A stretch of DNA of 64,000 bases, taken from positions 1,888,136 to 1,952,135 of the forward strand of contig JBJBDC010000001.1 of assembly GCA_047285535.1 (NCBI GenBank), read 5' to 3'. Positions 1-64,000 of the stretch are shown here, in pieces. A program made the position numbers and the translations under genes. The first letter of the stretch is position 1. Each line of letters opens with the position of its first letter. Below the pieces are notes generated by a model. It had not been told where the DNA came from and did no database searches. It saw only the letters and a list, made by a program, of their open reading frames with translations. The stretch comes from Synechococcus sp. GTDB taxonomy: Bacteria > Cyanobacteriota > Cyanobacteriia > PCC-6307 > Cyanobiaceae.

Positions 1-795
1 CTCCAAGAATGCAGGGGTTTCTGGCAACGCTAGATGCAGGTGATTGTCAAGATGCATTCTCACCTTTAAGTCCCGAGCCTTGAGATCAAGAATGTGACCA
101 CCGCTGAGGCGATCTTCGCTCAGAAGATGCAAGTGATATCCCGGCACATTGATGGTACGGGCATAATTTGGAGTCCAAAAGCCCACCAAGGTGCCTCGAA
201 TCTCCTGCTTTTGGAATTCCGCTTGATGACTTGTTGCTGCAACCAAATCCATTCCAGGTTCGCTTCGGCAAGCCACCCGGTAGTGAATCTGATCAAAAAC
301 CCCATCTACTCGAATCGCACAAAACAGATTGTTTGTGCGCCGCAGTAAATCCAACTGCTGGGTGAGATCCGGCCAGCTGCTCACGTCACTCAGAGTGGTT
401 GTGAGATCAGCGACGAAGAAGGTGGTAGCCCAGAAAGGTGCTTCTGTGGCCTCGGGTACTTCGCGCACAGTCCCGTCTCCGCGAGCCTGCCAGCACTGAC
501 CCTCCAGCATGATTCCTTCTCCATCGAGGCCCTCGAAGGTGCCCAGTCCAAAATCACCGTGGCGGCGCAGATCGGCGACTTTCACACACCCCTGATAGAC
601 CCCTTGAACCAGGGCTCCAGAGGTGGATACTTGATAAATAGTGTGATGCTCCAGATCGAGGCTGTCGGCAAGAGAGGCGCGAATAATCTGGCCCAGGCTG
701 TCGCCAGTGCGTTCAGATAGCTCCTTCATGGCGTTCCAGAGGCCGTCCCCAAGGGTGACGCTCAGATGATGACTTGCATCGGGATGGCAGGGCAT
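1..795 (-). CDS. budA: Alpha-acetolactate decarboxylase with an N-terminal ribbon-helix-helix-like extension (3' end runs off the window)
   Basis: Not in the ORF track because there is no stop in the window. Manual translation from ATG 795 gives MPCHPDASHHLSVTLGDGLWNAMKELSERTGDSLGQIIRASLADSLDLEHHTIYQVSTSGALVQGVYQG...HGDFGLGTFEGLDGEG...GFWTPNYARTINVPGYHLHLLSEDRLSGGHILD. These are ALDC motifs, and the gene lies directly downstream of alsS. Confidence 0.9.
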   Translation of the reverse strand, partial: MPCHPDASHHLSVTLGDGLWNAMKELSERTGDSLGQIIRASLADSLDLEHHTIYQVSTSGALVQGVYQGCVKVADLRRHGDFGLGTFEGLDGEGIMLEGQCWQARGDGTVREVPEATEAPFWATTFFVADLTTTLSDVSSWPDLTQQLDLLRRTNNLFCAIRVDGVFDQIHYRVACRSEPGMDLVAATSHQAEFQKQEIRGTLVGFWTPNYARTINVPGYHLHLLSEDRLSGGHILDLKARDLKVRMHLDNHLHLALPETPAFLE

Positions 796-834
796 AACAG
801 AAAGCGGGTTAAGGGTGAATGAGCACGTGCGATA

Positions 835-2478
835 TCAATGAATGAACTGCTGATGAACGTTCTGCATCAGCTTGATGTTGTCTGAGTAATCGATCGGGAT
901 ATTGATCAGTACAGGCACGGTCTGCTGCAAAGCCTCCTGAAGAACAGGGCCAAGCGAGTCGGCTGCATTGATGTCATAACCGCGGCAGCCAAAGGCCTCA
1001 GCGAACTTGACCACGTCATAGTGACCAAGCTGAATTCCTGAAACGCGTCCGTAGTGGGCTTGTTCCTGAAACTCAACCATGTTGTAGGAATTGCTGTTCC
1101 AAATCAGATGGACAAAACGGCTGCCCATTCTCACGGCCGTTTCTAGTTCGGTAGCCGTGAACAAAAATCCGCCATCACCAGATATGGAGATCACGGGATG
1201 GGGGTGATTGACCATGCTGGCGACGATCGCCCAGGGGAGAGCGACCCCAAGGGTCTGCTGCCCATTGCTCACCAGGACCTGACGAGCGTGCTCAGCTCTG
1301 GCATAACGGTTCATCCATATGTAATGAGACCCAACATCCAGACATAGAGTGGTCTCAGGAGTTATCACCTTGCTGAGCTCATGGATCACCCGTAACGGAT
1401 GAAGAGGGGATCCATTCATCGAGGCACCCTCCGCAGCGGTAGCCATCAGATCAGCTTCCTGAACAGCAGCCAGCACCTTGAATTCAGGGTCGATGTTCGG
1501 AACCGAGCGCTGAGACAGTGCTTGGAGATTTTGGCCAAGATCTCCAATCAGTTCGAGATCTGGCAGAAAAGCCCGGTCTTGATCAGCCAGCTGAACATCA
1601 AGTGTCACCAGAGGCCGAGAGTTATCTGTATTCCATATGCTTGGGTCGTATTCAACAGGGTCAAATCCAACACAAATGACCCCATCAGCTGCATTCAGGA
1701 GAGCATCGGCGGGTTGATTGCGAAACAGACCAAGCTTGCCGACAAACTGCTGAGGAGCAACCCAGGCCCCGGGTCCTTGAAATGTTGAGGCATAAGGAAT
1801 TCCGCTATGAGTGACATAGGCCGTCAAAGCTTCGGCATATTCAGAGGAAGAAACCTTCATGCCAAGCAGCAACAGGGGCTTATGCATTGCTTGAATGATC
1901 TGAGCGGCCTGATCGAGCACGCAAGGCTGACTTGACCCAAGCGTGTAGGGCTGGCCCCAACCCCTCGTTGGCGTCCCCGAGAGATCTGCCAAACCAATAT
2001 CTCTAGGCAATCCGAGGAACGAGGCCCCAGGGCGACCGCCTTCTGCGGCCCTCATCGCATTACCTAGTACTTCCGGCAAATCATGAACGGTCAGAGCAGA
2101 CTGAGAAAACTTCGTAGCCGGCTTCATCAGAGCCACGGCATCAAGGGACTGATGCGTTTGCTTAAAACGATCATCGAGAGGGACCTCACCACCGATAGCC
2201 AGAACCGGGTCTCCCTCTGTTGTTGCAGTGGCCAACCCCGTCACCAGATTGGTTACTCCCGGACCAGAGGTGGCTACACAGACACCGAGACGTCCAGTCA
2301 ATCGACCAACGGCCTGAGCCATAAACGCTGCATTTTGCTCATGCCGACACAGCACAAGCTCAATCGACGAATCAAGTAATGCGTTGAAGACACTGTCAAC
2401 CTTGGCTCCTGGCACACCGAACACATGGGTAACTCCATGCTGTTCAAGCGTCTTGACCAGAAAGGCAGCACCGTTCAT
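835..2478 (-). CDS. alsS: Acetolactate synthase, catabolic type (TPP enzyme)
   Basis: VFGVPGAKVD, RHEQNAAFMA, SNGQQTLGVALPWAI and the GDGGF TPP motif; adjacent to ALDC. Confidence 0.9.
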   Translation of the reverse strand: MNGAAFLVKTLEQHGVTHVFGVPGAKVDSVFNALLDSSIELVLCRHEQNAAFMAQAVGRLTGRLGVCVATSGPGVTNLVTGLATATTEGDPVLAIGGEVPLDDRFKQTHQSLDAVALMKPATKFSQSALTVHDLPEVLGNAMRAAEGGRPGASFLGLPRDIGLADLSGTPTRGWGQPYTLGSSQPCVLDQAAQIIQAMHKPLLLLGMKVSSSEYAEALTAYVTHSGIPYASTFQGPGAWVAPQQFVGKLGLFRNQPADALLNAADGVICVGFDPVEYDPSIWNTDNSRPLVTLDVQLADQDRAFLPDLELIGDLGQNLQALSQRSVPNIDPEFKVLAAVQEADLMATAAEGASMNGSPLHPLRVIHELSKVITPETTLCLDVGSHYIWMNRYARAEHARQVLVSNGQQTLGVALPWAIVASMVNHPHPVISISGDGGFLFTATELETAVRMGSRFVHLIWNSNSYNMVEFQEQAHYGRVSGIQLGHYDVVKFAEAFGCRGYDINAADSLGPVLQEALQQTVPVLINIPIDYSDNIKLMQNVHQQFIH

Positions 2479-3141
2479 CTGACACTCATTCTACTAATAC
2501 TGTTTTGCCAATAAAAAAACTGAATGGCAGCATCAAGACCAAAAGCTTTTTCGATCTCCCTGGAGAGCATGAACATCAAAGGATCAGGCGCCGAGCAGCT
2601 TTTATCAATAAATATTAAAAGACAGAGAGTGCATCTTACCTAATTTCACATCACATCATGGGAATAACTTGGACTCAAAAAACTTTTTCTAATACATCAA
2701 AATTGCCGTCACCGCCCCAATCAAGTGAACAGCCCGTCCAAAAGAGAGCAAATATCGAGCCGCGAGAAGGCAAGAATTGACCCCACATCAACACCAGAGC
2801 ATCTTTAACAATCTCAGCGCTCAAAACCCATTCAATTGCACCTTAAAACAGCTCAATCGAATTTTTATCAGCCCAATCAATCCAAGACGTCGAGCACAAC
2901 TAATCAGCTAAACTTCCAGCATAGCGCTACACCCTTACGCGTTAAGCATTACAAATGCAGCGAAAATTTTGGCATTCTCGAACATCATCGCATGATCAAT
3001 ATTGATATTTTGAGAGTTTTAATGCCATTGAAGCGAGCCTCCATCATGACCGCCATGAGCTTGTTGCCTCCATCCACTGCTCAAGGCCTTTTGAGCTACC
3101 AACCCAATCAGCCTCTTCTCTGCTAAACCTCAACAACCTGG

Positions 3142-3732
3142 TTGCCGATCAAAGCAGATTCGAACAGGCTGAAGAAAATGCAAGGTTCTATGAAGTCAAT
3201 TCATTCCCCAAGGCGGTACTTCGGAGGCCCACTCCTTGGCCTGCTGTTCACTGGGCTCGGATTAGCCCCTGCCAATTCGCAAACCATTGATTTCAGCAGT
3301 CGTGAACTGGAGCAAGGCTTAGCCCTCGAACGGGCCATCAATGCCCAGCGTGTTCGCGTAGGGATGCCAGCACTGAAACCACTCAATCAAGACCTGCAGA
3401 GATTGCAACTGTCCTACAGCGCTGCTGTACTCAACGAGCTCTTGGATCGCGCCAACTGTGATCACGACTACAGGGCCTTAAAAACTTTGCAAAACCAGGT
3501 CTCAAAAACATCAGCAACGATTGCCACCGCCTTTCCAGCCAGCGAGGTGATTGGCTGCCCTATTCAATCCCGAGCCTGGAGCACACAGTCGATGATGAGG
3601 CGCTGGGAGGAATCCCCTCATCACAACCAGATCCTCTTTCAGCGTCCCAACAGAAGCAACATTGGATGCTCCGTGAAGTCCCGTGGAGGGTTTGTCGCAT
3701 CGATTTGCACCCTCTGGACTCCTTACAATTAA
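3142..3732 (+). CDS. CAP/SCP-domain secreted protein (start may be 3178 or 3190)
   Basis: Signal-like hydrophobic stretch; INAQR..GMPAL; W.ESPHH.QIL; NIGC. Confidence 0.65.
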   Translation: MPIKADSNRLKKMQGSMKSIHSPRRYFGGPLLGLLFTGLGLAPANSQTIDFSSRELEQGLALERAINAQRVRVGMPALKPLNQDLQRLQLSYSAAVLNELLDRANCDHDYRALKTLQNQVSKTSATIATAFPASEVIGCPIQSRAWSTQSMMRRWEESPHHNQILFQRPNRSNIGCSVKSRGGFVASICTLWTPYN

Positions 3733-4505
3733 ATTCATCGATCGCAACCGTATTGCGCCCTAAAATGAATTCGCAAAGAACATATACCTTCAACACGATG
3801 ATACAAACCTAAACATCAAAAGCGCAACGAAACATAGCGACGTCATCATTCAATTAAACAAAGCCGATGAGAAAAATCGGAACTCAAGCCAACAAGTAGT
3901 GAATACCGACCAGGTAGGAATAGTCTCAATGAATCAATTCATTAATCTATCGCCAAAGTTCAACATTTTAAATTCCCAGCATTCGCAATTGACGCGAAAT
4001 GCAATGGAGCCATGGGAGCAGGCACGGGACCATCCTCAAGACACGCATCTAAGCAAGGCATCCCCAAAACGAGCAATGCGCCCACGCCAGCGCAGGCCAA
4101 ACATCCAAACAAACGAGAGGTCAACTTCGCCACATTCGGCAATAGCTTTCCCAAAAAAACGCGACGAGCCCAAAGGGAACAGCCAGGAATCCACTGGTCT
4201 AGCAGCTGGAGATTAAGATCAATGAATTTAAGCGTAGAGATATTTAGCGAAGTTCAATAAGACCGGGAATGAACGCGTTTACAACGAAAACTCAATGAAG
4301 TTGAGTGAAATCAGCGCAGCAAAAGTGACTCCATCATGATTTACGAAACACGTCGCAACAGTGCAGCTCGAGCTTCCATTTAGATTTTTTGGAGCGTTAA
4401 TCGCGGGCCCTGCCCTAAAGATTATGTCTCGAACATTCAAAGAGGCTGCATTGCTTGGCGGGACTTTCCTCTGCGGACTTGGCGCCCTTGAGTTGGCACT
4501 TCGCT

Positions 4506-4808
4506 TCAGTGGCTACTGAGGTGAAGTCCGTCCAGCGAGCGGATAATGTCCGACACCTGATCACCATTAACCCAATAAAGACAGCCGTCTTCAACGTTGG
4601 CCACCTGGCACATAGGGCTTCTCCCTGAATCTCTGTCGCCTGCCTCACAGAAGACAACCTGACCCATCCACCAATCCCCTGGGGCCCTTAATCCAACTTG
4701 AAACTGCGCTTGCACGATCACAAAGTCGCCAGCACAGACACGCCTTGACCTTGAAGCCACTGCGCTGAGCGGGGGAACAGGAGCAAGAAACAGAGGATCA
4801 AGACTCAC
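4506..4808 (-). CDS. DUF3104 family protein
   Basis: GDFVIV..DWWMGQVVFCEAGDRD...QVANVEDGCLYWVNGD pattern typical of picocyanobacterial DUF3104. Confidence 0.75.
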   Translation of the reverse strand: MSLDPLFLAPVPPLSAVASRSRRVCAGDFVIVQAQFQVGLRAPGDWWMGQVVFCEAGDRDSGRSPMCQVANVEDGCLYWVNGDQVSDIIRSLDGLHLSSH

Positions 4809-4809
4809 T

Positions 4810-4823
4810 AGTACTTCTGAACT
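4810..4823. promoter_or_regulatory. Possible cyanobacterial LexA box
   Basis: AGTACTTCTGAACT is one mismatch from RGTAC-N3-DGTWCB and sits immediately upstream of the DUF3104 start. Confidence 0.35.
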
Positions 4824-4929
4824 GCCAAGCAGGTTCTAGGCCACCTGGAGCGACCGGTCAAGCCCGCTTGGCGCACCGACTGGCTTCACGTTTCGCAACA
4901 AAGATGCTTAAAGTAACTTCAACAGCTGG

Positions 4930-5028
4930 ATGTCTATGTCTACTCAAGACCTCTTAGTGCTTGTCGTCAGCTTCGGCGCAGCCTGCTTCGCTCTCAACAT
5001 CTACAAGATCAACCAGACCGCACGCTGA
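4930..5028 (+). CDS. Small single-TM protein (32 aa)
   Basis: MSMSTQDLLVLVVSFGAACFALNIYKINQTAR*; below the ORF-track cutoff. Confidence 0.35.
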   Translation: MSMSTQDLLVLVVSFGAACFALNIYKINQTAR

Positions 5029-5127
5029 GCAAAGACCAGTTCCAGTTGAAAGCGTTGAGCCTAAAGTTCAATTTTGGCTGCATATTTTTTACGTTGTTAT
5101 ACTTTTATATTGTATTCACTTAGAGAG

Positions 5128-5829
5128 ATGGAAAGTTACGGTTCAGCCTTTGATCCAATGAATTGGCTCAAAGCAATCAATCATTGTGTGCCTAGTTTGA
5201 CGTTACAAGCGGGAGAAAGGGTGCTGACTGAAGTCGTTTCCATCAATAATTTTTTTACCGATTGCCAGTTACCATTAACCATATTGCAATATCCATTGAC
5301 TGTACCTGCAGAATTACATGCATTAATTCGCTCGGATGTTTTGTTAAATGAATCCGAGTCTGATGAAGTAATGCACGCTATCTTACCTTCCAAGAGTGAA
5401 GCGTTGTCATTGTTAGAACAAGTTAATCTTATTCCCGCTGTTGCTGCTGATTATTGGTCGATGCAGTCCACTAATGTATTAAATCAGTGTGACTACCCAC
5501 GCTTGAATCAGTCATCAACATTGCAGCAGGAAAAGATTGTGACTGACTTAGATCGTTTTCACCGCAACATGACGTTAGAAGGTGTGCCTAGTGATGAGTT
5601 TATTTATATGTTGAACGGTAGTGTGCATTTTTATTTTTTTACGGCTCGTGGCGTGGTGCATCTGGATGTCACAGCGGCTGATGGTGCGGGTTGGTTACTG
5701 GTTTACAAAGGCAGTATTCCGCATGGCGGCATGTTTTCTCCGAATACAAAACAGCTAGCATTAATTGCAGGGCCTAGAGAGTGGAAAATGCAGTTTTACA
5801 GTTTAGACGAGTTGCAATCTGAGACATAA
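5128..5829 (+). CDS. Cupin-fold protein, acireductone-dioxygenase-like
   Basis: DRFHRN...DEFIYMLNGSVHFYF...GWLLVYKGSIPHGG metal-binding cupin pattern; AT-rich. Confidence 0.5.
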   Translation: MESYGSAFDPMNWLKAINHCVPSLTLQAGERVLTEVVSINNFFTDCQLPLTILQYPLTVPAELHALIRSDVLLNESESDEVMHAILPSKSEALSLLEQVNLIPAVAADYWSMQSTNVLNQCDYPRLNQSSTLQQEKIVTDLDRFHRNMTLEGVPSDEFIYMLNGSVHFYFFTARGVVHLDVTAADGAGWLLVYKGSIPHGGMFSPNTKQLALIAGPREWKMQFYSLDELQSET

Positions 5830-6110
5830 TATCGCGGGTAGTTTTTAGCCAATTTTTGATGGGTTTACAATTTGCAGATCACCAAGGCATTCATGCGTTG
5901 CTATCAGTGGTGAAAATCATGCCGGCTTCTGAACATCCAAGTGATTAATGATTAAAGGGTGGCCATGGGTCATGACAAACAAAGTCAATAGAATTGATCT
6001 TCCTGGCGATTGGAGCATCAATACTATACTGATGATCCCTCTTCTCAGCAGTTAATTTCAATTTCTACTTGCCATAAAACTCTTGATGTTCCCCTCTTGA
6101 CATCATTTTT

Positions 6111-7484
6111 TTAAAATCCTAAGTTTTCTTCCTCAATGATTGGTTGGCTGATCCAATCCTTTTCGGTCGTATAGATCAAGCTCGATTTCTCATGCTCCAT
6201 CGTTCTGATGAAATCAGTGGCTTTCTGACGCTTGGAGGTCAAATCATCATTGTGGAGATGAATCCAGTTTGCCCATTGCTGGCGCATAAGATTGCGCTCT
6301 TGAATAACAGTGTTCGAGCGTCTCCAGACCAACCACCTGACCAACGGCAGCACAATTAGTAAGAGGGAATAGATGATTCCAAATGTGGCAATGCCCACCA
6401 GCGATGCCGACACTGGAAGACTCCAATTGAGTAACAGCAAAGACATTCCCAGCAGGATCACAACCAAAACTCCGTAGGCCCGACGCTGCCACTGATTGGC
6501 ATGAGTGAAAGGAATCCGTCGTTCCCGTAGTGGCAATGAAACACCCTTGGCCTTTGAGCGCTCCTCAATGGAGCTGTCAGCAGAGGAAAAATCTTCCGCT
6601 GCTCCTTCATAGAGAGATGGAAAGCAATAGAGCAAATCGCCTTGATCCGTGACCTGGGGCTGGCCATCAAAATGCAGCAAAACCGGCAACATGCCCTGGT
6701 CGGCGCGTTCCGAAGCCACCAGTGACTCATGGGGCTGCAATTCAGAGAGCTTTAATTCAGAAGGATTTAATTCAGAGCGTTGTGAACGAGACGGTAGTGA
6801 TCCCAAATCCAACAGGGGTGCCAGGTCTTCAGCAATCACAACCCCACCACGGTGTCGCAAGAAGCTTCCGATGCGTTGCCATCTTTTCTGGTCGAGATCT
6901 TGGTTAGGATCTCCATCGCCAAATAAAATGGAATACACCGATTCCAAAAACGCAACACGATTAGGTGGCGACTGATCCTTACCGGAAGGGAAGCGACCTG
7001 GAGAGCCAATCCAGAACTGATCAGTGAGCACCGCTACAACAATGCGGAGGATGAGCTCTAGTCCTCCACCGACAAACGACATCAGCGCGTTGGCGGCGTC
7101 ATCTTCGGCCTTCAACAAAGCCAAGCCCATAAGGAGCACAAGCAGGCTGATCAAAACAACCATCACAACGAGCACGACCCCGAAGCTGCAGCGAATGATC
7201 CGGAACAGCAGCGACCAAACACGGCGCAAACAGGCATGAAGACGCAGACGCCAAGATCGTGCCAACAGGAAACGGCGCAGCTGAGAACGGAAGACATACG
7301 TGACGTTTCCATCCTTTGAGACTCGCAGCTGAGCACCACTGGCCACAGCTAACGCGAGCAGCCTTGGCTCAACGATGTTCAAAGGCAAGCCAGTTGCGAT
7401 GGCAGCATCTGCGGTTGTCCACGCACCGCCCTGAACCCCCAACAACGTCAACAGCGCATCGTCCGTGTTCGATCGTCCTCTCAA
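6111..7484 (-). CDS. Conserved cyanobacterial/plastid membrane protein (At5g03900-like)
   Basis: TTADAAIATGL...LRVSKDGNVTYVF, FLESVYSILFGDGDPN, GGVVIAEDLAPLL, FDGQPQV..GDLLY.FP. Confidence 0.75.
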   Translation of the reverse strand: MRGRSNTDDALLTLLGVQGGAWTTADAAIATGLPLNIVEPRLLALAVASGAQLRVSKDGNVTYVFRSQLRRFLLARSWRLRLHACLRRVWSLLFRIIRCSFGVVLVVMVVLISLLVLLMGLALLKAEDDAANALMSFVGGGLELILRIVVAVLTDQFWIGSPGRFPSGKDQSPPNRVAFLESVYSILFGDGDPNQDLDQKRWQRIGSFLRHRGGVVIAEDLAPLLDLGSLPSRSQRSELNPSELKLSELQPHESLVASERADQGMLPVLLHFDGQPQVTDQGDLLYCFPSLYEGAAEDFSSADSSIEERSKAKGVSLPLRERRIPFTHANQWQRRAYGVLVVILLGMSLLLLNWSLPVSASLVGIATFGIIYSLLLIVLPLVRWLVWRRSNTVIQERNLMRQQWANWIHLHNDDLTSKRQKATDFIRTMEHEKSSLIYTTEKDWISQPIIEEENLGF

Positions 7485-8467
7485 CGTGCCGCACCGTCAT
7501 GGTCAGCAAGCATCTTTGGAGGCTGAGCCTGCAGGGATAGTGGTTTCAATGGGGGCCAGCACAAATCTTCTAAGCGCCAAGCGTGCAACTGATACCCTCC
7601 ATCACCGGGTGTTGCCGTCGCGCAAAGCTCCTGATCCGATCGATATAAGGGATCCCCAAGCAAAGGACAACCAATTTGAGCGAGATGAATGCGGATCTGA
7701 TGGGGTCGGCCCGTTCGAATCAGCACTTCTAGAAGGTCTCCAGCGTCGCGTCGCTCCCTCAATCGCAAGACAGATTGTGCCGACAAGCGCTTACGCAATG
7801 GCACAGGTGTCTTTGGCTCTGGTCCCCAAACCCAACCGAGCCAAGGATGCCGACGCTCCACAACATCGGTTGTGACTTCAAGGGTGTGACCGTGTTGAAG
7901 GCTCTCCACGCGAGGCGTCCAAGCCAGGTACGTTTTGCGGCAACCACCTTCGGGTCGAAATTGATTCGACAACGCTGCTCGCGTTTCAGGTCTTCGCGCG
8001 CACACTTGCAGGCCAGAGGTAAAGCGCCCGAGGCGATGAATAGGCTTCGGAACCAAAGCCTCTCCCAGACAGTGACTTCGTCGCTCCAATAATGCCATCA
8101 AGGTGTGATTCAGGAAGCCGCCACCTGGCATCACTGGCAACCCTGAGGGCTTATTAACAACCAGCACATCGCCGTCATCATGAAGGGTGTCCCACTGATC
8201 GGGAATTGCTGCTTCAAGCCAGGGTGGACGATGCCAATGGATGACATCTCCCGCAGCGAGAACCCTATCCGAATGAAGGACCTCACCATTGCAGCTCAAC
8301 TCAGCTGCCGCTAATCGCTGCAGCCAAGTTGTCAAAGACGAGTGGCGATAACGCTCTGCCATCACCACACTCAAAAGCCTGCCATTTTCGGCAGCCCTGG
8401 CCCGATCGGAATAGATCCAGCCGTTATTCAACGCCGCCGGCCGCCACTTCGCCGGAGCAGCGATCAA
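7481..8467 (-). CDS. RluA-family pseudouridine synthase
   Basis: VVNKPSGLPV, HRLGRFTSG, TGRPHQIRIHLAQIGCPLLGDPLY. Confidence 0.9.
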   Translation of the reverse strand: MIAAPAKWRPAALNNGWIYSDRARAAENGRLLSVVMAERYRHSSLTTWLQRLAAAELSCNGEVLHSDRVLAAGDVIHWHRPPWLEAAIPDQWDTLHDDGDVLVVNKPSGLPVMPGGGFLNHTLMALLERRSHCLGEALVPKPIHRLGRFTSGLQVCARRPETRAALSNQFRPEGGCRKTYLAWTPRVESLQHGHTLEVTTDVVERRHPWLGWVWGPEPKTPVPLRKRLSAQSVLRLRERRDAGDLLEVLIRTGRPHQIRIHLAQIGCPLLGDPLYRSDQELCATATPGDGGYQLHAWRLEDLCWPPLKPLSLQAQPPKMLADHDGAAR

Positions 8468-9177
8468 TGCACTAAATGATGTTGAAGGGCGTATCGCACC
8501 AGCTCCGTGCGACTGGAGGTTTCCGTCTTAATAAATAAACGGCTCACGTACTTCTCCACATTGCGAATCGAGGTCTCGAGCTGTCGGGCGATCTCTTTGT
8601 TCATGAGCCCCTCAGCCACGAGCTGCAAGACACTGGCCTCGCGAGGCGTGAAGCTGTGTTGTACGGGATCCTGATTAGGTAAAGCATCCGCCTGAGCCAG
8701 AAGCGATCGAATCTCCGTGATCTGCTTGGCCATCTGGCCCATATCGGTATCAGCAAACCGCGCCGCTTCCTGCAAAAGCCGCTGCTGACGCTGCGCGACA
8801 TTTCTGACCCTGGCGACGAGTTCGTCTGGATCAAACGGTTTAGGGATGTAGTCATCAACTCCTGCAAGGTATCCCTGGGTGCGATCCGCAGTCATGCCTT
8901 TGGCAGTCAGGAAGATCACTGGCGTTCCACCAAGCCGCTCGTCTGCCCGCAGCTTGCGCAGCAAGCCATAGCCATCAAGTCTGGGCATCATCACGTCGCT
9001 AATCACCAGATCAGGAAGCATCTGCTGGGCCTTGCTGAAGCCCTCTTCACCATCCTCAGCCGTTGTGACATCAAATCCCTCATCCTCTAAGTAGGCCTGA
9101 ACAGCAGTCCGCAATCCTGGCTCGTCATCAACGAGGAGCAACCTGGGTGTCGGGTCCTCGATGGGGGTGTCCGTCAT
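8464..9177 (-). CDS. NarL/LuxR-family response regulator (Ycf29-like)
   Basis: Receiver domain (LLVDDE, DVMMPRLDG, KPF) plus LuxR HTH (TPREASVLQLVAEGLMNKEIA). Confidence 0.9.
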   Translation of the reverse strand: MTDTPIEDPTPRLLLVDDEPGLRTAVQAYLEDEGFDVTTAEDGEEGFSKAQQMLPDLVISDVMMPRLDGYGLLRKLRADERLGGTPVIFLTAKGMTADRTQGYLAGVDDYIPKPFDPDELVARVRNVAQRQQRLLQEAARFADTDMGQMAKQITEIRSLLAQADALPNQDPVQHSFTPREASVLQLVAEGLMNKEIARQLETSIRNVEKYVSRLFIKTETSSRTELVRYALQHHLVH

Positions 9178-9210
9178 TGGCCTGACGCATCTGTGCGGAA
9201 TCTAGAGGCG

Positions 9211-9729
9211 TTATGGACTTGGCAACCGCAAAATCTCTTGTGATTCCACCTGCAGAGTCGAAAAGCCCAGCTCTTTCGCCTTTGCATTCAATAACGAAGG
9301 ATCATCAACAGCAATCCCTGGCTGGCATGCAGCCCACCACACCAAATGGTGCTCCCGATTAGCCGAGGTCAAAGGACCGCCAGGATTGAGACGATTCAGA
9401 TAGATCGCTGTCTCATCTCGCGTGACACGCATGGGCTCGTTCCGACTGCAATTCACTGATTCCGTAGGGATGATCAGATTGTCGGGAGATTCTCTCCAAA
9501 GCTTGTACCGCCTTAAATCAGGATCAGCCGGATCGGCCTGAATAGCAAAAATGCCAAGGGTGTATGTACCTCCCACTTCACGCCGATCCAGCACAACCAG
9601 ATCTGAGGGGCGCGACGCCCGCATCCGTTCAAGGACCTTCTGTCGCACAGATGTCTCTGCCACGCCAGGCTGAAGCACACCGATCGCGAGGCAACCAAGA
9701 CAGGTCAACCCAACAGCCGCACGCATCAC
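9211..9729 (-). CDS. Conserved hypothetical exported protein
   Basis: 172-aa ORF with signal-like N-terminus filling the gap between core genes. Confidence 0.65.
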   Translation of the reverse strand: MMRAAVGLTCLGCLAIGVLQPGVAETSVRQKVLERMRASRPSDLVVLDRREVGGTYTLGIFAIQADPADPDLRRYKLWRESPDNLIIPTESVNCSRNEPMRVTRDETAIYLNRLNPGGPLTSANREHHLVWWAACQPGIAVDDPSLLNAKAKELGFSTLQVESQEILRLPSP

Positions 9730-9750
9730 ATCGGACTACAGACTTCCACC

Positions 9751-10932
9751 ATGCTGCCAAGCTCTAACGCCGTTGCGCCTCAAGTGGCCCCTATCGCCCT
9801 CGACCATCAAGCCACCACGCCATGTCATCCGGATGTTGTGACCGCGATGTTGCCCTGGTGGAGCGAGCAGTGGGGTAATCCTTCCAGCCGGCAACACCGA
9901 CTGGGCCTGACGGCTGCAGCCGCCGTACAGCTTGCCCGCGAACAATTAAGTCATTGCCTTGGCTGCCAAGCCGATCAGCTGATCTTCACCAGCGGAGCAA
10001 CAGAAGCCAACAACATCGCCCTGCTCGGACACGCGCGTGCCATCGCCAATCAACGAGGAGGACCTGGGCATCTGATCAGCATGCTCACGGAACATCATGC
10101 CGTTCTCGACCCCCTGCAGCAGCTGCAGCGAGAAGGCTTTCGAATCACACTGCTAGCGCCGGAGCCGGATGGTCGCCTTGACCCCCAAAAGCTTGAGGCC
10201 ACGATCACTGAAGACACTCAGTTGATCAGCGTGATGTTGGCCAACAATGAAATCGGTGTCATTCAGCCACTCCCGGAGCTCGCGGCGATCTGCAGAGCCC
10301 AGGGAGTGACCCTACACAGCGATGCCGCTCAGGCCTTCGGCCACATCTCTCTGAATACTCAACAGCTTGGGGCAGATCTACTCAGCCTGAGTGCCCACAA
10401 GATGAACGGACCGAAAGGGATCGGTGCCCTGATCTGTAGCCCGGATCTATCAATACAGCCTCTGCAGTGGGGCGGTAGCCAAGAACGGGGCTTAAGACCT
10501 GGCACCCTGCCGGTGCCCCTGATCATGGGATTTGCCAAAGCGGCAGAGCTGGCAATGAAAGACCTCAACAGCCGCAGCCAGAGGCTGCGGGCCTTGCGCG
10601 ACCGGCTATGGCAAGAATTGAAAGCAAAGCACCCAGTATTGATTCTCAACGGAAGTGCCACGGCTCGACTTCCCCATAACCTCAACATCACCGTTCCTGC
10701 TGTGTCAGGAAGCAAACTGCACAAAGCACTCCGTTCCCATGTGTCCTGCAGCAGTGGATCAGCCTGCAGCAGGGGCGAACCTTCCCACGTGCTGAAGGCT
10801 TTAGGACGGAGTCATCAAGAAGCTGAAGCATCCCTGCGCCTGAGCCTGGGGCGCAACACCTCTGACAACGACATCGACAGTGCTATTCAGGCCATTAACA
10901 AAGTCATCCACGAATTGCGTCATAAAGCATGA
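9751..10932 (+). CDS. iscS: Cysteine desulfurase (IscS/NifS group I)
   Basis: LDHQATTP, FTSGATEANN, SAHKMNGPKGIG, SSGSACS. Confidence 0.9.
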   Translation: MLPSSNAVAPQVAPIALDHQATTPCHPDVVTAMLPWWSEQWGNPSSRQHRLGLTAAAAVQLAREQLSHCLGCQADQLIFTSGATEANNIALLGHARAIANQRGGPGHLISMLTEHHAVLDPLQQLQREGFRITLLAPEPDGRLDPQKLEATITEDTQLISVMLANNEIGVIQPLPELAAICRAQGVTLHSDAAQAFGHISLNTQQLGADLLSLSAHKMNGPKGIGALICSPDLSIQPLQWGGSQERGLRPGTLPVPLIMGFAKAAELAMKDLNSRSQRLRALRDRLWQELKAKHPVLILNGSATARLPHNLNITVPAVSGSKLHKALRSHVSCSSGSACSRGEPSHVLKALGRSHQEAEASLRLSLGRNTSDNDIDSAIQAINKVIHELRHKA

Positions 10933-10987
10933 AATAAATGGTATTCCTCGCTACTTTCCGCCCAAGCCTATTGATTCAACACAGGTA

Positions 10988-11758
10988 ATGAGCGAACCCA
11001 CGGGAAGCAGCCAACTGCATGTCTTGCAAGCTGTCGAGGACGGCTGGAAAGCCTTCGCCAAAGCCCCCTGGACCTTTCTCCTTTTCCAGGCACTGGTGGC
11101 AGTGATTGCCCTGCCCTTTGCCGCACTCGCAGGCCTCAGCGGTGCGCGTTTAGCAGCCGTGGAAGGGATTCCTGAAATTCACCCTGTCGGAGCAGGTTTC
11201 CTTCTGGTTGTTGGCTTGATCGGTTACATCATCGTTGTGCTTTGGGGTGTGGTCGGCCTTGTACGCGGCGCCTGGACCAGCCTGGAAGGACACAAACCCA
11301 GTTTCCGAACGTTTGCCCGTTGGGATGGCGATGCAGCTGGACGACTCTTCATCAGGGGCATTTGCTTCGCCATCGTGTTGTTCATCATCGGAGCGATCTG
11401 CTCTCTGGTCGGATTTGGTCTCGGCCAAATCAATCAAGCGCTCATCTTGATCCCGGCAATTGTCGCTCTTGTCCTCTTTATCTACCTGAGCATCAATCAA
11501 AAGTTCCTTCCTTTTGTTGCTCTGCTTGAAAAGAACGCCCCCTTTGAAGCCATTCAGCGTGGGCGAGCTGTCGTGGATCCCTCCTGGTGGATGGTGGTGT
11601 GGTTCTTCATTGTTGAAGCTGTGATCAACGCCATCGCAGCAGGCTTCCAGTACGCCGGATTGTTCGTGGTCGTTCCCTTCTTGGTTTGCATCTCAACAGC
11701 GGCCTATCGACAGTTGTTCGGCTGCGAAGACCAAACAGCCTTACTGAGCGAGAACTAA
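10988..11758 (+). CDS. Integral membrane protein
   Basis: Multiple TM helices; ATG 10988 chosen as start. Confidence 0.7.
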   Translation: MSEPTGSSQLHVLQAVEDGWKAFAKAPWTFLLFQALVAVIALPFAALAGLSGARLAAVEGIPEIHPVGAGFLLVVGLIGYIIVVLWGVVGLVRGAWTSLEGHKPSFRTFARWDGDAAGRLFIRGICFAIVLFIIGAICSLVGFGLGQINQALILIPAIVALVLFIYLSINQKFLPFVALLEKNAPFEAIQRGRAVVDPSWWMVVWFFIVEAVINAIAAGFQYAGLFVVVPFLVCISTAAYRQLFGCEDQTALLSEN

Positions 11759-12301
11759 AGAACTAAGTCCAACAAAGGCTGCTACACCAAGCAAAGCCAA
11801 CACAAGTTGGGCCAGACGACTGACAAGAAGTCCGGCCACAACAGCTAAACCAACGACAGACCCTTGGCGCAACGCCTCAAGCCACCCCAAACTCCGGGGT
11901 GGCTTTGTTGTGACCCAGGTCTCAACGACCAGTGCTCCCAGCCAGGGACCAAACAAGGCCCCAAGCAATGGTCCCCCAAAAGGGAGTGCTGGTAAAAGGC
12001 CCAATATCCCGAAGAGAAGCCCAACACCGGCCCCCAGCGCAGACCAGCGACTGGCCTTTAGACGCACCGATGCCAGACCCAAAGCCAAAAGATCGGCTGC
12101 GAGACCAAGACCAAACAACACCAAGGCCACAACAAGCTCAGGCCAGGCTTCTGCCCAACCAACAGTCATCATCCAAATCAAGGCGCCCGCCGGAAGCCAA
12201 ATCAGGCCCGGCAAAAGGGGCAACAACGTGCCAGGAATCGCCAGGACCTGCACGCACAAGGCGATCCACCACAACCAGTCTGGATTCCAATCAATCGTCA
12301 T
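11741..12301 (-). CDS. DUF456 family membrane protein
   Basis: [27 protein letters not shown]. Confidence 0.75.
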
Positions 12302-13230
12302 TGTTCAGACCTCGAATCCTGAACACAACGACGAGCAATCCGCAGTTTTGCGCTGCGACTGCGCGGATTATCTGACTGCTCGTGCTCTGAGGCCATCAGC
12401 GGTTTACGCGTGAGCCGCTCCATCCGCTCATCGTGGAGAAAGGCAGTTTTCACTCTGCGATCCTCCAAGGAATGAAAACTGATAATCGCCAGCAGGCCTC
12501 CTGGCTTCAGCCACCCAGGGGCGCGCTGGAGCAATCGATCCAGCGCGCCCAGCTCATCGTTCACTGCAATTCGCAGGGCCTGAAAGGTGCGAGTAGCGGG
12601 ATGGATGCGTGCACGCCGCGCTTTGGGGGGATAACAACCAGCCACGGCATAGGCCAAAGCTGCCGTGCCGGTATAGGCCCCCTGGACTTCCAAATCAGCC
12701 TTAATCCGCCTAGCAATCCTGCGTGAAAAGCGTTCCTCGCCAAAGCTGTAAATCAAGTCAGCCAAGGCATTGACGTCCAACCGCTCAATCATCTCTGCGG
12801 CCGTTTCACCTCCAGCGGCAGGGTTCATGCGCATGTCTAGGGGACCATCCAAACGGAAACTGAATCCTCTAGACGCCACATCTAATTGAGGACTGCTCAC
12901 TCCCAGATCTGCCAACACCAGTGAAACCGGTTCGACCGGTTCAAACGCAGCAAAGTTGATCGGCACGATCTGCACACGCTCAAGAAAGGGTTCCAGCCTT
13001 GAAGCTGCCGCTGCCCTTGCCGTGGAGTCCTGATCCAGGCCGATCAAACGGATGCCAGCAAAGCGTTCCAGAATGAGTTTGCTATGCCCACCGCCTCCGA
13101 GAGTGGCATCAATGACAGCGTTGTTCTCCCATAGGACCTTGGGCTGCTGAACCAGCACCTCCATCAGCGTTTCAGCCAACACAGGCACGTGGCTGAACGC
13201 CAGATCAGATGGCTGAGAGTGATCGGACAT
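12298..13230 (-). CDS. rsmH: 16S rRNA m4C1402 methyltransferase
   Basis: [53 protein letters not shown]. Confidence 0.97.
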
Positions 13231-13275
13231 CGGTTCTTCCTAAGATCCTGATAACGCAATGAACCTCGGCTCACC

Positions 13276-14460
13276 ATGACGCAGCTGGAAACGCGCACAG
13301 AGCCGATGGTGATCAACTTCGGTCCCCATCACCCCTCAATGCATGGAGTGCTGCGGCTCGTCGTGACTTTGGACGGTGAAGACGTTGTGGATTGCGAGCC
13401 TGTCATCGGCTATCTCCACCGCGGCATGGAGAAGATCGCCGAGAATCGCACCAACGTGATGTATGTGCCCTATGTCAGCCGCATGGACTACGCGGCCGGC
13501 ATGTTCTACGAGGCCATCGTGGTGAACGCACCAGAACGTCTGGCCGACATTCCTGTCCCCAAAAGGGCCAGCTACATCAGGGTCTTGATGCTGGAGCTCA
13601 ATCGGATCGCCAATCACCTGCTTTGGCTTGGCCCCTTCCTCGCTGATGTGGGTGCCCAAACTCCATTCTTTTACATCTTTCGTGAACGGGAGATGATTTA
13701 CGACCTATGGGAGGCAGCCACGGGTCAGCGACTGATTAACAACAATTATTTCCGTATCGGTGGTGTTGCCGCCGATCTGCCCTGGGGCTGGCTGGAAAAA
13801 TGTCGGGACTTCTGCGACTGGTTTGGTCCAAAGATCGATGAATATGAAAAATTAATCACGAATAATCCGATTTTCCGTCGCCGGATTGAAGGTCTTGGCG
13901 TTATTGGCAAAGACGAAGCGATCAACTGGAGCTTGTCAGGACCGATGTTGCGTGCCTCAGGTGTGCCATGGGATCTCCGTAAAGTGGATCACTACGAGTG
14001 CTATGACGATTTCGATTGGAATGTGGTCTTTGAAAAGGAGGGAGACTGCTTCGCCCGCTATCGCGTGCGCATCGGAGAGATGCGTCAATCGCTGAAAATC
14101 CTCCGCCAAGCCTGCGACATGATCCCCGGAGGGCCAACAGAAAATCTCGAAGCCACACGCATGACCGAGGGCAAAGACAGCTCCCTTGCTGGTTTCGACT
14201 ACCAATATGTGGCCAAAAAAGTAGCGCCGACCTTCAAGATTCCCAACGGGGAGTTGTACACCCGCCTTGAATCAGGGAAAGGGGAAATTGGAGTGTTCAT
14301 CCAAGGCAACAATGATGTCACTCCATGGCGATTCAAGATCAGGGCCGCAGACAGCAACAATCTGCAGATCCTTCCTCACATCCTCAAGGGACACAAAGTC
14401 GCCGACATCATGGCGATCTTGGGATCCATTGACGTGATCATGGGGTCCGTCGATCGCTAA
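13276..14460 (+). CDS. ndhH: NAD(P)H-quinone oxidoreductase subunit H
   Basis: [15 protein letters not shown]...GYLHRGMEK...[12 protein letters not shown]. Confidence 0.98.
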
Positions 14461-14477
14461 ACGATCTGAACCACATT

Positions 14478-14879
14478 GTGCGCCAACTTCGCCGGTCAGG
14501 GTTCTTCATCCCAACTGCTCTGACCGCTGTTCTCTGGTTCAAAGGACGCTATCCACAAGTCCCTGGCTGGGGCTGCCCTTTTCGAGCCCTTACAGGGATT
14601 CCCGGTCCGGGGTGTTACCTGACGAGAGCAACCTCAGCCGCTCTCACCGGTGACTTTCAACTTGCCTTGGACTTCCATCTGTTTGGACCAATCGTGGCGG
14701 CAGCGTTGCTTGGATGGAGCCTCATGGCTCTTCACAAGCGACGGTTCATCCCAGTGCGTGTCGCTCTTGCACCGATGAGCATCATCACCTCAGCCTTCGT
14801 TCTGTATTGGCTGCTTCGGCTGGTGCTCAGCTATGGCTTTGGAGTCGTTGGTTCGCCAGGCTTTCCAGCAACAGGCTGA
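14478..14879 (+). CDS. DUF2752 family membrane protein
   Basis: CPFRALTGIPGPGCYLTRA. Confidence 0.8.
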   Translation: MRQLRRSGFFIPTALTAVLWFKGRYPQVPGWGCPFRALTGIPGPGCYLTRATSAALTGDFQLALDFHLFGPIVAAALLGWSLMALHKRRFIPVRVALAPMSIITSAFVLYWLLRLVLSYGFGVVGSPGFPATG

Positions 14880-14918
14880 GCCCATCCACTGCGCTTCTCC
14901 GTCGCCGTTCCCATCACC

Positions 14919-15377
14919 GTGCCATCCTCCGACCACTGGCTTCAGCTCCAACGAAACGTCCGCTTTGGGGAGACCGATGCCGCCGGCGTCATGCATTTTT
15001 ACCAGCTATTTCGCTGGTGCCACGAAGCCTGGGAAGAGAGCCTCGCGCGTTATGGCATCGCCGCGGCCGCCATCTTCCCAGGCTGTCGAGATCTCTGTCA
15101 GATGCCAACCGTGGCCCTACCAGTGGTGCATTGCGAAGCCGATTTCCAACGGCCAGTGCATGGCGGCGATGACCTGCGGATCCTTCTAGAACCGCAACGG
15201 CTCAACCCGGGCTGTTTCGAGGTGAAGTACCGCTTTCAGCTTGAGGGTATGGATGTTGCTCGTGGTCTGATTCGGCACCTAGCCATCGAGTCTGAAAGTC
15301 GCAAAAGGTGCGCCTTACCGGAACCCATCGATCTCTGGCTGGAAGCTTCAACCGTAGGGAGACTCGAAGCGATCTAA
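14919..15377 (+). CDS. 1,4-dihydroxy-2-naphthoyl-CoA thioesterase (hotdog fold)
   Basis: VRFGETDAAGVMHF; located in the men cluster. Confidence 0.85.
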   Translation: MPSSDHWLQLQRNVRFGETDAAGVMHFYQLFRWCHEAWEESLARYGIAAAAIFPGCRDLCQMPTVALPVVHCEADFQRPVHGGDDLRILLEPQRLNPGCFEVKYRFQLEGMDVARGLIRHLAIESESRKRCALPEPIDLWLEASTVGRLEAI

Positions 15378-15571
15378 TCGCAACGTCGTTGCGAAGACAC
15401 AACAGTGATCGCCCACACCAATCCAGCAACCTGGAGCGGCAGCATGCAAGCCGCAATCACCAAAGGGTGAAAGCCGTGATGCGCATGAGTGGATAAGGCT
15501 GTTCCACTGACGCCAGCTGCCATCGCGAGCAGCAAGGTGGTCGCTGATGGCCAAACACGGGGCATTGCCAT
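15374..15571 (-). CDS. Small membrane hypothetical protein
   Basis: Two hydrophobic segments; start overlaps the TM2 gene stop. Confidence 0.5.
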   Translation of the reverse strand: MAMPRVWPSATTLLLAMAAGVSGTALSTHAHHGFHPLVIAACMLPLQVAGLVWAITVVSSQRRCD

Positions 15572-15849
15572 CAGAACCAAGCCTTTTGCTGCTCGAGATA
15601 CATCTCCCGGAATTCGTCTGTGGATTTCGTGAGATAGATGATGCCTTCAATCATTCCAATGACTGACATCACACCAGTCGCGATCCCACAGGTCACAACA
15701 CCACCCGCCAAACTCACCACCAACATGATGATTCCGGCGTTGTTGTACCCCAACACAAACTTGTGAATTCCGAATGAGCCCAAAAAAATGCCCAACAGAC
15801 CTGCTGCCAGCTTTTTGTTGCTGATTTCAGTTTCCGACAGCACGGTCAT
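15571..15849 (-). CDS. TM2-domain protein
   Basis: KKLAAGLLGIFLGSFGIHKFVLG. Confidence 0.85.
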   Translation of the reverse strand: MTVLSETEISNKKLAAGLLGIFLGSFGIHKFVLGYNNAGIIMLVVSLAGGVVTCGIATGVMSVIGMIEGIIYLTKSTDEFREMYLEQQKAWF

Positions 15850-15853
15850 GGAC

Positions 15854-17137
15854 CTAGCGCAGACGACTTGATTCTTGCGACTCCAACCATGCCTGCCAAC
15901 GGCCCCGTTCCCATTTGCCCTCCAACGAAGGTTCAAGAACCGCGCATTCGAGCCATTGCATCGGCTGCTCGGCTGGAAGCCAGCCTGAGGTCATCGAGCG
16001 CAGGGAGGCGTGCAGCGAAGCCCAGCCCACGGACTCGATCCAGCCATCACGGCAACGCACCAACGCCACCAAACGCTGCCCCCATTCCTGACTGGCAACC
16101 GGCAGCAGCAGCACCGCTTCCAACGGCAGTCCCTGCTCCTGGGCTTGATGCAGCAGGCGTTGGCTGAGCTGCTCAGGAAACACCGTTTCACCTCCGGAAT
16201 GGATGGCACCATCGATCCGGCCTTGTATCTGCACTTTTAGAGCCCCATCTCCTGCGGTGATCAAAGCGGCAGCATCTCCGCTGCACCACCAACCCTCGGA
16301 ATCCACAAGAGGGTCCAGCCGCCCATCAAGCCAGCGCGCGAGCGCCAAACGCCGCGTCTTCACCCTCAACACACCATCCCGATCCAGGCGCAGCTCCACA
16401 TCATCGAGAGGTACACCACATCCCAGCTCCCCCTGAAGAAAACGATCGGGCGCCTGCGCCACCACCATCGCAGCTGTTTCCGTAGATCCATAACAAGGAG
16501 CAAGGCGAATCCCCAACTCGCGAGCACGCTCAGCCAGGGGGGCAGGAAGCCCGGCTCCTCCCACCCAAACCAGCGCCAAATGCCGCAACCACGACACCCC
16601 CTCAGGGTGATCCAGCAACCGTTTGAGCTGTGTGGGCACTAAAGACACCACAGCCGGTTTCTGGCCCCAACGTGGTAAGTCCAAACAGGTTGCCAGCAAG
16701 GACGGCGGATTTTTCATCAATGGCGGAGGAAGCGACACGTGCTGCGCGCCCCAAAGGCGACCGCGCCACCAGGGCATCAGGCCACTGATGTGATGAAGCG
16801 GCAGGGGGTTGAGCAAGATCAACCCCTCGGGGCTGAGCCCAATCCCCTCCAGCCACCGACCACACGCTGCAGCAGAGCGATCCAAGTGGGTCCAGGGCTG
16901 GAGGCACAAGCTGCGCCCCCCCTGGCTGCCACCACTGGCTAACACCACACCACCACCGAGCGGCCAATCAAAGGCAGAGCTTGAAGGGTCGTCATCGGCT
17001 TGACCCCCACCAGCCTGAACCGCTTGTAGGTGCACCCAAGCCCCCGCCTCCACCGCTTGCTGCAAGGCAGCGAAGGTCTCGCTGGCTCCCCCGGGCTGCA
17101 CCACCAATGGCACCAGTGCCTGGACGTCGGCGCTCAC
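15854..17137 (-). CDS. menE: O-succinylbenzoate-CoA ligase
   Basis: AMP-binding motifs SGGSQG, YGSTET, GRIDGAIHSGGETVFP; men cluster. Confidence 0.88.
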   Translation of the reverse strand: MSADVQALVPLVVQPGGASETFAALQQAVEAGAWVHLQAVQAGGGQADDDPSSSAFDWPLGGGVVLASGGSQGGRSLCLQPWTHLDRSAAACGRWLEGIGLSPEGLILLNPLPLHHISGLMPWWRGRLWGAQHVSLPPPLMKNPPSLLATCLDLPRWGQKPAVVSLVPTQLKRLLDHPEGVSWLRHLALVWVGGAGLPAPLAERARELGIRLAPCYGSTETAAMVVAQAPDRFLQGELGCGVPLDDVELRLDRDGVLRVKTRRLALARWLDGRLDPLVDSEGWWCSGDAAALITAGDGALKVQIQGRIDGAIHSGGETVFPEQLSQRLLHQAQEQGLPLEAVLLLPVASQEWGQRLVALVRCRDGWIESVGWASLHASLRSMTSGWLPAEQPMQWLECAVLEPSLEGKWERGRWQAWLESQESSRLR

Positions 17138-18144
17138 CCGCTCACCTCAGCTGCGGCCCAGACCTCTGCCGGATCGGAACTGAACAACGGACCCTCCGGA
17201 CACCAACCGGGAGCCAGCCCAGGGGACGCTGGCGTTGGCCCTTGGGCCTGCAGGGCCGCCAGGTGAGACAACCAGCGACCCCCAATACCGGTTTCAAAGG
17301 CCGTGCTCAGCATCAAGCGAGGCACACCACGAGATAGCTTCCGCAGAAGGGGCCTTGGATCTCCCTCCAAAAGCGGACGACGGACCTGCCAGCTCTGCCA
17401 CTGATCACGCCAGGCGGGATAAGCCTGCAGGGACTCATCAAGAGCCACCGGCACCACCGCAGCAATGGCCTTCAGGCCCTCCAGATCAGACGCAGCAAGC
17501 GGTTGCTCGAACCACTCGAGGCGTGGGTCCTCACGCAGCCTCTCCACCCAGCGCCAGGCCTGGGGGCGGTCCCAGCCAGCATTGGCATCGAGCCGCAACC
17601 GTGCTGAAGCAGGAAGTTGGTCAAGCAAAACCTTGAGCAGCCACCACTCCTCCTCGGGGTCGCATGCCGCCACCTTCCATTTAAGCGTGAACGGCAGGCT
17701 GAAAGGAACGTTGGAAGCAACCCTAGAAGGAACACAGGCCAGAAGGCGATCGAGTGCATCCAGCATCCTTTCTCCTGCAGGCAATAAATGAGCCGACGCT
17801 GGGGCCTGGAGCCATCCGCCGCAGGAGGCACTCCCCAACTCTCCGGCGAGCTCCGCCAAGGCCGCACCAATTGCAAAGGCCAACGCTGCCGGTACCTTCC
17901 CCAGCAACCGTTCAAGGCTGAAGGCATTCCAGAGAGCCCCAGGCTCCATCATCCGAACCAGGGCAGCCTGGCAGGCCTCAAACTGCTCAGCCGTCAGTGG
18001 CGACACCTCACCCCATCCGAGATGACCGGCCGGATCCTGCAATCTCAACAACCAGCCACGGCGCTGCTGCAGCACCCCGGCGGCGGTCTGCAGTGGTCGC
18101 GTGAGGTGGAACGCATAGGGCTTGATCTTGAGGCAGAGATCCAT
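17134..18144 (-). CDS. menC: O-succinylbenzoate synthase
   Basis: Enolase superfamily motifs GWGEVSPL, KWKV, RLDANAGW, EQPL, ALDESL. Confidence 0.9.
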   Translation of the reverse strand: MDLCLKIKPYAFHLTRPLQTAAGVLQQRRGWLLRLQDPAGHLGWGEVSPLTAEQFEACQAALVRMMEPGALWNAFSLERLLGKVPAALAFAIGAALAELAGELGSASCGGWLQAPASAHLLPAGERMLDALDRLLACVPSRVASNVPFSLPFTLKWKVAACDPEEEWWLLKVLLDQLPASARLRLDANAGWDRPQAWRWVERLREDPRLEWFEQPLAASDLEGLKAIAAVVPVALDESLQAYPAWRDQWQSWQVRRPLLEGDPRPLLRKLSRGVPRLMLSTAFETGIGGRWLSHLAALQAQGPTPASPGLAPGWCPEGPLFSSDPAEVWAAAEVSG

Positions 18145-18149
18145 GCGTT

Positions 18150-19094
18150 TCAGCTCAATACGGACCCAAGCGCCAATCCAGCACTTAAACCAAGACCGTT
18201 TAAAGCCTGAAAACGAAGCGCCAAAAATTTGCTCCCGGCAATTCGATCCGGTTCAGCGTGGTGATCGCGCAGCAAACGAATCAACGTTGATGCAGCCGGT
18301 AGTCCAATCACGCTGAACAAGGCTGTCAGCGGCCAATCCCCATGCAGCACAGGCACCCATTCCAATGCAAGGGTGCCGGCCACAAACCAAGGCACCATGG
18401 CCGCAGCTTTAGCCGTACCCATCCGCACCACAGGGGAGATTTTTCCGTGGGCCGCATCCTCCTCCACCTGATGAAAATGAGAGCAGAACAACACCAGAGA
18501 CGTGGCAATTGCTGGGCCTGAGCCAAGCATCAGGGCGAGCTGCCAAGGCACAACAGTTTGATGAGCAGGAGCCAACACCAGCAACGCCGCTGCGGTAGCA
18601 AACGGCCCAAACGCCAGCCAGCAAAGAGGCTCCCCCAATCCCCGATATCCCAAGCGGAAGGGTGGACCTTGATACAGGTATCCCAGCCCACAACTCACGA
18701 GCACCAGAGGAAGCACAGCGAACGAACTGCGCAACGCGAGCGTCAACATCAAGGCCAGGCCTAAAAACAACGCAAGACAGGCCCAACGACTGACAGACCG
18801 GCGTTGACCCACCAGCGTCACGATCGAATGCGGTTTGCCGGCCTTATCAACACCTGTTTCTGCGTCAAACACGTCATTGCTGAGGTTCTCCCAAAGAAGA
18901 AGCAGCACCGCCGCGAGCAAAAACCCCAAGAAATGATCCCAACGCACCGAGGCCTGGACACCTTGTCGCCAACCGGCAGCTAACACCACAGGCATCACGG
19001 CAACCGAATACATCCGCCACTTGATTGCGGCCTTCCAGAGGCGTTGACGATCGGACATGGCGTAACGGGTTGCGACAGCCTGGGGATCTGGCAT
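18150..19094 (-). CDS. menA: DHNA phytyltransferase
   Basis: NLSNDVFDAETGVD, YQGPPFRLGYRGLGE. Confidence 0.92.
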   Translation of the reverse strand: MPDPQAVATRYAMSDRQRLWKAAIKWRMYSVAVMPVVLAAGWRQGVQASVRWDHFLGFLLAAVLLLLWENLSNDVFDAETGVDKAGKPHSIVTLVGQRRSVSRWACLALFLGLALMLTLALRSSFAVLPLVLVSCGLGYLYQGPPFRLGYRGLGEPLCWLAFGPFATAAALLVLAPAHQTVVPWQLALMLGSGPAIATSLVLFCSHFHQVEEDAAHGKISPVVRMGTAKAAAMVPWFVAGTLALEWVPVLHGDWPLTALFSVIGLPAASTLIRLLRDHHAEPDRIAGSKFLALRFQALNGLGLSAGLALGSVLS

Positions 19095-19143
19095 GGGCTG
19101 GATCCAGACACACCGCGACAGGGCTCATACATTTGAGCAGGAC

Positions 19144-20598
19144 GCTGCACGGATTCGCCTGCGCATGACAGCCGCTTTCAAACAACCAACGGCTGCTCAA
19201 TCTTTCGGCACTCTGCTCGACAGGGCTCAACGCGCCTGGAATCAGCGTGCAGTCGAGGAGGGCACCTTCAGCATCGCCCTGCCGATTGCCCCTCAGGATC
19301 CTCTGAAGCAGTTGCCATGTCTGGCGGTCGACAGCTCTTTTCGTTTTTTATGGGACAGCGCTCCAGGCCTCTGCCTCGCTGCGGCCGGTCAATGCCAACA
19401 CCTTGAGCTAGCAGGGCCACGGCGATTTGAGCTTGCTCAACGGTTCAGCGACACCACCCTGCAACGCTTGATCGATGCCAGCCCTGAAGCACCGTGCCAG
19501 GCCCGTTCACGGGTCCTGCTGGCCTTCAGCTTCTTTGAACAAAGCAAGGAACAGCAGGGAAATCTTGACACCGTTCCCTGCTTGCAGGCGCTGCTCCCAC
19601 GCTGGCAATTGAGTCGGCACGGCTATCAGAGCTGGTTGCGACTCCATGGCCATGCCTCCGATGCAGCCGATGTGCGTGCCCTCACCGAAACGCTTTGGCA
19701 GATGACCGAGGCGCTCAATGCAATCTCAACTCTTGACCACCCTGCGGATGCAACGATTCTGGGAACGCCTGTGGGCTGCTGGGAAGAGCGCTACCAACCA
19801 GCCCTCGAGCAAGGGCTGAAATTAGTGAACGATGGAGCGCTGCACAAACTGGTGCTGGCAGTGCGTCAGTCGATCGAACTCACCACACCTCTCTCTCCCT
19901 TACCTCTGTTGCGGCGGCTGCGGCATCAGCAGACGGGCAGCTGCCGTTTCCTCTGGCAACGAGGAAGCAACGATGCTTTTTTTGGGGCCTCTCCTGAGCG
20001 TCTGCTCAGCATGCGTAACGGGCGCTTGCGCAGTGATGCCCTGGCCGGGACTGCAGGACGAGGGGAAGGCGGCGACACTCTGATGAAATCGCGCAAGGAC
20101 CGTCATGAGCATGAACTGGTGGTCAAGGCGATTAGCGACAGCCTTGGCGAAAAGGGACTCACCCCCCAAAGGCCTCGGCGTCCCCAGCTGGCACGACATG
20201 GCCATCTGATCCACCTGCATACCCCTATTTGTGCCGATGCCACAGGGCATCAAGCCCTTGCACTCGCAGCAGCACTCCATCCAACTCCTGCAGTCGCAGG
20301 CCTGCCGCGACGCGAGGCCATGCATTGGCTGCAAACGCTTGAACCGTTCGAAAGAGGTGGTTATGCAGCGCCCATCGGTTGGATCGACCAAGCAGGAGAT
20401 GCGGAATTGCGGGTTGCAATCCGCTGCGGACACCTGCGTGGACACCAACTCGAGCTCACCGCCGGTGCAGGGTTGGTACAAGGATCGATTGCGGATCGAG
20501 AACTCCAGGAGGTCAGTCAAAAACTGGCCGTACTCGCCGACCAGCTTGATCTGTACTCAGGGAGCCTGAAGCGAGCGCAATCTCCACTCCATCGATGA
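19144..20598 (+). CDS. menF: Isochorismate synthase
   Basis: GASPERL, ALAGT, KDRHEH, LHPTPAVAG, ERGGYAAPIGW, AGAGLV. Confidence 0.92.
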   Translation, partial: AARIRLRMTAAFKQPTAAQSFGTLLDRAQRAWNQRAVEEGTFSIALPIAPQDPLKQLPCLAVDSSFRFLWDSAPGLCLAAAGQCQHLELAGPRRFELAQRFSDTTLQRLIDASPEAPCQARSRVLLAFSFFEQSKEQQGNLDTVPCLQALLPRWQLSRHGYQSWLRLHGHASDAADVRALTETLWQMTEALNAISTLDHPADATILGTPVGCWEERYQPALEQGLKLVNDGALHKLVLAVRQSIELTTPLSPLPLLRRLRHQQTGSCRFLWQRGSNDAFFGASPERLLSMRNGRLRSDALAGTAGRGEGGDTLMKSRKDRHEHELVVKAISDSLGEKGLTPQRPRRPQLARHGHLIHLHTPICADATGHQALALAAALHPTPAVAGLPRREAMHWLQTLEPFERGGYAAPIGWIDQAGDAELRVAIRCGHLRGHQLELTAGAGLVQGSIADRELQEVSQKLAVLADQLDLYSGSLKRAQSPLHR

Positions 20599-22497
20599 CT
20601 GCTTGAGCGCATCACCAAAGGGTTCCGCTCGACCACCAATATGTTTTTGAAGGAAAGCCTCCACCAATGCAATCATCGCAATGGTGTTAAGCGGATTAGT
20701 GAAGAAATGGCCCTCATCAGGAAAAACGATGAAGTCAATTGGTAGTTTCCGAGCCTCCATTGCAGCCCCAATCGCTTCACTTTCCTGCAGATTGACTCTT
20801 GAGTCATTAGCGCCATGAACAAGGAGGAGCGGGCTCTTGATCCGATCGACATGGTTAAGAGGTGAGATCTCATCAAGATCAATCTTTCCAACTCCAATCA
20901 TTCGTTCAAAAGTGGTGCGAATCGATGCCCAGTAGGGGGGAATTGAGGCCAAAAAAGTATTCAAATTTGAAGGTGCCACAGCCGCCACAGCCGCAGAGAA
21001 GAAATCTGAGTCACGGGTCAGGCCAGAGAGTGCGGCATAACCGCCATAAGAGGCACCCATGATCACTAATCGATCAGGGTCAGCGATGCCTTCTGCCACC
21101 ATCCAATTCGCAGCGTCCACTACGTCGTCTTGCATGCGCCCGTACCACTCGGCTTCACCCGCCAGCAAGTGGGCTTTTCCAAACCCGATAGAGCCGCGAT
21201 AATTCACGCTCATTGCATGGTAACCACGATTAGCCAGCAGCTGATGCATGGAATTGAAACCCCAAAAATCCCTGGCATGGGGACCGCCATGCACCAACAC
21301 CACTAAGGGTTGCGGAACTGAGTCTTCAAGCAGAGAACGCGTCAAATAAACAGGCAAGCGCAGGCCATCACGAGCTTGAAGGTCCAGACTCTCCATCGGT
21401 GCAAGAACGAAATCATCAAGACCGGGTTGCACAGAAAACAACTGTCTGTGCTCTTGAAGCTCCCTATCCCAAAGCCAATACTGATCACCTTGCAGGTCTG
21501 AACCAATAACAACCAGCCAGAATCGACCCTTTAAATCGCTATCAACAATCTTGAACTCGTTATGACCTGAAAGAGTTTCAAGAGCTTTCACATCCGATCT
21601 AAGAGACGGATCAAGAACAACATTGCGGCTGCGTAAATCAAACTCCCTCAGCACTCTTGGTTCATTCGTCGCAGGATCAAGGAGAGTTACATCAAGAAGT
21701 CCACTTCCCGAACAATGAACCACCTCAGGGGAGCAGTCACTGGGGCATTGACTTAGCTGAGCGCGGCTCCAACGCACCAATCGAGGATGATCATCTCCAG
21801 TGCTTAGGATTCCGTAGAGCCACAGACCATCTCGGGTGAACCGAGTCGGCATTGAACACATCGTGTCTTCGAATGAGATGTATAAAAACGGTCGCCAACT
21901 TTTATCCCCAGGCAAACGAAGTTCATAAGCACTCCCCCCATCGTCCAAAGGCTTAAAACGCAAAACTGGCTGCCAGGTCCCATCCATCCACTCCACACTC
22001 ACCTGGCTGCCATCATCAGCAGAGAGATCAAGCAATCTTCGCTCACCACTCTCGAGATTGAGCACATAAAGATCGTGATAACGAGCATCACGATCATTCA
22101 GACCAACCACAAGCTCATTTGGAGCTTCTCGGTCTCCCGCCACGAATCTGGCTTGCACTCCTGAATCAGGCGTGAGATCGATGCTTTTTCCAGTCTTTGG
22201 ATCAATGCGAATCAGGACAGTATTTTCATCACCCTGGGTATCGCGGGTAGAGATCAAATAACGACCATCAGGACTCCAAAAAGCGACCTTTTGCGGACAA
22301 CTACTGCTTTTGGTCAATAAACGAGGAACGACATCACCATCAAGATCTTTAACCCAAAGGTTTAAAACCCCTTGAAATGGAGCCAAATAAACAATGCTTC
22401 GACCATCAGGGCTCAAGGTAACGCCTGTGATCTCAGGATTCCCAAAAAGGACCTCACGTGGAATCAGTTGTTGATTACTTACGGGCTTATTCATCAA
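20557..22497 (-). CDS. S9 family (prolyl-oligopeptidase / acylaminoacyl) peptidase
   Basis: LIPREVLFGNP, VHGGP, GASYGGY nucleophile, HGANDSRV, DEGH. Confidence 0.9.
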   Translation of the reverse strand: MMNKPVSNQQLIPREVLFGNPEITGVTLSPDGRSIVYLAPFQGVLNLWVKDLDGDVVPRLLTKSSSCPQKVAFWSPDGRYLISTRDTQGDENTVLIRIDPKTGKSIDLTPDSGVQARFVAGDREAPNELVVGLNDRDARYHDLYVLNLESGERRLLDLSADDGSQVSVEWMDGTWQPVLRFKPLDDGGSAYELRLPGDKSWRPFLYISFEDTMCSMPTRFTRDGLWLYGILSTGDDHPRLVRWSRAQLSQCPSDCSPEVVHCSGSGLLDVTLLDPATNEPRVLREFDLRSRNVVLDPSLRSDVKALETLSGHNEFKIVDSDLKGRFWLVVIGSDLQGDQYWLWDRELQEHRQLFSVQPGLDDFVLAPMESLDLQARDGLRLPVYLTRSLLEDSVPQPLVVLVHGGPHARDFWGFNSMHQLLANRGYHAMSVNYRGSIGFGKAHLLAGEAEWYGRMQDDVVDAANWMVAEGIADPDRLVIMGASYGGYAALSGLTRDSDFFSAAVAAVAPSNLNTFLASIPPYWASIRTTFERMIGVGKIDLDEISPLNHVDRIKSPLLLVHGANDSRVNLQESEAIGAAMEARKLPIDFIVFPDEGHFFTNPLNTIAMIALVEAFLQKHIGGRAEPFGDALKQSSMEWRLRSLQAP

Positions 22498-22619
22498 CTC
22501 AACCCTAACAAAAGCCTATGAATGAAGAGAATCTGATCCCTATTTCAAAAACATTACTCAGGTCTTTTGTTGTCAACCACTTCATCTCGATGGAAGAAAC
22601 GGACCCAATCACATTCAAC

Positions 22620-23558
22620 CTATGAGGACTGAGTGGCGGAGGAGCCACTCAACCGCTCAATCACCATGTCGGCCAACGGCACCTTCATCAGGCGTTCCAC
22701 CTCACGAATGCCCGTTGGACTGGTGACATTGATTTCACTGAGCATCCCGCCGATCACGTCGATCCCCACAAAGAACAACCCCTCCGAGCGCAACGCCGGA
22801 GCCAAGGCCTCACAGATCAAACGTTCGCGCTCCGTGAGCTCCGTGGCTTCGGGATGTCCTCCAACGGCGAGATTACTGCGAAATTCCCCTTCCTTTGGCT
22901 TGCGGTTCACAGCTCCCAGTGGTTCTCCATCAACAAGAAGGATGCGCTTATCGCCCTCAGTGACGGCAGGCAGAAAGCGTTGAGCCATCACCGGAAGCGA
23001 GCCCTGATCGGTTACAAGTTCAAGCAACGCCCCGAGTCCGGGTGCTGACGCTGAGACGCGCACAACACCTAAACCAGCACGACCCCCGAGGGGCTTGAGC
23101 ACCACTTCCTCTTGTTCACGCGCAAACGCGAAAAGCTCTGAAATGCGTCCTGACACCAGCGTTGGAGCCATCCAGCGGCTGAAGCGCAAGGCACCAAGCT
23201 TTTCATTCCAACCCCGTAGGGAAGCCGGACGGTTCAGGACCAATCCACCCGCTCGCTCTGCCACATCGAGAAGATGAGTGGCATACAGGTAGGCCTCATC
23301 AACGGGAGGATCTTTCCGCATCCAAATGGCCCCAAAACGATGCAGCGAGCATCGTGCTGGGTCTCCGATGCTCACCCAGGGATCGGGCTGCACCGGCACA
23401 GCGACCACCAAGGGCTCATCTCCCAACGCAATCAAATCTGCAGGCGTGGAAGCCCAGATTTCATGCCCAGCACGCTGCGCCGCCTGCATCAACGCTGCTG
23501 TGGAGTCCTTTTGTGGATTAATCCGATCAAGCGGATCCAGTACAAAAAGCTGGCGCAT
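22620..23558 (-). CDS. gshB: Glutathione synthetase
   Basis: [39 protein letters not shown]. Confidence 0.96.
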
Positions 23559-23569
23559 TTTGGATTCAG

Positions 23570-23833
23570 TCAGAGCGAGCCTGCAAGTAGGGCATCGAGC
23601 TTCCCTGCTCGTTCAAGCGAATGAAGTTCATCGCAATCGCCAACATGCTGATCGTCGATGAAGATCTGAGGGACACTGCGTCGTCCATTGCCTCGAGCTG
23701 CCATCGCATCACGGGCCTGCTCATCGCCGTCGACTGAATGCTCGGTGTAGTCAACGCCTTTGCGATCCAGCAACTGCTTGGCGCGGATACAAAAAGGGCA
23801 GGTGCGCCAGGTGTAGATCTCGACGCTGGGCAT
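23570..23833 (-). CDS. grxC: Glutaredoxin 3
   Basis: CPFC active site, SVPQIFI. Confidence 0.95.
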
Positions 23834-23886
23834 GTAGGGCTCATCATGGAATTCGAATCCTATTCAGGGGTGACCACTTCACAGCG

Positions 23887-24681
23887 ATGGCCATCCGCCC
23901 CCTGTCAGCCGCGCAGATCCGTAACGCCCTCCAGGTGGGCTTTGCAGGCTTTTTGGCAGGTGGATTATTTCTGTTCGCGGGCTCCAATGCCACACGCATC
24001 GATGCCTTCTATCTGGCGTATGGAGTGGCTCGTAGCCTCCTACCCACCCCTGAAGCCTCTCTGAAGGCCGCCCGTGCACGGGTGCTTGGCACGGTGTTCG
24101 GCGGCTTGGTTGTCGTACTGCTGATGCAGTCCCTCAATAACTGGCTAGCCGTCGGGATTGGCTATGTGCTGATCAAACTGGTCGGACAACGACTCGGCTT
24201 CGATCAGGCCACCCTGATGAATGCCGTGATCATGGCCGTACTGCTGGTGGCCGTTCCTGACTATCAAGCGATGGGTGGGCTGTACGTGCTCTACCGAAGC
24301 TTGTGGCACCTGGTGGGTCTGATGATCGGCATGACCGTCGAACGGCTGTTCTGGTTCAAACCGCTGCTGAAGCGATTGCAGCAGAGCGAATGGCATCTGA
24401 TTCAGCAGCTGCAAGATCTTTTGGATCAGAAACCAGCCCAGCGGCACCAAGAACTCATTCAGGCCTATTCGGCCCATTGCACACTGCGAAGTCTTGTGCT
24501 CAGCAGTGATCAATCCCACCAATTGACGACATCTGACTCTCAGGAACGCCAGGAGTGGCTGGAACAGGCGGTGCGTCACGGAGTCGCGCGTCAGCGGGTG
24601 CCAGAACAGCTGGAAGCGATCGACGCCGAGAGTTGCCGTGAAGCCCTGCATCAGTTGAAGAGCTGCGGTGGTTCGGCATGA
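23887..24681 (+). CDS. FUSC/aromatic acid exporter family membrane protein
   Basis: ARARVLGTVFGG motif; multi-TM N-terminus. Confidence 0.7.
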   Translation: MAIRPLSAAQIRNALQVGFAGFLAGGLFLFAGSNATRIDAFYLAYGVARSLLPTPEASLKAARARVLGTVFGGLVVVLLMQSLNNWLAVGIGYVLIKLVGQRLGFDQATLMNAVIMAVLLVAVPDYQAMGGLYVLYRSLWHLVGLMIGMTVERLFWFKPLLKRLQQSEWHLIQQLQDLLDQKPAQRHQELIQAYSAHCTLRSLVLSSDQSHQLTTSDSQERQEWLEQAVRHGVARQRVPEQLEAIDAESCREALHQLKSCGGSA

Positions 24682-25727
24682 CTCCCACTCCCCAGCTGGC
24701 CCTGGTCTTGCGAAACGGTCTATTGCTGATGCTGTTTCTGGCCGCGGTGAATCGCGTGGGCCTGCCGGAGGGGTTGTTCCTGGCCCTGGCCATCCTGGTG
24801 GTGCTGGAGGCGGATCTCGGCGGCGGCGTCATCGCTGGACGGGAAAGGATGGTGGGCAGCCTGATGGGGCTGCTTTCCGTGGTCATCACGTCAGGGGTAT
24901 CAGCCCTGATCCCACTGCCGGCCAGGCTGTTTGGCGGGCTTCTCATGGTGCGTCTCTTCAGCTTCAGTGCCGGTCTGAGCAGCGGTTACATCGTGGGCGG
25001 CCACGTGGTGGCAGGAAGTCTGCTGCACCATCCGAATGACTGGTGGTATTACGCCTTTTGGCGCACGATGATGACGATTCTGGGAGTGTTCATCGGGGTT
25101 CTGCTGTCTCGACATGTGTACAGCCAGCGCACCGTGAGTGCCTGGCGGCTGCGCTGCGATCGCTGGATCCAAGATCTTGCTGAAGGTCTAACCGACCTGC
25201 ACACACGGCCAGACCATGAACGCCACTACCTCGAGCTGCGTGAACGCCGCAATGCCCTGCGGCGGGGCCTCCCGCAAATGATCGCGGAGCAACGTGTGAC
25301 CCGCACTCGCCGGGACACGGTGCAATGGGCCCAGCAGATCCTGCACCATGGCAGCTCCGTGATGAGCTGCTGCCGCGATCTCAGCCTGCTGCTGAGACGT
25401 GATCAGCAGTTGCCTCCAGAGCTGACCACAACAATCCATGATCTGCAGACGGTGGGACAGCAGCGTTTACATCAGCTCTGTTCCGGCACCCTTCCCCAAG
25501 GGTCGGACACCACTCTGGAGGCACTGCAACAGCGACTGCAACGGGCCGTAGAAACCTCTCTGCTGCAACAAGAGGCGGAGACTGGACGCGATGCCAGCCT
25601 GGACTCCACAATCGACTCGCGGCAGCGTCACTTGCTGGCAAGTCGGCTGCTGCTTCTCAGCGATGCCCTTGGTCAGCTACCAACGAGTTGGGGACTGCCT
25701 TGCGCTGAGATTGCAGACAGATACTGA
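24678..25727 (+). CDS. FUSC family membrane protein
   Basis: [11 protein letters not shown] motif; TM N-terminal half and helical C-terminal half; overlaps the previous gene by 4 nt. Confidence 0.7.
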
Positions 25728-25769
25728 GACCGCTGCTGATAAGGTCGCGACAACGTTCAACGCATTCCG

Positions 25770-26898
25770 TTGCTCGACCTCACAGACTTCAAACGCGATC
25801 TTTCCGAGCTCACTGACCGCCTGGGCCATGCCCAGGACTGTCTTTGACGTACCTGCACTCAACGCCAGGCAGCAGGATCTCGAACAACTCGCGGCTCAGC
25901 CCGATTTTTGGGACGATCAGCAAAACGCCCAGAAGCAGATGCGGCGCCTTGATGAAGTGAAGGCGCAACTGCAGCAACTGGTGGATTGGCGCAGAGCTGT
26001 GGACGATGGACAGGCCACTCTCGAGCTCTATGAGTTGGAGCCCGATGAAGACATCCTCAGCGAGGCGCAACAGGGACTCGATCAGCTACGCCTGGGTCTC
26101 GATCGCTGGGAGTTGGAGCGCCTTCTCAACGGTGAATACGACAAGGAAGGTGCTGTCTTAAGCATCAACGCCGGAGCCGGAGGCACGGATGCCCAGGACT
26201 GGGCCCAGATGCTGTTGCGCATGTACACACGCTGGGCAGAAGACCAAGGCATGCGAGTGAGCGTGGATGAGCTGTCTGAAGGAGAGGAAGCTGGAATCAA
26301 AAGCGCCACCATTGAGATCGAAGGTCGCTACGCCTACGGCTACTTACGGAACGAAAAAGGGACGCATCGACTGGTTCGCATCTCGCCATTCAATGCCAAC
26401 GACAAGCGTCAAACAAGCTTTGCAGGCGTGGAAGTGATGCCCAAACTTGAGCAAGAGATTGAGCTTGATATCCCGGAAAAAGATCTAGAAATCACCACCT
26501 CCCGTTCAGGAGGTGCAGGTGGACAGAATGTGAACAAGGTTGAAACGGCGGTGCGGATCCTCCACGTTCCAACCGGTCTTGCTGTGCGCTGCACCCAAGA
26601 GCGCTCCCAGCTCCAGAACAAGGAGAAAGCCATGGCCCAGCTCAAGGCAAAGTTACTGGTGATTGCCCAGGAGCAACGGGCGTCGGAAATTGCCGACATC
26701 CGCGGAGACATCGTGGAGGCAGCCTGGGGCAATCAGATCCGCAACTACGTCTTCCATCCCTATCAGATGGTCAAAGACCTGCGCACCCAAGAAGAAACGA
26801 CCGATGTGCAAGGCGTCATGAATGGAGATCTCAACCCGTTCATCCAGGCGCTGCTCCGCGAAGGTGTAGATCGCCCAGGCAGCGACGACGACCACTGA
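25770..26898 (+). CDS. prfB: Peptide chain release factor 2 with programmed +1 frameshift
   Basis: TTG 25770 gives [25 protein letters not shown], then CTT TGA C at 25842-25848; the +1 frame continues DVPALNARQ...SPF...GGQNVN. Confidence 0.96.
25834..25848 (+). promoter_or_regulatory. prfB autoregulatory frameshift site
   Basis: AGGA SD-like sequence followed by CTTTGAC. Confidence 0.9.
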
Positions 26899-26924
26899 CC
26901 GAGGTCCCCCATCACGCTCTCCTC

Positions 26925-27140
26925 ATGACACAGGCTTCCGGACACGACAGCAGCAACACCTCCAAGCCCAAACGAGACGATCCAGGAGCACCACCTCCGA
27001 GTTTCGTGAAACTGGCCATGCGCAACATGGTGCGCAAGGGTCGTCAGAGCCTGGTTCATTTCGGCCTGACCGCAGCAGGCTTGATTGGTTTCATCCTTCT
27101 CGTGGCCTGGATCGGTCGACCGACGCTGCCGCCATCGTGA
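26925..27140 (+). CDS. DUF3285 family protein
   Basis: PSFVKLAMRNMVRKG..SLVHFGLT. Confidence 0.85.
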   Translation: MTQASGHDSSNTSKPKRDDPGAPPPSFVKLAMRNMVRKGRQSLVHFGLTAAGLIGFILLVAWIGRPTLPPS

Positions 27141-27697
27141 CCGCCTCAGGAGTCCCCGCTGCCATGATCCACCTCGACCTGGCCTTCAACCCAGCGGCGA
27201 CCGAGCTCCACCATGCTGCTGATAACGAAACCACCCGATCCAGGCTGCAACAGGCCAACGACTGGGAGGACGAGTTGTGCCGTTGGATTGAAGTCTTGCG
27301 TCAGGACCCAGCAGGCCACTGTCCCGACATGATCAGGACCTGCAGCTCGATCAGTCTGGGCTTGTCTCTGATCGATGACGCCAGCATCGCCGAACTCAAT
27401 CGGCGCTGGCGCCAGCAACCCAGCCCTACCGATGTGCTCTCCTTTGCCGCCCTGGAGGGTGATATGCCGATGGGTGCAGGCGAGGACCTTGAGCTGGGGG
27501 ACATTGTTGTGTCGGTCCCCACGGCCCGTCGCCAGGCTGTTGAGCAGGAGCATGGCCTAGAGAGAGAACTCAGGTGGCTGGTCAGTCACGGGCTTCTACA
27601 TCTGCTGGGCTGGGATCATCCCGATGAAGTCTCCCTGGCTGCGATGCTGGACAAACAGGAGCGTCTTCTTGAAATGGGCGGTAACGTTCAAGCCTGA
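27137..27697 (+). CDS. ybeY: rRNA maturation endoribonuclease
   Basis: PTDVLSF, LGDIVVS, HGLLHLLGWDH. Confidence 0.93.
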   Translation: MTASGVPAAMIHLDLAFNPAATELHHAADNETTRSRLQQANDWEDELCRWIEVLRQDPAGHCPDMIRTCSSISLGLSLIDDASIAELNRRWRQQPSPTDVLSFAALEGDMPMGAGEDLELGDIVVSVPTARRQAVEQEHGLERELRWLVSHGLLHLLGWDHPDEVSLAAMLDKQERLLEMGGNVQA

Positions 27698-27710
27698 GGT
27701 GAGATCAACT

Positions 27711-28196
27711 GTGAATCAGCAGATGAAGTCACTGCTGAACCCTGAGAACGGAGCACCGTTGCCCGAGGAGATCAGTCAGCGCAGCACCCACAAAGCCCAC
27801 CGTGCCGCCAAACGAGGCGCCTGGCGTATTGCCGGAGATCTGCCCTCCAGCTTCCGCTATGCAGCCCAAGGTCTTGGCTACGGCTTCATTAGCCAAAGGA
27901 ACTTCCGCATTCACGTTTGCGCTGGAGCGTTGGTCTTAGGGATGGGGCTTTGGCTGCAGCTGCCATCCATCCAGCTGGCGGTGTTGGTGCTGACGGTGGC
28001 TGTTGTGCTGGTGCTGGAGCTGCTCAACACCGCCATCGAGGCCGTGGTGGACTTGGCGATCGGCCGCCGTTTCCATCCCCTAGCCAGAATTGCCAAAGAT
28101 TGTGCTGCAGCGGCGGTGCTTGTCTCCGCGATCAGTTCAATGATGATCGCGCTCCTTTTGATCGTCCCCCCCCTACTCCTGCGCCTGGGCTTCTGA
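27711..28196 (+). CDS. dgkA: Diacylglycerol/undecaprenol kinase (start approximate)
   Basis: [38 protein letters not shown]. Confidence 0.88.
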
Positions 28197-28198
28197 GC

Positions 28199-28795
28199 AT
28201 GCTCCTGGTTATCGACAATTACGACAGCTTCACCTTCAACCTGGTGCAGTACCTCGGGGAGCTGGCCAGCCAATTTCCAGTGGCTACCGACGTACGCGTG
28301 GAGCGCAACGACGCCCTGACCCTTGAGGAGATTCGCGCCCTCAATCCATCCGCCATCTTGCTTTCACCAGGCCCAGGCGATCCGAATCAAGCCGGGATTT
28401 GCCTCGACGTTCTGCGTCAGCTCTCCCCCACCATCCCGACGCTTGGCGTCTGCCTGGGCCATCAATCACTCGCCCAGGCCTACGGAGGGAGAATTGTGAG
28501 AGCCAGCGAACTGATGCACGGGAAAACATCGCCTGTTCAGCATCGAGGGGAAGGCGTCTTCGCCGGACTGCCCCAACCCCTCAACGCGACGCGTTATCAC
28601 AGCCTGATTGCCGAAAGCAAAACGCTTCCCGAGTGTCTCGAGGTCACCGCCTGGCTGGAAGACGGAACGATCATGGGGCTGCGCCATCGCGACTATCCCC
28701 ATTTGCAGGGAGTGCAGTTCCACCCTGAAAGTGTGCTCACGGAAGCTGGGCACAAGCTGCTTGCCAACTTCCTACGTCAAACAGAGCTCAAGTGA
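28199..28795 (+). CDS. trpG: Anthranilate/aminodeoxychorismate synthase component II
   Basis: [34 protein letters not shown]. Confidence 0.93.
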
Positions 28796-28833
28796 CATCA
28801 CTGCTAACTTCCTGATCCAGAAGTCGATCAACC

Positions 28834-29571
28834 ATGTCGGTGCACCAAAGGGTTCAGAGTTTGTCTCGCACCGTGCTGAGTGGTTCTGCTGTCCTCGCCA
28901 TTGGTGTTTGGATCCCAGCTCAGGCCGCAGGCGTGAGCATCACCAATTACGGACATAGCGCCCTGCTGATCCGCGGAGGTGGCCAATCCGTCATGGTCAA
29001 TCCATTTCGAGCCGTGGGTTGCGCCAAGGGACTTGCCGAACCACGGGTGAACGCGACGGTGATCCTCGCCAGTTCGGAACTGCCTGATGAGGGAGCTCGT
29101 ACTGGGGGTGGCACCTACCTGGTCAAGCCGGGCTCTTACCGCGTCGGTGGCCTCAAAATTGAAGGGTTCGCCGCACCCCATGACCGCCTGGGTGGTCGTC
29201 GCTTTGGCCAGTCCACGTTGTGGCGATGGCAACAGGCAGGGCTCAGCTTTGCCCATCTCGGCGGCACGGCCGCCACACTCAGCGGTGAGGACAAAGTGCT
29301 GTTAGGGCGACCGGATGTCTTGATCATTGGTGTTGGCGGCGGTGGCAAGGTCTACAACGGTGAGGAAGCCGCCAATGTGGTGCGAGCACTGAACCCCCGC
29401 CGGGTGATTCCCGTTCAGTACATCAAGGGTGAGCCACCGGCTGGATGTGACCTCGGCGATGTGCAGCCTTTTTTAGACGCGATGGCGGGTACCAAGGTGC
29501 GCAAGGTGGGTCCAAGCCTCAATCTGCCTGCAAACCTTGGCGACACCATGGTGATCGACGTGATGCGCTGA
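28834..29571 (+). CDS. MBL-fold metallo-hydrolase-like protein
   Basis: ITNYGHSALLI, HLGG, PDVLIIGVGGG, RRVIPVQY. Confidence 0.8.
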   Translation: MSVHQRVQSLSRTVLSGSAVLAIGVWIPAQAAGVSITNYGHSALLIRGGGQSVMVNPFRAVGCAKGLAEPRVNATVILASSELPDEGARTGGGTYLVKPGSYRVGGLKIEGFAAPHDRLGGRRFGQSTLWRWQQAGLSFAHLGGTAATLSGEDKVLLGRPDVLIIGVGGGGKVYNGEEAANVVRALNPRRVIPVQYIKGEPPAGCDLGDVQPFLDAMAGTKVRKVGPSLNLPANLGDTMVIDVMR

Positions 29572-29584
29572 GATCAATCAACAC

Positions 29585-30643
29585 TCATCTCCCCACGCTC
29601 GGCATCAGGGCCAACAACGCTGACAACTCGGATCGATCCAGACCTGCGATCAAGGCCAGAAGGAGAAGCACCCTCGCCTTTTGAGGGCTGAGGGTGCCCG
29701 CTGGTAACAAACCAAGCTGGGCATGAACCTCACTGGGATGAACGGGGCCACTGCCACAACGACTCGCCCGCAACATCAGTGGCAACACCCCCGTCCAGTT
29801 TTTGATGAGCTCACGCTCCGACACAGACAACTGACCAGCCCCTGTGCCAGTCCATACCAGGCCCTGCACTCCTGATTTCAACATCGCCCCAAGCATGCCC
29901 AAGGGAGGATCCACACACCCGTAGAGGATGGCCACCTGAGGCCACTCAACCGGCAGTGCCAGCGTTGCAAACGGCACGAATCGAGAGCTTGTTGCCAGCG
30001 GAAGATGCACACCGTGATCATCCACCCAGCCGATTGGGCCCGAGCCTGGACTGGCAAACGCGTTCACCCCCAGAGTGGCCACCTTGGTGACCGCCCTGGC
30101 GCCATGGATCTTGCCATCCATCACGACCAGCACACCCTGCCCCCTTGCTTGAGGACTGCAAGCCACTTGAACAGCCCTCAACAGATTGAGCGGACCGTCC
30201 GCACTGAGGGCTGTCGCAGGCCTCATGGCTCCCACCAACACCACCGGCCGTGGATCCTCAATCAGGAGGTCCAACAACCAGGCGGATTCCTCCATGGTGT
30301 TGGTGCCATGCGTGATCACCACTCCCGCCAGCTCCGGGGATGCAGCAAAACCCTCGCGGATCCGTTTCACCAGCTGGTTCCAGTGCTGAAACTGCAGATC
30401 AGCGCTGTCCAGATTGGCCAGTTGCTCCACCTGAATCTGGGCCCTTTGCTGCAGCTGCGGCAGCTCCCGGAGCAGGTCCGCCCCAGCCAACACACCCGCG
30501 GTGTACTCGTTTAAGGAACTGCTAGTGGCACCACAGCCGGCAATGGTGCCGCCCGTGGCCAGCAGAAGCAGCTTCGGCTTTTGGGGGATCTGGGATTGAT
30601 CGAACGTCAAGGTTCTGAATCGATCACGCCATAAACCTGCCAA
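29585..30643 (-). CDS. ansA: L-asparaginase (true start probably somewhat downstream of the ORF start)
   Basis: ATGGTIAG, HGTNTMEE, GAMRP..ALSADGPLNL, PQKARVLL. Confidence 0.92.
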   Translation of the reverse strand: MAGLWRDRFRTLTFDQSQIPQKPKLLLLATGGTIAGCGATSSSLNEYTAGVLAGADLLRELPQLQQRAQIQVEQLANLDSADLQFQHWNQLVKRIREGFAASPELAGVVITHGTNTMEESAWLLDLLIEDPRPVVLVGAMRPATALSADGPLNLLRAVQVACSPQARGQGVLVVMDGKIHGARAVTKVATLGVNAFASPGSGPIGWVDDHGVHLPLATSSRFVPFATLALPVEWPQVAILYGCVDPPLGMLGAMLKSGVQGLVWTGTGAGQLSVSERELIKNWTGVLPLMLRASRCGSGPVHPSEVHAQLGLLPAGTLSPQKARVLLLLALIAGLDRSELSALLALMPSVGR

Positions 30644-31740
30644 AAACGCTGCATCTGTTCGATGGTGCCGATGCTGACGCGCAGTGACCCATCAATCTGA
30701 GGCTTCCCTGCCATGGAACGCACCAAAATGCCCGCTTCCCGCAGCTTCGCTTCCACGAGCTGCACTGAACGACGAGGCCAAACCAGGAGGTAATTCCCCC
30801 CATCCACATGGTGAATAACACGCTCACGCGTCAGCTGAGCCAGGATCCAGGCACGGGCCCGGATCACCTCAGCGACATAGGCATCCGTGTAGGGCTGGTC
30901 GGCCAGGGCCGCCATCGCCGCGGTCACCGCCAGCATGTTCACGTCATACGGGCCAGTGACCCGGCCTACACGGTCCACCACATGCGGGTGGCCGATGGCA
31001 AAGCCGATCCGCAACCCCGCAAGCCCTGCGGTTTTGGCGAGTGATCGGAGCACGAGCAGATTGGGGACGGCCTGGAAATCAGCCGTAGGCAAGACGCTGT
31101 CTCCGGTGAACGCCTCATATAACTCATCCACCACCACCAGCGTTTCCGGCGCTGCAGCCGCCAGCGCCACAACCTGATCGGCAGCCAAGCGCGTTCCAGT
31201 GGGGTTGTTGGGATTGCACAGCATCAAAATGCGCGGAGCGTGCATCAAGGCCGCACGGATCGGCTCCAGCGGAAATCCAAAACCAGGCAAGGCATGGGGC
31301 ACGGACTCGATCACCATCCCCTGCATCCCCGCACAGGGGGAGTAATACCCAAAGGTGGGGCTGGTGGTGAGCAGGGTGTCGCCTGGAGCTCCATAGGCAT
31401 GCATCACGGCATGGATCGCGGCATCAACCCCGTTGAACACCCCCACCTGCGCAGGAGACAAGGGATGGGCCAATCCCGCTGGCGAGGACTCAAGATTGGC
31501 AATCAAGGCTTCACGAAGGCCGTCGTACTCGGGGTAGATCGCCAGGTGATCGGCAGGGAACGAACGGATCGCCTCCACCACCTTTGGACTGGGCCCAATC
31601 GTGTTTTCGTTGAAATCAAGCCGCAATGCGTTGCGACGACCCTCGAGAGGAGCGCTGTAGGCCTTCAACCTCTCAACCTCCGGCCGAGCATCGGGAGAAG
31701 GAATGGCCACGAACTCCACAAACCCTAGACGGATCAACAC
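30607..31740 (-). CDS. hisC: Histidinol-phosphate / threonine-phosphate aminotransferase (HisC/CobC family)
   Basis: LDFNEN, CNPNNPTG, VVVDELY, RSLAKTAGLAGLRIG. Confidence 0.88.
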   Translation of the reverse strand: MLIRLGFVEFVAIPSPDARPEVERLKAYSAPLEGRRNALRLDFNENTIGPSPKVVEAIRSFPADHLAIYPEYDGLREALIANLESSPAGLAHPLSPAQVGVFNGVDAAIHAVMHAYGAPGDTLLTTSPTFGYYSPCAGMQGMVIESVPHALPGFGFPLEPIRAALMHAPRILMLCNPNNPTGTRLAADQVVALAAAAPETLVVVDELYEAFTGDSVLPTADFQAVPNLLVLRSLAKTAGLAGLRIGFAIGHPHVVDRVGRVTGPYDVNMLAVTAAMAALADQPYTDAYVAEVIRARAWILAQLTRERVIHHVDGGNYLLVWPRRSVQLVEAKLREAGILVRSMAGKPQIDGSLRVSIGTIEQMQRFWQVYGVIDSEP

Positions 31741-32252
31741 TGACAGAAGAAGGCTTCCACCGCTGATCTGCGATCAACAGGGCACTGAAGTGAAAACGCA
31801 AACAACACTCCTCAAACAGTGGCGGAATGTGGGAGGAATGAAGGCTCTCGGTCCTACCGAACGATGCTGGAGCGCTTTTGGATAGAGCTGAAACGGCGTC
31901 ACCCCAGATCCATCCGCAGGGCAATCGTGAAGGCCGTGCTGCGCAATCCAGCCTTATTCAAGATTCAGCACCTCACACTTTGCGCAAAGCAACAGTGGTC
32001 TGCATCACTTTGAACAAGGGTCGCTCAATGCGAACCAACTCACTATTTTCATAGAGCTAACGAGGCATCAAACGGGGATCAAGGCCTGAAAACAGAACCC
32101 GGATTGGCACCAACCAGCACAACTGACATTCACAACAACCACTTGAGTGCAGCAATAAATACCGCGTTTATCATGAAGTACAGAAGACGCTAAAGAGGAA
32201 AGCAAACATTCTGAGCTCCCACCTCGTTCAACAACTTTCCAGGCCTCAAACA

Positions 32253-32567
32253 ATGACAACTGAAGCTCACAAAACCAAAAGCCTGAAGATTGCCATTGGT
32301 TCATTATCAGCCGCCATGTTCTTAAACGTGGGTTTACCTGCACAGTCCGCACTGCCGCCGCGATATCAAAACGTTAATAACCTGGAAACAATGACGAAGT
32401 TCATCAAGCAACACCCCAAAGTTGCCAGCTCCCTTGAGGCCGTCAATGTCAGGGATGCCACGGTTCGGTTTGGTGCAGACTGCAAGGTCATATTCGAGTA
32501 TCAAAATACAGGCTTGCTAGGCTCGTATCCGCTGGTCTTCAAGTCTTCCAATTGCCCTATTGATTAA
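32253..32567 (+). CDS. Small exported hypothetical protein
   Basis: Signal peptide, ALPPRYQN, two Cys, C-terminal PLVFKSSNCPID. Confidence 0.65.
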   Translation: MTTEAHKTKSLKIAIGSLSAAMFLNVGLPAQSALPPRYQNVNNLETMTKFIKQHPKVASSLEAVNVRDATVRFGADCKVIFEYQNTGLLGSYPLVFKSSNCPID

Positions 32568-33146
32568 TACCGCCAATTCAAAACTGGTACGCGAACGGCA
32601 ACCCCAACACAGCAAGACAGATTGATTCATAATTCCTATCAACGCCTACTCTAAAAAACACTTGAAAAAGACGTCTCTTCCACCTGCAACATCTTGAAAG
32701 CAGATCACTTCCAACCCGCAAACCATGGCCCTCGCTCACGGAATCCCCTCGAACAGGGCAGCCTGACACTTGATAGCCCTCCACTATTCAGAGCCCTGGA
32801 GGAAGGTTCAATGGACATGGAGCCAAACCGAATGCATGCCCATCAAAAGCATCAGCCCTGCACTGAATTCACCATCCTCCTTTATCTTCCCGAAAGCGCA
32901 CAAGATTTGAGACAGACAATCAATTAATGACACCCAAGTCATCGCATAACAGGAAACAACTCAGTCCCAACTTGCGCCAAAACCCTTTCAACCCAAGAAC
33001 ACAATCGCGAAGATTCGATTCATTCAATTGGCTTAGATCATCCGTTCATTCAAGTTTCACCAACGATATGAGCCGCTGCATGGAGCATTGGGCATCATGA
33101 AGAGACGGTGCATCCAACTGATGCCTCGCCGATCCCAGGAGTCCCC

Positions 33147-33554
33147 ATGGCCATCAATGCAGACACGGTTCGTCAAATCTTCTCGCCCCTCGAATCAGGT
33201 GATGGAGAAAAGTTCTTCGAGTGTGTTGCAGAGGATGTTGATTGGACGGTGGAGGGCACCCACCCGCTCGCCGGACACTATCAATCAAAGCAAGAGTTTT
33301 ACAGTCATACCTTTGCGCGACTCAACACTATTCTCCAAGAAGGCACTCAACTACATGTCCAGAATGTGCTCACCGATGGCGATTGGGCGGTCGTGGAATT
33401 GCGTTCCTATGCCTTCGCCAAGAGTGGAATGCGCTTCGACAACCGATACTGCTGGGTTGTTCGCTTCAACGACACCATGATTGTAGAAGTTAGAGCGTAT
33501 CTTGATTCCGCACTGGTCCAACAACTGATCGACGCCAATGAGACCTCTGCCTGA
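33147..33554 (+). CDS. SnoaL/NTF2-like (ketosteroid isomerase-like) protein
   Basis: AEDVDWTVEGTHPLAGHY, FDNRYCWV, EVRAYLDSALV. Confidence 0.85.
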   Translation: MAINADTVRQIFSPLESGDGEKFFECVAEDVDWTVEGTHPLAGHYQSKQEFYSHTFARLNTILQEGTQLHVQNVLTDGDWAVVELRSYAFAKSGMRFDNRYCWVVRFNDTMIVEVRAYLDSALVQQLIDANETSA

Positions 33555-33662
33555 GTTCGTGACATCGCACTCAACAGCAGTCAAACCACGGCTCGAGCTC
33601 AACGCTTGCGACCACCAAGACAAAAAGGGCCGTTTTAGTGAAGGATTGGCAAGCACATCTTG

Positions 33663-34865
33663 TTAGAGCCTTGTTTCCAGCAATGTCTTGATTTCTGATG
33701 GTGTGAGTGCAATTGGATTATTGCGGTTGCTTGCTGCGTCAACGATTCGATCCAGATCCCCATAGGTCATGCCGTAATCGCTCAAACGAGGAAGCTTGAG
33801 CTCATCCACCCATTGGCCCAGGCAATCCGTGAGGTGATCCACTGCAACCGTGTTCTGAGTGAGGTTGCTGCCACCAGGCATCAAACGGCCAACACGGGCC
33901 ATCCGTTCGACGGCAGGGTGATGGGGATCGCGTTGTTTCAGAGCGCTCCAGTTCTGTTGTTGCACCGCAGCCATCAACGTTCCGCAAATCACCCCGTGAG
34001 GCATCGGAAACCAACCCCCAATCGGCCCCGCCAACCCATGAACAAGTCCCAGGCCGGCATTCGCCAATCCAATCCCTGAGCAGAGAGAGCCATAGGCCAT
34101 GTTCAGTCGAACTTGCGGATCGGCTGATCCGTCCCCACAGGCACGACGCAAATTCGGCACCAAGTGCTGGAGCCCACTCCAGACGATCGCATCGCTCAGA
34201 GGTGACGCCGTTGGGGAGAGAAAGGGCTCAAGCAGCTGCGTGAAGGCATCCATACCGCACGCTGCCGTCACATCAACAGCGGCACCGGTCAAGAGTGCAC
34301 CATCCAGGATCACAGCGCTAGGAACCAAGTTGTCATGGCGCAACGACTTCTTGTAGCCATCAGGGCCCACATGGCTCAGCACTGCATTTTTCGACACCTC
34401 TCCACCGGTTCCTGAAGTGGTGGGAATCGCAAGCAAAGGCAAGGTGATTCCGCTGTGGGGCAGACCACGGCCCACACCTTCCAGGTGATCCAGCACAGAG
34501 TTTCCATGGGGAAGCATTGCGGCAATCGCTTTGCCGCAATCGATCACGCTGCCACCGCCGATGCCAATCACCGCATCAATGCCATGGCCAAACCATTGCT
34601 GCGTGGTGCGATCCACCAGCTCTGTACTGGGTTCCCCAGCGCACACCACATGGTGATGCCTGGTTCCAGCGTCTTCGATCAAGCTTGCCACCACGCTCAG
34701 CTGGCCCATCGCCTCCAGCGAAGCCCGGCCTGTGACAAGAAGAACCGATTCGGCCTGACATGAGCGCAGCCAGGCTGTGATCTGTTGGAGCGTTCCCATT
34801 CCGCAGTGAATCGGTGGAACGCGTGCAAAGGCAAACGAAACCGTCATGAGATCCATCGAGCCCAT
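33663..34865 (-). CDS. Iron-containing alcohol dehydrogenase
   Basis: IGGGSVIDCGKA, PTTSGTGGE, GMDAFTQ, GLVHGLAG, PHG. Confidence 0.92.
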   Translation of the reverse strand: MGSMDLMTVSFAFARVPPIHCGMGTLQQITAWLRSCQAESVLLVTGRASLEAMGQLSVVASLIEDAGTRHHHVVCAGEPSTELVDRTTQQWFGHGIDAVIGIGGGSVIDCGKAIAAMLPHGNSVLDHLEGVGRGLPHSGITLPLLAIPTTSGTGGEVSKNAVLSHVGPDGYKKSLRHDNLVPSAVILDGALLTGAAVDVTAACGMDAFTQLLEPFLSPTASPLSDAIVWSGLQHLVPNLRRACGDGSADPQVRLNMAYGSLCSGIGLANAGLGLVHGLAGPIGGWFPMPHGVICGTLMAAVQQQNWSALKQRDPHHPAVERMARVGRLMPGGSNLTQNTVAVDHLTDCLGQWVDELKLPRLSDYGMTYGDLDRIVDAASNRNNPIALTPSEIKTLLETRL

Positions 34866-34869
34866 GGCA

Positions 34870-35160
34870 TCAGGGTGCAACGGATTCGTAGGGAACGCCC
34901 TTTCGCGGTTCAGCCATCCAATCTGCGACGGTTTCTCTCCACTTGAGGTAATGCGCTGTGCTCTTGTGTGCGGCAGCGGAGGCCTCGGATTCGTAAGCCT
35001 CGTAGAGCAGAAACAGGCTGGGGTTGTCTTTGCTTTGGAGGATGTCAAAGCGTTGATTGCCTGCTTCCTGGATGGATTCCTGGTGATTCAGGACGGAGGC
35101 CTGACGAAACTCCTCGATCCGTTCGGGTTTCACGTGGACGTGAACACAGGTGACGTACAT
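34870..35160 (-). CDS. ABM-domain protein (LsrG-like)
   Basis: MYVTCVHVHVKPE..EAGNQRFDILQ..LYEAY..HKSTAHY. Confidence 0.88.
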   Translation of the reverse strand: MYVTCVHVHVKPERIEEFRQASVLNHQESIQEAGNQRFDILQSKDNPSLFLLYEAYESEASAAAHKSTAHYLKWRETVADWMAEPRKGVPYESVAP

Positions 35161-35679
35161 CGAAGACCAATGCAACGGTGACTTCCAATCCAACCATCCA
35201 GCGATCCGGCTTCCAAGCGTTCTCCCGCCATCAGGCGATGCAGTGATGGCAGACCAAGCCAACCGCCTGGCATCGCTGCTGCCTCTTATGCAGGGTCGCT
35301 GGAATCTGATCTGAAATGGGCAGCCATGATCGGCGCGATCGGATTGATCAAGGAAGCACCAGCTGCTCTCAACACCTTGCTTCAGCAAAGAAGGCTTCGG
35401 CGTCCTTAGCAGGACAACAGGATTTGTATTAAAGAAGTTTCCATGCCACGCCTAACCACAAGCGACCAGCTCATTCACCACAACAGGGCTAAACAGCTTG
35501 GTGACGCTTCAGCCCAGCCATCCACAGTTAGCGAGATTCAGCAGAGCAACATCACGGAATCGTTCACATCAAAAGCTCACAAAAGAGTCATCTTTTGATT
35601 TGAGCTAAACTTCAATATTCATACACTAAGGCATCGATTCAGTCCTTCAACCCTTGCAAACCATCGAGCTGAATTCAAC

Positions 35680-36528
35680 ATGCATTGGCCGTATGACCTC
35701 AACAATCCAACAAGAACGTACAAACTCCCGAACAAGTACAAAGAGATCTCAGGAATCACACCATGCGCAGATTCGAACTGTCTGGCCTTTGTGCAAGATG
35801 AAGCCATCCAACTATTCACTTTTGACCTTGAGGATCAAAACATTACGGAATACGAGAAACATCAATCCGGCGATGCAGAAGACCTCGTCATCGTTGGATC
35901 CAACGCCTATCTCTTACAAGCAGGAAAACAACCGTCCCTGTACAAAATCACTAACTTTGCAAGCTCACATGCACCAATTGAACGCTACGACTTAAATCTC
36001 AGCACAAAGCATGATCCAGAGGGTTTATGCCTGGATACCAAGCACCACCGCCTTCTGATTGCCTGCAAAGGATCTCCCATTGAAGACGACACCGATCGAG
36101 CAATCTTTGCCTTCGATCTCCAATCAGCCACAAGACTGGATTCACCTGTACTCACAATCGATTGCCAAAAGTTTCTAGGTGAATCACCCGATCGATTTCA
36201 TCCTTCAGGGATCGCGATACATCCTCAAACCAATGACATTTACATCATTGGTTCTAAAGGCATCAAGATAATCGTTTGCTATGGAATGGATGGCCAGTGG
36301 AAAGGAGCTTGGGAGCTGGATAAGCATCACTTTCTCCAACCTGAAGGCATCACATTCCTCAACTCTGGAGAACTAGTGATCTGCAGCGAAGGCAAAAAAG
36401 GCAAAAAAGCCAGAATCATGACATTTGCAAGAGATGATCAATCCCAAGAGAAGCTCTCAGATGGATCTCCAATCAAGATCAAGGAATCGAATGACAATGG
36501 CATCCATCAAACCAAGCCTTCAGATTGA
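35680..36528 (+). CDS. SdiA-regulated/YjiK-like beta-propeller protein
   Basis: EISGIT, VQDE, GDAEDL, PEGLC, HPSGIAIHP, QPEGITF. Confidence 0.8.
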   Translation: MHWPYDLNNPTRTYKLPNKYKEISGITPCADSNCLAFVQDEAIQLFTFDLEDQNITEYEKHQSGDAEDLVIVGSNAYLLQAGKQPSLYKITNFASSHAPIERYDLNLSTKHDPEGLCLDTKHHRLLIACKGSPIEDDTDRAIFAFDLQSATRLDSPVLTIDCQKFLGESPDRFHPSGIAIHPQTNDIYIIGSKGIKIIVCYGMDGQWKGAWELDKHHFLQPEGITFLNSGELVICSEGKKGKKARIMTFARDDQSQEKLSDGSPIKIKESNDNGIHQTKPSD

Positions 36529-36747
36529 TGTCTGGAGATCAATCCTGACGACTAACACAGGCGCAAGTCCATGATCAAAAACGAAGAGATGGACATTTAA
36601 ATCTGGGCGATTCGATTCTGAAAGCTCAAGCAGCACCCTGGACAATGAATTGTTTGATTAATCAATCAATTCATTCATTGATTCATTCAAAGTTTCAGAC
36701 GACACACCCTGAGTTCATGGTTCGGTGATCATCAAGCTCTGCCTTCT

Positions 36748-37199
36748 TCACATCCGCTCCAACGTTCAATTCTCAACAATCCGAGACCAACCTTGAGCGT
36801 ATCGGCCGTGAACCGGCAAAGCGCCAGGCGTGATGGCAGCGCATCAGCGTCAGCCTTAAGTACCGGCACCTGCTCGTCGAAGCGGATGAACACCTGGCTG
36901 AGCTCAAAGAGATCGGCGCAGAGGCGATTGAGCAGCAACTCCTCCTCCACCTCGGCGATCACCGCATCGAACTTCAGCAGCTCACACATCAAGGACCACT
37001 CCTGGGGCTCGCTGAACTACAGCATTCCCGCCTCGGCCTCAGGATCTCCTCCCTTGCGCACGATCCCGGCGATGCGCACCTCCGCATAAAACAGATAGGG
37101 GGCTTTGTTCCCCTGCAAGGCCAGCATCCGATCGAAGCTGAACTGGTAAGTCGTGATCCGGTTCTGACTAAGGTCGGCGTACTTCACCGCCGCCAGCAA
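36748..37199 (-). pseudogene. argS: Decayed duplicate of the argS 3' end
   Basis: [29 protein letters not shown]...[17 protein letters not shown] matches the C-terminus of argS at 40055-41830; internal TAG at 37017 and a terminal frameshift. Confidence 0.92.
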
Positions 37200-37644
37200 A
37201 ATTCAAAATGAGCTGAGCATGGATCTCTTCCTTCTCATGCAAGAGAATCACCGGCCAAGAAGAGCCTATCTTGACCAACCATCTTTTCAACAAGACTGGA
37301 TAGATCGATCCGGCAACCATGATCCTTATACGACAAGATGAAATCTTTCACTCACCTGCGTTCTTTCAGCAGCCAATCAGCAAGTGATCCTCTGTCCCTG
37401 ATTTCTCATCAAAGCTTGACCCAGTAAGGTCAGCACTCGCAACATCAACAGAACAAATATTAGGAGCAAAACAGAAGAGACTGTGCCGAAAGAGATTTTG
37501 CATAACGATTTGAAGTACAACCGCATTCATGCCCTGTCAATTGCCTCTATCAACCTTTTTCGTCAAGAAAATACATCCGGCCTTACCAAGGCAATGACGA
37601 AACTATTCACAGGATTTATGCTTGGCTGAGCAAGCAAATTTCCA

Positions 37645-39111
37645 GTGGCTAATTATACTCAAGCAACAAATAAACCTACCCTCAGTAGAAGAAGAATTCT
37701 TCAGGGAGGCCTCGCCGGTGCAGGCCTGGTCGCTGCCAACGGGCTGAGAACGGCGCAAGCACAGAGCAGAAACAACAGGTCAGTCCTGCATTCCAGCTCA
37801 GCAGACGACTACATACCAACTCCATCGAGAACAAATTATGACTTCATTGTTCAACAAACAACATTAAACCCTGATGGGCAAAAGCCAATGCCAGGGATCA
37901 CAGTCAATGGGGAATTCCCTGGCCCTGAAATTAGGATCAAAAAGGGGGAGCAAGTCCGAATCCTGATGCAGAATTCACTTGCAAATGAACCCACGCTGCT
38001 GCACTGGCACGGGTTGCTTTTACCTGCCGGGATGGATGGCGTCCCAGGCGTTTCAAATCAAGCCACTCCTAGCCGGGAGATGTTTGTTTTCGAGTACCCG
38101 ATTCGGCAAAGCGGCAGTTACTGGTACCACTCGCACCAGGGACTGCAAGAGCAGATTGGTCTGTTTGGGGCATACATCATCGAAGATCCAGATGAACCAA
38201 ACCAAGCTGACAGAGATGCTGTGGTCTTGATCAGCGATTGGCTACATCGCGATCCTTACAAGGTGCTGAAAAACCTCGAGGAACCAGAATCAGAGAACCA
38301 AAAGAAATCCTCTGAACCCGACCTCGCTGATATTGATTATGAGTCCTATCTGATCAACGGAAAAAGCAACAACAAACCCTGGACAATGGAAGTCGAGACG
38401 GGTCAGAGCCTGCGTTTACGGGTCACCGGTGCCGGCGCCTCAACTTATTTTCGCATCTCTCTCGATGAACACGACATGGAAATCACGCATGTCAATGGAC
38501 CGGCTGTCGAACCTGTCTTGGTTGACGAATTCCTCATCGGTCCGGGCGAAGGGTATGACGCGCGTGTTCGGATCAAACAGTCCGGAAGTTACACACTCCA
38601 CGCCGTCACCCAAGAGGGTGATGCCCAAGTTGTAGGGGTAATCCATACACCTGGCGCCTTAAAAAAGCCCAACTTAGACATCCCCAAGCCTGGAAATCGT
38701 CCATTGCAGTTATCGATGTTGCGGGCGATTGAACCAACAACTTTACCGCCAGGTCCGCGACGAGATCTACGCGTCGAGCTTGGTGGTGACATGCAAAATT
38801 ACATCTGGACGATGAATGGACAGGCCTATCCGAACGCAGAACCCTTGGTCATTGGCGCTGGTGAACAGGTCGGCATCAAGTTAGTCAATAAAACCATGAT
38901 GTGGCATCCCATGCATCTCCACGGTCACTTTTTCCGAACCTTGGTTGGGGGTGGAGAACGTGCGCCATTGATGCACACAGTTAGCGTGCCACCACGAAAA
39001 ACCATCGACATTGAATTCACTGCCGACAACCCCGGATCTTGGTTCTTTCACTGTCACAATGCGTACCACCTTGAGGCAGGCATGGCACGCGAAATTATTT
39101 ACCAGGTTTAA
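37645..39111 (+). CDS. Tat-exported multicopper oxidase (CopA/CumA-like)
   Basis: SRRRILQGG Tat motif; HWHG, WYHSH, HPMHLHGH and HCHNAYHLEAGM copper ligands. Confidence 0.93.
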   Translation: MANYTQATNKPTLSRRRILQGGLAGAGLVAANGLRTAQAQSRNNRSVLHSSSADDYIPTPSRTNYDFIVQQTTLNPDGQKPMPGITVNGEFPGPEIRIKKGEQVRILMQNSLANEPTLLHWHGLLLPAGMDGVPGVSNQATPSREMFVFEYPIRQSGSYWYHSHQGLQEQIGLFGAYIIEDPDEPNQADRDAVVLISDWLHRDPYKVLKNLEEPESENQKKSSEPDLADIDYESYLINGKSNNKPWTMEVETGQSLRLRVTGAGASTYFRISLDEHDMEITHVNGPAVEPVLVDEFLIGPGEGYDARVRIKQSGSYTLHAVTQEGDAQVVGVIHTPGALKKPNLDIPKPGNRPLQLSMLRAIEPTTLPPGPRRDLRVELGGDMQNYIWTMNGQAYPNAEPLVIGAGEQVGIKLVNKTMMWHPMHLHGHFFRTLVGGGERAPLMHTVSVPPRKTIDIEFTADNPGSWFFHCHNAYHLEAGMAREIIYQV

Positions 39112-39423
39112 AGAATGATCCACTTCAAATATCATTTTTGCAGCCTAAAAACCTTCCATTCATCACATCTCACCATATCCACTGTGCCCAACTGGCGATC
39201 AACGTCAGTTGTTCAGTCAAGCTAGAGATTGAACCTCATCAGAGCTCACGACTTGGATCCCGCACACCATGTAAATGTCAGCCACCGAGGCTGCACGGCG
39301 TGAGTTAACGGTGAGGAAACAAAACCCATGCAATGTCTCAACCGCCTTGTTCATTGCTCATGCCGTGATCAATGAAGCTGCGCGCAAGGCATCAGCTCAA
39401 CTCAACAACCTCACGCAGTCGTG

Positions 39424-40032
39424 CTGACAGCCCACGGCGATCAAGAGCCGCGAGCAATGCCAACAACAAAAGCACCCTTGCTTTCTGGGGATTGAGGCTG
39501 CCGATGCACAGGCCCCGAACCGCAGCGGTTGGCCCGCAGCATCAGCGGCCCAGACCCCGGACTGGACAACGCCCCACCCCTTGAGTCGACACCTTGGTGA
39601 CGGCGCGGGCGCCATGGATCTGACCATCCATCACCACCACCAGCGTCTAGGGCGCGGTGATCGCCAACTCGATGATTCGATCCGGCAGTAATCGGGTGCC
39701 TGTGGGGTTATTGGGATTGCAGATCAACAGCAATCGCGTTGGTTGCTGCTGCAACACCTCAGTGACAGCAGCCAATGGAAACACGAACGACTCCCCCTCG
39801 TAGGGAATGACCTCGATCGCCATCCCCTGCAGGCCAGCACAGGGGCTGTAGTAGCCAAAAGTAGGTGCGGTGGTGAGCAACGGATCCCCAGGATCGCCTG
39901 AGGTCAGGAACACCGCATCAATCGCGGCCTCAACAGCGTTGAACAGCCCCACCTGATCGGGCTTCAACCTCGGCGGCAGCCGCTTTCTTTCAAATTCTGC
40001 ACCACGGCCTGTTGCAGCCCGTCGTACTCCGG
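39424..40032 (-). pseudogene. Compressed relic of a second hisC-ansA pair
   Basis: Minus strand reads hisC-like VGLFNAVEAAIDAV..TTAPTFGYYSPCAG..CNPNNPTGTRL, then asparaginase-like LVVVMDGQIHGARAVTKV, PLMLRANRCGSGPVH and GSLNPQKARVLLLLAL. Confidence 0.88.
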
Positions 40033-40054
40033 GCAAACGGTGTGTTGTTGGCAC

Positions 40055-41830
40055 TCACATACGGTCCAGGGTGGGAATGCCCAGCAGACCGAGCCCCAGC
40101 CTGAGGGTGTCTGCCGTCAAACGACAGAGGGCCAAACGAGATGGCAGGACCTCCGAATCAGCCTTGAGCACCGGCACCTGGTCGTAGAAGCGGTTGAACA
40201 CCTGGCTGAGCTCAAAGAGATAAGTGCAGAGACGATTGGGCAGCAACTCCTCTTCCACCTCGGCGATCACCGCATCGAACTTCAGCAGTTCGCGCACCAA
40301 CGCCCATTCCTGCGGCTCACTGAACTGCAATTGCGCCGTTGCAGCCGCATCCAGATCACCCCCCTTGCGGGCGATCCCGGCGATCCGCACCACCGCATAC
40401 AGCAGATAGGGCGCCGTGTTGCCCTGCAGCGCCAGCATCCGATCGAAGGAGAACTGGTAGTTGGTGATCCGGTTCTGGCTGAGATCGGCATACTTCACCG
40501 CCGCCAACCCAACGGTGCCAGCCGCATGGTTGATGAACTCCTCCGATTCCGAGCGATCCTCCTCCTGCAGGCGAGCACGCAGATCAGTCTCCGATCGCTC
40601 CACCGCTTCATCGAGCAGATCACGCAAGCGCACGGTGTCGCCTGAGCGAGTCTTGAGCTTCTTGCCGTCCTCCCCCTGCACCAACCCAAAGGGCACGTGT
40701 TGCAGGCGCGCCCCCTCCGGAATCCAACCAGCCCGTTCCGCCACCTGAAACACACCCGCGAAGTGATTCGCCTGGCCCGCATCGGTCACGTAGATCACCC
40801 GCCGGGCACCATCGCCATCCGGCAATGCCGCGAAGCGATAGCGGATCGCAGCCAGATCGGTTGTGGCGTAGTTGAAGCCGCCATCACTTTTCTGCACAAT
40901 CACCGGCAAGGGCTTACCGTCCTTGCCTTTCACACCCTCAAGGAACACACACTCCGCGCCATCGTCGGTGACCAGCAGGCCGGTTTGCTTCAACCCCGCA
41001 ATCACCGCTGGTAAGAACGGGTTGTAAAACGATTCGCCGCGTTCGCTCAGGCGGATGTCAAGCCGGTCATAGATCTTCTGAAACTCACGCCGTGACTGAT
41101 CACAGAGCAAGCCCCAGGCCTTGAGCGACAAGGGATCCCCGCCCTGCAGTTTCACCACCTCCTCTCGGGATGTGGTCTGAAACGCTTCGTCGTCATCGAA
41201 GCGCTTCTTGGCCTCGCGATAGAAGGCCACCAGATCTCCGAGATCAACCGCATCAGCCGTCTCCAGCGCTTCTGGCGCCACTTGCTTGAGGTGGGTGATC
41301 AGCATGCCGAACTGGGTGCCCCAATCACCCACATGGTTCAAGCGCAAAACAGGATGGCCACGGAACTCCAGCACCCGCGCCAGGGAATCGCCGATGATCG
41401 TGGAGCGCAGATGGCCCACGTGCATCTCCTTGGCGATGTTGGGGCTGGAGAAATCCACAATCACCGGCGCCCCGTTCTCCACGGCCGGCACCCCGAGCCG
41501 TTCATCCCCCAGCCGGGAGGCCACCTCGGCCGCCAAGCGCTCCGGACGGATCGTGAGGTTGATGAAGCCTGGGCCCGCGATCTGAGGCTCGAGGCACAGG
41601 GCTGTGAACTCGGCATCAGCCTGCAACTGCTCCACGATCGCCGCAGCGATCTGACGCGGCGCCTGCTTCAGGGGCTTCGCCAGGGGCAAGGCTCCATTGG
41701 CCTGGAAATCACCAAATTCAGGCTTGCTCGCTGCTGCCAGCTGGGGATCAAGCAGGGCGTCCACCTCCGGAAAGGCACGCTGCATCGCACCACGCAACTG
41801 GGTGTCTAGAGCCTGGGCGATGCGCAGCAT
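40055..41830 (-). CDS. argS: Arginine-tRNA ligase
   Basis: [40 protein letters not shown]. Confidence 0.98.
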
Positions 41831-42022
41831 GGAAAGCAGCGGTGAACGAAGTCAGCTCCTGATCATCCCCCGGCGCGGGGGTGCCCTCAGGCCCCGATTC
41901 ACCCAGCTGCCGCTGAAGACAGGCTCCAACCATCCGAACCAAGGCACGAGCAGAGAATCAGAGACGCCCATGCCGGCAACAGACAGGCCGACTACTCTCA
42001 GATCTTATAAAAGGGAAAACGA

Positions 42023-42673
42023 TTGGACCGCAAGATCTTCTACGACTGCATTCGAGATGATCTGTTCAACGGGGTGCTGAGGCAGCAGAACGTGAATGGC
42101 ATGGAGGCCATCCTGAACTTCTGGGACTCTCCACCCAACCCACCAACAGGCGAGTTCAAAACCAACTGGGACATCCGCTCCATCGGCTGGCTGGCTTACA
42201 TGCTCGCCACCACGAAACATGAGACCGCCTCCACGATGCAACCGATTGATGAATACGGAGATACCGCCTATTTCACACGGATGTATGAAAATCGCTCTGA
42301 CCTTGGCAACAACCAGCCTGGTGATGGAGCCAGATTTCATGGGAGGGGATTTGTGCAGCTCACAGGCCGAACTAACTACACGAAAATGACCGGGGTGGTG
42401 CAATCCATCTTCCCCGACGCACCCGATTTCACTGAACACCCTGATGCGGTCAAAGATGACCGCTATGCGGCAGTGATCATGTTTGACGGCATGTTTTGTG
42501 GAATTTTCACCGGATGGGCTCTCAAGAACTTCATCGGAGATCCTCACAAGGGCCAAATTGTGGACTACTTTCACGCCCGCAAAATCATCAACGGCATGGA
42601 CAAAGCCGATCTGATTGAAAGTTATGCCAAAAAATTCTCTACCGCACTCGACAAAGCAGGAGCAACCGCATGA
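42023..42673 (+). CDS. Glycoside hydrolase family 19 (endolysin/chitinase-like)
   Basis: LAYMLATTKHET, LGNNQPGDGARFHGRGFVQLTGRTNY, ARKIING.DKA. Confidence 0.85.
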   Translation: MDRKIFYDCIRDDLFNGVLRQQNVNGMEAILNFWDSPPNPPTGEFKTNWDIRSIGWLAYMLATTKHETASTMQPIDEYGDTAYFTRMYENRSDLGNNQPGDGARFHGRGFVQLTGRTNYTKMTGVVQSIFPDAPDFTEHPDAVKDDRYAAVIMFDGMFCGIFTGWALKNFIGDPHKGQIVDYFHARKIINGMDKADLIESYAKKFSTALDKAGATA

Positions 42674-42703
42674 ATGGTTTCAAGGATTGCTGAACTGACC
42701 CTC

Positions 42704-44371
42704 TCAGCCTGGTCCGCTCGGACGACTGGGAACCGCGATCCAGCTGATCTGGTGCTGACGCAACGTTTCGTCTGTGGCGCTCAACTCCTGCTCTGGATTA
42801 TTGCCTTCACCATAAAGAGCTAGTTCATAGAGAAGATTCATACAGAACTTGCCTTGAAAATATCCGCCGTGGCAATCAATCTTGCTGATCTTCAAAGGAC
42901 TAGCAAGCATCAAGATCAACGTGGCGGCGTAGTTGAAAAACCTCTGCGCGGCATTGCGAGCCGTGAACGCACTGAGATAACGCCCACCATCGTCGTAGTC
43001 GGTGCAGTCGATCACATTGAGCGGATAGCCGATCCATGGCTTGCAGCAGAAGGTCTTGTCATCGCAAAGGGTTTCCGTACGCAGCGCACCATGAAGCTCG
43101 AGATGACTCAGATCTGAAACACGCCTGCCGTATCCCTGGGCTCGCGTGCGCCCTTTGATGCTCAGGTTGCCGAGGCGATAGCCGCCGATGCGCGTCCCCG
43201 AGGGAAACACGAAGTAATTGGCCAGGGTTGAGGCGAGCCGAAGCACCATGTCGGCATCATTGACGAACAAAAAAGTCTGCTGAAAACGACGCAGGCAACT
43301 GGCCAGGTAATTGGAGCGACCTGTGGTGATCGTCCAGACCGGAATGTCAGCAGCAACGAGGATCAAACGATCAAGGGTGAAGAGATCACCGATCTGCGCC
43401 AGCTGCTGGCGCCAGCTTTCACTGGTGGCCTGATCGGATGACGTCGAGCTGCTCGAACCACCGAATGGTCCCAGCTGGGAATTCGCTGCCCAGAGGTGAG
43501 CATCCGCTTCGTTATCGAAGACATTGCTGAGAACACGGATCAGCATCGTTGTCAGGAACGTGCCCATGCTGTGACCCAGGAAACTGAGGCTGATCCTCTG
43601 GGCCTTGCCGCTCTGGAGATCAGCCAGATAGCTGCTGTCGCGAATGATCTCCATCACCAGGTGGTGAAGAGCCCTGACCATCTCAACGGCATCGAACACA
43701 CCAAACGTGCCGGCACGTTCACGGTCGCGGAAGTAGGTGACCGCGCGCAGCAGCGTGAGCGTGATTCCAATCCCCAGACACAACTGACCAATGGCAGCAA
43801 GCCAACCGCCGGCAAAGAAGGCGAGCAGGCTGCCCAGCGCGAACAGCAGCCAAAGGCCCATCGGCATGGCACCAATCCAGCGCAAGGGGCCTCCAGCACC
43901 GATCCGCTCAGACGGCCAGGCGTAGTGCACAAACAACACATAATCATCAGGGGGGGATTCCGTGAGCCGGCAGGCGTCGTCTCTGAACTTGCGTTCCGCC
44001 TGCTTGTATTCCTCCCTCACGCTCTTCAAGGGAACGTTGTAGCCGTGAATGCGAACCACCAGCCGCACACGCTGAGACCTGCCGTTGCTCTGCTGCCGTT
44101 GCAAGAACTCAGATAGATGGGTGCGCAGCTGCTCGAAGTTCTGGGCGTTGTTATCAAAATCCGCTCGAAAATCGGGTTGCGTGAGAGCCAAGCGAAAGGG
44201 CCGTTCGGCCTCCAGGGGTGCGGTACTGCAAACCAGCATGTGGCTGAAGCAGGGGTTCTGCGCTGAGGGGAAGGGCTGGTATTTGAGAAGGGCGAGTTCA
44301 GGATGCCGCGTGGTGGTTGTCATGGTGAATGGCTCTGCACGCTGATCTCCCCTGAGGTAGCCATCTCCCAA
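42704..44371 (-). CDS. DUF900-like alpha/beta hydrolase with inserted TM segments (start likely about 44323)
   Basis: RIHGYNV, YAWPSE, GHSMG nucleophile, LVAADIP, NDADMVL, DCHGGYF. Confidence 0.75.
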   Translation of the reverse strand: MGDGYLRGDQRAEPFTMTTTTRHPELALLKYQPFPSAQNPCFSHMLVCSTAPLEAERPFRLALTQPDFRADFDNNAQNFEQLRTHLSEFLQRQQSNGRSQRVRLVVRIHGYNVPLKSVREEYKQAERKFRDDACRLTESPPDDYVLFVHYAWPSERIGAGGPLRWIGAMPMGLWLLFALGSLLAFFAGGWLAAIGQLCLGIGITLTLLRAVTYFRDRERAGTFGVFDAVEMVRALHHLVMEIIRDSSYLADLQSGKAQRISLSFLGHSMGTFLTTMLIRVLSNVFDNEADAHLWAANSQLGPFGGSSSSTSSDQATSESWRQQLAQIGDLFTLDRLILVAADIPVWTITTGRSNYLASCLRRFQQTFLFVNDADMVLRLASTLANYFVFPSGTRIGGYRLGNLSIKGRTRAQGYGRRVSDLSHLELHGALRTETLCDDKTFCCKPWIGYPLNVIDCTDYDDGGRYLSAFTARNAAQRFFNYAATLILMLASPLKISKIDCHGGYFQGKFCMNLLYELALYGEGNNPEQELSATDETLRQHQISWIAVPSRPSGPG

Positions 44372-44503
44372 GAATCAGCCGCGGAATCAAACCGCTTCCT
44401 TCCAATTCATCAGCAGCGTTGCTGGCCTGAACAATCGTTCAAACGATCGCTCAGGCGCTGATCGTTGAAGATGGTGAGCCAGAACCACGATTAATCGCAC
44501 GCC

Positions 44504-45388
44504 GTGCCCCACAGCGCAGGACCAGCAGAGCAGCTCCGCACCTTGCTGGAGCAGGACACCTGCCATCTGATGCCCTGCTGTTTTGATGCCTTATCCGCAC
44601 GGCTGGTGGAGCAGGCCGGCTGCGCACTGACTTTTATGAGTGGCTTCTCCGTTGCTGCAGCCAGGGCTGGTCTGCCGGACACCGGCTTATTAACGGTGAC
44701 TGAAATGCTCGATCAGGGCCGCTCGATCTGTGATGCCGTGTCGATCCCCGTGATCGGTGATGGCGACACCGGCCATGGCAATGCGGCCAATGTGCAGCGC
44801 ACGATGCACCAGTTCGCCAAGGCGGGCTTTGCCGGAATCATGCTGGAGGATCAGGTGGCCCCCAAACGCTGCGGACACACCGGCGTGAAAGCCGTTGTCA
44901 ATCGCGATTCGGCGATCGCCAGGATTCAGTCAGCCGTTGATGCCCGCAACCAGGGGGCGGATCTGGTGATCGTGGCGCGCACGGATGCGCGATCGGCGCT
45001 GGCAACAAGCCACGGTGATCAGGCCGCCCTGGAGGAAGCGCTCTGGCGTTTGAAGGCCTTTGCTGACCTTGGCGCTGATGTGTTGTTTCTGGAGGCACCC
45101 CGCAGCGAGCAGGAAATGGAGCGGTTCTGCGAGGAGGTGCAAGGCACGCGCATGGCGAACATGCTGGAAGGAGGCATCACACCGTTGTTGTCGACCGAAC
45201 GCCTGGGGGCAATGGGCTTTGCTTTGGCGGCCTACCCACTCACCCTGCTGTCAACGGCCGCCTTCGCGATGCGACAAGCTCTGGTGGATCTCCAGGCAGG
45301 CCACACGCCAGAGCAGATGCTCAGCTTTGAGGAGATGAAAAGACTGGTGGGGTTTAACAGCTACACGAAAGCTACAGATCAGACTTGA
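44504..45388 (+). CDS. Isocitrate lyase/PEP mutase family protein
   Basis: DALSARL, DGDTGHG, EDQVAPKRCGH, ARTDA, NMLEGG. Confidence 0.92.
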   Translation: MPHSAGPAEQLRTLLEQDTCHLMPCCFDALSARLVEQAGCALTFMSGFSVAAARAGLPDTGLLTVTEMLDQGRSICDAVSIPVIGDGDTGHGNAANVQRTMHQFAKAGFAGIMLEDQVAPKRCGHTGVKAVVNRDSAIARIQSAVDARNQGADLVIVARTDARSALATSHGDQAALEEALWRLKAFADLGADVLFLEAPRSEQEMERFCEEVQGTRMANMLEGGITPLLSTERLGAMGFALAAYPLTLLSTAAFAMRQALVDLQAGHTPEQMLSFEEMKRLVGFNSYTKATDQT

Positions 45389-45759
45389 TCCTGCTGCAAT
45401 TTGCATCCTTTCATCCATTTTAAGCACAGGCAAAAAACAATTTATAGAACAACACATATAAGCCATCTCTATAACGAATCAAACCATCAAACCCCGAGTA
45501 TATTCGAATAATTGTGATTGCCACGTTTCCATTTTGACCAAGTCGGCGATCAAACGCCTAATGCCATCAACAAAACCAAGATTGCGCAGAATCTCGTCGA
45601 AAGCTTAAAAAGTTAGCAACAAAAGCTACATACCCATGCAGCAGCTGAATATTGACACCATCCGAGCAACAAAAAGACCAAAGAAAACTGAATAAACCTA
45701 AAAAAGGAATCAAAGAGCAAAAATCGTCCATACGGTTGAAGTGCCAAGCTCATTAAGTC

Positions 45760-47043
45760 ATGTTCACAAAAGATCAAATCAATGCAGCGTTGTACGATCA
45801 CCCAGACAATCAAGCACCAAAGGTCTTTGACGACTTTGACGATAAGGGAACTCAAATAGGAGGACTAGGGAGGGGAATACTATGTAGAGATCAATCAGAC
45901 ATTTGGCAAAATTATTTCAACCCTTTAGATGATTACAATGTGCTGCCTGCAGCATGGCTTCATAACAGCATTAAAACACCTCATCCCCTCTACAACCTAG
46001 GAGTAACCTTTCACAAGGGTCCTAACCCCAATAAGCCTATTGGCAATTCAGCTGCAGTAGCTTGCATAAATTTTAGCCATCTGGATAATGTTTTTAATAC
46101 AGATGATTTAGCTAATTGGGGTTGGCATGATGGAGTTTTTTATCCACATGATGCTAACTCCTGTGACAAACGTGCAATATGGCTAAGAGATTTTAATGCC
46201 TGGGAAGGCCCTTGCTCATGGCAAGAATTACATAAAGACCCAGTGAAGGCACTAGATAAAATCGGGTCAGGAAGATACTCTGCTGGAAATCCCAGTCTAC
46301 TTTGTAATAATGGAAAAGGATTTGGAGGTGGCGGGACCGGCTACCACACTAATTTAAATCGCGCGGATGCGAGTAAAAGTCCCAACGCAAATCAAAACGA
46401 CTCTCTTTATGGAAAGGTTAATAATGTCGATTTTTATGATCAGAAAGATTGCGTCTGCTATTTCAAGATGGACCACAAGAATTTAAATCCCAATTGGATG
46501 ATGAAAAGTGGATTAGATGATTGGTCGCCTTTCATCATAGAAGTCAACAAAGCCGCCAATAACAAGTTCCATGGTCAATGCTCAATGCACGACGCGCTGG
46601 ATTCATTAGGCTGGGTAAATGATATTAGAGCAATGATTAGTATTCAAAACGCATTTTGGTGGCTCAGCGATAAATTTAATGGAAACCCAAAGAGTGGTGG
46701 TGGCATGTGGTATCCAAGAACTTACGAAAGTGCTTTTCAATGGGAAGGATGGAACGAAATCCCAATGGACAAACAACAGATGCTTGATATCAACAATTGG
46801 GACGGGCTCGCAGTTATGCTGCCAATTCCCAAAGAAGCAGATGCAACAAAAGGCATCACATATGATGATTTAAATGAAACATATGAAAAAGCCCTAATAC
46901 GCGAAAGCTGCCAGAAACACAATGATATTCCAAGCCTAAAGGGCATTGCGGACAAAGGCATCGCCATTATTCAACAGACCCTTACCGATGAACTCATGTT
47001 TACAAGAAAGTGCATTGAAGTTAGAACATTGGCAGAACTTTGA
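45760..47043 (+). CDS. Hypothetical protein (427 aa, AT-rich, W/C/N-rich)
   Basis: Long uninterrupted ORF in AT-rich DNA; no family recognised. Confidence 0.75.
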   Translation: MFTKDQINAALYDHPDNQAPKVFDDFDDKGTQIGGLGRGILCRDQSDIWQNYFNPLDDYNVLPAAWLHNSIKTPHPLYNLGVTFHKGPNPNKPIGNSAAVACINFSHLDNVFNTDDLANWGWHDGVFYPHDANSCDKRAIWLRDFNAWEGPCSWQELHKDPVKALDKIGSGRYSAGNPSLLCNNGKGFGGGGTGYHTNLNRADASKSPNANQNDSLYGKVNNVDFYDQKDCVCYFKMDHKNLNPNWMMKSGLDDWSPFIIEVNKAANNKFHGQCSMHDALDSLGWVNDIRAMISIQNAFWWLSDKFNGNPKSGGGMWYPRTYESAFQWEGWNEIPMDKQQMLDINNWDGLAVMLPIPKEADATKGITYDDLNETYEKALIRESCQKHNDIPSLKGIADKGIAIIQQTLTDELMFTRKCIEVRTLAEL

Positions 47044-47329
47044 AATCCGCAAAGCGTCTTCAGACTGTCTACTCTAATAACATCATCGCGCGATTTACGC
47101 ATTGAATATTTTTTTGTTTCATCAAATAGTATTTCTTGACTATATTCGATTGAGAATTTTCACAATCGGCACGGCTCGATTTCACTAAAAATCATAAAAT
47201 TTTTGATCTCGAGCCGATGCCAGCTATGGTTTTGTACTTTTCCCCTACTCCGGACAGAATATCCAAATGTCGAATCAGCGCAGGATTGATGATATGAATT
47301 TCCCTAACTAAGGCAAACCGCATCTAAGC

Positions 47330-47571
47330 AGCAAACGGCAATGGAAGCATCACCTGGATCCCAGCATGGTGCAAAAAGCGGTGAAACGTACTGTGGCCGC
47401 AGCTGCCATACCTTCCGACATTCATGTGCAACACACCTGCTGGAACGGGAACAGGACATCCGCACGATTCAGGAACTGCTGGATCATAAGGATTTGAGCA
47501 CTACCATGATCTATACCCAAGTTCTGAATTCAGGGCCTCTCAGTGTGCGTAGCCCCAACAACTTTGACTAG
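47330..47571 (+). pseudogene. intI: 3' relic of an integron integrase
   Basis: [19 protein letters not shown] from 47348, then a frameshift into [51 protein letters not shown], paralleling the IntI C-terminus. Confidence 0.88.
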
Positions 47572-47965
47572 TACCATTAGTTGAGCCGGCTGACCTGGAG
47601 ATCATCAATAGTCTCGATCAAAAATCGTAAATTCGACAAGAACACAGCTCATACGAACAGTTCAACTTCCAGTTTTTACAGAAGCCAGAAATGAGAAAAA
47701 GGGAGCATCATTCCCTTTAAAGAGCAGTGAATTCGAAACAGCTATCACCAGTCAAAACGGCTTAACCCCCTAGTGGAGTGTGATGAGCGACAGCCAAATT
47801 GGCAGAGGCTTAAATATATAGATATCGGAACCGTGAACCATGACTAAGGTTGGAGCAGGATCTGCTTAAAACAATGCCATCAAAGCGATCTGATCTAGGG
47901 CCAACTGCGGAGGGTCTGCAGTAAGCCAGACCATAGTGATCCATCCAGAGACAAGAGACATCAAA

Positions 47966-48739
47966 ATGAGTCAAGCACTGGTTGTTGGAGCGAGCGGAGC
48001 AACTGGCCAATTGCTTGTTGCTGAATTACTGAATCGTGGAGTTGATGTCATTGCCATCGTCCGATCATCCAGTTCTCAGAAGCACAAATTCGGACTTTAT
48101 TCAAACTATCATGAAGTTTCAGGCAGCATCAGTGAGATGACTGAAGCTGAACTCATCCCACTGGTTGATCAGTGCGATTTTGTGTTTTCCTGCCTTGGCC
48201 ATAACCTGACATGGAAAGGCGTGTTTGGACAACCCCGACGGCTTGTGACAGATAGCATTCGCAAACTATCCCGAATCATTGAATCATTGCAATTCAACAA
48301 GAAAGTAAAAATCGTTTTAATGAATACAACGGGCAACAGTAACCGTGACTATCCAGAAATCCCACCGTTATCACAGAGAATTGTTGTTTTGATTTTGAGG
48401 GTTTTACTTCCGCCCCATGCTGATAATGAACAAGCTGCAGATTTTCTGAGAACGCAAATTGGACAGAATCACCCATCAATTGAATGGGTCGCAGTGAGGC
48501 CTGATGGCCTTACGAATCACACGAACGTAACTGACTATTCCATTCACCCCTCACCAACACGCAACGCGATCTTTGACGCAGGATCAACCAGCCGGATTAA
48601 TGTTGCCAATTTCATGGTGAACTTGGCAACCGATCTTGATTTATGGGGTGAATGGAAAGGGAAAATGCCTGTTATTTACAATGATACTTCACAAGAAGAT
48701 CATTCAAAAGATGATGTTTCACAAATGCATTCAGGCTGA
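47966..48739 (+). CDS. NAD(P)H-binding Rossmann protein (atypical SDR)
   Basis: LVVGASGATG, SCLGH, WVAVRPDGL, SRINVANFM. Confidence 0.85.
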   Translation: MSQALVVGASGATGQLLVAELLNRGVDVIAIVRSSSSQKHKFGLYSNYHEVSGSISEMTEAELIPLVDQCDFVFSCLGHNLTWKGVFGQPRRLVTDSIRKLSRIIESLQFNKKVKIVLMNTTGNSNRDYPEIPPLSQRIVVLILRVLLPPHADNEQAADFLRTQIGQNHPSIEWVAVRPDGLTNHTNVTDYSIHPSPTRNAIFDAGSTSRINVANFMVNLATDLDLWGEWKGKMPVIYNDTSQEDHSKDDVSQMHSG

Positions 48740-49240
48740 CTGGCAAACCTGTTCTGTGGCTCAGGATCATCAATGAAGACGATTGCCAGGTTACGACACT
48801 TTATTCAGAACTTCACCTTGCTGATCAAGCGGATTGGTCACGATGAGAACAGAATCTTTGCGGCTTGTTGATGGTGTAGACGTCACAATGAACGCTCATA
48901 TCAGTGATGGAACCTAGTAGGAGCTTATTGCCTAGTTAATTCCTTTCAATTCCGTTGAACAGTTGGTGATCGGACCTGGTAATCCTGGCTCATTTTGGAC
49001 ATGGAGTCACCAGAAACCATGCCATCAAAACAATCCAAAACCTGGTGTGCAGTTAAGTCTTCGTGGTTCGCGGAATGGGAGGTCTAAGTCTTTAGCAAGC
49101 CAATCAATGCCCCAGCAGTCTCAAGCCTGACCTGCAACTGCGGCCGCCGTTGCCCTTGAAACAGTTGCTCGTTGGCGCGGAGGTTGTGACGTTGATGGCC
49201 GCAGCGGGGAACTCTGAGAAGGAGGCCAAGTGCAGTATCG

Positions 49241-50215
49241 ATGCAGAGCACAGCAAGCGCGCCAGGACTGATCCAGCGCTACCGGGAGGAACTACAGGTA
49301 CGCCACTACGCCCGCCGAACGATTTCCACCTATGTGCAGTGGCTGCGTCGCTTTCTGCGATTTCATGAAATGCGCCATCCACGCGAGATGGGGGAGGCGG
49401 AGATCAATGCATTCCTGAGCCATCTGGCGACGAAGGAGAATGTGAGCGCCTCCACCCAGAACCAGGCCCTTGCTGCTTTGCTGTTTCTCTACCGACAGGT
49501 TCTGAACAGTGATGTGGGACGTCTGGAGGGCGTGATCAGAGCCCGAAGGCGCCAACGCCTCCCCGTAGTACTCACAGTGGGGGAGGTGCGCGCTGTTCTG
49601 AGCCATCTCAAAGGAACGGAGGCCCTCGTATCCCAAATGTTGTATGGCAGTGGCTTACGGCTCATGGAAGCACTGCGGTTGCGAATCAAGGATGTGGATC
49701 TGCAGCAACGCTGCATCACGGTGCATTCAGGCAAGGGAGACAAGGACCGCCGCACCGTGCTGCCGACCCGCCTGGTCGAGCCCTTGAAACAGCACCTGCA
49801 AGCCGTGAAACGCCTTCACCAGTCTGATCTCGCGGCTGGTTGGGGGGCCGTTGAGCTACCGCATGCTCTGGACAGGAAATACCCAAATGCACCCAAAGAA
49901 TGGAGCTGGCAATGGCTGTTTCCACAAAGCCACCGCTGGCGGAATCCACGACAGAACAACGAAGGTCGGCACCATCTCGATGCCAGCATTGTTCAACGCG
50001 CCGTGCGAAATGCTGTTCAGGCAGCTGGTGTCAACAAACCAGCCACATGCCATACCTTCCGCCATTCATTCGCCACACACTTGCTGGAGCAGGGCTCTGA
50101 CATCCGCATGATTCAGGAGCTCCTTGGTCACAGTGATGTGAAGACCACGATGATCTACACCCATGTGTTGAACCGAGGGCCCTCAGGGGTGCGCAGCCCC
50201 GCCGACCTACTTTGA
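49241..50215 (+). CDS. intI: Integron integrase (tyrosine recombinase)
   Basis: [46 protein letters not shown], IntI-specific insert [45 protein letters not shown]. Confidence 0.97.
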
Positions 50216-50224
50216 TGCCAAGAA

Positions 50225-50383
50225 TGTTATGCAGACTGCATAACAAAAAACAGCAAAATAGAAATCCGCCGAAATCATTGCTAAAACTTGACTATTGATT
50301 TAGAGGTGTCGAGCTATTGGCAGCTTATGGAGAAAAAACTTATCTGCTAGTAGCTTATGCGGACCGCCGAAACACTGTTAGGT
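50225..50383 (+). promoter_or_regulatory. Putative attI region
   Basis: Perfect palindrome TGTTATGCAG-A-CTGCATAACA (50225-50245), related TTATGCGGACCGC (50355-50367), and core GTTAGGT (50377-50383) complementary to the R'' of the next attC. Confidence 0.75.
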
Positions 50384-51441
50384 TCGTTAAACGATGAGCG
50401 ATATTCAACAACAGACATATTGGAATAACATCATTAAGCCGTTGCTGCCGGTCGCTTCAACAATTATTGTTGCCTTTGGTGGTTGGTTTATTACTCACAC
50501 ATATAACAGTGCTCAAATAAAATTAGAAAAACAGAAACAAACCGACAACAAAACAACATCGGAAATCAAAGCTTCTCTTTCGTATGTAGATTTTCTTGCT
50601 GGAAATCCTCCGCCAAGCGATGATCTAAAAGATCAAGCTCTTCTTGCCGTAGCCCCAGCGTTACCACCCGAACTTAGCTTTGATCTTGCTGTAGAGGCGT
50701 TGCCGGAAGATGATCGTGTTTTCAAACTCCTTCTGCGTATTCACCAGGAGGAATCTTGGAAATACGTATCACCGTTCATTGAAGATGAAAAGACTTCACA
50801 GTGCGTTTTGAAGGCATTGAATGACCAGAACTACCTAAACAAAGAATTTGCATATCTGATTTCTGAAAAAAATAGTCGGTCAAGTCACCGTTTGAAAGCG
50901 TTGTGGTTCTACTTTCGGTATGTCAATTCTCTTGCGGCCACACAAGACACAATGCTTGAAAGCATGAACCAAATGATTACAAAAGGAACCGCAAATGGAA
51001 TATCTGAAGATGCAAGAGCAGCATTACAACTAGCTGCTGCGATGTCTTTACTTGTCTATGACGAGGAAACTCTGGAGCAATTGCGAGACACCTTTAAGAG
51101 GTTAGATGCAGTAGAGTGGAAGAAACGGTTTTCATATGATCTTGGTTCCTTGAGTGGGCACAGATTTTATCGCTCTTTAAGTAAGGATAAGCAATTACAG
51201 CGAAAATATGCTGAGATGATGGTTGATTGGTATTACCAATATTCTAAAAATGGTTGGGGTATTCCAAAATTCTTATCTACGGTCGAAGAAGATCATAAGG
51301 ATCTCAGTATCAAGATCAGTGAAATATTCAAACGAATTGGGTAAAACTTGCCATGTATGAACCTAACAATTGCATACACGCGGACCGCAAAAAGCGCCGC
51401 TCCTTCGTCGCTCTGCTTTTTGCGGCCGGTGATGCAAGGCG
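50378..51441 (+). mobile_element. Integron gene cassette 1
   Basis: Bounded by G/TTAGGT and attC G/TTAGAA; a single ORF starts 10 bp after the core site. Confidence 0.88.
50394..51344 (+). CDS. Cassette-encoded hypothetical protein with N-terminal TM helix
   Basis: 316-aa AT-rich ORF; PLLPVASTIIVAFGGWFI TM segment followed by a charged helical region. Confidence 0.8.
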   Translation: MSDIQQQTYWNNIIKPLLPVASTIIVAFGGWFITHTYNSAQIKLEKQKQTDNKTTSEIKASLSYVDFLAGNPPPSDDLKDQALLAVAPALPPELSFDLAVEALPEDDRVFKLLLRIHQEESWKYVSPFIEDEKTSQCVLKALNDQNYLNKEFAYLISEKNSRSSHRLKALWFYFRYVNSLAATQDTMLESMNQMITKGTANGISEDARAALQLAAAMSLLVYDEETLEQLRDTFKRLDAVEWKKRFSYDLGSLSGHRFYRSLSKDKQLQRKYAEMMVDWYYQYSKNGWGIPKFLSTVEEDHKDLSIKISEIFKRIG

Positions 51442-51447
51442 TTAGAA
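51361..51447 (+). repeat. attC site (intact, 87 bp)
   Basis: R'' ACCTAAC; inner inverted repeat TGCAT..CGGACCGCAAAAAGC / GCTTTTTGCGGCCG..ATGCA; R' GTTAGAA. Confidence 0.93.
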
Positions 51448-51483
51448 GTACGGGAAGAAGTTCAACGATCGCGATTACAGCTA

Positions 51484-52224
51484 TTAGGCCCCCCCACACG
51501 AATGCTGGGTTGCTGGCATGATCCAAGACCGTAGATTTCGGAGATTTGTTGCTGAGTAGATCTTGCCGCGATCATCACCAGGCGGGCAATTTTTTGGAAT
51601 AGACACCAGGCAAAAAACAACTTGATCACCAATTCGTGAGGCCGCCACATCGGGATTAAATTCATAGGAGACTTGAAATCCTCCATTGTCATATTGAACG
51701 GTTGTTCCTTCGTTTTCCGTATAGCTCTTAGGTGGAACGACCATCTGTCGGTCATGAAACCGTGTACCGATGTCTTTGATCTTGGTTTGAGAGCACGTCC
51801 CGACTCTTTGAGGGACTCCACTCACCATTGGTGTCTTACCGTTTTCGATGAGGGAAAGTCTGTATGCACCAATCCATGGTGGCTTAGAAATGTTTGCTCC
51901 AACCTCATTGAGATCATCAATAATTTGATCCTGAGTGTCAAGGATGCAGAGCTTATTACTCCCACACGCATGGCGTACATCCAAGAAACTCAAAAGAAAG
52001 TCTTGCGCGATGGATCGACTTTCTCCCTTGATTTGGCCATAACCAAAAGAGGCTATTTGATCAAGTTCAGACAACTTCTGGTTATCGCAAATTGTGATTT
52101 CATCTTGATAACGTGCACGATTACAATCAAAACTTGGCCTAAAATCTTTTGCGCTGGCTTCCGATCCAAAAAGAAACACAAACAAGCCCATGAGGAGATG
52201 CATCCAACAGGCAAATTGAATCAT
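51484..52224 (-). CDS. Secreted protein with LprI (lysozyme-inhibitor-like) N-terminal domain
   Basis: Signal peptide, PSFDCNRA..EITICDNQKLSELD, RHACGSNKLC; C-terminal Cys-rich CLVSIPKNCPPGDDRG..QHSCGGA. Confidence 0.75.
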   Translation of the reverse strand: MIQFACWMHLLMGLFVFLFGSEASAKDFRPSFDCNRARYQDEITICDNQKLSELDQIASFGYGQIKGESRSIAQDFLLSFLDVRHACGSNKLCILDTQDQIIDDLNEVGANISKPPWIGAYRLSLIENGKTPMVSGVPQRVGTCSQTKIKDIGTRFHDRQMVVPPKSYTENEGTTVQYDNGGFQVSYEFNPDVAASRIGDQVVFCLVSIPKNCPPGDDRGKIYSATNLRNLRSWIMPATQHSCGGA

Positions 52225-52452
52225 GGAATTTTCAATGAACTCATTCTATTTTCTTGTTAATCAGACTTGTGGTGCTTGCCAAGTAAATGCTGGTATCAGC
52301 TTTCTGATCCTTGAAAGCCGATGACTGCCAAGCTGAGTTCATCCAAACTTCTATGTCCAGCTTCTCCACTCGCTCCTCAGGAAGCCAGGCAGACCCGAAG
52401 CTCTTTGCCCTTTTGGTAATAGGTCTCAAGGGGTCTACTGGGGGAGAGAAGA

Positions 52453-52664
52453 CAACCAGGGCACTGATCTGATGATCGTGGCGCGCTCTGATGAACGATC
52501 AGCGCTGGCAACAAGCCACGGCGATAGCCCGCCTGGAGTCAGCACTCTGGAGGCTGTGGGCCTTGGCTAACCGAGCAGGAGATGCATCATTTCCGCTAGG
52601 AGATCCCGGGCAAGCACAAGGCGAAGATGCTGGAAGTTGGCATCACACCGTTGTTGTCGACCGA
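52453..52664 (+). pseudogene. Internal relic of the ICL/PEP-mutase gene
   Basis: Colinear with about 44947-45198; shares GCGCTGGCAACAAGCCACGG and a 26-nt identity GGCATCACACCGTTGTTGTCGACCGA. Confidence 0.85.
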
Positions 52665-52746
52665 GGGGAGGCTCCAGGAATAACATCGCCAGCGATGATG
52701 AGTTCCTTGCGGGGCAACTCTGCTGAACTCTTGATTGCGGCTGACA

Positions 52747-53748
52747 ATGGGTGAGCAGACATTTGAAATCCCAGCTTTTGAACCGCAATGCGGAGGCACC
52801 ATCAACCTCAAGCTCGCCTACCGGGTGTATGGCGAACTCAGTGCGACAAAAGACAACCTGATCGTTTTTCCCACCCACTACGGGGGCCGTTCGGACGACG
52901 TTGCATTCCTCATTGGCGAGGAGATGGCTCTCGATCCTAGGAAATACTGCATCGTCGTCCCCAATCTGTTTGGAAACGGGGTGTCATCCTCGCCGAGCAA
53001 TACCCCTGCCCCCTTTGCTGCTAAGACGTTCCCGACGCTCACCTACTACGACAACGTCGTCTGCCAACGACGGATGATCGAGGCTGTTTTCGGGGTGAAG
53101 CGTATACGCCTCGTCGTAGGGTTCTCCATGGGTGCGATGCAAGCCTACGAATGGGCAACACAGGCCCACAATTTGGTTCAACGCTTCGCGGCAATTTGCG
53201 GTAGCGCTCGTACCTATGAACACAACCAGCTGTTCCTCGATTCCGTTTGTGCTGCGCTAACTGCCGACTCCGCCTATCGCGATGGAACGTACACGTCTCC
53301 TCCCACGAGAGGTCTTGAAGCATTCAGCGTCGCCTATGCCGCCTGGTTTGCCTCTCAACAGTTCTACAGCGAGCAGATCTATCGAGCCGCTGGGTTCGAG
53401 CGGATGCAAGACGTCGTCGACCTTGCGAAGTCGGTATTTATGGCTCAAGACGCGAATGACCTTCTCGCCATGGCGGCAACCTGGCGTGCTGGGGACCCCA
53501 GCGCCAATCCGGTCTATAACGGCGACTTCGAGAAGGCGCTTCGCTCGATCACCGCACGCGGGCTCGTGATGCCCTGTGTGAGCGATCTCTACTTTCGAGT
53601 TTCCGATAACAAGCGCGAAGTGGACTTACTCCGCAACGCTGAGCTCGCTCCCATCCAGTCAGATTACGGACACCTAGCCGGGGCGGGGCTCGACCCCTCA
53701 GCAGTCATGTTCATCAATGGCAAGCTCTCCGAGCTGCTGGCGTCTTGA
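52747..53748 (+). CDS. Homoserine O-acetyltransferase-like alpha/beta hydrolase
   Basis: LAYRVYGEL, NLFGNGVSSSPSN, GFSMGAMQ, DLYF, YGHLAG. Confidence 0.85.
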   Translation: MGEQTFEIPAFEPQCGGTINLKLAYRVYGELSATKDNLIVFPTHYGGRSDDVAFLIGEEMALDPRKYCIVVPNLFGNGVSSSPSNTPAPFAAKTFPTLTYYDNVVCQRRMIEAVFGVKRIRLVVGFSMGAMQAYEWATQAHNLVQRFAAICGSARTYEHNQLFLDSVCAALTADSAYRDGTYTSPPTRGLEAFSVAYAAWFASQQFYSEQIYRAAGFERMQDVVDLAKSVFMAQDANDLLAMAATWRAGDPSANPVYNGDFEKALRSITARGLVMPCVSDLYFRVSDNKREVDLLRNAELAPIQSDYGHLAGAGLDPSAVMFINGKLSELLAS

Positions 53749-53796
53749 ACACGGCACGGACCATCGAACCTTGGGCCATCACCATCAGATCCAACA

Positions 53797-54480
53797 ATGC
53801 GCTCCCATTACTTGAAGCATGTCCCGTTTGAAGGCCTGGGAAGTATTGAGCACTGGTTCCAAAGCAAGGGTTACGCCATATCAAGACCGAATGGTTTCAT
53901 TCGCAGCTTCTCCCTGCCCTTGAAGACGTTGATCTACTTGTTGTGGTGGGTGAGCGGATGTCAGTTAACGATGAAACAGACCATCCATGGCATGCCAAAG
54001 AGAAGGAATTCATCAGACGTGCCATTGAGGCCGGGAAGCCCGTTCTTGGAATTTGTTTGGGTGCTCAACTCATTGCTGATGCGAAGGGAGCCATCGTTGT
54101 CTCCAATTCAACAAAAGAAATTGGCTGGTTTCCTGTTGAATCCGTTTCTTCAGACCATGCGTCTGTCTTTCAATTTCCAGACGTCACAGAAGTCTTCCAT
54201 TGGCATGGCGGAACCTTTGACCTGCCTGAAGGAGCTGCTCAAATCGCCAGAAGCAAGGGTTGTGAAAATCAGACTTTTCCACTCGGCAGCAATGTGATTT
54301 TGGCTTGCAATTCCACTTGGAAACAACCCCGAAATCTACAACAGCGATTGTCGACCATTGCAGAGAGGAACGCGTGTAAGAGAAATAGATCCAATCAGAA
54401 GCGGTGATCCTTTCTGCTCCCGAAGCACGCTATTCGCCCATCAACGCTTTAATGGCAAACATCCTTGGCCATAAATGCAG
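53797..54480 (+). pseudogene. Frameshifted type 1 glutamine amidotransferase
   Basis: HVPFEGLGSI in one frame and MSVNDE..LGICLGAQLIA..EIGWFPV..FHWHG.TF in another; a further shift near the QFHLE region. Confidence 0.85.
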
Positions 54481-54520
54481 AAGTCAGAGCTAAGATCAGA
54501 ACCCTCAAAAGCATGCAGCT

Positions 54521-55285
54521 TTGCCGAACAAAATCAAGGTATTCGACAGTCATTTTCATATCATCGATTCTCGTTTTCCACTAATACGGAACAATGGCTA
54601 TTTACCCGGGGAATTCACTCATCAAGACTACAAAAAACGACTATCAACATTCGACCTTGTTGGCGGAACAATCGTTTCTGGATCGTTTCAGGGCTTTGAC
54701 CAAGGCTATCTTTTGTCGGCCTTGAAATCATTTGGTCCTGGATATGCTGGGGTCACTCAATTGCCACATCACACACCAGACAGCACAATCATTGAGCTTC
54801 ATTCGGCAGGAGTGAGAGCACTACGATTCAACCTTTATCGCGGAGGATCTGCAAGCCTTGCTGTGATGATTGCAATGGCAAAACGAGTTCATGAACTCGT
54901 AAAATGGCATATCGAGTTATATCTAGATTCCACAGACCTTGAGGAGATATCCACGGCATTAATGTCGCTACCTGCCGTCTGCATTGATCACCTAGGCATG
55001 AAAAAAGAAGGTTTTCACCATCTCCTGAAGCTTGTAGAACAAGGCCATAAAGTGAAGGCCACTGGATTTGGCCGCATCGATTTCAGCCCATCTGAAGCAA
55101 TCAAAACATTGTATCGAGCCAACCCAGATTCATTACTGTTTGGCACTGATTTACCATCAACAAGAGCAGCAAAACCCTTCCAAATCAGCGATGTGAATAT
55201 CATTCTCAATTCCCTTGGCCGTGAAGCTTCAAACAAAGTATTGAAAGATAATGCGATTGCGTTTTACAAACTAAAAGTTGGCTAA
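54521..55285 (+). CDS. Amidohydrolase (2-pyrone-4,6-dicarboxylate lactonase-like)
   Basis: FDSHFHI, VSGSFQGFD, GVRALRFNL, IDHLG, KATGFGR, FGTDLPSTRA. Confidence 0.85.
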   Translation: MPNKIKVFDSHFHIIDSRFPLIRNNGYLPGEFTHQDYKKRLSTFDLVGGTIVSGSFQGFDQGYLLSALKSFGPGYAGVTQLPHHTPDSTIIELHSAGVRALRFNLYRGGSASLAVMIAMAKRVHELVKWHIELYLDSTDLEEISTALMSLPAVCIDHLGMKKEGFHHLLKLVEQGHKVKATGFGRIDFSPSEAIKTLYRANPDSLLFGTDLPSTRAAKPFQISDVNIILNSLGREASNKVLKDNAIAFYKLKVG

Positions 55286-55299
55286 CTGGTGCAAGAACG

Positions 55300-55376
55300 C
55301 GCTAATAAAAAAGCTAAATCCGACCGCCCAAAATGCCGACGGCACTTTGGGCGGCGGCTGTGACTTGCCATTAGAC
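55300..55376 (+). repeat. Degenerate attC-like site
   Basis: CGCTAAT ... inverted repeat CCGCCCAAAATGCC/GGCACTTTGGGCGG ... ATTAGAC, just after a stop codon. Confidence 0.65.
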
Positions 55377-55479
55377 AATGCTCTTTTCCCATGTAGGATG
55401 CATAATTAACACACAGCTTCTATCCTTCTACACAGCTTGCCTTCACAAATAATAGCTATGATCATGCATAAAGCATTTC

Positions 55480-56043
55480 ATGGTAGATCCCAACGATAGA
55501 GCATCTGAAGCTCCTATCTCCGTGATCGTTGATAGGAATGTGTTACCAGGAAAGACAAAAGAATTCGAAGAGTACGTACAAAAGATTATTGAAGCCTCAA
55601 GTCGCTTTCCAGGGTATATTGGAACTGACGTCATTAATCCTGATAGAGAAAATAGATATATTGTAGTTTTTCGTTTTGCGTCAAAAGAACAACTTGAGAC
55701 TTGGACCTCATCACAAGAGAGAGCTTACTGGATTCATAAAATCGATCGAGTGATAGAACAACCTACCAAGCTAGTTTCTCTTACGGGCCTAGAAACTTGG
55801 TTTGTCCTATCCAAATCCAATAGATTTTATCCACCCCCGAAGCACAAAATGGCAGTTGTTGTGTATCTGGCAATCTCTTTAACTTTAACTGTTTTTGATT
55901 TCTTCTTTGGTGGCTACTTTGCCTCAATACCCATTCCACTGAAATTTTGGGCGACCAGCCCATTTATTGTTATCATAATGACCTATCTATCCATGCCAAT
56001 CCTGACGAAAGCGTTTAAAAAATTCCTATTTTACCAAAGCTAA
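55480..56043 (+). CDS. ABM-domain membrane protein
   Basis: SRFPGYIG, VFRFAS, W..S.ER, TGLETWF, PPKHKMAVV plus 2 TM. Confidence 0.85.
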   Translation: MVDPNDRASEAPISVIVDRNVLPGKTKEFEEYVQKIIEASSRFPGYIGTDVINPDRENRYIVVFRFASKEQLETWTSSQERAYWIHKIDRVIEQPTKLVSLTGLETWFVLSKSNRFYPPPKHKMAVVVYLAISLTLTVFDFFFGGYFASIPIPLKFWATSPFIVIIMTYLSMPILTKAFKKFLFYQS

Positions 56044-56394
56044 TGTTCGCTTAAGAAAAAATATGGATTGTTGCGGCTACAGAATTGCTGGTCGTATTTC
56101 TACGATTTAATACAGTGGGCCGGGGCAATCTCTGGCTTTGATCGAAAGATTTGAGCCGCTACTGGCCTCAGATGTTAGGCATGGTTTGACGGTTTGATGT
56201 TGCCTGAGCCAGGGAATTGGACTCTGCAAAACAGAGCGTTTCAAGAATGCAAGCCCAGGACATTGCCAACCCCTGGGTGAACCCGGGCCTGCATTAATCA
56301 CATCCTGCATCGCCCTTGAATTCAATCCACAAGCCAGCTTGCGGCTGCCCAAAGTTTTGGCTACCGAAAGCTTGTCAGCTTGCAGCATTCGCCT

Positions 56395-57990
56395 ATGGCC
56401 GAAGTGATGTTGCTAACGCTGCTGGTCGCCCTGCCCCTCACCCTGGCGCTATCGGCCCTGATTGCCTGGCGCTACAGGAACACCGTGCGCAAGCTGATGC
56501 GGCTTGCCCCATCCCCAAACGACAGCGACAGCCCAGTTGTAGTCAAATCGGAGCTGGAAGCCCTAGCCATGGCGCCGGCCGATCGACCAGTGCGGCTGTC
56601 AGCATCGCTGTCTGCAAGAGAACGGCAGCTGAACCTGAGCCTTGCTCTCTGCAGTGTGCTGATTAGCACCACCGGGGCCTGGCTTTATCTCCTGGTGCAT
56701 CAGCAGGAGATCGGTGGCATCACCCCCCTACGACTGCTGCTGGTGAGCCTGGTGTGGTGCAGCCCGGGGCTGGTGCTCCAGGCCTTGGTGCTGCGCTGGC
56801 CCCTGTCGCGACAGTTGCCCGTGCTGCTGGGCTGGGGCACTGCCCTGGTACTGCTGCTGGCGGCGATGAGCTCCGGGGGCTTCTCTGTCGCATCCCTGAG
56901 CTTCGTAGTCGTGCACATCCTGCTGCCGCTAGTGGTGCTTGGGCTGCTCTTTGGTGTGCCGGTTCTGCGAGCCATCGCCCCCTATCTATTTCCTGTGGTG
57001 GCCGCTCTCTGCCTAGCGGTGAACGCGGCCTTCGATGCCCTGGCAGCGCTGGTGGAGCAAGAATCAGCCTGGATCGGCTCTGTGTTGCCGGTCAGCGGCG
57101 CAATGGGGCTGATCCTGCTCGTGGCGCTGGTGGCCTTGTTGGCGACCTGCCTACCTGCCCATTCTCTGGTCAAGGTGCTGGGCGGGCTCTACCGCCGCCA
57201 GGTCTTCTCTGATCTCTCCTATCTGTTTGGTGCCAGCTGGCTGCTGGTGTTGACTCTGGAACTGATACCGACCATCAGAGCAGCCGGAGCAGGCCTGGCT
57301 TCCCTTCTGCCATTGCTGGCTTGGCTGTGGATTCCCCTGCTATTCCGCTGGCTGCCACGGCTGATGCCGCCGCCGCCCCCCTCCTGCAGGCCCCCGCGAC
57401 TGCTGGTGTTGCGGGTATTCCGGCGAGGCGGGCCGATGGCCTGGCTCTTCGACCATGTGGTGCAGCGCTGGCGCTTGATCGGACCGGTACTGTTGATCAC
57501 CGCCGCCGACCTGGCCTCGCGAACCATTGAGCCCCACGAGTTGGTGGCCTTCGTGGAGGGCCGCTTGCACAATCGCTACATCAGCACTGCGACCCAGCTC
57601 CAGACTCAGCTGGACCAGATCCAGGACCAACCCGATCACGATGGTCGCTGGCGTGTGCATGAATTCTGTTGCTACGCCAACAGCTGGAAACAAAGCCTGG
57701 ATGCTCTGTTGAGTCGATCCGATGTGGTTCTGATGGATCTTCGCGGATTTAGCAGCCGCAATGCCGGCTGCCGCCATGAGTTGCGCCGTATCGGCCAGAG
57801 CAACCATCTACGAGCTGCTGTGCTGTTAATGGATCGCCACACCGATCAAACTGCGGCCCAGGAAGCGCTTGGTGCCCAACCTGCCGCTGCCATCACCTGG
57901 CAACCAGCCGAGCAGCGACGCATCCCCGCGAGTACTGCCGTGCTTGAGCCGCTGCTGCAGCCCTTCCAATCGCCATCGAGACATCTCTAA
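56395..57990 (+). CDS. Polytopic membrane protein with C-terminal TIR-like alpha/beta domain
   Basis: About 9-10 hydrophobic helices, then LLVLRVF...WKQSLDALLSRSDVVLMDLRGFS..NAGCRHEL. Confidence 0.7.
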   Translation: MAEVMLLTLLVALPLTLALSALIAWRYRNTVRKLMRLAPSPNDSDSPVVVKSELEALAMAPADRPVRLSASLSARERQLNLSLALCSVLISTTGAWLYLLVHQQEIGGITPLRLLLVSLVWCSPGLVLQALVLRWPLSRQLPVLLGWGTALVLLLAAMSSGGFSVASLSFVVVHILLPLVVLGLLFGVPVLRAIAPYLFPVVAALCLAVNAAFDALAALVEQESAWIGSVLPVSGAMGLILLVALVALLATCLPAHSLVKVLGGLYRRQVFSDLSYLFGASWLLVLTLELIPTIRAAGAGLASLLPLLAWLWIPLLFRWLPRLMPPPPPSCRPPRLLVLRVFRRGGPMAWLFDHVVQRWRLIGPVLLITAADLASRTIEPHELVAFVEGRLHNRYISTATQLQTQLDQIQDQPDHDGRWRVHEFCCYANSWKQSLDALLSRSDVVLMDLRGFSSRNAGCRHELRRIGQSNHLRAAVLLMDRHTDQTAAQEALGAQPAAAITWQPAEQRRIPASTAVLEPLLQPFQSPSRHL

Positions 57991-57997
57991 ACCCACC

Positions 57998-58462
57998 ATG
58001 ACCATGTTGGATTCCGACGCCTATCTGCACGACCGCCTCAACCAGCAACTGTCCTGGCTCAGCAAGGCCAGCCGCGGCAACAAAAGAAACTTTCTTCAGT
58101 TGCGAATCCTTGAGGTGCTGCTGGGCATCGGCATCACGATCTTCAGCCCTTTCGCAATGCAATGGGGCTGGAGGGGGGCACTGGTGCTGTCGCTAGCGGG
58201 AGGTGGCATCGCCGTGTGCGGTTCTCTGCTGGCGTTGAATCATCATCAAGAAAACTGGCTGCGCTACCGCGGCCTGGCCGAAGCGCTCAAGCGCCAAAAA
58301 TATCTCTTTCTGACAGGAACCTGCCCCTATGACGACGCCTCCACAGCGTTCCCGCGCCTGGTGTCGACCTGCGAATCTCTACTGAGTGTTGAAAACAACC
58401 AGTGGAGCCAGGAGATGAGCAAGCTGTCTGAGGCGAAGGTCGCCGGAACACGGAACAGCTGA
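57998..58462 (+). CDS. SLATT/DUF4231 family 2TM protein
   Basis: YL.DRL..QL.W...AS..NKR.F, two TM helices, ENWLRYR..AEALKRQKYLF...PY, E.LLS.EN..W; starts 7 bp after the upstream stop. Confidence 0.85.
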   Translation: MTMLDSDAYLHDRLNQQLSWLSKASRGNKRNFLQLRILEVLLGIGITIFSPFAMQWGWRGALVLSLAGGGIAVCGSLLALNHHQENWLRYRGLAEALKRQKYLFLTGTCPYDDASTAFPRLVSTCESLLSVENNQWSQEMSKLSEAKVAGTRNS

Positions 58463-58709
58463 ACCCAAACAACGACAAAACACTTGAAGGCCTGAGACCG
58501 TGGTACCGAGTCTCCCAGCACCCCTCACCTTCGGAGGCGTTGAAGTGATTCCAGAAGGAGTGGACGCAGGTGAGAGTCTCACTTCGGCGATCAGTGCCAC
58601 TGATCAATGACACTGAGGAAGATCCACTCAAACAACAACCACTGCCATGCACCACAATGGCTGGAGTCATTCAAAAGCCTTTCTTCATTCAAGAAGCGAT
58701 AAAGAGATT

Positions 58710-58796
58710 GTCCAACTACAGCTTGCACCCGACCCGGCATCAAGTTGAGGTATGCCGCTGAAGTTGCATGCGGAAGTGGGGAGATGAGTTTTAGGC
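58710..58796 (+). repeat. Degenerate attC-like site
   Basis: GTCCAAC (RYYYAAC), TTGCACCCGAC, CGGCAT/ATGCCG inverted repeat, ending TTTAGGC. Confidence 0.45.
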
Positions 58797-58891
58797 ATAC
58801 ATAATCTCAAACTAAAATACATCAACTTGAGTAAACTTAGAGCTGGCCAAACCCTAATAGAGCGGAGATCAATTCAGCTAAGAACAACATC

Positions 58892-60058
58892 ATGACGCAC
58901 TCATCAGCCCACGCGGCCCCTTTGGATATAGCAATTATCGGTGCAGGGCCCGGCGGACTCAGTGCAGCTCACGCATTGGCAAACCGAGGTTTTTCTGTAG
59001 GCATTTTTGACCGAGCCCAAATTCTGCGCCCGATTGGAGCAGCTCTTGGACTTGCCGAACAGGGATATGCTGCTCTCAATGCAATTAGTCCTGATCTTTC
59101 TAAGCAAGTTCAGTCCAAAGCCATCAATCCCAGACAACAACTTCTCATGCGGCCAAATAGTGAGGTCTTGTTCGCAGATGAATCGCCGATGGCAGGGACA
59201 AGTTTCACCTGGCTGGGATGGTTTAATTTGCAAGCTTGTCTTTGTGAAGCTCTTCCCAACTCAGTTCAGTTAAACCTTAACCACAGTCTTACCGAATTCA
59301 TTTCTGATCGACTTGACACACCCATCTGTCTCAAATTTCGGGATCAAGCTGACCAATTTGCTCGAATTTTGATAGGAGCCGATGGCTATCGCTCAGTGGT
59401 CAGAAACAAAACAGTTGGAGATGGTCCTCCTGTGTACACAGGCACGATGACTTGGCGAGGCACTCTGCCCAGAGAAAAACTAGTTCCTCTTGAAGAACCT
59501 TTCATCGAAGGAGCTGGTTTTCAGCTGGTTGTAGGAGAACAAAAGAATTTTTGGATAATGGATGCTGGTGCCAATCAAATAGCCTGGGGTGGCACTGCAC
59601 CTCAAGCCAGCTCAGAGAAAAGTGAATCTGCTGTCAATACTGCACTTCATGTCTTTGAGGATTGGCCTGCCATTGTGCAAAAGATGATTCTTACGACAGA
59701 TCCTTTAAGCATCATTGAGACAGGTGTATTCGATCGAAAACCCGTGTCTCAATGGGGAGATGGTCAACGCATAACCCTTTTAGGTGATGCTGCCCATCCG
59801 ATTCGTCCATCCTTGGGTCTAGGAACAACTCTCGCTTTACAAGATGCAGTGACTCTTGCCGAAGTGCTTGAGGCAATAACACCTACAGACATTCCATCTG
59901 TTTCAGCTGCTCTCTCGCGGTACGAACAAAAGAGAATTGAGATCACAACACCCTTGCAGAAAAAAGCCTCTGAACAGGGGTTAGCGTCCCATGCTGACGA
60001 TCAAGCGGATCGGCTAAAAATAGGTTTTGAGGCCGCTTTAGCGAGTCGAAAAAAATAA
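58892..60058 (+). CDS. FAD-dependent monooxygenase
   Basis: IIGAGPGGL, IGADG, LLGDAAH, G..LALQDA. Confidence 0.9.
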   Translation: MTHSSAHAAPLDIAIIGAGPGGLSAAHALANRGFSVGIFDRAQILRPIGAALGLAEQGYAALNAISPDLSKQVQSKAINPRQQLLMRPNSEVLFADESPMAGTSFTWLGWFNLQACLCEALPNSVQLNLNHSLTEFISDRLDTPICLKFRDQADQFARILIGADGYRSVVRNKTVGDGPPVYTGTMTWRGTLPREKLVPLEEPFIEGAGFQLVVGEQKNFWIMDAGANQIAWGGTAPQASSEKSESAVNTALHVFEDWPAIVQKMILTTDPLSIIETGVFDRKPVSQWGDGQRITLLGDAAHPIRPSLGLGTTLALQDAVTLAEVLEAITPTDIPSVSAALSRYEQKRIEITTPLQKKASEQGLASHADDQADRLKIGFEAALASRKK

Positions 60059-60109
60059 TTGCCTCTTCCCTTTGATTCCTAAGCCAGTGTTCCTGCGCCA
60101 AACCGCGAA

Positions 60110-60196
60110 GTCCACCAATCCGTTGCAGCGCACTGGCAAAAGAACTCTTGTTGTTGCTCCAGAGTTACAAACAGAAGATGAAAGCAATCGTTAGGC
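60110..60196 (+). repeat. Degenerate attC-like site
   Basis: GTCCACC-AATCC-GTTGCAGCGCAC... AACTCT/AGAGTT inverted repeat ... GTTAGGC. Confidence 0.5.
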
Positions 60197-60223
60197 GTGT
60201 TGGTAATAGCCAATTCCCGATCA

Positions 60224-60433
60224 ATCAAACATCCGACATGCTGAAGCTCGCTTTATCGCCATAGACCCGGCTGAAGCTTGGGTTAACGGACCGATGAACC
60301 ATGTCTAAATTGGAGCAGGATCTTGTTGAGCCATGCGCCCACAGTGATCAAACAGGTGCCAGGCCCCGCAGAACTACGCGGTTCACAGGTGCAGCCGCAT
60401 GTGCGGCATCGCAATCAGAACCACCCATACAAT
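60224..60433. repeat. Dispersed ~200-bp repeat, copy B (others at about 47822-47890, 62990-63133, 63785-63993)
   Basis: Shares TGAAGCTCGCTTYATCGCCATAGACCCGGCTGAA with 63803 and GAACCATG.CTAA..TTGGAGCAGGATCT with about 47835. Confidence 0.75.
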
Positions 60434-60458
60434 TCAGAAGGCAACTGCTATCAACATC

Positions 60459-61100
60459 ATGCATCAAATCTTGATCTATTCGGACAGCTTAACCTGGGGA
60501 ATTATCCCAGATTCCAGAGAACGTTTATCATTTGAAAAGCGATGGCCTGGTGTTTTTGAACATTCACTGATTGAGGCCGGAAAAAATGTCAGGGTTATAG
60601 AAAACTGTCTTAATGGTCGTAGAACAGTATGGAGTGATCCCTTCAAGGAAGGGCGAGATGGCTCGCAAGGACTCGCTCAAGTCATAGAAATGATGTCACC
60701 ACTGAAGCTGGTGATTTTGATGTTGGGCTCAAATGATTTTCAATGTACGCACAACAACAATGCTTGGTTATCTGCACAAGGAACAGCCAAACTGATCCAA
60801 ATCGTTCGCCAAGCACCTATAGAGCCCGTTATGCCCGTGCCCGACATCATGGTCGTCGCTCCACCAGCGATCATTCAGCCCAAAGGAGTGATTGCCAGCA
60901 AATTCGAGGGGGCAGAAAAACGGTGTGCAGGGTTGGCAAATGAACTCAAGAAAGTGGCTAATGAACACTCAGCGCATTATTTCAATGCAGGAAATGTCAC
61001 CAAAGCCAGCGCTATCGATGGCATCCATTTAGATGAAAATCAACATCAATTATTGGGTAAAGCCCTGGCAGATGCAGTCTCTGAAAGTTTAGCCTTCTAA
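60459..61100 (+). CDS. SGNH/GDSL hydrolase
   Basis: YSDSLTWG, RWPG, LNGRRT, LGSND, DGIHL. Confidence 0.9.
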   Translation: MHQILIYSDSLTWGIIPDSRERLSFEKRWPGVFEHSLIEAGKNVRVIENCLNGRRTVWSDPFKEGRDGSQGLAQVIEMMSPLKLVILMLGSNDFQCTHNNNAWLSAQGTAKLIQIVRQAPIEPVMPVPDIMVVAPPAIIQPKGVIASKFEGAEKRCAGLANELKKVANEHSAHYFNAGNVTKASAIDGIHLDENQHQLLGKALADAVSESLAF

Positions 61101-61149
61101 TAAGTGGCTAATGCGTACGATGCACTTCGCCGCAAGCCGAGCATTATCC
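61095..61149 (+). repeat. Short degenerate attC-like site
   Basis: TTCTAAT (overlaps the stop) AAGTG GCTAATGC ... GCAAGC CGAGC ATTATCC. Confidence 0.4.
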
Positions 61150-61184
61150 GCCCAGATTAAATTCACTCAGATGGAACTCGACGC

Positions 61185-61577
61185 ATGTCTGACACCATCA
61201 TTGACCACTTTTTTCAATGTGTAGTTGATGGCGACACTGACGGCGCCATCAAGCTCACGACGGATGACGTCACGTTTGAAGTGCAAGGACCCGCAAGTGT
61301 TCCCATTTACGGCAAATTTCATGGCCATGATGGTGCTCGCAAGTTCTTTGCAACGCTCCGCGAGTTGTTGGACTCGGAAGCTTTTGCAGTTCACTCAACG
61401 CTTGCAAACGACCAAATAGCGTTTGGGTACGGAACCATGCAGCACCGCGTGAAACAAACAGGTCGGCTATTCCAATCCGAATGGGCTCTGTATTGCGTTC
61501 TCTTCGATGGAAAAATATCTCACTATCGGATTTTTGAGGACACTGCCGCTTTGGCAGCCGCTTACGTCAACCATTGA
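61185..61577 (+). CDS. SnoaL/NTF2-like protein
   Basis: DDVTFEVQG..P.YG.FHGHDG...FF, TGR.FQSEW, DGKI..YRIFEDT. Confidence 0.85.
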   Translation: MSDTIIDHFFQCVVDGDTDGAIKLTTDDVTFEVQGPASVPIYGKFHGHDGARKFFATLRELLDSEAFAVHSTLANDQIAFGYGTMQHRVKQTGRLFQSEWALYCVLFDGKISHYRIFEDTAALAAAYVNH

Positions 61578-61776
61578 GAGTGGTCGTTCAGCAAGCCCTA
61601 AGACATCAGCCCGGCAGACTGCTCTCATCCAAGCGAGCATGCGGTCGTTTCAAAGGGACAAGTTGGAACGTCATGCAAGCTTTAAGGATTGAGCTCCGAT
61701 CGTCAGCTCCCTGGTTCTCAGCTTGCAAGCCCAAGGCTTGAAAGCGCAGAACAACCCTTCAGCCAAGAAAGCATCC

Positions 61777-62724
61777 ATGACAAGTTCTGGATCAGAACCA
61801 GTCTCCGGTCAACAAACGGAGAAGACCTTGGATCCAATCGTCCTGGAGCGATGTCGCGATCTGGTGGGATTGCTTTTCCCATGGGACATGAACCGGGCAC
61901 TGGAACTGGCCTTGCTCAAAACCTTTTGCCTGCCATCAATCTCAGGCTTGCTGCAGCAGACCGGTGAGTTTGAACAACGCCCCCGCAAGCGCTACGACGA
62001 CACTGCTCTGATCGTGGCAGAACTGGTACGGCTTGGCCCTGATAGCCCAGGGGGCCGGGCCATCATCCAGCGCCTCAATCGGATTCACTCCACCTACGCC
62101 ATTCGCCAGGAGGATTACACCTACGTGCTCTCCGGTTTCGTCGCCGAACCGATTCACTGGATCGAGAATTACGGCTGGAGAGCTCTGCAACCCATTGAAC
62201 AAGAGGCGTTGGTCTTGTTCTGGGATCATGTGGGCAGTCTGATGAATCTTGAGCAACGCCCATGCAGTTTGCGGGAACTGATGGAGCTCAATCAGCGCGC
62301 CAATCTCAAACTGTTTGCCAGCGCCGAGAGCAACCAGCGTGTTGCAGACGCCACTATCGCCATGCTTCTGGCCCCTTGGCCTGGTCCATTGCACCGATGG
62401 CTCCGTTCCATCATGAGCAGTGTGTTGGAACCAGAAACGCTCAGCAGTCTGAACTGGCCCTCCCCTCCGGCCTGGCAGACCAAAGTCGTGTGGGGAGTGC
62501 TCCACTGCCGCAGCTTCATCCTCTGCACAGTCCTGCGTTTCTGGCCTCCCCAGCGACGACGCTTTTTCTCCGAGCGACCCACGACAAGCTATGGCAAGCA
62601 TTTCAGCCTGGAACAGATCGGCCCTCCATCACTGCTGCAACAGCTGAACAGCTCCAACCTTCGTGATGACTCGAAATACCGAAGAGAGGCTGACAACTCG
62701 CTGAATGACATTGGGAAATCTTGA
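61777..62724 (+). CDS. DUF2236 / MpaB-like oxygenase family protein
   Basis: LLKTFCLPSISGLL..TGEF..RPRKRYDDT, RLNRIH..Y.I. Confidence 0.85.
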   Translation: MTSSGSEPVSGQQTEKTLDPIVLERCRDLVGLLFPWDMNRALELALLKTFCLPSISGLLQQTGEFEQRPRKRYDDTALIVAELVRLGPDSPGGRAIIQRLNRIHSTYAIRQEDYTYVLSGFVAEPIHWIENYGWRALQPIEQEALVLFWDHVGSLMNLEQRPCSLRELMELNQRANLKLFASAESNQRVADATIAMLLAPWPGPLHRWLRSIMSSVLEPETLSSLNWPSPPAWQTKVVWGVLHCRSFILCTVLRFWPPQRRRFFSERPTTSYGKHFSLEQIGPPSLLQQLNSSNLRDDSKYRREADNSLNDIGKS

Positions 62725-62989
62725 ACCAAGATGCCACCTTTGTGATGTTGCACTGCTAAAGGTGACCTCCTCGCACTGATCTCAAGAACTTCAACATCAG
62801 CATCGATTGCACTACTTGAGTGAGCAACTCTCTGCCTCCATTATTTTCTTTGAAAGATGTAGCCATTCCTACGCAGAGCCTCTGAAAGCTGGCGATGTTT
62901 CAATCAAAGATCATTTTTGAAAAAAAGTTCTTTAAGGCCGCGCGACAACCTTGCCAGTTAAATCGAAAAGGAATAGGTGATCCTCGGCC

Positions 62990-63133
62990 CCGTGAATCAT
63001 GGCTACGATCGAAACAACCTGGAGCATGAAGCCATGCAGCCAAAGCGATCTCAGAGTTGCTATCCGTGGAGAGCTCCGTGATTTGCAGACGCAGCAAAAT
63101 ATGCCGAGTAGTGATCGGAACCGTCCAATCAAT
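62990..63133. repeat. Dispersed repeat, copy C
   Basis: AAGCCATGC..AACGATC-like, GAGCTCC..CAGACGC and GTGATCGGAACC..AATCAAT shared with copy D. Confidence 0.65.
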
Positions 63134-63169
63134 CATTAGGGCCCACACAACAACCGAGGTCGCATTGCA

Positions 63170-63712
63170 ATGAACGTTCGCGAACGATTAGAGGCAGGCC
63201 GTGCTACCACGAAAGACGCTTTTGAGGTCTTCGATTCACTTGAGCCCGTCGATGTTGGTTTTATGATTGGTAATTGGAAGGGTGAAAGCTTCCATACCAA
63301 TCACCCAATGGACGGCCTTCTTGAGGTCTATCACTGGTATGGAAAACGTTTTGAAAGTCTCGAAGATGTGCATCCGTTGGTGTTTTCAACACTTCGCGGC
63401 GGCGTGACCACTGTCAATCCCGCCTTGATGGGGTCGGCATTGCATGTGCCCATGCCAAAGTCAGCGATGGTGGGTCGTCTCTTCCAAACACTGTTGCCTT
63501 TGCTGTCAACGTCCCGGTCTACAGCTCGGCTGCGCATGACAACGTATCGGGGCAAGTCGAGCGCAACCATGATTTACGACCAGCTACCGATTAACGACGT
63601 GTTTCGCAAAATTGATCAGGATGCCGTGCTGGGCGTCATGGATTTGAAGGGAATGAAGGTGCCGTTCTTCTTCATCCTTCACCGTGAACATGGGGGCAAA
63701 AAATCCCCTTAA
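63170..63712 (+). CDS. GXWXG/DUF4334 domain protein
   Basis: FDSLEPV...GNWKG..FHTNHPMDG, WYGKRF, ATMIYDQLPINDVFRK. Confidence 0.88.
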   Translation: MNVRERLEAGRATTKDAFEVFDSLEPVDVGFMIGNWKGESFHTNHPMDGLLEVYHWYGKRFESLEDVHPLVFSTLRGGVTTVNPALMGSALHVPMPKSAMVGRLFQTLLPLLSTSRSTARLRMTTYRGKSSATMIYDQLPINDVFRKIDQDAVLGVMDLKGMKVPFFFILHREHGGKKSP

Positions 63713-63784
63713 GGCAGTGAGTCTAGATGGTCCATTGTCTTCACTCAAGCGTGCGACTTAGTCATCACAGTTCATTTCATACAG

Positions 63785-63993
63785 ATCAAACATCTGTCTG
63801 GATGAAGCTCGCTTCATCGCCATAGACCCGGCTGAACAGTTGGTTATCGGATGGGTGAACCATGGCTCTTATTTGGCAAGAAGTTTCAAAGCCATGCGAT
63901 CAAAACGATCCGAGCACTCTTATCCATGCAGAGCTCCATGGTTCACAGACGCTGGTGAAGATGGGGAGTGGTGATCGGAACCCTCTAATCAAT
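63785..63993. repeat. Dispersed repeat, copy D, with internal inverted repeat
   Basis: Colinear with copy B; GTGAACCATGG (63855) / CCATGGTTCAC (63936). Confidence 0.75.
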
Positions 63994-64000
63994 AAATTGT

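Follow-up and report, generated by a model that had tools for sequence, protein, structure and literature searches.

Two adjacent genes in a Synechococcus sp. genome, referred to here as gene 1 and gene 2, constitute one integron cassette of 2.6 kb (approximately positions 56175-58796), which is a new finding. The cassette lies within the 64,000-nucleotide stretch of DNA that was analysed (the window; contig JBJBDC010000001.1, positions 1,888,136 to 1,952,135). Gene 1 encodes a protein (P0001) with a predicted membrane domain of nine helices followed by a predicted Rossmann-like domain, and gene 2 encodes a SLATT protein (P0002). There is, in our judgement, about an even chance that the two genes form a membrane conflict module, self-contained and horizontally mobile, which is packaged as a single cassette and whose most likely role is abortive-infection defence against phages. 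It may plausibly be a new relative or variant of the SLATT-effector conflict systems.

The gene pair is carried as a single integron cassette

Both open reading frames were confirmed (Table 1), and the tight coupling claimed in the preliminary description holds, as only 7 bases separate the gene 1 stop from the gene 2 ATG. Alignments of gene 1 homologues begin at the ATG at position 56395. The pair was also correctly described as GC-richer than its surroundings: GC content is 0.58-0.655 over positions 56200-58400 and 0.39-0.48 on either side (400-nt windows), with a mean of 0.618 for the gene pair against 0.535 for the whole window. Gene 1 is present as a single copy in the 3.03-Mb genome, and it was not found in any of the 24 genomes of the same genus and 16 other genomes that were searched. 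Scanning positions 56040-58900 for promoters and terminators gave none above shuffled sequences, a tRNA scan gave none, and an Rfam search of the whole window returned no match.

Table 1. Features of the gene pair, its cassette and the integron integrase gene (window coordinates)
Feature	Position	Strand	Remarks
Integron integrase (intI)	49241-50215	+	TIGR02249 476 bits (cut-off 265); Pfam Phage_integrase and Phage_int_SAM_4
Core site GTTAGGC (GTTRRRY)	56174-56180	+	5' end of the cassette and exact start of its homology to L002, L003 and L113
Conserved non-coding leader, 220 nt	56175-56394	+	within DNA matches to L001, L002, L003 and L113 (78-83% identity)
Gene 1	56395-57990	+	531 aa from ATG; TTG at 56380 is an alternative start
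Gene 2	57998-58462	+	154 aa; SLATT_1/DUF4231 protein
Conserved non-coding stretch with hairpin potential	58489-58598	+	between SLATT stop and attC
Decayed attC, 3' end of the cassette	58710-58796	+	R'' GTCCAAC; L'' CACCCGACCCG; R' GTTTTAGGC with two extra T

The intI gene lies 6 kb upstream of the gene pair and shares the orientation of the cassette ORFs. The cassette boundaries were derived solely from comparison with other copies. DNA homology to three of these (loci L002, L003 and L113) runs from the core site into gene 2 and resumes at a shared attC, with unrelated flanks on both sides; the core site reads GTTGGGC in the three loci, and upstream of it the DNA is unrelated between all copies. 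An attC-like remnant had been noted at the 3' end, and this identification was borne out, as it aligns with the well-formed attC that follows this gene pair in L002, L003 and L113, the flanks diverging past R'. The site is, however, decayed in the window: the attC sites of L002, L003 and L113 gave folding z values of -4.45, -3.49 and -2.79, respectively, whereas that of the window is no more stably folded than shuffled sequence (z -0.46 to -0.49), and scanning positions 46000-64000 for the strict attC consensus (RYYYAAC...GTTRRRY with pairing) yielded none.

No sigma-70-like site was found in the leader. The conserved stretch behind gene 2 folds at -42.2 kcal/mol (RNA parameters); related sequence is present in L002, L003, L113, L114 and L115, and the consensus fold of five sequences contains one compensatory pair.

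An integrase in the array, a core site and an attC bounding the unit, and recurrence of the unit in unrelated contexts are the marks of an integron gene cassette. All of these are seen here, and the presence of the cassette in three or more further sequence contexts supports the notion that the two genes form a functional unit. Integron gene cassettes are reported to be capable of encoding phage defence (bioRxiv 10.1101/2024.07.02.601719). Like those cassettes, the one in the window is a compact module that belongs to an array following intI and is delimited by a GTTRRRY core and an attC. It differs in being a two-gene, 2.6-kb cassette of a picocyanobacterial chromosomal integron with a decayed attC, and in that its role in defence is a presumed one. 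Our literature search found no paper joining integron with DUF4231, TPR-S with TRADD-N, or TPR-S with TIR and SLOG.

Gene 2 encodes a SLATT protein

Gene 2 had been described as encoding a SLATT protein with two transmembrane (TM) helices, and we agree. The protein scores above the cut-offs for Pfam DUF4231 (69.4 bits, cut-off 24.7), Pfam SLATT_1 (36.1 bits, cut-off 26.3) and NCBIfam SLATT_1 (102.6 bits, cut-off 41), and two hydrophobic helices (residues ~36-56 and ~60-80), read from the sequence, are conserved in 37 aligned relatives, in agreement with the SLATT layout of a pair of neighbouring TM helices ahead of a cytoplasmic helical region. When P0001 and P0002 were compared with PADLOC-DB v2, no family was matched at E<=1, and five other members of the gene 1 family (P0067, P0110, P0042, P0020 and P0141) likewise gave no PADLOC match, in keeping with the earlier statement that the architecture was not recognised as a named system. 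Prediction of a complex between the two proteins gave an ipSAE of 0.00 in two runs without controls, a result that speaks neither for nor against an interaction.

Gene 1 is predicted to combine a membrane domain with a Rossmann-like domain

The AlphaFold2 model of gene 1 residues 1-326 (pLDDT 90.3, pTM 0.85) contains nine long helices of TM length. Residues 1 to ~325 are therefore predicted to form nine TM helices, within the 9-10 originally counted, and no relative of this fold was found among solved structures. In the model of residues 322-531 (pLDDT 89.5, pTM 0.86), six beta-alpha units are present, and residues ~330-531 are predicted to be a cytoplasmic Rossmann-like domain.

The motif that had been claimed for gene 1, SDVVLMDLRGFSSRNAGCRHEL, was found. 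Ten positions are invariant across 115 aligned sequences of the family (L339, R340, F342, W359, D372, W431, D448, R450, G458 and E462). The last two lie in NAGCRHEL (consensus NxGCxxELG), which comes after the strand at residues 123-127 of the model. The domain's Arg-rich conserved surface, together with the [N/D]xG[C/T]xxE[L]G motif that follows strand four, may resemble the nucleotide N-glycosidase site of NDT/LOG/TIR-class domains. A glutamate after the fourth strand is the NDT/LOG position; in TIR domains, the glutamate follows the third strand. An invariant set of Glu, Asp and Arg residues is as suggestive of catalysis as of binding.

Profile searches placed the protein in no family of Pfam, NCBIfam or PADLOC. 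TIR profiles (PF01582, PF13676, PF08937, PF10137 and PADLOC TIR) did not match P0001 at E<=1 or any of 51 gene 1 homologues at E<=0.1; the NDT Pfam model did not match P0001 at E<=1, nor did the SLOG, LSDAT and SMODS Pfam models match gene 1 at that threshold. Sub-threshold matches to PF05014 (NDT) were obtained for 8 of the 51 homologues (14-18.6 bits, cut-off 28.8; best E 0.0021). These weak matches span the strand-GCxxE segment (profile positions 55-98), and the corresponding place in the cyanobacterial NDT genes that were fetched reads DEGVMVELG. Alignment of the C-terminal domain family with NDT sequences (27 sequences, Neff 1.7) and TIR sequences by hhalign, using NDT and TIR alignments that were both poor, gave probabilities of <1%.

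Foldseek comparison of the C-terminal model with the PDB produced weak, generic Rossmann matches only (best E 6.9e-4, TM <=0.47), and the CMP hydrolase MilB (PDB 4ohr) ranked among the best small-domain fold matches. A profile search of PDB sequences gave none below E 0.04, the rows obtained being TM noise, and the ESM Atlas gave no usable match for residues 322-531. A P-loop, raised by a weak SRP54 match (E 0.19), was rejected: no Walker A motif follows strand 1, and the match spans just a hydrophobic strand and an Asp, which counts against such a reading. Compared with the NDT/CMP-hydrolase superfamily (PF05014; MilB), the gene 1 domain has a helical insert of ~50 residues and a sixth strand and is fused to a membrane domain, and the window protein lacks a PF05014 match. 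Of the TIR/NDT-like domain first proposed, the alpha/beta domain with an invariant Glu in GCxxE stands; its assignment to TIR or NDT is tentative, as the Pfam models for both give no match above the cut-off.

The gene 1 family exchanges its partners

The family comprises 1,812 clusters at 50% identity. Its genomic neighbourhoods were studied in the best 80 of 292 confirmed matches, with one genome per species, a set in which close kin are not independent. SLATT lies downstream of gene 1 in seven of the eight closest loci among these best 80 (L004 is partial and L006 ends at a contig edge); the gap in L001 is also 7 bp, and gene 1 precedes SLATT in L112-L115.

In other clades, the downstream slot is occupied by a TIR-TM protein, a CapV-like patatin, TPR-S (reportedly defined by Burroughs and Aravind in J Bacteriol in 2020) or a caspase. 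A conflict-type gene (SLATT, patatin, TIR, TPR-S, CHAT or caspase) is found within ~4 kb in 40 of the best 80 loci, the neighbourhood totals being 18 loci for patatin, 16 for TIR and 19 for TPR-S. Directly downstream of the family member, in the same best 80, are TIR (8 loci), patatin (9), SLATT (7), TPR-S (2) and caspase (1). A neighbouring patatin matched the PADLOC CBASS phospholipase effector with an E of 6.6e-44. On a quick tree of 75 family proteins, the partner label switches at least 18 times.

The two genes are not obligate companions. In ~21 of the best 80 loci (Hydrogenophaga-type), gene 1 is solitary and surrounded by housekeeping genes. Conversely, of 12 metagenome loci that include 1.5 kb or more of upstream sequence, 8 hold a SLATT of this subfamily but no gene 1, the neighbours being DUF3616, mtnA or other genes, and in L118 and L125 gene 1 has decayed while SLATT is retained.

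This last observation bears on the possibility that the cassette is an addiction (toxin-antitoxin-like) module stabilising the integron array, with SLATT as the membrane toxin and gene 1 as its constant inhibitor. Toxin-antitoxin cassettes are common in chromosomal integrons, the cassette has two genes with a 7-bp gap, and the decay of its attC implies that it is fixed in place. We nevertheless regard such a module as very improbable, as several loci have kept SLATT in the absence of gene 1, which would not be expected of a toxin left unopposed, a nine-helix protein of 531 aa that carries an enzyme-like domain does not resemble known antitoxins, and the partners elsewhere are typical defence effectors.

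The solitary genes raise another alternative, namely that the family does everyday work in the cell membrane, for instance in envelope homeostasis or as a channel or transporter under nucleotide control, and that its neighbours reflect chance or hitch-hiking in islands; the pair in the window would then be no more than two membrane proteins with some physiological role. In the ~21 Hydrogenophaga-type loci, gene 1 lies in conserved synteny between thiL and pgpA/pncC, in the reverse orientation to these three genes, and therefore looks like a resident cellular gene more than part of a defence island. Fusions of family members to a K+ channel pore (P0095), RDD (P0141) and TPR (P0264 and P0260) would also suit a cellular role, as would the 40 of the best 80 loci with no recognised conflict gene nearby. 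However, TIR, patatin, SLATT, TPR-S, CHAT and caspase genes recur tightly, on the same strand, on distant branches, and in the window the gene is carried on an integron cassette and was not found in any of the 24 congeners, so that we consider this explanation unlikely for the family.

Gene 1 may receive a signal rather than make one

In Rhodocyclales and Thiobacillus, a canonical TIR gene follows gene 1 at a distance of 3 bp in 6 loci and lies in its vicinity in others, and TIR-like/TPR-S and patatin genes are found there too. Where a canonical TIR is at hand, the signal could come from that protein instead of gene 1, which leaves room for a receiver role. It could be a membrane effector or co-effector whose Rossmann-like domain binds a TIR-made nucleotide and whose nine helices damage or gate the membrane; the cassette would then hold two effectors without a generator, as an orphan or trans-dependent fragment. 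This would fit the ability of gene 1 to stand alone and the rank of MilB among its fold matches, as well as the report that Thoeris type VIII effectors, with a CMP-hydrolase (NDT-like) domain and TPR, co-occur with SLATT effectors (bioRxiv 10.64898/2025.12.03.692087). Yet the host genome has no TIR_2, ThsB_TIR, TIR or SMODS match, which we counted in favour of a self-contained cassette, the mobile unit carries just the two genes, and the invariant residues fit catalysis as well as binding. We therefore judge this reading to be rather improbable.

Comparison with known systems

Thoeris type VII is described as consisting of the TIR protein ThsB and the SLATT effector ThsH, with canonical cADPR as the signal (10.64898/2025.12.03.692087). 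The cassette resembles it in being a two-gene operon, in which the second product is a SLATT 2TM protein and presumed membrane effector and the first has an alpha/beta domain, tentatively of a TIR/NDT-class-like kind, in which a Glu is conserved. It differs in that gene 1 has no TIR match in Pfam, NCBIfam or PADLOC, its alpha/beta domain is anchored to a nine-helix membrane domain, its Glu follows the fourth strand, and its SLATT is of the SLATT_1/DUF4231 type. No TIR profile match, and hence no ThsB-type TIR gene, was found in the cassette or anywhere in the genome.

The SLOG/SMODS-SLATT nucleotide-centric conflict systems (Burroughs et al. 2015, as quoted in PMC7159879) combine SLATT with a Rossmannoid nucleotide-handling domain, as the cassette may do, and the predicted logic, a nucleotide signal that opens a 2TM pore, would be shared. 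Gene 1 differs in lacking SLOG, LSDAT and SMODS Pfam matches. To our knowledge, a membrane-anchored Rossmannoid domain is not part of the descriptions of these systems. The effector repertoire of CBASS (patatin phospholipase, TIR and 2TM) is also the one adjoining gene 1 family members; in contrast to CBASS, no CD-NTase (SMODS, PF18144) was found in the host genome at E<=0.01 or among the neighbours scanned.

A proposed mechanism and its implications

Returning to the self-contained conflict module, we propose that gene 1, with its nine-helix membrane domain and cytoplasmic Rossmann-like domain, is the conserved core, and that: gene 1 would sense a membrane-proximal event; its Rossmann-like domain would then make, or bind and relay, a nucleotide-derived signal; and this signal would activate the co-encoded SLATT 2TM protein, which may permeabilise the inner membrane. 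SLATT is reported to be required for the toxicity of DRT10 (bioRxiv 10.64898/2026.04.29.721553). In other lineages, this core has another partner in place of SLATT, namely a TIR-TM protein, a CapV-like patatin phospholipase, TPR-S proteins or a caspase. The preliminary description had envisaged a membrane-embedded sensor or putative NADase coupled to a pore-forming effector, and the present data support that mechanism in part.

A bolder and doubtful extension is that the family represents a new class of membrane-embedded nucleotide N-glycosidases, functional analogues of TIR generators, which would sense phage attack at the inner membrane and supply interchangeable effectors (SLATT, TIR-TM, CapV-like patatin, caspase and TPR-S) with a nucleotide-derived second messenger. 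In that case the family would lie at the heart of a defence system that is widespread, has no name as yet and can also move as an integron cassette.

Even if it is not defensive, the family is a widespread type of membrane protein with an unsolved fold and an enzyme-like domain. If it is defensive, it would add to nucleotide-signalling immunity a large family that has no Pfam, NCBIfam or PADLOC model, and would give such systems a membrane-seated sensor at the site of phage entry. The pair would also illustrate something seldom worked out, a defence cassette of two genes in the chromosomal integron of a cyanobacterium, and its boundaries are defined at the base level. With two genes and one invariant Glu, the cassette offers a simple test bed for SLATT activation without a TIR, a CD-NTase or a reverse transcriptase.

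The gene pair as an integron cassette

Gene 1 (protein P0001) and gene 2 (protein P0002) are read from the same strand, with seven bases between the stop of the first and the ATG of the second. The ATG assigned to gene 1 is where the alignment of 50 homologues starts. In 400-nt windows, GC content was 0.58-0.655 over 56200-58400 and 0.39-0.48 on both flanks, and it was 0.618 for the pair versus 0.535 for the whole window. The preliminary description had noted this tight coupling and GC-richness and had associated the pair with an integron; all three points hold, the last by virtue of the integrase and the cassette boundaries.

Coordinates of the gene pair and of other features in and before the integron array
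Feature	Position (nt)	Strand	Remarks
Repeated intergenic elements, first pair	60224-60349 / 63785-63910
Repeated intergenic elements, second pair	63029-63133 / 63889-63993
Repeated intergenic elements, others	47823-47863; 48956-49036
Integron integrase	49241-50215	+	TIGR02249, 476 bits (cut-off 265)
Core site	50377		GTTAGGT
Glutamine-amidotransferase-like cassette	53797-54407	+	Apparent frameshift; overlapping ORFs 53797-54297 and 53943-54407
Core site, 5' boundary of the pair	56174		GTTAGGC
Alternative start of gene 1	56380		TTG, upstream of the ATG
Gene 1	56395-57990	+	ORF, 531 aa counted from ATG
Gene 2	57998-58462	+	ORF, 154 aa
Stretch with hairpin potential	58489-58598		About 110 nt, between SLATT stop and attC
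Decayed attC	58710		Begins GTCCAAC
Core site	60190		GTTAGGC
Core site	62957		GTTAAAT

The window matched the DNA of one genome locus, L001, over 56122-58439 (83% identity). At about 78% identity, it also matched two further genome loci and a metagenome locus (L002, L003 and L113), over a stretch that starts at 56174 or 56169 and stops at 58435. The core site at 56174, where these matches have their left end, reads GTTGGGC in the latter three copies, and the sequence 5' of it is unrelated among them and the window. On the 3' side of the SLATT gene these three copies share an attC, GCCCAAC...CACCCGACCCG...CGGGCGGGTG...GTTAGGC, GTTATAC or GTTCGAT, the bottom strand of which folds with z values of -4.45, -3.49 and -2.79 and beyond which the flanks diverge. 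The window aligns with this attC from its GTCCAAC through CACCCGACCCG. Because its 3' arm is mutated (R' = GTTTTAGGC) and its fold is no better than that of shuffled sequences (z -0.46), what had been called an attC-like remnant is a decayed attC. Judged by these sequence boundaries, gene 1 and gene 2 together are one integron cassette, a finding that is new here.

Several other features of the array were observed. The integrase is co-oriented with the cassette ORFs rather than divergent; the additional core sites mark some boundaries, and cassette GC content ranges from 0.39 to 0.65 within 50377-64000. The stretch with hairpin potential is kept in L002, L003, L113 and two more metagenome loci (L114 and L115), with only one compensatory pair among the five sequences. 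In the glutamine-amidotransferase-like cassette, the Pfam GATase match is confined to the second ORF and starts at profile position 59. The repeated intergenic elements (82% identity over 83 nt; 74% over 105 nt) were not attC-like in a consensus scan and had no Rfam match.

The two proteins

Gene 2 had been described as a SLATT protein, and it scores above the cut-offs for Pfam DUF4231 (69.4 bits; cut-off 24.7), Pfam SLATT_1 (36.1; 26.3) and NCBIfam SLATT_1 (102.6; 41). Its two adjacent hydrophobic helices are kept in 37 relatives. The subfamily is narrow, as a word-indexed search gave only 50 relatives, with identities of 43-99%.

Gene 1 had no family match in Pfam, NCBIfam or PADLOC. A word-indexed search gave 336 related proteins and an exhaustive search gave 1,812 clusters at 50% identity (E<=0.001), 1,265 of which reach E<=1e-10; where the source names the members, they are called "hypothetical protein". 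Fused forms also occur, with a K+ channel pore (Ion_trans_2) in place of the N-terminal part (P0095), an RDD domain at the C-terminal end (P0141), or C- or N-terminal TPR arrays (P0264, P0260).

The cytoplasmic domain, residues 322-531, was modelled from a 115-row alignment (pLDDT 89.5, pTM 0.86) as six beta-alpha units with a helical insert separating strands 2 and 3. Ten residues are invariant in the 115 sequences (L339, R340, F342, W359, D372, W431, D448, R450, G458 and E462), and several additional Arg are at least 90% conserved. The motif reported earlier as DVVLMD..GCRHEL was found as SDVVLMDLRGFSSRNAGCRHEL, with the consensus VVLMDLRGFxxxNxGCxxELG.

The domain had been proposed to be TIR-like or nucleoside deoxyribosyltransferase (NDT)-like. 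Known structures matching the model were flavoprotein 1vme (score 11.1), NmrA (10.5), a heptosyltransferase (10.2), the NDT-like CMP hydrolase MilB (10.2; 138/158 residues aligned), the RPS4 TIR (9.6; 129/141), Moco-carrier and LOG-type proteins (9.0-9.6) and the IL-1RAcPb TIR (9.1); Foldseek gave only weak PLR and UGDH matches. PF05014 was matched by 8 of 51 homologues, always over the strand-plus-GCxxE segment (profile positions 54-99), but these matches are all sub-threshold (best E 0.0021; 14-18.6 bits versus a cut-off of 28.8), and P0001 itself has none. NDT genes retrieved from cyanobacterial genomes carry ...IVNGxPPDEGVMVELG... at the equivalent place, resembling the family consensus LMDLRGFxxxNxGCxxELG. 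By strand count, the conserved Glu of gene 1 follows the fourth strand, which we take to be its position in NDT and LOG proteins, the TIR Glu presumably following the third. Sequence and model are compatible with a TIR/NDT-like domain, here a candidate assignment.

Distribution of the pair

The cassette is single-copy in the complete 3.03-Mb genome, and gene 1 was not found in any of the 24 same-genus or 16 other genomes searched. Among family-encoding genome loci (the 80 best of 292 confirmed matches, each species being represented by one genome), a SLATT relative was present in 7 of 80, all of them among the eight closest loci (L004 being partial and L006 cut by a contig end); the eighth, L007, has a patatin gene and a TPR-S gene in its place. 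In the reverse direction, SLATT relatives in 24 metagenome loci served as the starting point. Gene 1 lies upstream in L112-L115 and as remnants in L118 and L125, and it is missing from 8 of the 12 loci having at least 1.5 kb upstream (L116, L117, L119, L121, L124, L126, L130 and L131), where DUF3616, mtnA and others are the neighbours. The expected co-occurrence therefore stands for the nearest clade and the cassette copies, where linkage is tight; for the SLATT subfamily as a whole, co-occurrence is facultative.

In some Cyanobium-like loci gene 1 has decayed with SLATT retained: L118:226-902 retains a fragment with TM1 and, in another frame, the C-domain, and L125:2345-2884 is a partial remnant. 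An mtnA gene (IF-2B family) lies upstream in L004, L117 and L125, which suggests a fixed chromosomal site. DUF3616 recurs: at L063:2634-3734 it precedes a family member that has TPR-S behind it, and at L116:829-1569 it lies immediately 5' of a close SLATT relative lacking gene 1. Two distant SLATT relatives (25% identity) adjoin TIR genes, of PycTIR/CAP12 type at L134:977-1891 and of ThsB type at L135:670-1263; the latter arrangement looks like Thoeris type VII.

Partners across the wider family

Partner HMMs built from Pfam-checked seeds were applied to the same best 80 of 292 loci and found patatin in 18, TIR in 16 and TPR-S in 19. Pfam added TIR-WD40 (L015, L055), CHAT with TPR-S (L016, L058), caspase (L033), TIR_2 (L072) and nSTAND1-TPR (L053). 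By our tally, 40 of these 80 loci have one or more genes of this kind within about 4 kb. The next gene downstream, co-oriented with the family gene, encodes patatin in nine loci, TIR in eight, SLATT in seven, TPR-S in two and caspase in one. The TIR gap is 3 bp in six loci (L059:5336-6286, L062, L056, L048, L075 and L066), and the TIR partners consist of TIR, one TM helix and a C-terminal domain of about 120 aa that is probably extracytoplasmic. The patatin partner matches PADLOC CBASS phospholipase effector models (E 6.6e-44), and an N-terminal stretch of the L017 TPR-S protein matches a PADLOC TIR effector model (E 1.1e-6). A quickly built tree of 75 family proteins, in which kin are not independent, requires 18 changes of the partner label (possible minimum 7; shuffled mean 46.7).

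About 21 Hydrogenophaga-type loci carry the gene alone in conserved synteny, with thiL, pgpA, pncC and a recombinase encoded on the other strand. This solo form suggests a cellular, non-defence role for the family, which we nevertheless consider unlikely.

Discussion

SLATT effectors and nucleotide-signalling defence are already known. Thoeris type VII consists of TIR plus SLATT with cADPR as the signal, and type VIII is made up of NDT-like CMP-hydrolase/TPR effectors (10.64898/2025.12.03.692087); DRT10 toxicity depends on SLATT (10.64898/2026.04.29.721553). The nine-helix/Rossmannoid core is absent from Pfam, NCBIfam and PADLOC v2, and a literature search returned nothing linking integrons and DUF4231; an earlier description of the gene 1 family is possible.

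Modular immune systems show this pattern: a core that is conserved, a downstream slot occupied by varying classic defence effectors, mobility on a cassette, and a patchy distribution. That the cassette is instead an addiction module seems to us very improbable. The genome has no TIR_2, ThsB_TIR, TIR or SMODS match, so the cassette, if working, works alone. That gene 1 is itself a receiver or effector is doubtful. We regard it as an evenly balanced question whether the pair is a conflict module with gene 1 as sensor and activator and SLATT as executor; within that reading, gene 1 is rather unlikely to be a TIR-like signal generator.
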